Program-made: the position numbers and the translations under genes
The notes under the pieces: model-generated
What the model was told of the DNA's origin: nothing
Databases searched by the model: none
Seen by the model: the letters and a program-made list of their open reading frames with translations, nothing else
NCBI GenBank assembly: GCA_900317375.1
Contig: ONGJ01000022.1
Span: forward strand, 1-32,000
Direction of reading: 5' to 3'
Origin: an uncultured Eubacteriales bacterium
Lineage (GTDB): Bacteria > Bacillota > Clostridia > Oscillospirales > Oscillospiraceae
DNA length: 32,000 nucleotides
Part shown: in pieces, positions 1 through 32,000 of the stretch
Layout of the letters: the number at the start of each line of letters is the position of its first letter
Position numbering within the stretch: position 1 is the stretch's first letter

Positions 1-1
1 T

Positions 2-3000
2 TGCAGTTCACTGACAAGCATCACGATTCCAGACAGCATAACTAGCATTGGGATGTGCGCTTTCCAGAATTGCAGTTCACTGACAAGCATCACAATTCCA
101 AATAGTGTAACAAGCATCTACGACAGTGCTTTCTCTGGTTGCACTTCCCTGACTAGCATCTCAATTCCAGAAGGCGTAACAAGTATTGGCAGTTATGCTT
201 TCTCTTATTGTTATGCTCTGACAAGCATTTCAATTCCAGATGGCGTAACAAGCATTGGCGAGTCTACCTTTTATGATTGCTACTCTCTAACAAGCATCGC
301 AATTCCGGAAGGCATAACAAGCATCGGGGACTATGCTTTCTACTGTTGCAGTTCCCTTACAAATATCACGATTCCAGATGGTGTAACAAGCATCGACAAG
401 AAGACCTTTTATAATTGCAGTTCCCTTACAAGTATCAGAATCTCGGAGAGCGTAACAAGCATCGGTGACTATGCTTTCTATGGTTGCAGTGCTCTGGTAA
501 GCATCACAATTCCGGAAGGCGTAGAAAGCATCGGCTATTATGTTTTCTCTGGTTGCGATGCTCTGACAAGCATTTCAATTCCAAATAGCTTAAAGAGCAT
601 CCACTATAACGCTTTCGATGGTTGCAAGTTTAAAACGGCAGGTCCGATCGGAAGCGGATGTGATTATGAATTTGGTTGGGTAACTACGATTCCTACGTAT
701 GCTTTCTCCGGTTGCAGTGCTTTGACCAGCATCACGATACCTGAAGGTGTAACAAGCATTGGCAGTTATGCTTTCTCTTATTGTTATGCTCTGACAAGCA
801 TTTCAATTCCAGATGGCGTAACAAGCATTGGCAGTTCTGCTTTCTCTGGTTGCAGCGCTCTGACTAGCATTACAATTCCAGAAGGCGTAACAAGTATCAG
901 CAAAAACACTTTCGATGGTTGCAGTTCTCTGACAAGTATCAGAATTCCCGTAAGCGTAACAAGCATCGGCGAATACGCTTTCTATGCTTGCAATTCTCTC
1001 TCCAAAGTTTATTATGATGGCGCCATGCCGCAGTGGAATGCAATTACTATAAAGAGTCAAGGAAATGAGAATCTTACAAACGCTGAAATTGACGTTAAAC
1101 CACCAATGGCACCACAAAATTTAAGAGTCAGTAATAATACTAATAATGCATTGACCCTTTCTTGGTTAACTGCCAATTGGGTTTCTGGTTATGAAATCCA
1201 GTATTCTGAGACAAGCAACTTCTCCTCTGTGAAAACTGTTTCCATAAATAATGCTGCTACAAATTCAACAGTCATCAAAGATTTGATAAAAGGCACTACT
1301 TATTATCTGAGAATTCGATCGTTTTTATCTCTTAGTGGTGAGAAATATTGGTCTTCGTGGAGTGAATCTGCCTCCGCTCTCATTCAAATCGGAGAAAAAT
1401 ACATAGTCTCTTATTACGCTAATGGAGGAACTGGTGCGCCAGAAAATCAATCCAAAGATCATGGTGTTACGCTAAAACTATCTGAGAAAAGACCTCACCG
1501 CGATGGCTATACTTTTGTTGGTTGGGCAGAGAGCCAGTTTGCAACGGCTGCTAAATATCAGCCCGGCGACCAGTATATAGCAAATAATTCTGTGACACTC
1601 TATGCTGTATGGTCTTCTCTCGTTACCGAATATGTAGAACGCTGTTACCAAGTAATTCTTGGCCGAGAGGGCGAACCGGAAGGTGTCAAATACTGGACAA
1701 ACTCGCTTCAATCCGGCGAGCGTGCAGGCGCAGAAATAGTCAGTGGTTTTGTAAACAGTCAAGAATTTCTGAAACAAGGAAATTCCTTTGAACAAGCTGT
1801 CATCATACTCTACCAGGCTATGCTTGGCCGTGAGCCAGATCATGATGGCAAAGTGTATTGGGTCGGAGAACTGAACAAAGGATTTAGTTACAATAGAATT
1901 ATTAACGGTTTCTCTGGCTCTAAAGAATTTGGAAAGATTTGCGCCGAATACAGCATTCAAGCTGGTTCTGTTGATTTGGAGTGGCGCGACCGGAATGAGG
2001 GTGTGACTGCTTTTGTAATACGCAACTATCGGTACGCATTAGGGCGAAACGGAGATATAGATGGTCTGAACTATTGGTGTGAACAGATCATCACTGGGCA
2101 GCAAGCCCCGAAGCAGTGTGCAAAGAATTTTGTGTTCTCTACTGAGTGCGTTAACAAAGGCTTGAGCGACACAGATTTTGTGAAAATGCTTTATAATCTG
2201 TACATGGGACGAGAAGCCGATCAGGCTGGATTGAATTATTGGATAGATCAGCTTAGCCATAGAAGTATGACACGTCAACAAGTGGCTGACAGCTTTGCGG
2301 CTTCACAGGAATTCAAAAGCATCATTAGAAGCTACGGTATTACTGACAATACGCCAGATGTACCAACTTACGTCATTTCATATGACGCTAACGGAGGAAC
2401 CGATGCGCCATACAGCCAAATTAAAACCCATGGTGTTCCGCTTATACTCTCAGAAACGAAGCCAATCAACAAGAGCTATGTTTTTTCCGGCTGGGCGGAA
2501 GGTTCATCTTCAACCAGTGTCAAATATCATCCTGGAAATCAATTTACAACTGATGCTTCTATAACATTGTATGCTGTTTGGACTCCCGATACAACGGATG
2601 CTGATGGGGATGGATGGTGGCGTCCAAGCGCAACAAATTCTATCAACTCACAGCTCAATAGTCCACGAGATTGGAATAGAAGTGGTTACAGCAAAGCGCT
2701 TTTAGCAGTTTTGTTGTATAACGATTTACCTACTCGATTTAAGAGTATTAAATATCGAAATGCGCTAGACCAAGGTGATGTATATGTGAGCAGATCGAAC
2801 AGTCTTGGTGGAGAACTGACTTATAGTCTGGTATATTTTACTGGAAATTACTCTGATTATGTTCTGGATATAACCTATTATGCAGAAACTGGGAGGGCAG
2901 TTGCATTAGAACTTCCGAATCTTGGCAGAAGCTATTATTCTTCTCACTATGATTACAAACTGACAAGTAATGATGTAGACAATGTGTATGATGATTTGGG

Positions 3001-3007
3001 AATGTAG
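2..3007 (+). CDS. BspA-type leucine-rich-repeat surface protein, 5'-partial (LRR array + Fn3-like + 2 Listeria-Bacteroides/Flg_new-like repeats + 4 DUF4214-like repeats + unknown C-terminal domain)
   Basis: Frame is open from the window edge (CSSLTSITIPDSITSIG precedes the first Met at 53). ~23-aa units C.SLTSI.IP.GVTSIG..AF. PPMAPQNLRV...YYLRIRSF is Fn3-like. Y.VSY.ANGGT.AP...GWA occurs twice. LGRE.D..G..YW repeats occur x4. Stop is TAG at 3005-3007. Confidence 0.85.
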   Translation, partial: CSSLTSITIPDSITSIGMCAFQNCSSLTSITIPNSVTSIYDSAFSGCTSLTSISIPEGVTSIGSYAFSYCYALTSISIPDGVTSIGESTFYDCYSLTSIAIPEGITSIGDYAFYCCSSLTNITIPDGVTSIDKKTFYNCSSLTSIRISESVTSIGDYAFYGCSALVSITIPEGVESIGYYVFSGCDALTSISIPNSLKSIHYNAFDGCKFKTAGPIGSGCDYEFGWVTTIPTYAFSGCSALTSITIPEGVTSIGSYAFSYCYALTSISIPDGVTSIGSSAFSGCSALTSITIPEGVTSISKNTFDGCSSLTSIRIPVSVTSIGEYAFYACNSLSKVYYDGAMPQWNAITIKSQGNENLTNAEIDVKPPMAPQNLRVSNNTNNALTLSWLTANWVSGYEIQYSETSNFSSVKTVSINNAATNSTVIKDLIKGTTYYLRIRSFLSLSGEKYWSSWSESASALIQIGEKYIVSYYANGGTGAPENQSKDHGVTLKLSEKRPHRDGYTFVGWAESQFATAAKYQPGDQYIANNSVTLYAVWSSLVTEYVERCYQVILGREGEPEGVKYWTNSLQSGERAGAEIVSGFVNSQEFLKQGNSFEQAVIILYQAMLGREPDHDGKVYWVGELNKGFSYNRIINGFSGSKEFGKICAEYSIQAGSVDLEWRDRNEGVTAFVIRNYRYALGRNGDIDGLNYWCEQIITGQQAPKQCAKNFVFSTECVNKGLSDTDFVKMLYNLYMGREADQAGLNYWIDQLSHRSMTRQQVADSFAASQEFKSIIRSYGITDNTPDVPTYVISYDANGGTDAPYSQIKTHGVPLILSETKPINKSYVFSGWAEGSSSTSVKYHPGNQFTTDASITLYAVWTPDTTDADGDGWWRPSATNSINSQLNSPRDWNRSGYSKALLAVLLYNDLPTRFKSIKYRNALDQGDVYVSRSNSLGGELTYSLVYFTGNYSDYVLDITYYAETGRAVALELPNLGRSYYSSHYDYKLTSNDVDNVYDDLGM
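185..259 (+). repeat. 75-bp perfect intragenic repeat, copy 1 (LRR unit)
   Basis: attggcagttatgctttctcttattgttatgctctgacaagcatttcaattccagatggcgtaacaagcattggc is identical to 758..832. Offset 573 bp (in frame). Confidence 0.95.
758..832 (+). repeat. 75-bp perfect intragenic repeat, copy 2 (LRR unit)
   Basis: Base-for-base identical to 185..259. Confidence 0.95.
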
Positions 3008-3115
3008 TATCAAGCCTGTCTCAAGACGTTCAAATAGCCCGATTTACTCAGAATTCGCAAAACCGTTTCTATTGTAAAGAGCTGCGGTTTGTAAGGAAAA
3101 GCGATTAAAACCAAT

Positions 3116-3155
3116 AGAGAAAAACAAACGAGGGAGCGGCTGAGATTCCGCTCCC
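3116..3155 (-). terminator. Rho-independent terminator-like hairpin downstream of the recombinase remnant
   Basis: Stem gggagcgg/ccgctccc (3132-3139 / 3148-3155), 8-nt loop. On the minus strand it is followed by tcgtttgtttttctct. Confidence 0.5.
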
Positions 3156-3163
3156 ATTGTCTA

Positions 3164-3335
3164 CAGCAACTCAGCATGTCCTTCAATCGCCTTTTCAATT
3201 TGCTACGCCAAAACTGTCACAAAAAGGATTTTAGGTCCTAATCAAAACATGAGACGCTGTGTAGTGGCTGTTGAGCTACGCTGTTACAGATATTATCTCA
3301 TTCCATAGTCTTTCCATATCTTTGAAGAAAACAAA
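3164..3335 (-). pseudogene. Decayed 3' fragment of a tyrosine recombinase paralogous to 6234..6797
   Basis: Minus-strand translation reads L*QRSSTATTQRLMF*...*QIEKAIEGHAELL*. The intact gene reads LLQHSSAAVTQRYIG...IEKAIEGHAELI*. The fragment contains TAA, TGA and TAG stops plus indels and has no start. Confidence 0.6.
3167..3199. repeat. 33-bp perfect direct repeat, copy 1 (last 11 codons of the recombinase)
   Basis: caactcagcatgtccttcaatcgccttttcaat is identical to 6240..6272. Confidence 0.95.
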
Positions 3336-3391
3336 AACCGCTCTGAACATTTCCTGAAGCATTTTTAATCCAGGAGACAGTCAGAGCGGTT
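3322..3391 (-). terminator. Long-loop hairpin with T-tract (minus strand)
   Basis: 11-bp arms aaccgctctga (3336-3346) / tcagagcggtt (3381-3391), 34-nt loop. The minus strand then reads tttgttttcttcaa. Confidence 0.35.
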
Positions 3392-3705
3392 GTTTATGAT
3401 ACAAGCTTATTGAAAGTGTATTTTCAAAACGGAAAGCGGCTTTGTCAGGCGAAGCACGCTTTCACCGCAGCGAAGCAACTATTCATCTTCCTCGTCTTCG
3501 TTGCTGTCGCCGCTATCGCCAAACAAATCAGGCGAAGCTTGGTGATTTTAACAGAATATCAGGAAAAGCCAAGGTTGTAAATCACATTTTTTGTTCATTA
3601 TATAACAAAAAGCCGATTCTTTTGATTGCGTTATCAGAAAGAGCATGATATTATGGTTGTAATACTTGAAATCGCATACTGATAATCCGTGATGGAGGTA
3701 TCGCT

Positions 3706-6036
3706 ATGAAGACTACTCTGCGTATAGCATTCTCTTTACTGTTTTGTGTGATGGTATTCTTTTGCTTCAGTTCTGCGGCTTTTGCTGATAATATTGCCTC
3801 AGGCACTTGGGGTGATTTGAGTTGGACACTGGATGTCGAAGGAACGCTTACCATCTCCGGCAATGGAAAAATGAATGATCTTTCATGGTCAAGCTCTGAT
3901 GCTTGGCACGCATACAAAAATGATATCAAGGAAGTAGTATTGCTTGCCGGTGTGACAAGCATCGGCAGAGATGCTTTTTATGATTGCCGCAATCTGGTAA
4001 GCATAAATATAACGGATACCATCACGAGCATCGATATGTTTGCTTTCGATTTTTGTACCAGCTTGAAAAAAATTACAATTCCGGAGACTGTCACAAATAT
4101 TGGTTCACTAGCTTTTAATAGATGCAGCGCTTTGACAACGGCAGGCCCGATCGGTAGCGGGTGTGATTATGAGTTTGGCTGGACTCTAGCAATCCCTGGA
4201 AATGCTTTCTCGGGGTGTAGCGGTCTGACAAGCATCATAATCCCAGAGAGCGTAACAACCATTGGCAGCAATGCTTTCTCTGAATGCAGCAGCTTAACCA
4301 GTATCGAAATCCCAGAGAGCGTAACAACCATTGGCAGCAATGCTTTCTCTGAATGCAGCAGCTTAACCAGTATCGAAATCCCGAGCAGTGTCACAGAAAT
4401 TGGGTACGCTTCGTTTAGAGACTGCATATCTCTATCAAGCATCAAAATACCAAATAGCGTGATCTCTATTGGAAGTAGTGGATTCTCTGGTTGCAGTAGC
4501 CTTTCAAACGTAACTATTCCGGCTAGCGTTGTCAGCCTTGGTGGCTTCCCATTTTCTGAGTGTACCAATTTAACTGCAATATATGTAGATCCGAACAACC
4601 CATCTTATTGTGATATAGATGGAGTTCTCTTTACGAAAAACAAAGCTGTACTATTTCAATATCCTGCTGGTCGGGAAACAACCTATACAATTCCCGACTG
4701 TGTGAGTCGAATATTGAACGGAGCTTTTGATGGATGTATCAACCTTAAAAATGTGATAATTCCCGATAAGATAACAAGCATTGAGATGAGCACTTTTACA
4801 AAATGCAGTGGCATAACCAGTATTATTATTCCTGATGGCGTTACTAGGATTGGCAGTGATGCGTTCTCTTTCTGCACCGGCCTGACCAGTATTATTATCC
4901 CTTATGGTGTAACAAGTATTGAAGACTATGCATTTTGGAGATGTGATAGTCTTACCGACGTGTATTTCTCTGGAACAGAAGATGAATGGCAGGCTATAAA
5001 TATAGCGTCGAATAATGAAGACCTAATTAACGCAACAATTCATTATGCTGATAATGTCCATGATATTGTAGATTCTGGTCGTTGGGGAAGTTTGGAATGG
5101 ACTTTGGATAGGAAAAGAATATTAACGATTTCTGGTGTAGGGATGATGGATGATTTTTCGCCCGATTCTTCTGAAGCATGGAGGAGGAGTAGAATAACAA
5201 GTATCGAGAATGTAATCATTAGTGCAGGCATAACAAGTATTGGTAATTTTGCTTTCAAAGACTGCAAAAATATGACGAGTGTTGTAATCCCAGATACCGT
5301 CACAACAATAGGGTTTGACTCCTTTCGCAACTGCAGCAGTCTTGATGGCTTAATAATTCCAGAAGGGGTTCAATTTATTGGCGGTGATGCGTTCATGGGC
5401 TGCAGCAGCCTTACAAATGTATTGCTTCCGGCAAGTTTGAAAAGCCTTGATGGTTTTCCATTTGCAGATTGCAGCTGTTTATCCGCAATAACAGTCAATC
5501 CCGAGAATCCTGTCTACTGTGATGTGGACGGAGTGCTTTTTACAAAGAACTTGAAGATTCTTTGGCAGTATCCTGCAGCGAGAAATGGCTCCTATATCAT
5601 TCCTGACAGTGTAACTCACATATGTAATGGCGCTTTCTATGGTTGCGGCAACTTAACAGATATTACAATTCCAAACACAGTGACGAGCATAGAGAAGAGC
5701 ACCTTTTGGGGATGTATCGGGCTGACCAGTATATTGCTCCCTGACAGTATAAGCAGTATAGGTGATTGGGCTTTCAATTCTTGCAGTAATTTAACAACGA
5801 TTCGTTTTCTGGGCTCGCCACCGCAGTCAATCTCAAATAATGCGTTTCAGAATGTAACTGCTAATGCGTATTATCCAGCAGATAAAGGCTGGACGGCAGC
5901 CAATATGAAGAACTATGGTGGGAAGCTGACGTGGATACCTTCTGGTACTGTACCTGACTTCATCCTCCCTGCCAACCTAACTTCAATTGAAGAAGAAGCA
6001 TTCGCAGAATGTGCGTTTACCTATGTCCAAATCTAA
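3706..6036 (+). CDS. BspA-type leucine-rich-repeat surface protein with signal peptide (C-terminus truncated by frameshift)
   Basis: SD ggagg lies 8 nt upstream. Signal peptide MKTTLRIAFSLLFCVMVFFCFSSAAFA. Two blocks of 23-aa LRR units each start GTWGDLSWTLD / GRWGSLEWTLD. Stop is TAA at 6034-6036. Confidence 0.85.
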   Translation: MKTTLRIAFSLLFCVMVFFCFSSAAFADNIASGTWGDLSWTLDVEGTLTISGNGKMNDLSWSSSDAWHAYKNDIKEVVLLAGVTSIGRDAFYDCRNLVSINITDTITSIDMFAFDFCTSLKKITIPETVTNIGSLAFNRCSALTTAGPIGSGCDYEFGWTLAIPGNAFSGCSGLTSIIIPESVTTIGSNAFSECSSLTSIEIPESVTTIGSNAFSECSSLTSIEIPSSVTEIGYASFRDCISLSSIKIPNSVISIGSSGFSGCSSLSNVTIPASVVSLGGFPFSECTNLTAIYVDPNNPSYCDIDGVLFTKNKAVLFQYPAGRETTYTIPDCVSRILNGAFDGCINLKNVIIPDKITSIEMSTFTKCSGITSIIIPDGVTRIGSDAFSFCTGLTSIIIPYGVTSIEDYAFWRCDSLTDVYFSGTEDEWQAINIASNNEDLINATIHYADNVHDIVDSGRWGSLEWTLDRKRILTISGVGMMDDFSPDSSEAWRRSRITSIENVIISAGITSIGNFAFKDCKNMTSVVIPDTVTTIGFDSFRNCSSLDGLIIPEGVQFIGGDAFMGCSSLTNVLLPASLKSLDGFPFADCSCLSAITVNPENPVYCDVDGVLFTKNLKILWQYPAARNGSYIIPDSVTHICNGAFYGCGNLTDITIPNTVTSIEKSTFWGCIGLTSILLPDSISSIGDWAFNSCSNLTTIRFLGSPPQSISNNAFQNVTANAYYPADKGWTAANMKNYGGKLTWIPSGTVPDFILPANLTSIEEEAFAECAFTYVQI
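4240..4377 (+). repeat. Perfect tandem duplication 2 x 69 bp (one 23-aa LRR unit)
   Basis: 4240..4308 equals 4309..4377 (atcccagagagcgtaacaaccattggcagcaatgctttctctgaatgcagcagcttaaccagtatcgaa). It encodes IPESVTTIGSNAFSECSSLTSIE twice. Confidence 0.95.
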
Positions 6037-6182
6037 TCTATATCTATATTCCAGAAGCAACTACAAGTATAGATCCCAATGCTTTTGGCGATTTATCGAC
6101 ACTAACGATTTTTGGTAAAACTGGAAGCACAGCTGAAACTTTTGCACAAACACACGGATTTGACTTTGTGGCTGTTTCCTGA
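6027..6182 (+). pseudogene. Out-of-frame C-terminal segment of the LRR gene 3706..6036
   Basis: The other frame reads PNLIYIYIPEATTSIDPNAFGDLSTLTIFGKTGSTAETFAQTHGFDFVAVS*, which continues the LRR consensus directly after ...AFAEC. The 14 nt gcgtttacctatgt (6013-6026) separate the two frames. Confidence 0.6.
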
Positions 6183-6224
6183 AAGCAGAAGCAAAACAAG
6201 GGGAGTATGGTGGTTTCACCCTTG
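6181..6224 (-). terminator. Weak terminator-like hairpin after the recombinase gene
   Basis: Stem caaggg/cccttg (6197-6202 / 6219-6224). The minus strand then reads ttttgcttctgctttc. Confidence 0.3.
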
Positions 6225-6233
6225 CTCTCCTAC

Positions 6234-6797
6234 TCATATCAACTCAGCATGTCCTTCAATCGCCTTTTCAATCCTCTGTGGTTCAATCCCAATATAACGC
6301 TGTGTGACGGCTGCGCTGCTGTGCTGTAGGAGACGCTGAACAAGAGCAATGTCAAACCCATTGTTCCTGTAAATCTCTGTGGCATACCATTTCCTGAAAG
6401 AATGCGTGCTGATACCTTCATAGCCCAGGTATTCACAGACAAGGCCAAGCTGCTTTTGAATGGCTCTGGTAGTGACAGGGAACATCAGCGCATCACGCGC
6501 TATACCGTTGCGCAGGCAATAATTCTCCATATACTGATAGATAACAAGGGGAACAGTGAAAACACGCTGTTTCCCTGTTTTCTGTTCCACGATGGAAAGG
6601 CGATAGCGACCACCGTCATTTACAATATCGCAAAGGCGCAGCCTGACAATATCGCTGATTCTGATACCAAGGTTGCCTTCCAGAACGAGAGCGGTTGCAA
6701 TCCGTTCATTCCCTCTGAACCCGCTGCCCCCTTCTTTCATGGTCGTAATGATATTTCTATACTGCTCAGTTGTGAGTGCGGTTGTTTTCTTGTTCAT
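6234..6797 (-). CDS. Small (187 aa) tyrosine site-specific recombinase, catalytic domain only (FimB/FimE-sized)
   Basis: SD gggagg lies 5 nt upstream. LGIRISDIVRLRL supplies the first catalytic Arg, THSFRKWYAT is H-x-x-R, and LLQHSSAAVTQRYI supplies His...Tyr. No N-terminal core-binding domain. Stop is TGA. Confidence 0.85.
   Translation of the reverse strand: MNKKTTALTTEQYRNIITTMKEGGSGFRGNERIATALVLEGNLGIRISDIVRLRLCDIVNDGGRYRLSIVEQKTGKQRVFTVPLVIYQYMENYCLRNGIARDALMFPVTTRAIQKQLGLVCEYLGYEGISTHSFRKWYATEIYRNNGFDIALVQRLLQHSSAAVTQRYIGIEPQRIEKAIEGHAELI
6240..6272. repeat. 33-bp perfect direct repeat, copy 2 (inside the 3' end of the recombinase gene)
   Basis: Identical to 3167..3199. Offset 3073 bp, bracketing the second LRR gene. 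Confidence 0.95.
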
Positions 6798-6917
6798 GAT
6801 TTCCTCCCAATAGTTCGTTATTCTGAGGCGGGAAAGTTCGTTTCCTGTTGGATTTCCGAACCTTCCCGCGTGTTTCCGGTGATCTGCTGTTCGTTTTCTT
6901 CCGCTTTTACGAACTTT

Positions 6918-7568
6918 CTACGGAGCAAGCACCATCTGAATATCACAGTCAAGACAGGCAATGTTCACATTCCGCGTTGCCCGGACGCTCATACCGCAGC
7001 AAGGGCAGATATACTTTCTTGTGCTGGACGGCTTCCGTGTTGCTCCCCCAGTGAATGTTCCCGCGTGGGTCCCGGTTCCGGTGACTCCCACGCTCATGCC
7101 GTCATTGCGGCAGAGGCGGATTTCTGTGAGGTCGTTATCAAGGCAGAACTCAACCAGCGCCTCAGAGGGGGAAGTGATTGACCAGCCATATGTTTCGTGA
7201 TGCTCGATCACAAGGTCACAGCTTTCGGCAACTGCCTTGAAGTGCCGGTTGTGGTAGGTGTTTCCCCGGCTACAGTCTTTCACGCCGTTCACATCGTTGA
7301 AGTAGTGGACCATCTCATGCAGCAGGGTTGCAACGACATTTTCAATCGGCCTTGCCAGCGTACCGGCTCCGATATTGATTTCCCGCATCCCCTGCTCACC
7401 GTCAACCGACCAAGCATCATAAAGGGTGTAATGGCCGTAAGCTTTGGGCGTGCTCTGAATCGTGATCACCGGCCGTGAAAGTGTACTTTCAAAATAGCGC
7501 TCATTCAGCAGATCGAAAATCTTGTTGAGATAGGCAGAAGCGCGGTTGTAGGTGGTAAGCTGTTTCAT
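6918..7568 (-). CDS. SprT-like zinc metalloprotease domain protein with C-terminal zinc ribbon
   Basis: HExxH motif in LLHEMVHYF. C-terminal CPCCG...CLDC. SD agaggag lies upstream of ATG 7568 (MKQLTTYN), so the track's longer start at 7658 is unlikely. Stop is TAG at 6918-6920. Confidence 0.8.
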   Translation of the reverse strand: MKQLTTYNRASAYLNKIFDLLNERYFESTLSRPVITIQSTPKAYGHYTLYDAWSVDGEQGMREINIGAGTLARPIENVVATLLHEMVHYFNDVNGVKDCSRGNTYHNRHFKAVAESCDLVIEHHETYGWSITSPSEALVEFCLDNDLTEIRLCRNDGMSVGVTGTGTHAGTFTGGATRKPSSTRKYICPCCGMSVRATRNVNIACLDCDIQMVLAP

Positions 7569-7688
7569 TTTGTTAGCTCCTCTCTTGATTTTGTGAGAGG
7601 GGCAGGTTATAATGTGCCTGCCCTCTCTTGTCGGATTGGGTAAGTCTCTTGCGTTCATGCTTGCCGGCGTTACGCAAGGGGCTTTTCT

Positions 7689-7964
7689 TTACGCGATGGA
7701 AAAGCGGCGGGAAGTGCTCGGCTTGGTAAAGCTCTTGTAAAGGTCCGCATAGGTTTTCTTGAATGCGGTAGTGTCAAAGCGGTTGGAAATCACCGTGCGC
7801 CAATAGACGATGTACTGCCCAGCTTCCAGCTCCTCAACATCCTGCGCCAGCATTTCGGCCTTGATGGTATCACGCAGCGCATCGGCTTCGGCCTGCGCCT
7901 CATCAATCAGCGCCTCAAGTTCTTTGATCTGCTCAATCTTGGTGATAATGTCGGTCTTGCTCAT
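7689..7964 (-). CDS. Hypothetical coiled-coil protein (91 aa)
   Basis: SD aaaggag lies upstream of ATG 7964. Heptad-like EQIKELEALIDEAQAEADALRDTIKAEM. No recognised catalytic motif. Confidence 0.6.
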   Translation of the reverse strand: MSKTDIITKIEQIKELEALIDEAQAEADALRDTIKAEMLAQDVEELEAGQYIVYWRTVISNRFDTTAFKKTYADLYKSFTKPSTSRRFSIA

Positions 7965-8044
7965 TGTGTTTTCTCCTTTTCTGATATTTGGGAGCGGCTC
8001 TGCTTGGCTTGTGCCGTCCCTTGATTACGTGTACAATGATAGCA

Positions 8045-8060
8045 TATATTGCGCAATATA
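8045..8060. promoter_or_regulatory. Operator-like perfect palindrome 1 (tATATTGCGCAATATa)
   Basis: 16-bp perfect palindrome in the divergent intergenic region 7965..8175. Confidence 0.6.
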
Positions 8061-8078
8061 TCCATTCGCAAAACAGAC

Positions 8079-8096
8079 AAATATTGCGCAATATTT
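8079..8096. promoter_or_regulatory. Operator-like perfect palindrome 2 (aaATATTGCGCAATATtt)
   Basis: 18-bp perfect palindrome with the same 14-bp core ATATTGCGCAATAT. Core starts 35 bp after core 1. Confidence 0.6.
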
Positions 8097-8109
8097 TTGT
8101 GTAATTTGT

Positions 8110-8123
8110 ATATTGCGCAATAT
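8110..8123. promoter_or_regulatory. Operator-like perfect palindrome 3 (ATATTGCGCAATAT)
   Basis: Third copy of the 14-bp core, 29 bp after core 2. It overlaps the candidate -35 of the RHH gene promoter. Confidence 0.6.
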
Positions 8124-8141
8124 TTCCTCATGCTTTATACT
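8113..8141 (+). promoter_or_regulatory. Candidate sigma-70-type promoter of the RHH gene
   Basis: TTGCGC (8113-8118), 17 nt spacer, TATACT (8136-8141), about 35 nt upstream of ATG 8176. Confidence 0.4.
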
Positions 8142-8175
8142 ATGCTTGTACTATTATATAAAGGAGCTGTTTCCT

Positions 8176-8376
8176 ATGGAAAAGGCAGAAAAATCAGCAT
8201 ATAGAAATAGTTGGATTGCAGAAAAACTAGATAGAATTAATTTTACCATGCCAAAAGGAAAGAAAGAAAAGGTAAAAGAATATGCAGAAAAACAGGGGCT
8301 TTCTTTGAACGCTTATATCAATTTGGCAATTGATGAACGCATGGAAAAAGATGAAAACAGTCCCCCGCCCGGCTGA
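8176..8376 (+). CDS. Ribbon-helix-helix (Arc/CopG-like) DNA-binding protein, 66 aa
   Basis: SD aaggag (8161-8166). The pattern INFTMPKGKKEKVKEYAEKQGLSLNAYINLAIDERM is beta-strand then two helices, typical of RHH. Only the last 66 codons of track ORF 7810..8376 have an SD and start. Confidence 0.65.
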   Translation: MEKAEKSAYRNSWIAEKLDRINFTMPKGKKEKVKEYAEKQGLSLNAYINLAIDERMEKDENSPPPG

Positions 8377-8585
8377 ATCTAACTATATATTGTGCTATGA
8401 TCCCCCATAGGGGCTATATATCGGGCGAAAAAACATAAAAAAGCACGATATACAGTATATCTGGCCGCAAAAATTCCCAAAAGAATATAGGATCTGAAAT
8501 TCGGATTGCCCGGCCCATCACAGCGCAATGAACTATGTCAGAAGATTATCCGCACGCTCTCTCTTCGTGGAACAGAAACGGAAGA

Positions 8586-8623
8586 GACAAAAAGAAACGG
8601 AGGATAGCGATGATTCACTATCC
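8586..8623 (-). terminator. Rho-independent terminator ending the helicase/GIY-YIG operon
   Basis: Minus-strand stem ggatagtg/cgctatcc (8 bp, one G-U), 6-nt loop, followed by tccgtttctttttgtctc. Confidence 0.55.
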
Positions 8624-8632
8624 CCCGTGTTC

Positions 8633-8809
8633 TCAATTTTGGATTTTCGCTAAAGCGTTCCGCATATCGCGTTCGCGCATTTCTTCTTCCGTGTTATTCC
8701 AAACGGCTTGCAGAATCTACCATGGCTTGGCCTCGCTTGGCCGTGACAGCACAGAATCTGCTTCGTCTTCTGGCACCGGTTCAAATAACTGTTCAACTAT
8801 CGTTTCCAT
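8633..8809 (-). CDS. Small ORF (58 codons) with one in-frame TAG
   Basis: ATG 8809 is preceded by gggaggg and overlaps the GIY-YIG 3' end. Translation: METIVEQLFEPVPEDEADSVLSRPSEAKPW-TAG(8717-8719)-ILQAVWNNTEEEMRERDMRNALAKIQN-TGA. Hand-translated base by base. Absent from the ORF track because of the TAG. Confidence 0.35.
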
Positions 8810-9221
8810 TGGCTGCGCCCTCCCGCATTATTTCTTCCAGGGTAATCTCCCGCGCACGGGGATTCACATCAAATCTGTGCCAATCCCCTTCTTTCGGAAT
8901 CTGTTCATTCAGTGGCGGCCGGTATTTTCGGATAAAGTATCCTTCGTTTGCGCCGATCTCTTCAACCATATCCAAATAGTTTGTTCTTTTGGCGTCATAG
9001 ATCGCTTCAAACCGGACGCAGTGTCCTTTCCGCTTGGCTTCGGCCAGTATCCTGTATTTATGATTATCAGGATATTTGATACGGGCATTGTGCTTTGCCA
9101 TCCGCCACATCATATTTCTGCTTTTCCCGATATAGACGATAATCCCGTCAATCGTAATCTGGTAAATTCCAGCATGGTCAAACGCTGGCGCATAGCCGTT
9201 GCGTTTCAACCAGTTGAACAT
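8793..9221 (-). CDS. GIY-YIG nuclease family protein (142 aa)
   Basis: GIYQITIDGIIVYIGKS (GIY...YIG). Downstream NEGYFIRKYRPPLN matches the conserved E...P..N region. No clear SD. Confidence 0.85.
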   Translation of the reverse strand: MFNWLKRNGYAPAFDHAGIYQITIDGIIVYIGKSRNMMWRMAKHNARIKYPDNHKYRILAEAKRKGHCVRFEAIYDAKRTNYLDMVEEIGANEGYFIRKYRPPLNEQIPKEGDWHRFDVNPRAREITLEEIMREGAANGNDS

Positions 9222-9322
9222 ATTCTATGTATAATTCGACAATTCAAGTCGCCTCCATAACTGTATAGTTTCCTGCCAAAATTAGCGCAAATATATATGA
9301 TTGCGTCAAAAATGGCAGGGTT

Positions 9323-10507
9323 TCACACCGTGGGTAGGGAAATAACTGCGTATCGCAGATTATTTCGCCTGTCTTCTTTAACATCATAACCCTGTTCCTT
9401 CAACATTTCTTTAACAGAGGGCCATTTATATTCTTTCCTAAAGTGACTTTTAATTTTGAGTAGTTCACAAAGCCGGTCTTTCCCATCTTTAAAAAGTGGA
9501 GTATCAAGGAAATCGTCAGGGATAATGATTTCTTTCGTGCCATCATTCAAGAGGTACAGTTTTTTCAAATCACTGTTCACCCGTCCTCGCACCTGAACCT
9601 ATGTGTCTGGATTCGTGTTATCCACAATCACATAATCCACCGGGGATTTGATCTTGATACTGGTTTCGGAACTGCTGTTGATGATCAGCAGATTATACGC
9701 TTCGGGTATCCTGTAATCACGCAGAATGGTTTCACGAGCGGTTTTCTGTTCTTCTGTCATAGAATGATCTTCGTTTTTTATGCTCCAAATACAGACAGGG
9801 GATAAACCGTTCTTCTGCGCAAGATCCTGAATCTTTAACATCTTTTTGATACGGGCTGTATAAAACAAGCCGATTTCTCCCGCGCCTATGCCGCTAAGAA
9901 TCTATTCCAAATTGGTATAATAGATAACCTGATCTTCGCTGTAATGAATCAGCTGCTCTTGGTTTATTGGAATCTCCTGCCATGCCATCTATGAATCTTG
10001 CTTGATGATATCCGGGGTTGCAGAGAGAGCTATGACCGTAGTGCGTTCATTTCTTACTGCTGAACGGATACCCATTAGTGCAAGGGAATGATAATTCGGC
10101 TTGGGAGAAAAGGTCTGAAAATGATACAGGCTGTGTAACTCATCACACACGATATAATCGAAATTGCTTTGGAAATCAACAAATTTCTAACAGAGAGAAC
10201 CGAACTTCGCATAGGTTAGAATGACAATGTGCCTGTCATCTTCAAACCATATTTCATCTCTGGCAATGTCCTTTGCCCATCCCCAGTATTCAGAGATCGC
10301 ACTGTAATTTCGTAGAATCTGTTCCTGACCATTGATTGTATCGATCAGGTAGACCACACTATGCAGAGCATTAAATGAAATGGACGGGATATAGTTCAGG
10401 GCAAAATATGTCTTTCCACTTCCAGGCGGCGAGCGGATGATATTCAGTTTTCGTTTCAAAAACGCTTGTTCATCCACAAGCTCAGATAAATACTTTTTGT
10501 CTTTCAC
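9323..10507 (-). pseudogene. SF2 (DExH-type) helicase: single intact frame of 395 codons interrupted by four in-frame TAG codons
   Basis: GTG 10507 overlaps the upstream stop (GTGA). Motif order: SPPGSGKT, TAG 10187-89, YIVCDELH, ALSATP, TAG 9989-91, TAG 9902-04, TAG 9599-01, VQVRGRV, TGA 9323-25. Track ORFs 10187..10507, 9599..9868 and 9323..9592 are all in this one frame. Confidence 0.8.
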
Positions 10508-10968
10508 TTTGAAAGTGTAGATTCAAAACCCATCAGCTTTTTAGGATCGCATGTTTCCCATTCGTAAGGAAGTGTCGTTACATCGTATGGAAGGTCATTG
10601 GCATAATAGCCTGCAAGTTTCCATTGCGTTACAACGCCGTCTTTGATATACAAGTATTCTGCCATGGAACAACTGGGGCAGACGTTATATACTTCTATAC
10701 TCAGGTTTAGCCTGCGCGATTCCTCCAATAGTAAAGAACAGCTCATATCATCAATGTCTTTACCAAAGCTTACGGAAACAAGCAAAGGACAATAACCATC
10801 AAGATAAAGGCAGAATCCCTCTTCAGTATTACGTTCAAAATACCATTCAAAATCTCTAAGCTCTTTATAGGCGGTCCGTTCAGGATGTTCACCATTTAGA
10901 ATCATGTAGAATTCTGCGCAATTGCTTTCTGTTCCTGTAATCTTCATAGAATATAATGTAGTGTTCAC
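10504..10968 (-). CDS. Hypothetical protein (154 aa), translationally coupled to the helicase
   Basis: SD taaggagag lies 8 nt upstream of GTG 10968. The 4-nt overlap GTGA links it to the helicase start. No recognisable motif. Confidence 0.6.
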   Translation of the reverse strand: MNTTLYSMKITGTESNCAEFYMILNGEHPERTAYKELRDFEWYFERNTEEGFCLYLDGYCPLLVSVSFGKDIDDMSCSLLLEESRRLNLSIEVYNVCPSCSMAEYLYIKDGVVTQWKLAGYYANDLPYDVTTLPYEWETCDPKKLMGFESTLSK

Positions 10969-11006
10969 TTTGAAAACTCTCCTTAGTATTTATTTTTTCT
11001 ATATAT

Positions 11007-11035
11007 ATTATAACAAAAATAATTTAAATTTTCAA
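11007..11035 (-). promoter_or_regulatory. Near-consensus promoter for the 154-aa/helicase/GIY-YIG operon
   Basis: Minus strand reads TTGAAA (11030-11035), 17 nt spacer, TATAAT (11007-11012), about 35 nt upstream of GTG 10968. Confidence 0.6.
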
Positions 11036-11071
11036 ATTATTGGCAATTTCATCCTTCTTTATGAACTTTTT

Positions 11072-11108
11072 TGGCAAGATTAAAGCCCCTGCTGTAATTA
11101 GCAGAGGC
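11072..11108 (-). terminator. Terminator after the 179-aa/58-aa/179-aa operon
   Basis: Minus-strand stem gcctctgc/gcaggggc (8 bp, one G-U), 8-nt loop, then tttaatctt. Confidence 0.5.
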
Positions 11109-11134
11109 TTCATCACATATAGTATATTCATATC

Positions 11135-11674
11135 TTAACTCGCTATCTTCTCTGAGTCTGGGGAAATAATGGCCGTATTCTCATTGTCCATATTTGGCTG
11201 TTCACTGTTTTCCTCAAGGAAACTGTGTATGTCAACAGGTGCTACTTCATAACCAAAATAGAACATAGGATTGGTTTTAAACTTTGGAAACTGAGTCAAA
11301 AACCATTTGCTGACAATAGAATAATGGGATTTGGAAATCTTCTTTGATTGTTTCCGCAGAATTCCATAGTTTTCCTTGATCTTTTTGTTGCTTTCCGTAT
11401 TGGGGAGCAGATCAATATATGTATCCATACGATCGTATGTGAGTCCACGGAACTGATTTCTCTTGGTAATAGAACCATTGCGGTTTTTATACTTTTTGGG
11501 AGTCTCATGAGTTCTGCTTTTTAACTTGAGATCCGGAATGTCCTTAATAAGCCGACTATACAATTTGTATGCTTCGCTTTCAGGATCTCTCAACTGCTTG
11601 CTAACCGTAGCCGTAATAATAGCTTCTCTTTTTACAAAATCAATATTAAAACCCTTAACCATTTCAGTACTCAT
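11135..11674 (-). CDS. Hypothetical protein, paralog A (179 aa)
   Basis: SD aaggag upstream. Shares the N-terminal GFNIDFVKR-type motif and the PDLKLKSR...PKK segment with 11902..12441. Confidence 0.65.
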   Translation of the reverse strand: MSTEMVKGFNIDFVKREAIITATVSKQLRDPESEAYKLYSRLIKDIPDLKLKSRTHETPKKYKNRNGSITKRNQFRGLTYDRMDTYIDLLPNTESNKKIKENYGILRKQSKKISKSHYSIVSKWFLTQFPKFKTNPMFYFGYEVAPVDIHSFLEENSEQPNMDNENTAIISPDSEKIAS

Positions 11675-11698
11675 TATTATATATCTCCTTTTTTAAAA

Positions 11699-11875
11699 TT
11701 AAGCAATTCTATCAATGCGAACGTCACAAAAGAACTCTTTGCTTTCCTCAGAGTAGAAGAAACTCCGTTCATAGGCGCTTTCTTCACGATACTGATGGAA
11801 ATTATACCGGCTAGAAACAGAGAAGTAATTGACCTCATAGTCTTCCACATTAAACTTTTCATAAAACTTTTTCAT
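11699..11875 (-). CDS. Small hypothetical protein (58 aa)
   Basis: SD aaggag lies 8 nt upstream of ATG 11875. Translation: MKKFYEKFNVEDYEVNYFSVSSRYNFHQYREESAYERSFFYSEESKEFFCDVRIDRIA*. Preferred over the overlapping track ORF 11677..11862, which has no SD. Confidence 0.45.
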   Translation of the reverse strand: MKKFYEKFNVEDYEVNYFSVSSRYNFHQYREESAYERSFFYSEESKEFFCDVRIDRIA

Positions 11876-11901
11876 TTTCGTTATCTCCTTTTTTTATATT
11901 A

Positions 11902-12441
11902 TTATACATTGACTACACTCGGGTATTCTGCTATTGCCGGTTCAGTGTCGTCCGGCTTATCCGCTTCCGGCTCTTTTTCTGAGCCGGAAGCGCCATCATC
12001 ATTCTTGAGGTGTCTAATCCTGTAGTCTCTTACTACTTTTTCTGCTTCTTTGAAGCTGAATGGGGCATCTTCTGAATCATAGATGGAGTAGAGAGTCTTT
12101 TTAGCCTCAAGTAATCTGGAGAATTTCATGCTCTCTGCGTATTCTATTGTAGCATCAATTTCAGCACGTTTGTTTGTGCCGTCCAGTTCGTCTCGGGCAG
12201 AGAAGTAATCCTTGATAAATTCCACATTGAAACCTTTGTAAGTTTCCTTGGGCTTATCACTTCGCTGGGTAAGTTCCTTGATTTTGAATTTGAAATCAGG
12301 ATGATTCTTGACAAGCTTCATCAGCTCCTCGTAAACCGGGCCAGAGCCCTTGCTTGCAAGGTCAAAACTTGTTTGGGTGCCAACAATCTTCTTGTGGACA
12401 AAATCGAGTGTGAAACGCGCAACAACCTTAGACTTTTTCAT
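11902..12441 (-). CDS. Hypothetical protein, paralog B (179 aa)
   Basis: SD gaaagga upstream. RFTLDFVHK and an internal GFNVEFIKD repeat of the same motif. HPDFKFKIKE...KPKE aligns with paralog A. Acidic C-terminal tail. Confidence 0.65.
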   Translation of the reverse strand: MKKSKVVARFTLDFVHKKIVGTQTSFDLASKGSGPVYEELMKLVKNHPDFKFKIKELTQRSDKPKETYKGFNVEFIKDYFSARDELDGTNKRAEIDATIEYAESMKFSRLLEAKKTLYSIYDSEDAPFSFKEAEKVVRDYRIRHLKNDDGASGSEKEPEADKPDDTEPAIAEYPSVVNV

Positions 12442-12491
12442 TTGAGTATTTCCTTTCTGGTTTTATAGACTTGAACTCGTGTCTTTCTTCT

Positions 12492-12545
12492 GGGGATTTC
12501 GTTCCCCCTCATCTTGGTTTCATGATACCAAACCACCTCCACAAT
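12492..12545. repeat. ~53-bp direct repeat, copy A, with near-palindromic core TTGGTTTCATGATACCAA
   Basis: Shares ccctcatcttgg and atgataccaaa blocks with copy B. ccctcatcttgg is at 12506-12517 here versus 12616-12627 in copy B (110-bp offset). Confidence 0.7.
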
Positions 12546-12602
12546 CTCGTTAGAGAGCTTCAAACTTTTTTCCGATTTTTTCTTGGCTCTCCTTTTTGGA
12601 GA

Positions 12603-12657
12603 AGGGCTTTCGTCTCCCTCATCTTGGCTATATGATACCAAAGGACCCCTCCAATAA
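12603..12657. repeat. ~53-bp direct repeat, copy B
   Basis: agggctttcgtctccctcatcttggctatatgataccaaaggacccctccaataat. By-eye alignment to copy A is roughly 80% identical with a 1-nt indel. Confidence 0.7.
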
Positions 12658-12710
12658 TTGTGTAGGGGTCCGAAAGTTTTTCATCTTTTTTCAGATTTTC
12701 TTTTTTTCTT

Positions 12711-12841
12711 TTGGATGCTCGGTGATGAAAGCATGATGTTCAAAGATGCTCAATGATGCTCCTGGATGATATAAGATGTGAAAAGATGCTCTAAGATGCT
12801 TGAACATGTTCTGAGATGCTTTGAGATGTTTTGAAAGTGCA
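12711..12841. repeat. Array of ~13 tandem 10-bp repeats (consensus wrAGATGCTy), helically phased
   Basis: GATG cores start at 12714, 12724, 12735, 12745, 12755, 12765, 12775, 12785, 12795, (CATG 12805), 12815, 12825, (AGTG 12835). The period is 10 bp with one 11-bp step. It is not a multiple of 3, so the array is non-coding. Confidence 0.85.
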
Positions 12842-12973
12842 CATTCAAACCGTCATAATTCGTTTTCTGGCAGAAAAACGAACAATAAAAAACAGGAAAA
12901 CAGCGGCTTAATGCTGATCCCTGTGCAAAGTTCGTATAAAAGTTAATAAAAGTTCGTATTTTGAAGCTTTTTC

Positions 12974-13002
12974 TTGCTCTTTTCTTCAAAATATGTTATA
13001 AT
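12974..13002 (+). promoter_or_regulatory. Strong extended -10 promoter reading toward the tRNA-like remnants
   Basis: TTGCTC (12974-12979), 17 nt spacer, TGtTATAAT (12994-13002). Confidence 0.5.
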
Positions 13003-13014
13003 ATAGGTAAAGGA

Positions 13015-13050
13015 TTAAGCAGGGTGTCTGGTTTCAATCCAGGCAGGTAA
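13015..13050 (+). other. Degenerate tRNA-like fragment (second copy of ttaagcagggtgtc plus an imperfect T-arm)
   Basis: ttaagcagggtgtc is then followed by tggtttcaatcca, which is T-arm-like with one extra T. It lies exactly 110 bp upstream of the better copy. Confidence 0.35.
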
Positions 13051-13100
13051 ATACGAACAGTAAAACCCAAGCAACACAGGCTTTTTCGGGGCATTTTCGG

Positions 13101-13126
13101 AAACGCGTAAGCGTTTTGTTCCTTTT
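13101..13126 (+). terminator. Small hairpin with T-rich tail
   Basis: aaacgc-gtaa-gcgttt (6-bp stem, GNRA-type loop) followed by tgttcctttt. Confidence 0.35.
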
Positions 13127-13166
13127 AAGCAGGGTGTCCGGGGTTCGAGTCCCCGCTGGAGCACCA
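13122..13166 (+). other. tRNA-Lys(UUU) 3' half (anticodon loop to CCA) lacking a 5' half; probable att remnant
   Basis: Reads as loop CTTTTAA, stem strand GCAGG, variable GTGTC, T-arm CGGGG-TTCGAGT-CCCCG, acceptor strand CTGGAGC, discriminator A, CCA. The complements GCTCCAG and CCTGC required for acceptor and anticodon stems are absent upstream. Confidence 0.6.
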
Positions 13167-13172
13167 TTCCGC

Positions 13173-13215
13173 AAAACCGCTGATTCGTTGAGAATTGGCG
13201 GTTTTCCCTTATTTT
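13173..13215 (+). terminator. Terminator-like hairpin after the tRNA remnant
   Basis: aaaaccgc (13173-13180) pairs with gcggtttt (13198-13205), 17-nt loop, then cccttatttt. Confidence 0.4.
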
Positions 13216-13292
13216 ACTGGGGTTTTCTGTGTTTTTCTGTTCTCTTTTTTGTTCCTCTGTTTCCTCAAAAAAGAGCTCATTTTCGCCCAAAT

Positions 13293-13322
13293 TTACTAAC
13301 AAATTACTAACGGATTACTAAC
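13293..13322. repeat. Three direct copies of TTACTAAC at 11-bp spacing
   Basis: ttactaac at 13293, 13304 and 13315. This is about 130-155 bp beyond the tRNA remnant. Confidence 0.7.
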
Positions 13323-13413
13323 AAGAAGCCCTGGGAAAAGAGATTTGCCGCCACCAACCCCGTAACAGGATTGAGTGGCGGCTCATTGTTTGACGGCTCT
13401 TAACTTTTAAACG

Positions 13414-13749
13414 TCAGTGTTTATTATCGTACTCTTCAGGCGCTTCCATCGGTTTCTCAGTTTCCTTCTCTTCCTTTGGAATCTTGATAACCACATTCTT
13501 CCAAGTCTCATAGACACCGACAGCTCCCCAGCCGGAGACAATGCCGACAGCGATAGCAGTCAGAACATCATGTGCCGGGAACTCAGGCATGACCTTCATC
13601 GCCACAACACCGAGAATGCCACCGACCACGCCGCAGATGACGGGAATCCAGCCTTTGTTGATGGGGGTCAATTTTACAGCCTCACCAACGAGAAAACAAA
13701 TGATCGCAACAACAGGGACTGCGACAATCCCCCAATCAGGCATACTCAT
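13414..13749 (-). CDS. Phage holin family protein (111 aa), orphan
   Basis: SD gaaaggag upstream of ATG 13749 (MSMPDWG). Three hydrophobic segments and a charged C-terminal tail KEEKETEKPMEAPEEYDNKH. Preceded by a start-less fragment ...NFFDAVEKLKKNTELEMNDPEYVDPDDVFLVIDIPG*. Confidence 0.7.
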   Translation of the reverse strand: MSMPDWGIVAVPVVAIICFLVGEAVKLTPINKGWIPVICGVVGGILGVVAMKVMPEFPAHDVLTAIAVGIVSGWGAVGVYETWKNVVIKIPKEEKETEKPMEAPEEYDNKH

Positions 13750-14015
13750 GATTTGTTCTCCTTTCTCAGCCCGGAATATCAATGACCAGAAAAACGTCAT
13801 CCGGGTCAACATATTCCGGATCATTCATCTCAAGCTCTGTGTTTTTCTTGAGCTTTTCAACAGCGTCAAAGAAATTACTACTCAGCAGAGCATGACAGCA
13901 TCGAGGTCACCGTGGCCGGGGACTGCGCAAGCCTGATCGGCAGGAGCCGGGTGCGGCAGTGAATGGCGGGCGCATCTTTTCGGATGCCTGACAGACTGTG
14001 AAAGGAGACCGCATC

Positions 14016-15030
14016 ATGAGCAAAAGCAAACCTGTCCCCGGAAAAGACGGGAATAAGTATATCCCCTATGAAGAGCGCACGGGCGAAAGCTCCGTCGTGT
14101 TCTTTACACGCGATCTGTCCGAGGAAGGCCTGAAGAAAATCTATGACAGAGTATCCTCTGTCCTGACCGGCAGGGTAGCCATCAAGCTGCACACCGGTGA
14201 AGCCGAAGGCCCCAATATCATTCCGCGCCCCTGGGTCAGAGAGCTGATCGAAACACGCCTGCCCGAGGCAGCGATCAAGCCGCTACACCACCGAGGCACA
14301 CCGCAAGACCCTGGAGATCAACGGCTGGACCTTCTGCCCCGTCGACATCACCGACAGCGAAGGCGTGGCCGCACTGCCTGTCAGGGGCGGCAAATGGTTC
14401 CGGGAGATGCATGTTGGCAAAAGCATGCTCAATTATGACTCTCTTCTGGTGCTGACCCATTTCAAAGGGCACGTCATGGGCGGCTTCGGCGGCAGCAACA
14501 AGAACATCGGCATCGGCTGTGCGGACGGACGGATCGGCAAAAAGGAGATCCACAGCTATCCCGACGGGGGGATGTGGAGCATTGCAGAGGAAGAGCTGAT
14601 GGAGCGCATTTCGGAAAGCACCAAAGCGACCGTTGACTTTTTCGCGCCTCATGTGTGCTTTATCAACACCATGCGCAACATGTCCGTTTCCTGCGACTGC
14701 GAAGGGCCGGAGGCCGAGCCCGTTGTCACCCCGGATGTGGGTTTCGTGGCCTCTCTGGATATTCTGGCGGCAGACAGCGCCTGCATGGATCTGATCTACA
14801 GTCTGCCCGACGGCGGCGGCAAGACCCTGATCGAGCGCGTAGAAAGCCGCCACGGTCTGCGCCAGCTGAGCTATATGAAGGAGCTTGGCATGGGTCATGA
14901 CCGCTATACGCTCATTGATATCGACAACGGTGATGCGGTCATCACGGCGGCACAGGCCGTGAAGGACGTGAAGCCCGACTGGAAGCCGGACCGCTACAAC
15001 ACCTTCTGGGGCCGCAACCGGCACAGATAA
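14016..15030 (+). pseudogene. DUF362-family protein gene disrupted by a frameshift/short deletion near 14275-14290
   Basis: SD aaggag upstream of ATG 14016. The N-terminal part (VAIKLHTGEAEGPNIIPRPWVRELIE) is in frame 0. The rest (TEAHRKTLEINGWTFCPVD...LTHFKGHVMGGFGGSNKNIGIGC...) is in frame +1 (track ORFs 13998..14438 and 14365..15030). Confidence 0.65.
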
Positions 15031-15048
15031 CAGCAGCGGGAATAAAAC

Positions 15049-15098
15049 GGGTCTCCGATTCTGACCGAAATGGTCACGATCGGAGACCGCTTTTCTTT
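15049..15098 (+). terminator. Rho-independent terminator
   Basis: ggtctccgat (15049-15058) pairs with atcggagacc (15079-15088), followed by gcttttcttt. Confidence 0.7.
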
Positions 15099-15157
15099 AT
15101 AACGGATAATCGGGTTCCCGCCCGCTTCCGGCCGGGGAAGCAGAGGCCTGCCTCTGC

Positions 15158-17353
15158 TTATAAGCATTTGTCGGACACGGTCAGTTCGCCTTTGTCGATG
15201 CGCTCGTACAGCGATGCTTTCGGCACCGGCTTGCCGAACAGGTAGCCCTGAAGACGGCCGCAGCCGATCTGGTTCAGGAACTCTGCCTGCTTTTCCGTTT
15301 CCACGCCCTCGGTGAGAGTCAGCATGTGGATTCTGTTCGCCATCTGGATAATGCAGTCGATGAGCGTCCTTGCCTTTTCGTTGTTTTCAAGGTTGGACAG
15401 GAACCGCATATCGATCTTGACAACATCGAACTGATAATCTTTCAGAACGTTCAGGGAAGAATAGCCGCTCCCGAAATCGTCCAGCCACAGGGAATAGCCC
15501 ATTTCCTGGATGCGGTTCATCGCTTCGTTCAGCTTTGTGAAGTTGTCCGTCAGCGCGCTTTCGGTCACCTCCACGTGGATCAGGTCTTTCGGAATCCGAT
15601 ATTTTGCCACCAGGCTGTCCAGTTCCGTAGCCGCATCCATCAGCTCAAAGTCCAGCCTTGAGAAGTTCAGCGATACGGGCACGACCGGTTTGCCGGCATC
15701 GATGGCCTCCCTGAGGTCCCGGCAGGCGGATTCGAAAATAGACTTGTCCAGCTTGTGGATCAGGCGGTATTCCTCCAGCACCGGAATAAATTCGTTCGGG
15801 AACAGCTGACCGTATACCGGGTCCATCCAGCGCGCCAGCGCTTCACAGCCGCACAATTCTCCCGTATCCGACCATACGACCGGCTGGTAGAAGGGGACAA
15901 TCCAGCCGTTATTCACGGCGTTGTCGATGTTATTGATCACATACAGCCGCTTATGATAGGCCTCGCTCATCGTCTTGTCGTATTCCACGTGAACGGTCTG
16001 GAAGCGGTTCTTGATCAGCTGTGTGGCATAACGCGCTCTGTCTATGCAGATACGCGGGTCCTCGGTGTTGCTGTTCAGGCGGTAGGAGCCGCAGTTGATG
16101 CTCATCAGAATTTCCTTGTCGTAGTCGTGGACAAGGTCATTCAATGCGTTCAGCTTTTCCGTCAGACCCTCCGATTTTGTCAGAACGACAAAATGATCGT
16201 CAGCCTGCCTGCCGCACAAGGAATCACCGAAGAGATCGGAAATGGTTTTCCCGAGAGCGATCAGGAACTTATCGCCCTCTTCAAAGCCTCTCTGGTCGTT
16301 AAAAGCCTTAAAATTATGGACGTCAATGAACAGAAGGACGTTTTCGCTGACATCACCGGTGAGATTGCGGATGCTGTCCTCTGCCAGCTCAGAGAAATAG
16401 CTGTAATTGTAGAGGCCGGTCAGCGAATCCTCTTTTGCGCTTTTCTCCAGCGCCTTCGACTTTCTGGCTTCGTTCAGGCGTCCGCGATAGATGGCAAAGC
16501 AGATCGTAGTCAGAGAAATAAAGAAGGTAATATAGTTAACGGTGTCGCCGGAGGTAATCTGCTTTGTCACACCGCTGATGACGATATCCTGCTTTGCGAA
16601 CGTCAAACCGCCCTGAAAAGTCAGAAGAATATGATAAAACCCGAAGAAACTGACCCCGAGGATCAGCGCACTGATATAGGGGCGGTAGATCAGCAGACAG
16701 CCGACGTACAGCACCATCGTCAGAAAGCAGATGATCTCCTTGCCGCCCCAGAAGTCGCTGTAGGATACGAAGACGCCGAAAGCAAGGCAGACCAGGTTGA
16801 AGGAGATGATCGCCACATATTCCAATGCAACGACATTCCTGTTTTTCAGGTATTTCAGCAGGGCGTAAGCGACAATGGATGCGCCGATCACGAACAGGAA
16901 GACGTAAATCGATACCAGCATGGTGTTCATGACGGCCGCCATGACCGGGGTAATTGTGTCGCTTGTCTTTGTAAACGCCTCCAGGCTCAGCACCGCGGTA
17001 TACAGCATGCAGGCCGTGCCGATCACAAGCAGCGTGATAAACCTTCCTTTTGAAAGCTTTCTGTCTCTCTGATAGAACAGGCAGAACAGCATGAGGCCCA
17101 GACCGATCAGCAGGAACAGCCAGTACTTGGAGGTGTATTTTACGAATAATCCGAACAGGTCCCCGCCTGCCTGATACTTCGGAATGATCTTGGAATAGAT
17201 CTGCCGAATCAGCATCCAGACTTCCAGCAGGACGACAATAAAACCCATATAACTGCAGCTGCGGATATTGGCATCGTGCAGATAGTCTTTTTCGTATTTG
17301 CTCAGTTTCTCGAAACCGAGAATACCTGCCAGGGAACCGGAGAGTTTATCCAT
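15158..17353 (-). CDS. Multi-pass membrane protein with degenerate GGDEF domain and EAL domain (putative c-di-GMP phosphodiesterase)
   Basis: About 8-9 N-terminal TM segments. GGDEF-domain signatures DSLTGLYN and IDVHNFKAFND, but ADDHF replaces GGDEF. EAL signatures CEALARW, DDFGSGYSSL, KIDMRF, EGVET. Confidence 0.9.
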   Translation of the reverse strand: MDKLSGSLAGILGFEKLSKYEKDYLHDANIRSCSYMGFIVVLLEVWMLIRQIYSKIIPKYQAGGDLFGLFVKYTSKYWLFLLIGLGLMLFCLFYQRDRKLSKGRFITLLVIGTACMLYTAVLSLEAFTKTSDTITPVMAAVMNTMLVSIYVFLFVIGASIVAYALLKYLKNRNVVALEYVAIISFNLVCLAFGVFVSYSDFWGGKEIICFLTMVLYVGCLLIYRPYISALILGVSFFGFYHILLTFQGGLTFAKQDIVISGVTKQITSGDTVNYITFFISLTTICFAIYRGRLNEARKSKALEKSAKEDSLTGLYNYSYFSELAEDSIRNLTGDVSENVLLFIDVHNFKAFNDQRGFEEGDKFLIALGKTISDLFGDSLCGRQADDHFVVLTKSEGLTEKLNALNDLVHDYDKEILMSINCGSYRLNSNTEDPRICIDRARYATQLIKNRFQTVHVEYDKTMSEAYHKRLYVINNIDNAVNNGWIVPFYQPVVWSDTGELCGCEALARWMDPVYGQLFPNEFIPVLEEYRLIHKLDKSIFESACRDLREAIDAGKPVVPVSLNFSRLDFELMDAATELDSLVAKYRIPKDLIHVEVTESALTDNFTKLNEAMNRIQEMGYSLWLDDFGSGYSSLNVLKDYQFDVVKIDMRFLSNLENNEKARTLIDCIIQMANRIHMLTLTEGVETEKQAEFLNQIGCGRLQGYLFGKPVPKASLYERIDKGELTVSDKCL

Positions 17354-17452
17354 TAAGATCGCCCCTTAAGATCATTCATATCATTTTATCATGATCAGCG
17401 GGAAAAAGCTACAGAATTCTTTTACCGGACGCAGGAGCTCTCTTTCTTATCA

Positions 17453-17481
17453 TTGCATGAAGCGGGCAAATCGTGTATAAT
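17453..17481 (+). promoter_or_regulatory. Candidate promoter of the HD-GYP gene
   Basis: TTGCAT (17453-17458), 17 nt spacer, TATAAT (17476-17481). Confidence 0.55.
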
Positions 17482-17516
17482 CATCTCAGCATCTCGGTAT
17501 TGACGGAGGTAATCCC

Positions 17517-19808
17517 GTGGAAAAAAACGGCGTTCATAATCACGCAGAGGAAAGCTCCGAAACCATCACGGAGGGAGGCCCTGCGGAGTACAGCGGCTCC
17601 GGACAGGCGCAGCAGCCTGCTGCCGCGCCGGGCATCCAGCACAGTCTATCCGGGAAAAGCAAGTCGGACTGGAAATATCTCCTGATTCTCTGTGTCGTGG
17701 GGCTGCTGATCAATTATCTTCTCGCCCACCTTGCAACGGGGCTGCACCTGCCGCTGTATCTGGACAACATCGGCAGTGCGCTGGTCGCTGCACTGGGCGG
17801 ATATATCCCCGGCATCATTGTCGGCTTTTTCACCAACATCCTCAACGGCATCGGCGATTACACCACGGCCTACTATGGCTCTCTGACGGTTCTGATCGCC
17901 ATCGCTTCCGCCTGGTTTGCAAACCATGGCTTCTACAGTTTCCGCAAACCCCTGCGGCTGCTGGCAGTTATCGCAACCTTTACCCTGATCGGCGGCGGCA
18001 TCGGATCTCTGCTCACCTGGGTTCTGTACGGCTTTGAGTTCGGCTCGGGCATTTCCGCGCCGCTGGCTCTTCGCATTCACGCTGCCGGCGTGGCAAGCAA
18101 GTTCTGGTCCCAGTTTCTGGCAGACATGCTGATCGATCTTGCGGACAAAACCATCACTGTGCTGGTCGTCACAACCGTCCTGCAGATCCTGCCCGCATCC
18201 CTCAAGGAACGATTCTATTTTGCGGGATGGCAGCAGGCCCCGATGTCCAAGGAAAAGCTTCTGTCGGCAGACCGGAAGCAGCCGCGCCTGATGTCTCTGC
18301 GGTCCAAAATTGTCATTCTGGTGACCGCAGCAATGGTGATCATTGCCCTCATCGTGACCGTGATCAGCTTTATTCATTTCCGCACGGCCGCCGTGGAAGA
18401 GCAGCAGGAGCTGGCCTGGGGCGTTGCCAATGTGGCATCCGATGCCATCGACGGAGATCGCGTGGACGACTATATCCGACTGGGGGAAGCTGCCGACGGT
18501 TACGCCCGGGTCGCCAAGCGCTTCAACGACCTTGCCGGCAGCACCGAAAGCATTCAGTACGTTTATGCATACCGGATTCTGGAGGACGGCTGTCACGTTG
18601 TCTTTGACGCGGATACCCCGGATACGCCCGCCGGAAAGCCGGGTGAGGTCGTTGAGTTCGATTCGGATTTCATGGACTGGCTGCCGGATCTGCTGGCCGG
18701 CAAGGAGGTCCCTCCCATTATCGCCCACGGACAGTACGGCTGGCTGCTGACGGTATACAAGCCTGTTTACGACAGTCAGGGTGCCTGCCAGTGCTATGTG
18801 GGGGTCGACGTCAGTATGGACCATATCACCCGAAACGGCTATGAGTTTCTGGCACGCGTCGTGTCGCTGTTCTTCGGTTTCTTCCTGCTGCTGACGGCCG
18901 CCATCTGGTTTGCCGAATACAACATCATCCTGCCCATCAACGCGCTGGATCTCGCAACGGGCAGTTCCGTGTACACCAGCGATGAAGCCCGGGCCAAAAC
19001 CGTACAGAACATCGTGGATCTGGACATCCGCACCGGTGATGAGATAGAAAACCTGTATCACTCCGTAACCAAAACCACCGAGGATATGGTGGACACCATT
19101 GAGAATATGGAACGGCAGCAGGATATCATCACCAAGTTGCAGAACGGCCTGATCCTGGTGCTGGCCGACATGGTGGAAAGCCGCGACAAGTGTACCGGCG
19201 ATCATGTGCGCAAGACGGCTGCCTATACGGACATCATCATGCGGGAGCTGAAGAAAGAGGGCATCTATACCGACCAGCTGACCGACGATTTCATGGACGA
19301 TGTCGTCAATTCCGCCCCGCTGCACGACATCGGCAAGATCCAGGTCTCCGACACGATCCTCAACAAGCCCGGCAAGCTGACGGACGAAGAGTTCGCCATC
19401 ATGAAGACGCACACCACGGCCGGTGCCGAAATCATTGCGCACGCGATGAACACGGTATCGGGGGACGATACGGGCTACCTCAAGGAGGCAAGCAATCTCG
19501 CACATTATCATCACGAAAAGTGGAACGGCACCGGCTATCCCGACGGTCTGAAAGGGGAAGAGATTCCTCTCTCGGCACGCATCATGGCCGTTGCAGATGT
19601 TTTTGACGCGCTGGTTTCCAGACGCAGCTACAAGGAACCGTTCCCGTTTGAAAAGGCCATGTCGATTATCCAGGAGGGTGCCGGCAGTCATTTCGACCCC
19701 CAGGTCGCCGGCGCATTCCTGCGGGCAGCTGATGAGGTGCGGCAGGTGATGAATACGAACATGGGGGCGGCGGCCGAGGCCGTCCGGGAAGAAGCAAAGA
19801 AACCGTAA
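17517..19808 (+). CDS. Membrane-anchored HD-GYP domain protein (putative c-di-GMP phosphodiesterase)
   Basis: SD ggagg upstream of GTG 17517. N-terminal TM bundle plus a sensor-like region flanked by TM segments. HD-GYP signatures HDIGKIQV and HHEKWNGTGYPDGL. Confidence 0.9.
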   Translation: MEKNGVHNHAEESSETITEGGPAEYSGSGQAQQPAAAPGIQHSLSGKSKSDWKYLLILCVVGLLINYLLAHLATGLHLPLYLDNIGSALVAALGGYIPGIIVGFFTNILNGIGDYTTAYYGSLTVLIAIASAWFANHGFYSFRKPLRLLAVIATFTLIGGGIGSLLTWVLYGFEFGSGISAPLALRIHAAGVASKFWSQFLADMLIDLADKTITVLVVTTVLQILPASLKERFYFAGWQQAPMSKEKLLSADRKQPRLMSLRSKIVILVTAAMVIIALIVTVISFIHFRTAAVEEQQELAWGVANVASDAIDGDRVDDYIRLGEAADGYARVAKRFNDLAGSTESIQYVYAYRILEDGCHVVFDADTPDTPAGKPGEVVEFDSDFMDWLPDLLAGKEVPPIIAHGQYGWLLTVYKPVYDSQGACQCYVGVDVSMDHITRNGYEFLARVVSLFFGFFLLLTAAIWFAEYNIILPINALDLATGSSVYTSDEARAKTVQNIVDLDIRTGDEIENLYHSVTKTTEDMVDTIENMERQQDIITKLQNGLILVLADMVESRDKCTGDHVRKTAAYTDIIMRELKKEGIYTDQLTDDFMDDVVNSAPLHDIGKIQVSDTILNKPGKLTDEEFAIMKTHTTAGAEIIAHAMNTVSGDDTGYLKEASNLAHYHHEKWNGTGYPDGLKGEEIPLSARIMAVADVFDALVSRRSYKEPFPFEKAMSIIQEGAGSHFDPQVAGAFLRAADEVRQVMNTNMGAAAEAVREEAKKP

Positions 19809-19874
19809 AACGAGGCGGCGGACCGCCGCAAAACCGACTGTGGCTGCCGGACATCGGACAGCCCCCTCTGAAAA

Positions 19875-19904
19875 GCTCCCCAGCCGTTCAATCGGCTGAG
19901 GAGC
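19875..19904. terminator. Bidirectional terminator between convergent genes
   Basis: gctcc-c-cagccg / cggctg-a-ggagc hairpin with loop ttcaat. T-rich on both sides (tcggtttatt on plus, ttttcag on minus). Confidence 0.55.
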
Positions 19905-19909
19905 TCGGT

Positions 19910-20998
19910 TTATTCATGCCAGATGACGGACAGACCGTTGGCGCCTTCCCTGTTCGCCCTGGAACAGGCCACCGCCTCGCGGACCGATGCACGAAGGGCC
20001 TCGCCGCAGCCGGGGACGGGTTCCCACGCCTCGCTCAGCGACACCAGGTCAACCAATTCCGGCTCTGCATCCTCCGTCAGTCCGAAGGAGCAGACCTGCC
20101 TGCAGGCCTCGCGGAATGCCGCAAAGCCTTCGTCTGTCACAGGCGGAATCGCGGCGGTAAAATACCGGTCTGCCTCTGCCCGGACTCTGTCAATCCGGTC
20201 GAGGCGGATACAGGAGAGGGTCCGGATTTCCTCTTTTTCAGCACCGTCCGCGAAATACGCGTCCACGATGCGCCGACCCGTCTCTTCTCCGTCGGCATCC
20301 CTCTCCAGCCCGCGCAGGAACGAATAGTTCCAGCCGCTGCTCTCTTCCCGCGCCTGTGAGGCGATCAGGACGTCGGCATAGTCCGCTGCAGCCCGGGCTG
20401 TTTCCAGCGTGGCCATCAGGCAGGCATCAAAGCCGATCCAGCTCAGTTTTTCCTTCGCCGGAAAGCTCTCGGAGAGCGCGGTCCGGATTTCCTGCAGGGT
20501 CAGGGAATCACCGCCGGGCTGCCCGTCAAAGAACAGGCCTTCTTCCGCCCCACCGCCGTGGCCCCAGAGAATCAGCGCATAGCGTTCCGCAGGAGCCCGC
20601 GCATGCCCGTAATCCAGAAAGGCCTTCAGGGTTTGTCCGTCAGCCATGTTCAGCGTTTCTTCGCTGTGCCACAGTGTACGCATGCCGTGCGCACCGAGCT
20701 CAATGACGGCGGTTTTTCCCGCAGCCGGGCTGTCCTTCCGGCCCTGCATATCCCCCGTCATGATCAGCAGATTTGTATACCGGCTGTCAAACCCTGATGC
20801 CGCCATTTCGCGGATATCGTCTGTGGCAGCACCGAAAAACCGTTCCAGATCGCCTCCGCACAGATAGACCAGCACTGTCGTGCGGTGTGCCCCGGTCTCT
20901 TCTCCGGCCGCCGCCAGCGCTCTGGCACCCGACCCTGTCAGCATCAGCAGCAGCACCAGCCCCGCCGCGATGCTTCTTATCCTGTTCCCGCTGTACAT
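19910..20998 (-). CDS. Clostripain-like peptidase, family C11 (362 aa, secreted)
   Basis: Signal-like N-terminus. VLVYLCGGDLE, catalytic His region LILWGHGGG, catalytic Cys region IGFDACLMAT. Confidence 0.85.
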   Translation of the reverse strand: MYSGNRIRSIAAGLVLLLMLTGSGARALAAAGEETGAHRTTVLVYLCGGDLERFFGAATDDIREMAASGFDSRYTNLLIMTGDMQGRKDSPAAGKTAVIELGAHGMRTLWHSEETLNMADGQTLKAFLDYGHARAPAERYALILWGHGGGAEEGLFFDGQPGGDSLTLQEIRTALSESFPAKEKLSWIGFDACLMATLETARAAADYADVLIASQAREESSGWNYSFLRGLERDADGEETGRRIVDAYFADGAEKEEIRTLSCIRLDRIDRVRAEADRYFTAAIPPVTDEGFAAFREACRQVCSFGLTEDAEPELVDLVSLSEAWEPVPGCGEALRASVREAVACSRANREGANGLSVIWHE

Positions 20999-21009
20999 GG
21001 TTCCCTGTA

Positions 21010-23466
21010 TTATTCCGGAAGCGGGACCTGAACGTTCCCCCGGACCGCCACGGTACCCAGCAGCTCTTCCGTTTCGGCATCCGAAACCGTCAGCAAAAAG
21101 CGCAGGCTGCGCAGTTCGCGGAGGCCCGCCAGCTGCTGACTGTCCAGAATCACGAAAAGGGTCTGGGTCTCGTCGGTCAGCAGACCGTAATTCATCCCGG
21201 TTCCGTATACAAAGGTCTCGCCGTCAATATTCTGTCCATTGACTGTCAGCTCTGAAAGCATGACGATGACCTCTTTCCGGGTGCTGTTCGTCACGTCGAG
21301 CGACAGCCATACGTTCCCCTGCCCGTCTACCGGTTCGCAGAAAAGATTCCGAAGAGTCAGGAGGCGGTTTCGGTCGGCATAGCGGAGCTGGACCGTCCCC
21401 GGCCCGCTGTCGCCCGTAAATTTGACCAGCTCGCTCGTATACCGGTTGCTCTGCAGGTCTGTCAGACCGAAGGCCGCATACAGCGTATCGTCCTCCAGAC
21501 TGTCCTCCAGGAACCTCAGCCGGTAATTCTCCTCCGCAGGCCAGCGGATTTCCGTTTTTTCGACGATGTTCCACTCGTCAAAGCCGAGAATGGCTCCCTC
21601 CGCATTTCGGGTCACGGCCCGGTCGACAACGGGAAAACGCATCTCCGTAAGGGCGCTGAGGTCCACCAGGCTGCGCGAGGTGTAGCACTGTGCCAGCTCG
21701 TCATAGATCAGCAGCGTGTTTACCTTCAGGCTTCCGTCCTCTTCTTCCCCGCAGACCAGATAAGCTTTTGTCTCATGCCCGCCGTCTTCCTCTTCCGTCA
21801 GCAGCGTGACCGGCAGAGACAGCTGACCGTCTTCATTCAGGATATAGGTCAGGGGCGGGGTTCCGGGCACGGCACTGCCGTCCTCACGCGTCAGGAACAG
21901 ATTACGGAACACAAAGGCCCCGCTCATGTTTCCTTTCCGGTCGATCGCGGTCTCATTCGAAACCGAGACCAGGTGATACGCGTTTTCCTGATCTGCAGCC
22001 TGCTGCAGTACCAGCAGCTGTGCCCTGTCCAGGTTATCCCGCTGGGTCTCGCTGAGAGGCAGCGAGAAGATTGCCTTCTGTGCCTTCCCGTTGTTCTGGA
22101 CATTGGCAAGCAGACCCGAAAAGTTGGCCGCCGGGGTTTCCAGCAGCATGTGGCCGAACTCGTCGATATAGCGCACATACTCCGGCAGTATACCGAAGCC
22201 GCGGTAGGCAGCGAGGTTTGTAAGAAAACTGTTCTTGGCCCGCAGAGGATGATAGACCGTCATGCCCCCGAGCGGCAGATTCATGCTGTTGCGCGCATAG
22301 ACCACGGCCTCGTCCTGCAGCAGGCGGAGCAGCGCCTGCCCATCCGCCATCCGGTCTTCCTGCAGGCACGAAACCAGGTCGCCCAGGTCCAGCAGATCCA
22401 GCACGTTGGCATTGGTGTTGTCGGCGTTATTGCCCGCATTCTCATCCACGCTGCCGAAGGCTTTTGCCCGGCGCACAGCCTTGCTGAGCTCGGCCCTGCG
22501 GTCCGGAAAGGCGTTCTGCCGGACCTCGCCGAAGAAGCGGTCTGTCTGCTCGGCCAGCCGGTCGGCCTTGCCCAGATCAATGCACGACAAGGTCAGGTTG
22601 TTTCCGCTTTCCCGCTCTTCGTACCAGTCAAAAAAGCTGTCGATGATCCGTCTGCCGGTTTCGGCCCCGTTCCGGTCCTTCTCGGCGTCCTTCAGGAAGC
22701 TGTAGTTCCAGCCGCAGCCCGGCTCGGTCTCCTCCGAGGCGATGAGATACTCAGCAAACGGCGAAAGCATAATCGCCACCTCGAGCGATGCCATCAGGCA
22801 GGCATCAAAACCCAGCCAGCTGAGCTTTTCCCCGGCGAAGGGACTGTTGCGCATAGCCGTTCTCAGCTCGGTCAGACTCAGTGAGTCGCGGGTGGTCTCA
22901 TCCTGACAGACACCCCCTATCGCCCCGCTGCCGTGATCCCAGATGATGAGTGCATAGTTTTCCGCCGGGAAACAGCGCGCACCGTAGCACAGCAGCATCG
23001 ACAGCGTGCTCGCCTCGCCCATGTTCATGCTTGTCCCGGCCTCCCAGAGGCGGGTGATGCCGTCCGGCCGCACGGAATAGATCCCGGTTCCCGCGCTGTC
23101 GATGTCTTTCAGGTGCCAGGATTTGGCGCCGCCCGCCATCAGCAGCACGTTGACCTTTTCCGTATCGTAACCGGACCCGACGATTTCCCCGATATCCCGG
23201 CTGGCAGAGCTTTGGGGCGTGCTTTCAAGGTTGCTGCCGCACATATAGATCATGACCGTCAGGTCTTTCCCCTCTGCCGCCTCTTTCAGCTGCTGTTCGG
23301 CGCCCGGTGCACGGTTTGGAATTGCGGCGCCCTGGTCGGGCGGCTGATAGCTCTGCTGCACATTGCTCAGCAGACCGCCGAAGCCGCCCCCCTCTTCGGC
23401 AAATGCCATAAGCGGCAGCGTAAGAACAAACGCTGCCGCCAACAGAGTCGAGAGAATCTTCTTCAT
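21010..23466 (-). CDS. Clostripain-like peptidase, family C11, with ~440-aa C-terminal extension
   Basis: MKKILSTLLAAAFVLTLPLMAFA signal. VMIYMCGSNLES, LIIWDHGSG, LGFDACLMAS. ATG 23466 is preferred over GTG 23481, which overlaps the upstream stop. Confidence 0.85.
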   Translation of the reverse strand: MKKILSTLLAAAFVLTLPLMAFAEEGGGFGGLLSNVQQSYQPPDQGAAIPNRAPGAEQQLKEAAEGKDLTVMIYMCGSNLESTPQSSASRDIGEIVGSGYDTEKVNVLLMAGGAKSWHLKDIDSAGTGIYSVRPDGITRLWEAGTSMNMGEASTLSMLLCYGARCFPAENYALIIWDHGSGAIGGVCQDETTRDSLSLTELRTAMRNSPFAGEKLSWLGFDACLMASLEVAIMLSPFAEYLIASEETEPGCGWNYSFLKDAEKDRNGAETGRRIIDSFFDWYEERESGNNLTLSCIDLGKADRLAEQTDRFFGEVRQNAFPDRRAELSKAVRRAKAFGSVDENAGNNADNTNANVLDLLDLGDLVSCLQEDRMADGQALLRLLQDEAVVYARNSMNLPLGGMTVYHPLRAKNSFLTNLAAYRGFGILPEYVRYIDEFGHMLLETPAANFSGLLANVQNNGKAQKAIFSLPLSETQRDNLDRAQLLVLQQAADQENAYHLVSVSNETAIDRKGNMSGAFVFRNLFLTREDGSAVPGTPPLTYILNEDGQLSLPVTLLTEEEDGGHETKAYLVCGEEEDGSLKVNTLLIYDELAQCYTSRSLVDLSALTEMRFPVVDRAVTRNAEGAILGFDEWNIVEKTEIRWPAEENYRLRFLEDSLEDDTLYAAFGLTDLQSNRYTSELVKFTGDSGPGTVQLRYADRNRLLTLRNLFCEPVDGQGNVWLSLDVTNSTRKEVIVMLSELTVNGQNIDGETFVYGTGMNYGLLTDETQTLFVILDSQQLAGLRELRSLRFLLTVSDAETEELLGTVAVRGNVQVPLPE

Positions 23467-23470
23467 ATCG

Positions 23471-24094
23471 TTACCACACACTCACGGACAGGCCGTCCAG
23501 CAGCGTCAGACCGGTAATCGGGCCGCTGTCGTCGGCATAGCGGAAAATGCAGGTGACCTGAATGCCGTTTACAAAGGTCACCATGGCCCCCATCGTTCCG
23601 TAGTCGGCAAAGAACCACAGGTTGTTGCCGATCATGCCGGCCGTAATCGAGTCTGCCTCATCGAATTCGTTGTTTTTCAAATAGTTCTGAATCACGGCCA
23701 CATCGTCCTCCGACATGGCGGTCAGGTTCGGCACAAGCATTGAGAGAACGGTCTCTTCGGTATAGAGATAGATATCCGTTCCGGAATCAAAGTCATAGAT
23801 GTTCAGGTGGATGCCGTCTTCGATGTATTTCGCCGCCTTTGCCTTCAGGCCGCTGGAATACAGAAGCAGGTACAGCAGGGTCTGCTGATCCAGATCCTGG
23901 GTTACAGCGGCGACGTTTTCCGTCGGGCAAGCATAGGAAATCGCGAGGCCGTCCTCCGTCAGGATCAGAACGCCCGCGTCCGTGACGGTGACCTCGTCTG
24001 TGGTCCTGACCGCCGTACTGTCATCGGCAGATGCAAAGACCTGCAGGCTCAGCAGCAGAATAGCCGCCATAAGAACGCCCAGTGTTCTTTTCAT
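23471..24094 (-). CDS. Secreted hypothetical protein, first gene of the C11 operon
   Basis: SD aaggag upstream of ATG 24094. Signal peptide MKRTLGVLMAAILLLSLQVFASA. No recognised domain. Confidence 0.7.
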   Translation of the reverse strand: MKRTLGVLMAAILLLSLQVFASADDSTAVRTTDEVTVTDAGVLILTEDGLAISYACPTENVAAVTQDLDQQTLLYLLLYSSGLKAKAAKYIEDGIHLNIYDFDSGTDIYLYTEETVLSMLVPNLTAMSEDDVAVIQNYLKNNEFDEADSITAGMIGNNLWFFADYGTMGAMVTFVNGIQVTCIFRYADDSGPITGLTLLDGLSVSVW

Positions 24095-24133
24095 GCGCTT
24101 CTCCTTTCCCTTTCCGGCACTTCCCACACCTTG

Positions 24134-24161
24134 ATTATAACATGTTTGGCCTCTGTGTCAA
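24134..24161 (-). promoter_or_regulatory. Near-consensus promoter of the C11 operon
   Basis: Minus strand reads TTGACA (24156-24161), 16 nt spacer, TGtTATAAT (-10 at 24134-24139). Confidence 0.55.
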
Positions 24162-24193
24162 TGCCGGGCGGGGGCACAATCTCATGTTTGCGC

Positions 24194-24222
24194 TTGAAGA
24201 TTTCCGGCTTCTCTGCTATGAT
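24194..24222 (+). promoter_or_regulatory. Candidate promoter of the nahK-like gene
   Basis: TTGAAG (24194-24199), 17 nt spacer, TATGAT (24217-24222). Confidence 0.5.
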
Positions 24223-24260
24223 GTTTTTGTTATCATTCTTCATCCGGAGTGTATGCATGT

Positions 24261-25322
24261 ATGGAACAGGTTCTTGATCTTTTCCGGCTGAACGGCAGGC
24301 CGGTTTCCTGCGACCCCTACGGGGAAGGGCATATCAATCTGACCTTTCTTGCCGTCACCGATACGGGGAAGCGTTATATTCTCCAGCGGCTGAGCCGCGC
24401 CGCTTTCCATGACATCCCCGGTCTCATGGGGAACGTTGCCGCCGTGACGGAGTTTCTTGCTGCCCGAAGCCCGGACCCGCGCAGCTCGCTGCATCTGATC
24501 CCGACCCTGGACGGCAGATCCTTCTGCAGGGACAGCGAAGGGGAATTCTGGCGGGTCTATGATTTTGTGGAGGACAGTCTCTGTCTCCAGACGCCGGAAA
24601 CGCCGGAGGATTTTTATCAGAGCGCTGTCGCTTTCGGGCAGTTTCAGTGCCGGCTGCGGGATTTTCCGGCCGAGACACTCTGTGAGACGATACCGAATTT
24701 TCACAACACCCCCGACCGCTACCGGAAGTTTCATCTGGCCGTGGATGCGGATGCGGCCGGCCGCCTCTCCTCCGTCCTGCCGGAGGTCCGCTTCCTGCTG
24801 GAGCGGGAGGAAAAGGCCGGTACACTCCAGCGCCTGCGCGAGGGGGGTGAGCTTCCCGTCCGCGTCACCCACAACGACACCAAGCTTAACAACGTCATGC
24901 TGGACGCCGTTACCAGAAAAGCGCTCTGCGTCATCGATCTGGACACCGTGATGCCGGGCCTCGTCGCCTATGATTTCGGCGACTCCATCCGTTTCGGCGC
25001 TTCGACCGCGCCAGAGGATGAAAAGGACCTCAGCCGGGTAGAAATGAGTCTGGACCTCTATGAGACCTATGCCCGCGGTTTCATCCCCGCCTGCGGCGGG
25101 CTCACCGCGGCGGAGCTGGAGTCTCTCCCTCTCGGCGCATGGACCATGACGCTGGAGAACGGGCTGCGTTTTCTGACCGACTATCTGGAGGGCGATCACT
25201 ATTACCACATCACCCGTCCGGAGCATAATCTGGACCGTTGCCGTACCCAGCTGAAGCTTGTCTCGGACATGGAGCAGAAGTGGGACCCCATGACGGCGAT
25301 CATCCGCAGCTTTCAGCCTTAA
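24261..25322 (+). CDS. nahK: N-acetylhexosamine 1-kinase-like phosphotransferase (APH/NahK family)
   Basis: PYGEGHINLTF, RVTHNDTKLNNVMLD, IDLDTVMPG, DFGDSIRFGASTAPEDEKDLS and RFLTDYLEGD match my recollection of NahK/LnpB-type kinases. Start is ATG 24261 (MEQVLDLF). Confidence 0.7.
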   Translation: MEQVLDLFRLNGRPVSCDPYGEGHINLTFLAVTDTGKRYILQRLSRAAFHDIPGLMGNVAAVTEFLAARSPDPRSSLHLIPTLDGRSFCRDSEGEFWRVYDFVEDSLCLQTPETPEDFYQSAVAFGQFQCRLRDFPAETLCETIPNFHNTPDRYRKFHLAVDADAAGRLSSVLPEVRFLLEREEKAGTLQRLREGGELPVRVTHNDTKLNNVMLDAVTRKALCVIDLDTVMPGLVAYDFGDSIRFGASTAPEDEKDLSRVEMSLDLYETYARGFIPACGGLTAAELESLPLGAWTMTLENGLRFLTDYLEGDHYYHITRPEHNLDRCRTQLKLVSDMEQKWDPMTAIIRSFQP

Positions 25323-25356
25323 AAAAACCTATATAAACGCTAAAGGAGAGAACCCC

Positions 25357-26139
25357 ATGAGCGAGAACATCATCTATTGCTACAGCGGGGCGGGACACTG
25401 CCTGGACATGGCAAAAAGCATCGCCCGTAAGCTCGGCGATACCGATATTGTCATGATGCGCAGATTTCCTGCCAAAACGGATGCCACAGAGGCAAAGCGC
25501 GTCGGTTTCATCTTCTCCTGCATGGCCGGCGGCCTGCCCGGCGATGTGGAAGACTATGTCAGGGCTGTTCAGATCGCGCCCGATGCCTACCGCTTTGCCG
25601 TTGAGCAGTTTGCCGGCTATCTTGGCTGCGGTCTGCATAAGCTGGACGAGATTGTGCACCTGGACTATTGGACCGGAATCTCCAACCATTCCACGGCGAT
25701 CTGGCTCATGCCGCACAATCTGACCTTCCCGCCTACAACGCCGGAGACTGCGCAGGCCCGCATCGACAAAAAGGCAGCCGAAGTGGCCGCCCTGGTCCTT
25801 GCAGGGAGACGCAGTGAGAAGAGACCTCCCAAAGCGGCTGTCTTTGAGCTGATGAGCAAAGGCCTCAGCCAGACTCATGCTGACCGTGTGAAGACCTTTG
25901 CGGCAAACGAAACGTGCATCGGCTGCGGCACCTGTGTGCAGGTCTGTCCCCGGGGGAACATTCAGCTTGTCGGGAACAAACCCGAATTCGGGTCAAACTG
26001 CATCGGCTGTCTCAGCTGTGTCCAGTTCTGTCCGAAGCAGGCGATCAACATCGGCAAAATCACGGAAAAGCGCGAGCGCTTCCCAAACCCGCGGATCACG
26101 CCTGCCGAGCTGACAAAAGAGATCATCCACATCGACTGA
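25357..26139 (+). CDS. EFR1-family ferredoxin-like protein (flavodoxin-like N-terminus + 2x[4Fe-4S] motif)
   Basis: SD aaaggag. CIGCGTCVQVCP and CIGCLSCVQFCP. Confidence 0.75.
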   Translation: MSENIIYCYSGAGHCLDMAKSIARKLGDTDIVMMRRFPAKTDATEAKRVGFIFSCMAGGLPGDVEDYVRAVQIAPDAYRFAVEQFAGYLGCGLHKLDEIVHLDYWTGISNHSTAIWLMPHNLTFPPTTPETAQARIDKKAAEVAALVLAGRRSEKRPPKAAVFELMSKGLSQTHADRVKTFAANETCIGCGTCVQVCPRGNIQLVGNKPEFGSNCIGCLSCVQFCPKQAINIGKITEKRERFPNPRITPAELTKEIIHID

Positions 26140-26175
26140 CAGAAAAGTCAGCAGAACACAGCGTCTTCATCCCGG

Positions 26176-26204
26176 TTGATCCGTACATCATTTTGTGTTA
26201 TAAT
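26176..26204 (+). promoter_or_regulatory. Strong extended -10 promoter of the NhaC-like gene
   Basis: TTGATC (26176-26181), 17 nt spacer, TGtTATAAT (-10 at 26199-26204). Confidence 0.6.
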
Positions 26205-26238
26205 CCCCCGGCATTCACAATGTCGGAGGATTATTTTT

Positions 26239-27555
26239 ATGAAAAAAGGAAACCCCGCTGCGCTTCTTCCCATCGGGATCTTTCTGGTTCTGTATCTCGG
26301 TCTGGGTATCCTGTTTGAGTACGTTCTGAAAATCCCGATGGGCTTCTATAACATCCCGATCGTGGTCATTTTCCTGATTGCGCTGCTGGCCGCCTGTCTG
26401 CAGAACCGGGCGCTTTCGTTTGATGAAAAGCTCGGTATCATGGGCAAGGGAATCGGCGACAGGAACATCGTGACGATGATCCTCATCTTCATGGAGGCGG
26501 GTATTTTTGTCGGTGTGGTAGGCCGCAGCAGTGCTGAGAGCGTGGCTTATTTCACGCTCTCCGTGATCCCGGCCCGGTATGCCGTGGTCGTGCTGTTCGC
26601 GGTCAGCTGCTTTGTCTCGCTCGCGATGGGTACCTCGGTCGGCACGATCACGCTGATCAGTCCGATTGCCGTCGCGGTGTCTGAGGCATCGGGCTTCAAT
26701 CTGCCGCTCTGTATCGCATCGGTCATCGGCGGCGCCATGTTCGGGGACAACCTGTCCTTCATCTCGGACACAACCATCGCCGCCTGCAACGGACAGGGCT
26801 GTGACATGAAGGACAAGTTCCGTGAAAACTTTGCCATCGCGCTGCCGGCAGCCCTGCTGACGCTGGTCCTGATTCTGATTCTGTCTCTGCGCAGCAGCAT
26901 GGGAGAAATCACGCTCAAGCCCTATAATCTGGTCCAGACCATCCCCTACATTCTGGTTCTGATCGGCGGGATAATCGGCATCAATGTCTTTATTGTGCTG
27001 CTGATCGGCATTCTGTCCGGGGCTGTGATCATGCTGGTTACGGGTGCCATGCCGGCGACCGCGCTTCTGAGCAGCATGGGCGCCGGTGCCGCCGGGATGT
27101 TTGAGACCACAATGGTTGCGATCCTCGTCTCGGCTATCTGCGCCCTGATCCGGGTCAACGGCGGATTTGACGCGCTGCTTGGCTGGATCTACCGCGCCTT
27201 TCGCGGCCGAAAGGGAGGACAGCTCGGCATGGGCCTGCTGGTCGGCGCCATGGATATCGCCACCGCGAACAACACGGTCGCCATTGTCATGGCCAATCCC
27301 ATTGCGGCTGACATGGCAGAGAACTATGGCATCTCTCATCGGAAAACGGCGTCCCTGCTGGATACCTTCTCCTGTGTATTTCAGGGGATCATCCCCTACG
27401 GCGCCCAGATGCTGGTCGCCATTTCCGCCTGCGAGGAGCTGGGCAAACAGATTACGGCCTTTCAGATCATTCCGAATCTGTTCTACCCCTTCCTGCTGCT
27501 GGTCAGCTCGCTCGTGTTCATCTTCCTGATCCCGGAGCGAAAGAACAAAAAGTAA
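26239..27555 (+). CDS. Na+/H+ antiporter NhaC-family membrane protein
   Basis: SD ggagga upstream of ATG 26239 (MKKGNPAALL). About 11-12 TM segments over 438 aa. The family call is by overall resemblance only. Confidence 0.7.
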   Translation: MKKGNPAALLPIGIFLVLYLGLGILFEYVLKIPMGFYNIPIVVIFLIALLAACLQNRALSFDEKLGIMGKGIGDRNIVTMILIFMEAGIFVGVVGRSSAESVAYFTLSVIPARYAVVVLFAVSCFVSLAMGTSVGTITLISPIAVAVSEASGFNLPLCIASVIGGAMFGDNLSFISDTTIAACNGQGCDMKDKFRENFAIALPAALLTLVLILILSLRSSMGEITLKPYNLVQTIPYILVLIGGIIGINVFIVLLIGILSGAVIMLVTGAMPATALLSSMGAGAAGMFETTMVAILVSAICALIRVNGGFDALLGWIYRAFRGRKGGQLGMGLLVGAMDIATANNTVAIVMANPIAADMAENYGISHRKTASLLDTFSCVFQGIIPYGAQMLVAISACEELGKQITAFQIIPNLFYPFLLLVSSLVFIFLIPERKNKK

Positions 27556-27565
27556 AGCGCAGAAG

Positions 27566-27607
27566 GACGGCTCTCTGATTTTTCACACAGAGAGCCGTCT
27601 TTTTCTT
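27566..27607 (+). terminator. Rho-independent terminator
   Basis: gacggctctctg / cagagagccgtc 12-bp stem followed by tttttcttcc. Confidence 0.75.
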
Positions 27608-27622
27608 CCGGTTTTACCCGGA

Positions 27623-29215
27623 TTATCCTTTCACACCGCCGGAGGTAAGGCCCGCGGTGAGATGCTTCTCGATGCTCATGAACAGGATGACCACCGGGAT
27701 CGTTGCCAGCAGGGAGGCTGCAAACATATACTGCCACTCGATCATATTGAAGGAACTGAACTGCGTGATACCCACGGTGATCGGCCGGTTCTGCGCGGTG
27801 GATATGAGGACCGTGGCTATCGTGTATTCATTCCAGGCATTGATGAACACAAAAATCAGCGCGGTTACAATGCCCGGGGCCGAAACCGGCAGCAGGACCT
27901 TCAGCAGCGCCCCGACGGTTCCGCAGCCGTCGATCATCGCGGCCTGCTCCATCTCGGACGAGATGGACACAAAGGTTCCGCGCAGCAGCCAGATCGCAAA
28001 GGCCTGGTTGAAGGCCGCGTTGATGAGCATGAGGCCCCAGAGGGTGTTGTTCAGGTGCAGGGTGTTCATCAGCTGCGAAATACCGATCAGCAGGACCACC
28101 GGCGAGAACATCTGGCTCATGATGACAAAGCCCAGAAAGGCTTTCTTTCCCACGAAGTTCATCCGCGCCATGGCATAGGCCGCCGGGATTCCGCAGAGCA
28201 TGGCCAGCGCCGTTGCCCCGCCGGCCACAAACAGCGAATTCAGCAGATACCGCGGCACGCCGCGCTGCACAATGTCCGTCAGGTTGCTCCACAGCCATTT
28301 CGTCGGGGTCATATGCAGGAAATACATATCCAGCGTCTCGGCATTCGAGCGGAATGCCGTGATCGTCATCACATAGTAGGGGTACAGCGTGATGAGGCAG
28401 ACGATGACCACAAACACATACAGCGCCCCGCGGAGCAGACCGCTTTTGATCTCCCCGTGCCGCAGAGAAATTGCCGCGACAAAAGACACAAACAGCGTCA
28501 GCATCATCAGCCACAGCATCGGCGAGTGGTTGATTTTCAGCCCGGCAAGGGCCTCTTCGGCATTTTCGCCCATCTGTCCGTCAAAGAAGAAGCGGTCCAG
28601 CCTTGCAAAGAAGATGTCCTTCCCCTCCGTGATCAGCCCCGCGCTGTACAGCGAGAGCCTCCGGAAAAAGAAGACGTTGTTCATCAGGATGAAGACCGGC
28701 ACCAGCAGCAAAGCCAGAACCAGGGCTGCGATCGCGCCGCTGCGCAGCCTTGCCGTCCGCTTGTCCAGATAGCGCGGCAAAAGATCGTCCGTTCCTTTCA
28801 GACCTGCAAGTTCCAGGATCAGCGCCAGCAGCATCAGCACCAGCATCGCCGCCAGTACCGTTGAAGAGGGAAAGCCCTTTCCCAGGAAGGAAAAAAGATT
28901 CCTGCTGTAGCGCTGCGCAACCGTGAAGGTGACCAGGGACGTCGTCTTTCCCTTCGAGTTGACGCGCTCCAGCACGCTCTCCTGAATCTCCACATCAAAG
29001 CCCTGTGCGCGGTAATCCTCCGCCACCTCCTCGACCTCGGCCCTCACGGTCTGATACTTCTCATCGCCGACGAAGGTGTTCGCCGATTTTTTGGTATAGA
29101 TGCCGATGTCAAAGCTGTAAAGCGGCAGACTCATCAGGATCAGCGTGAGGATCAGCCCCGCAAGAAACAGAATCAGCATTTTCCGGTTCTGCTGTTTTAC
29201 CTCCGGAAATCTCAC
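27623..29215 (-). CDS. Carbohydrate ABC transporter permease (MalG-like core) with ~270-aa N-terminal multi-TM extension
   Basis: GTG 29215 overlaps the upstream stop (GTGA), SD aaggagg. The C-terminal ~260 aa are a typical permease. The N-terminal region has extra TM segments and a soluble loop. Confidence 0.85.
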   Translation of the reverse strand: MRFPEVKQQNRKMLILFLAGLILTLILMSLPLYSFDIGIYTKKSANTFVGDEKYQTVRAEVEEVAEDYRAQGFDVEIQESVLERVNSKGKTTSLVTFTVAQRYSRNLFSFLGKGFPSSTVLAAMLVLMLLALILELAGLKGTDDLLPRYLDKRTARLRSGAIAALVLALLLVPVFILMNNVFFFRRLSLYSAGLITEGKDIFFARLDRFFFDGQMGENAEEALAGLKINHSPMLWLMMLTLFVSFVAAISLRHGEIKSGLLRGALYVFVVIVCLITLYPYYVMTITAFRSNAETLDMYFLHMTPTKWLWSNLTDIVQRGVPRYLLNSLFVAGGATALAMLCGIPAAYAMARMNFVGKKAFLGFVIMSQMFSPVVLLIGISQLMNTLHLNNTLWGLMLINAAFNQAFAIWLLRGTFVSISSEMEQAAMIDGCGTVGALLKVLLPVSAPGIVTALIFVFINAWNEYTIATVLISTAQNRPITVGITQFSSFNMIEWQYMFAASLLATIPVVILFMSIEKHLTAGLTSGGVKG

Positions 29216-30099
29216 AGCTGTTCCTCCTTTCTCATCACCGAGATCATATAGATGCCGGCACAGAGGCAGAGGATCAGAAAACCGATCACCGACAGCGCGG
29301 TCGCCGGCCCTTTCTTCCGCTCATAGAAGGACAGCATGTAGAGATACGTGATCATCGTATCCGTCTTGTGGGCCGGGGCGCCCTTGGTCATGGTATAGAC
29401 GATGGGGAAGGAATTGAACACATAGATGATGTTCAGCACCGTGCTCACCGTGAGCGACGGTTTTACCATCGGCAGCGTGACATGGCGCAGCTTATCCCAG
29501 AAACCGGCCCCGTCCATGATGGCCGCCTCGTAGAGCGAGTCGTCGATCGACTGCAGCCCCGAAAGCACGCAGAAGGTGACAAAGGGGACCGTGACGAAAA
29601 TACCGACCCAGCACTCCCAGACAAACTCGATCTGATAGCTCGAACGCCAGTTGATCGCCTGCTGGATGATGCCGAGGTTCAGCAGCACGTTGTTCAGATT
29701 GCCGTATTCATACTTGATGATATAGTTCCATACCGAGGCCTGGATGACCAGCGAGGTCGCCCAGGGAAAGACCAGGATGGACCTGGCGATCTTCCGCCCG
29801 CGGAATTTCTGATTCAGCACCATGGCGATGATGAAGCCGAGAACCGTGGAAAGGACGACGACCGACAGCACCCACCAGAGGGTGTTCAGCATCACGGTTT
29901 TAAAGGCGGGCAGATGCACCGCCTCGACATAGTTGTCAAAGCCCACAAAGCCGCCGATCACGCCGGCCTTGGAAATTTCGCTGAAAGAGAGCTTGAAGAC
30001 GATCAGGATCGGGAAAACAACAAAGATCGAGATCAGCAAAAGGCTGGGAAGCAGCCAGATATAGGGCTCCCACTTGGTTCTGTTCAGCCCGGTGTTCAT
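29212..30099 (-). CDS. Carbohydrate ABC transporter permease (MalF-like)
   Basis: SD aggagg. Six TM segments. Permease-type loop SIDDSLYEAAIMDGAGFWDKLRHVTLP (EAA motif). Confidence 0.9.
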   Translation of the reverse strand: MNTGLNRTKWEPYIWLLPSLLLISIFVVFPILIVFKLSFSEISKAGVIGGFVGFDNYVEAVHLPAFKTVMLNTLWWVLSVVVLSTVLGFIIAMVLNQKFRGRKIARSILVFPWATSLVIQASVWNYIIKYEYGNLNNVLLNLGIIQQAINWRSSYQIEFVWECWVGIFVTVPFVTFCVLSGLQSIDDSLYEAAIMDGAGFWDKLRHVTLPMVKPSLTVSTVLNIIYVFNSFPIVYTMTKGAPAHKTDTMITYLYMLSFYERKKGPATALSVIGFLILCLCAGIYMISVMRKEEQL

Positions 30100-30142
30100 T
30101 GCGGTACCTCCTGTCAGAAGGGATACGTCACTGAAGAGAATC

Positions 30143-30171
30143 GGGGCCGGCTGACCAGATCAGCCGGCCCC
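30143..30171 (-). terminator. Intercistronic GC-rich hairpin after the SBP gene (attenuator or partial terminator)
   Basis: ggggccggctg / cagccggcccc 11-bp stem. No strong T-tract. Confidence 0.4.
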
Positions 30172-30206
30172 GGGATTTGCAAGGGTATGAAAATGCTGAA
30201 ATTCTG

Positions 30207-31469
30207 TTATTTCGTGAGTTCAGCCTGCAGCGCATCCAGCTCGGCCTGTACATCTGCGCCGGTCAGGGCGTTCTGCTCAGCCGCGATGACACCCTGCTTG
30301 ACCTGATCCCATTCCGCCTTGGCGGCAGGATAGAACTGGCAGCCGCCCAGGACGTCCAGCCAGGCCTCAAAGCTCGGGTCTGCCTTCACAAGAGCCTCAA
30401 CCGCGGAGTTCACGGCGGGCAGGAAGCCTTCCATGCTGACCCAGCCGACATAGTTCTCGGGATCATAGAAGAACTTGAGGAACTTGCCGATGGCTTCATT
30501 GCGGGCTTCCTGATCGGGAGCAGCCTCATCCTTGAAGGCCATGACGCGGTCCATGACGCCGACAGAGGAAGAGGTCTTGCCTTCGTTGGCGGGCAGGCCT
30601 GCCGTCGCCATGTTGATCTCGCCGCCCTTGTCCGCAACATAGGTCGGGAGCTGGTTCGGCGCAATCAGCATGGCCAGCTTGCCGGCCGCGAACATATCCT
30701 GCAGATCGTAACGGGTCTGGGTTGCCGGGTTCGGGTTGGTATAGCCGTCCTCGATGAGGCTGATCGCATACTCGATGGCCTCAACGTTCTCGGGGGAGTT
30801 GACAGCCCATTCGCCCTTTTCGTCAACAAAGCCGCCGCCGTTGCCCCAGGTGTAGTAGGCAAAGGCCGCCTGGCCTTCATCGGTGGTCATGTCAATGCCC
30901 CAGGGATAAATCTCGCCGTCATAGAAGTCGATGATCGCCTGAGAGACGTCCTGCAGCTCCGCCCAGGTGGTGGGCACTTCAACGCCGACTTCCTTGAGGA
31001 TGTCAACATTGTAGAACAGGGCACGGGCAGAGGCCAGGTCGGGAACCGCCCAAACGGTGTCGTCAATCACAGACTGCTCAATAAAGGAGGGGAAGAAATC
31101 CTCAAACAGGTCGTCCGGGCAATAGTCCTTCACCGGCATCAGAAGACCTTCATTGGCATAGTTGGCAAAGACGTCGATGTTCAGGATGTCAGGGGCATTG
31201 TTGTTGGCAATGCGGGTGTCGACCTCGGTGTAGACATCGTTCCAGGAAACAACGTCCAGGTTGAGCTTGATGCCCGGGTTGGCCGCCTCGAACTTCTCAA
31301 CGAAGTTGGAGCCGTCCATGCCCTTGCCCAGGAACCAGTCATTGGTGTTGGGGCCGTACTGGCAGATAATGACATCCAGCGTGATCTCATCGTCGGCCGC
31401 GAACGCCGCGGGAACCATGCATACCATGAGCGCGACGATCAGGAAGAGTGCAAAGATCTTTTTCTTCAT
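30207..31469 (-). CDS. ABC transporter extracellular solute-binding protein (family 1, sugar type)
   Basis: SD aaaggag. Signal peptide MKKKIFALFLIVALMVCMVPAAFA. 420 aa, located upstream of two permease genes. Confidence 0.9.
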   Translation of the reverse strand: MKKKIFALFLIVALMVCMVPAAFAADDEITLDVIICQYGPNTNDWFLGKGMDGSNFVEKFEAANPGIKLNLDVVSWNDVYTEVDTRIANNNAPDILNIDVFANYANEGLLMPVKDYCPDDLFEDFFPSFIEQSVIDDTVWAVPDLASARALFYNVDILKEVGVEVPTTWAELQDVSQAIIDFYDGEIYPWGIDMTTDEGQAAFAYYTWGNGGGFVDEKGEWAVNSPENVEAIEYAISLIEDGYTNPNPATQTRYDLQDMFAAGKLAMLIAPNQLPTYVADKGGEINMATAGLPANEGKTSSSVGVMDRVMAFKDEAAPDQEARNEAIGKFLKFFYDPENYVGWVSMEGFLPAVNSAVEALVKADPSFEAWLDVLGGCQFYPAAKAEWDQVKQGVIAAEQNALTGADVQAELDALQAELTK

Positions 31470-31530
31470 ACTGTTTTCTCCTTTTCCATTTTTACAGTTT
31501 TGCCGGTTTTATCCCGACAAGTCTGCGTGT

Positions 31531-31559
31531 ATTATATCGCTTTGAAAAAAATTTGTCAA
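31531..31559 (-). promoter_or_regulatory. Consensus sigma-70-type promoter of the ABC operon
   Basis: Minus strand reads TTGACA (31554-31559), 17 nt spacer, TATAAT (31531-31536). The -35 lies in one arm of a 10-bp inverted repeat (31551-31560 / 31589-31598). Confidence 0.65.
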
Positions 31560-31678
31560 ACGGGATCGGGTTTTTCGGAGCCGGTGTTTTTGACAAATAC
31601 CGGAAGGCATTTTTGTACATTATGATCAGGAAGCTCTGTGGAGCCTCCTGCCGCTGAACGAAACAGGAAGCGGGGCAT

Positions 31679-32000
31679 TCAGCTCCCGCTTCCCGTGTAG
31701 TATTCATAAAAGACCGGCTGGTTTTCCGTGAGGCCGGAAAGGATCTCTACGTTTTCCCCGTCCGAAAGTCCCGTCGTCACCGCCAGCTCCAGCGCTGGCT
31801 TTCCCGTCTTGCCGTCGAGCGCCGTATAGACATAGCTTGTACTGCCTCGGTCATAGATCGCCGCCGCCGGCAGAATCAGGGCGGATTTGCTGCCGCCGTG
31901 GACGACCACCGAGGCGTTCATGCCGTCCAGCATATCCGGGGCGCGGTCCAGCTGCAGCCTGACCTGAAACTTGCTGTTCCCCCCGCTGTTTTCGCCGAGC
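31679..32000 (-). CDS. HlyD/efflux periplasmic adaptor-like protein, C-terminal part (5' end outside the window)
   Basis: The frame stays open to the window edge (...GENSGGNSKFQVRLQLDRAPDMLDGMNASVVVHG...). Beta-rich C-terminal pattern LSDGENVEILSGLTENQPV. The family call is tentative. Confidence 0.6.
   Translation of the reverse strand, partial: LGENSGGNSKFQVRLQLDRAPDMLDGMNASVVVHGGSKSALILPAAAIYDRGSTSYVYTALDGKTGKPALELAVTTGLSDGENVEILSGLTENQPVFYEYYTGSGS

Follow-up and report, generated by a model that had tools for sequence, protein, structure and literature searches.

Does a gene whose frame is interrupted by four stop codons, all of them TAG, encode a working protein, and if so, which tRNA reads these codons? 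This question is raised by a helicase gene in the window, that is, the whole stretch of 32,000 nucleotides analysed here (positions 1 to 32,000 of contig ONGJ01000022.1 from an uncultured bacterium of the Oscillospiraceae). The original prediction was that TAG may be read through at this locus and that a helicase/GIY-YIG endonuclease module is translatable only when a suppressor tRNA is present; a very young pseudogene was named as the alternative.

The helicase gene and its operon

By retranslating the window we could confirm that a single frame of the minus strand carries the helicase and that TAG is the only stop codon within it (Table 1). The motifs SPPGSGKT, YIVCDELH, ALSATP and VQVRGRV follow one another along this frame in the predicted order and correspond to the motifs I, II, III and VI of SF2 helicases. 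The Pfam matches agree with this assignment (ResIII, 43.7 bits with a cutoff of 22.5; DEAD, 32.9 bits with a cutoff of 26). The AF2 model (pLDDT 86.7) comprises two RecA-like domains with a generic SF2 fold which are followed by a small C-terminal domain. The same succession of domains is found in the herpesvirus protein UL9/OBP, and a Foldseek search with the model retrieved the HSV-1 OBP (E = 2e-9) as well as herpesvirus origin-binding proteins in BFVD. However, RecQ/BLM, DEAD-box and NS3 helicases match equally well and the sequence identity to OBP amounts to 12–17%, so that this resemblance, including the position of the gene near an iteron-like array, is a structural analogy only.

Table 1. 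Features of the helicase island and its integration site in the window
Feature	Position	Strand	Remarks
Standard-code operon	6234..7964	-	three genes: 91-aa, SprT-like, tyrosine recombinase
Short tyrosine recombinase, 187 aa	6797..6234	-	
SprT-like metalloprotease-fold protein	7658..6918	-	TAG terminator
91-aa protein	7964..7689	-	phrog_6244, RecE C-terminal-like
Operator-like sites	8045..8127		three copies of palindromic TATATTGCGCAATAT; divergent promoter region
Arc/ribbon-helix-helix-like small regulator, 66 aa	8176..8376	+	divergent from 91-aa–SprT–recombinase operon
Terminator-like intrinsic hairpin	8597..8628	-	14-bp stem and T run; ends helicase operon
Small ORF, 58 codons	8633..8809	-	last operon gene; one in-frame TAG, codon 31 (8717-19), putatively Gln
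GIY-YIG endonuclease-like gene, 142 aa	8793..9221	-	no TAG; weak Pfam GIY-YIG; phrog_1111 endonuclease 2.4e-9
SF2 (DExH) helicase gene	9323..10507	-	395 codons by translation; GTG start, TGA stop 9323-25
Helicase TAG codons 107, 173, 202, 303	10187-89, 9989-91, 9902-04, 9599-01	-	
154-aa gene	10504..10968	-	immediately upstream of helicase
Best sigma-70-like promoter match	11007..11035	-	TTGAAA-17-TATAAT with TG, consensus match only; upstream of 154-aa and helicase genes
Two 179-aa genes	11135..12441 (11674..11135, 12441..11902)	-	
Iteron-like array	12735..12834		~10 copies of 10-nt unit (GATGCT core); upstream of helicase operon
Integration-site remnants	13016..13170	+	tRNA-Lys(UUU) 3' half and second core copy
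Host tRNA-operon terminator	13173-13205		

The GTG start codon of the helicase overlaps the stop codon of the upstream 154-aa gene (GTGA). In the closer relatives (~61% identity and above) a gene of 154 or 168 aa is kept directly upstream of the helicase; the 154-aa protein has three close homologues only and no match in Pfam, PHROG or PADLOC. Searches of Pfam, PADLOC and PHROG with the two 179-aa proteins gave no family match either, and variants of the element carry genes of 161, 164 and 176 aa at the corresponding positions. Each of the six operon genes has a TAA or TGA terminator.

The operon closes with the small ORF, for which a Shine–Dalgarno sequence, an in-frame TAG and a downstream terminator had been predicted. 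In agreement with this, the sequence GGGAGGG is located upstream of its ATG and the hairpin follows behind the gene. The TAG and the frame beyond it are kept in six loci. The homologue in locus L041 reads PWQILQSVW where the window reads PW*ILQAVW (asterisk, TAG), and has a TAG of its own elsewhere. As the TAG of the window is aligned with a glutamine, it is likely to stand for Gln. Between the helicase and the small ORF lies the GIY-YIG gene. In sister lineages this slot is occupied by a NUMOD4 nuclease (P0013) or by two small ORFs (P0008). Thus the pairing of the helicase with the GIY-YIG protein is not obligatory, and the GIY-YIG gene looks like a swappable insert of the homing endonuclease type. 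The predicted gating therefore applies to the helicase with its four TAG codons, but not to the GIY-YIG gene, which has no TAG.

TAG codons in the relatives

The same helicase is present on more than 20 independent contigs which stem from various rumen and bovine samples and assemblers and share ~90–100% identity. Throughout this clade the frame comprises 395 or 396 codons with TAG as the sole kind of interruption, and there are no frameshifts in the full-length helicase matches examined. Within the clade TAG is exchanged with CAG only, namely at the codons 107, 303, 305 and 372: codon 303 is TAG in 14 copies and CAG in three, codon 305 is TAG in three and CAG in 14, and codon 372 is TAG in ten and CAG in seven. 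Two copies (L134 and L135) have CAG at codon 107 and keep the remaining TAGs. In the homologue P0001, residues shown as Q are encoded by TAG in the underlying DNA.

Purifying selection persists 3' of the first in-frame TAG. In the helicase clade pN/pS is 0.16 before as well as after this codon, with pS reaching up to 0.33 in the final quarter of the gene; recombination among the variants could inflate the significance of these pN/pS estimates. Sense codons at these sites together with relaxed selection (dN/dS near 1) downstream, as the original prediction expected for a gene that is not read through, were thus not found.

The sister lineages, which share 49–68% identity, have TAGs of their own at different positions (codons 17, 193, 228, 254 and 305 in the P0008 lineage; 73, 222, 263, 299 and 305 in the P0004 lineage). 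Two TAG sites are present in the helicase of L049 and nine in that of L121, and a human-gut lineage carries TAG at codon 18 in at least 10 contigs, to which L083 adds one at Q303. The positions hit include glutamines of motif VI, the invariant Q254 and Q305 and the near-invariant Q303. Over the whole family (79 unique sequences) TAG occurs in 18 alignment columns, TAA in one and TGA in none; compared with the neutral nonsense spectrum, 18 TAGs among 19 in-frame nonsense sites correspond to P ~2e-6. The 11 columns with a glutamine majority hold 6 of the 18 TAG columns (P = 1.5e-6). In addition, none of the 31 helicases with an internal TAG ends in TAG, in contrast to 20 of the 48 without one (Fisher P = 8e-6).

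A young pseudogene or chance nonsense mutations would have to account for these observations. A change from CAG to TAG needs a single transition, some TAGs are found at columns that are not glutamine columns (104, 202 and 299), and one relative (L063), in which a TAA occurs, is probably a true pseudogene. Nevertheless, the TAGs are kept among the relatives and swapped with CAG only, pN/pS is equal on both sides of the first TAG, and TAGs have arisen independently at invariant glutamines, alternating between the catalytic residues Q303 and Q305. For these reasons, and with TAG terminators avoided in the very genes that contain TAG, decay into a pseudogene is refuted by the comparative data and effectively excluded. 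We group two further proposals with it. A deaminase or methylation hotspot is rejected, as the bases before the mutated C at the five TAGs of the window are T, A, A, A and G and thus share no motif. Decoding as pyrrolysine would place a bulky lysine derivative at the glutamines of motif VI, and neither pylTSBCD nor methylamine methyltransferase genes are present in the window. Taken together, we regard this group of explanations as very improbable.

The alignment with homologues thus gives glutamine as the residue at the TAG sites, and the readthrough that had been considered possible is supported by the retained TAGs, the exchange with CAG alone and the undiminished selection. We infer from the sequence comparison that the TAG codons of the window helicase are read as Gln and that glutamine would also be inserted at the TAGs in vivo.

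Host code, island and possible source of the suppressor

The host uses the standard code. In ~13,000 host codons there is no in-frame TAG, and one of 31 host genes has a TAG terminator, which rules out a recoded host. ARAGORN detected no tRNA in the window and no tRNA(CUA) at ~90 related loci, where the neighbouring tRNAs are ordinary attachment sites. With Rfam at a permissive threshold nothing tRNA-like was found in positions 1–14500 outside the region of the tRNA-Lys fragment; weak tmRNA and mascRNA matches at 13026–13166 are in fact the 3' half of tRNA-Lys. The earlier statement that the window lacks a tRNA(CUA) therefore stands, but the tRNA-Lys(UUU) 3' half at 13118–13170 had been overlooked. 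The element also encodes no suppressor tRNA, release factor or GlnRS that we could recognise. As tRNA(CUA) is missing from the element, the suppressor would have to be supplied in trans, most plausibly by a TAG-recoded phage.

Alternatively, suppression could be provided by the host without any phage, either by an amber suppressor encoded on the chromosome, such as a supE-like tRNA-Gln(CUA) derived from tRNA-Gln(CUG), or by weak natural readthrough. In the latter form the TAGs would be a constitutive attenuator which holds the amount of a possibly toxic helicase very low. A Gln amber suppressor is tolerated in supE strains of E. coli, and the rarity of TAG terminators in the host would make a resident suppressor less costly. 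Furthermore, weak readthrough could serve the lineage with the single TAG at codon 18, and a purine follows TAG in 27 of 35 contexts. With four to five TAGs per gene, however, weak readthrough would yield essentially zero product. Against a resident suppressor it can be said that the tRNA operon beside the insertion carries Gln(UUG) and not CUA, that no tRNA(CUA) is found in the host flanks scanned, and that the hosts of other TAG-bearing lineages terminate several genes with TAG. We therefore consider suppression by the host unlikely.

The elements of this family are small integrative islands of gut and rumen Clostridia which insert within or beside tRNA genes. In the window the island sits in tRNA-Lys(UUU), whose remnant runs from the anticodon loop to the CCA end, and the core TTAAGCAGGGTGTC is duplicated at 13016–13030. 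At loci L141–L144 of the same host species the site is empty and the tRNA operon reads Gly-Arg-His-Gln-Lys. As empty and occupied sites occur in one species, the island is strain-variable. The window copy itself may be immobile, because it lacks the 317-aa integrase that adjoins tRNA-Lys in L002.

In these elements in-frame TAGs occur solely in the helicase gene and in one or two of the small ORFs, and the recombinase genes are free of them. The SprT-like gene ends in TAG in L002 and L041 as well as in the window, and in L040/L041 the recombinase gene does so; under an active suppressor these SprT-like and recombinase products would be extended. A readthrough fusion of the SprT-like protein with the recombinase was considered and rejected as a coincidence, as both genes share a frame in the window but not in L002. 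The homologue of the 66-aa regulator in L040–L044 has a weak Pfam Arc match. Several element proteins belong to no recognisable family. Among the element genes tested with Pfam and PHROGs there are no phage structural or lysis families, and neither a packaging function (terS, cos, pac) or another hallmark of satellites nor a primase or a recognised initiator was found. Beyond these genes the island in the window encodes LRR surface proteins, and its left end is outside the window.

This composition bears on the proposal that the locus is part of a TAG-recoded prophage, either a fragment or its early region, and that the suppressor tRNA and the structural genes are to be found beyond the window. 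TAG-recoded prophages of ~24 kb with integrases devoid of TAG are known beside tRNA genes in Oscillospiraceae (bioRxiv 10.1101/2021.08.26.457843), the left end of the island is indeed not covered, and some element proteins have PHROG matches. Nevertheless, complete relatives are small islands between tRNA and host genes (~5.5 kb in L105, roughly 8 kb in L034) in which neither a tRNA(CUA) nor any structural gene can be recognised, and LRR surface proteins make up the rest of the island in the window. Moreover, the helicase family is nearly absent from IMG/VR: a search with the helicase, which was saturated by the P-loop pattern, gave one weak match, and a DNA scan for the signature motif gave one contig with standard code beside a prophage. 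SprT-like relatives were not found in an IMG/VR scan, and recombinase relatives are present in two phage-like standard-code contigs without TAG recoding or tRNAs. Near-identical DNA was not found in plasmids and phages. An origin as a prophage fragment thus appears quite improbable to us. Genome contigs gave no match to a single helicase protein and over-specific patterns; a search of genome contigs with an alignment as query gave relatives at 36–66% identity only, mostly with standard code. A crude comparison of coding densities under code 11 and with TAG as sense codon did not discriminate.

The features of the helicase might give a hint which step depends on it. Across 36–100% identity and differing recombinases the elements share the helicase as their conserved core, its SF2 fold is generic and is followed by a small C-terminal domain, and an iteron-like array is adjacent to its operon. 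Thus, we suggest that the helicase may act in replication. The array is a candidate for a replication origin or an initiator-binding region; L011 carries the same array at 350–417, and L002 has a different array with a period of 11 at the equivalent place.

A different role is conceivable under the same gating by the suppressor tRNA of a recoded phage, namely that of an anti-phage sentinel in which the full-length helicase, with or without the nuclease, blocks the recoded phage or kills the cell. The evidence for gating speaks for this proposal as much as for a replication module. In addition, a nuclease gene lies downstream of the helicase and the P0013 lineage encodes a WYL-domain regulator upstream, a type of regulator that is often seen near defence genes. 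In PADLOC, however, the helicase gave nothing beyond a marginal match to type IV DinG (E = 0.002, 57 residues), and the other element proteins tested matched no defence protein. It also argues against a sentinel that the conserved component is the helicase, whereas the nuclease is swappable or absent, and that the operon adjoins the iteron-like array. We judge a role in defence to be rather improbable.

A proposed suppressor-gated island

We consider it reasonably probable that the helicase and the terminal small ORF are functional, that TAG stands for Gln in them as in code 15, and that a suppressor provided in trans gates the element. In a resting cell translation would halt at codon 107 and no helicase would be made. 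Full-length helicase could be synthesized only once the cell contains a Gln-charged amber suppressor, and such a suppressor may be supplied by a TAG-recoded phage that infects this cell or is induced in it. The TAG codons within the frame would then form a translational gate which ties the helicase-dependent step to the presence of the phage. This step would probably be replication from the adjacent iteron array following excision, and by analogy the gate can be likened to a phage satellite that senses its helper. More tentatively, the genetic code itself might serve as the sensor: the tRNA of the recoded phage would wake the element, which then hitchhikes as a satellite or interferes with the phage.

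How does such an element relate to known systems? Like laboratory amber mutants in combination with supE or supD, it would depend for its function on the amber suppressor of the cell, and a Gln-inserting suppressor restores the wild-type protein at TAGs derived from CAG. Unlike these mutants the TAGs described here are natural and evolutionarily maintained in many lineages and at many sites.

Phages and prophages in which TAG is recoded to Gln and which carry suppressor tRNAs have been described from human and animal guts, including cattle, and from Oscillospiraceae hosts (bioRxiv 10.1101/2021.08.26.457843; PMC9523058; PMC10879173), and peptides with Gln at TAG positions have been sought by metaproteomics (PMC9523058). 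Examples of such code-15 phages are the Topaz and Garnet prophages as well as crAss-like and Lak phages (Borges et al., bioRxiv 10.1101/2021.08.26.457843; Peters et al., PMC9523058). As in these phages, in-frame TAG appears to mean Gln inside a standard-code host, a subset of genes is recoded with the recombinase genes being free of in-frame TAG, integration takes place beside tRNA genes in Clostridia, and close relatives differ by gains and losses of recoding. On the contrary, the element has no recognised structural or lysis genes, suppressor tRNA, release factor or GlnRS, its recoding is restricted to the helicase plus one or two of the small ORFs, complete relatives measure 5–8 kb, and the helicase family is scarcely seen in viral contig collections.

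The element also resembles phage satellites (PICI/SaPI, PICMI; PMC10803314), being a small, tRNA-associated and strain-variable integrative island with a recombinase, a repressor and operators, and a candidate replication module by an iteron array, but no capsid genes; in both cases a phage signal is needed or, for our element, proposed to be needed for activity. In the known satellites a phage protein inactivates the repressor, whereas here a suppressor tRNA is proposed to act at the step of translation. The element further differs from satellites in that neither a helper nor a packaging signal or terS was identified.

Stop-codon recoding has been described for phages which themselves encode the suppressor tRNA they need (bioRxiv 10.1101/2021.08.26.457843; PMC9523058), and the literature searched contains no report of recoded satellites, recoded plasmids or suppressor-sensing defence, which is not proof of novelty. 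Here the signature of TAG-to-Gln recoding, strongly supported by the comparison of relatives, is found in a small island which is not a phage, has no suppressor and resides in a standard-code bacterium; the signature recurs in several lineages of the rumen and the human gut. Standard gene callers fragment such TAG-bearing genes, which are thus at risk of being labelled as pseudogenes. Co-occurrence could be used to match the element with the recoded phages of its host, and the system is small enough to be rebuilt in the laboratory with a suppressor of the supE type. The key gene of the element would depend on a tRNA from another source, so that one mobile element would read the code switch of another. 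If this is true, the element would be the first satellite or sentinel that is triggered by a tRNA and not by a protein, and stop-codon recoding would have spread from phages to their hyperparasites.

In-frame TAG codons in the helicase operon

By translation and Pfam searches we could confirm that the SF2 helicase frame is broken solely by TAG, that its motifs stand in the correct order (I SPPGSGKT, II YIVCDELH, III ALSATP, VI VQVRGRV), and that the small ORF at the end of the operon carries one TAG of its own. The N-terminal half of the helicase matches ResIII (43.7 bits, cutoff 22.5) and DEAD (32.9 bits, cutoff 26). In its AlphaFold model (pLDDT 86.7) a pair of RecA-like domains is accompanied by a small helix/strand domain at the C-terminus, and Foldseek returns generic SF2 matches (RecQ/BLM, DEAD-box, NS3, herpesvirus origin-binding protein).

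A protein search yielded more than 450 relatives, almost all of 385-400 aa. The closest, P0001 (92% identity), has Gln at all four TAG positions of the window. Because its own DNA (contig L001) has TAG where the protein shows Gln, namely at three of these codons, with the fourth TAG at codon 305 rather than 303, P0001 was evidently predicted with TAG translated as Gln. Fragments of 106 and 172 aa in the same 90% cluster are standard-code calls ending at the first and second TAG. The DNA behind this cluster comprises 19 contigs from various rumen and bovine samples and assemblers; contigs L047, L048, L134, L135, and L140 were added later. In this close clade every complete helicase copy keeps the frame of 395 or 396 codons with TAG as sole interruption, and no TAA, TGA, or frameshift was found in these copies. 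The only codon that exchanges with TAG is CAG (14 TAG and 3 CAG at codon 303, 3 and 14 at codon 305, 10 and 7 at codon 372; codon 107 is TAG in most copies and CAG in L134 and L135).

The original prediction had weighed readthrough of TAG by a suppressor tRNA against a young pseudogene and had named relaxed selection 3′ of the first TAG as evidence against readthrough. Such relaxation is not seen, as pN/pS (Nei-Gojobori, all pairs) is 0.16 for codons 1-106 and 0.16 after the first TAG, with synonymous divergence of up to 0.33 in the last quarter of the gene. A pseudogene therefore fails to account for the conserved TAG-only frames, the exchange with CAG, and this selection. In the small ORF, too, the TAG and the frame beyond it are conserved in six loci. 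The homologue in L041 reads PWQILQSVW for PW*ILQAVW of the window and has its own TAG elsewhere; the 83-aa gene beside it also contains one TAG.

In-frame TAG codons are found in other helicase lineages as well: at codons 17, 193, 228, 254, and 305 in the P0008 lineage (66% identity, six contigs), at codons 73, 222, 263, 299, and 305 in the P0004 lineage (L046, L050), twice in L049, and at a conserved codon 18 in a human-gut lineage (49% identity, at least 10 contigs), where L083 has an additional TAG at Q303. The closely related lineages P0013 (61% identity) and L020 (66%) use the plain standard code. A distant rumen relative (L121, 29% identity; positions 622-1890 of the 1.9 kb contig Ga0326514_10154690) is interrupted by nine in-frame TAGs and by no other stop; it could derive from a phage or element with extensive recoding.

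In an alignment of 79 unique helicase sequences, 18 columns contain in-frame TAG, one sequence contains TAA, and none TGA, a TAG excess with P about 2e-6 given codon composition and transition bias. Six of the 18 columns fall among the 11 Gln-majority columns (P = 1.5e-6), including the invariant Q254 and Q305 and the near-invariant Q303 in motif VI, and at 16 of the 18 Gln occurs in at least one other sequence. Of the 48 sequences free of internal TAG, 20 use TAG as terminator, whereas of the 31 that contain internal TAG none does (Fisher P = 8e-6). Judged from the sequences, these patterns together are the signatures by which genetic code 15 (TAG = Gln) is recognised. Thus, the conserved TAGs, their exchange with CAG, the purifying selection past the first TAG, and the position of TAGs at Gln columns support readthrough, and TAG is very probably a selected sense codon for Gln in the helicase operon.

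The island and its genes

G+C content is ~41% in the left 13 kb of the window and ~58% in the right part. The latter consists of ordinary host genes (GGDEF/EAL, HD-GYP, two clostripain-like peptidases, an ABC sugar transporter, NhaC), and with the host GGDEF protein as query this chromosome region was recovered from many rumen assemblies. Across the element, L140 does not differ from the window. Several assemblies (L141-L144, L146) have an empty site, where an alpha-amylase gene and a holin-like gene flank the tRNA operon Gly-Arg-His-Gln(UUG)-Lys(UUU); this operon, which ends with tRNA-Lys, is intact in other strains, as in L141 (14300-14754). Since empty and occupied sites exist and a tRNA-Lys 3′ half stands at the host junction, the island is a strain-variable insertion into tRNA-Lys. 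The two copies of TTAAGCAGGGTGTC suggest successive or tandem integrations. Relatives adjoin genes for tRNA-Lys, Trp, Pro, Thr, or Gln. Complete islands of small size occur among them, such as the one in L105, which spans ~5.5 kb from tRNA-Trp to host genes. In L002 the helicase operon faces the other way with respect to the tRNA, and a 317-aa integrase, missing from the window copy, comes before it. In other strains the host DUF362 gene is intact (346 aa); its split in the window stems from a deletion or from a difference in assembly, and L140 has ~84 extra bases at window position ~13971.

Features of the window (nucleotide positions)
Feature	Position	Strand	Remarks
Two very large LRR (BspA-like) surface proteins	1-6036		69-nt periodic repeats, island-like G+C
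LRR2 gene	3706-6036		
Perfect 33-nt direct repeat	3167-3199, 6240-6272		
91-aa protein, SprT-like protein, 187-aa tyrosine recombinase	7964..6234	minus	
Palindrome TATATTGCGCAATAT	8045-8127		three copies, between Arc-like gene and preceding operon
Arc-like regulator	8176..8376	plus	
Open frame, 241 codons	8535-9260	plus	antisense to GIY-YIG gene and small ORF
Terminator	8628-8597	minus	14-bp stem, 3′ of small ORF
Small ORF	8809..8633	minus	TAG at codon 31; GGGAGGG Shine-Dalgarno-like sequence 5′
SF2 helicase gene	GTG 10507 to TGA 9323	minus	single frame, 395 codons
Helicase TAG codons 107, 173, 202, 303	10187-89, 9989-91, 9902-04, 9599-01	minus	
Helicase operon	12641..8633	minus	67-aa ORF, two 179-aa proteins, 154-aa protein, helicase, GIY-YIG endonuclease-like gene, small ORF
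Repeat array	12735-12834		~ten 10-nt units, GATGCT core, 5′ of helicase operon
Core TTAAGCAGGGTGTC, second copy	13016-13030		two copies 110 bp apart
tRNA-Lys(UUU) 3′ half	13118-13170		from anticodon loop, then tRNA-operon terminator; sole tRNA-Lys part beside host
DUF362 gene	13998-15030	plus	two overlapping frames

The stop of the 154-aa gene overlaps the helicase start. Upstream of the operon the GATGCT array, conserved in L011 (350-417), has the appearance of replication-origin iterons, and the copies of TATATTGCGCAATAT are likely repressor operators. The slot 3′ of the helicase is occupied by a GIY-YIG gene in the window; in the P0013 lineage a NUMOD4 nuclease takes this place, and in the P0008 lineage two small ORFs do. 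Because the content of the slot differs between lineages, we read the nuclease as a swappable insert of the homing-endonuclease type and not as the partner of the helicase. In L130, of the standard-code P0013 lineage, a WYL-domain regulator (4028-5068) heads the helicase operon and the element also has a resolvase and a 403-aa integrase. Among the element proteins scanned, no match to phage structural or lysis families or to PADLOC defence models turned up, and IMG/VR contains almost no members of the helicase family. For the frame antisense to the GIY-YIG gene no family match was obtained, and it is probably not a real gene; some gene callers pick this strand (216-aa calls in L014, L016, L047, and L140).

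The LRR proteins carry fn3, Flg_new, and DUF4214 domains, and LRR1 is identical in L047. The 33-nt repeat duplicates the 3′ end of the recombinase gene 3 kb away, so that LRR2 is bracketed by copies of this gene end, and in L041 a comparable remnant of the recombinase C-terminus (6109-6300) lies past a cargo gene. This arrangement suggests that cargo cassettes may be inserted at a site overlapping the recombinase gene 3′ end.

Host code and possible source of the suppressor

The host is not recoded: in ~13,000 host codons there is no in-frame TAG, and TAG terminates 1 of 31 genes, TAA 15, and TGA 15 (window 14000-32000 with the host contigs L136, L141, and L145). In the element the SprT-like gene ends in TAG, as does the recombinase gene in L040/L041, and no gene of the helicase operon does; the element is therefore made of a standard-code part and a TAG-sense part. 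A fusion of SprT-like protein and recombinase by readthrough was considered, as both share a frame in the window (6234-7688, minus strand; recombinase 40 codons on). In L002 the frames differ, and the arrangement looks coincidental.

Background readthrough cannot give a product through four or five TAGs, and thus an efficient Gln-inserting suppressor is needed. ARAGORN called no tRNA in the window, no tRNA(CUA) was found in the window, L140, L047, or any of ~90 related loci scanned, and Rfam added no suppressor tRNA. TAG-recoded phages that carry suppressor tRNAs of this Gln-inserting type are known from human and animal guts, cattle samples included, and the TAG-recoded prophage Topaz lies in an Oscillospiraceae genome (bioRxiv 10.1101/2021.08.26.457843); metaproteomics has verified code 15 (PMC9523058). 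We lean towards a suppressor tRNA delivered in trans by a TAG-recoded phage. The main rival is a suppressor resident in the host instead. The share of TAG terminators is low for a genome of ~58% G+C. Prolonged contact with amber suppressors may be the cause, or simply sampling; in hosts of other TAG-bearing lineages several genes end in TAG. With a phage-borne suppressor, the TAGs would gate the helicase to the period when the recoded phage is active, and the gated step would probably be replication from the iteron region. That the element is a satellite of such a phage is a more tentative idea.

The helicase operon shares code-15 recoding with the Topaz and Garnet prophages, and the standard-code part of the element compares with the integrases of recoded prophages, which avoid in-frame TAG (bioRxiv 10.1101/2021.08.26.457843). 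Lacking structural genes and a suppressor of its own, the element is itself no recoded phage. Its anatomy resembles a minimalist version of phage satellites (PICI/PICMI). In the literature searched in full text, no recoded satellites, plasmids, or integrative elements and no defence triggered by suppressor tRNAs are reported. The helicase operon is a case of TAG-to-Gln recoding restricted to certain genes of a mobile island that is no phage and has no suppressor, and this recoding recurs across rumen and human-gut Clostridia.
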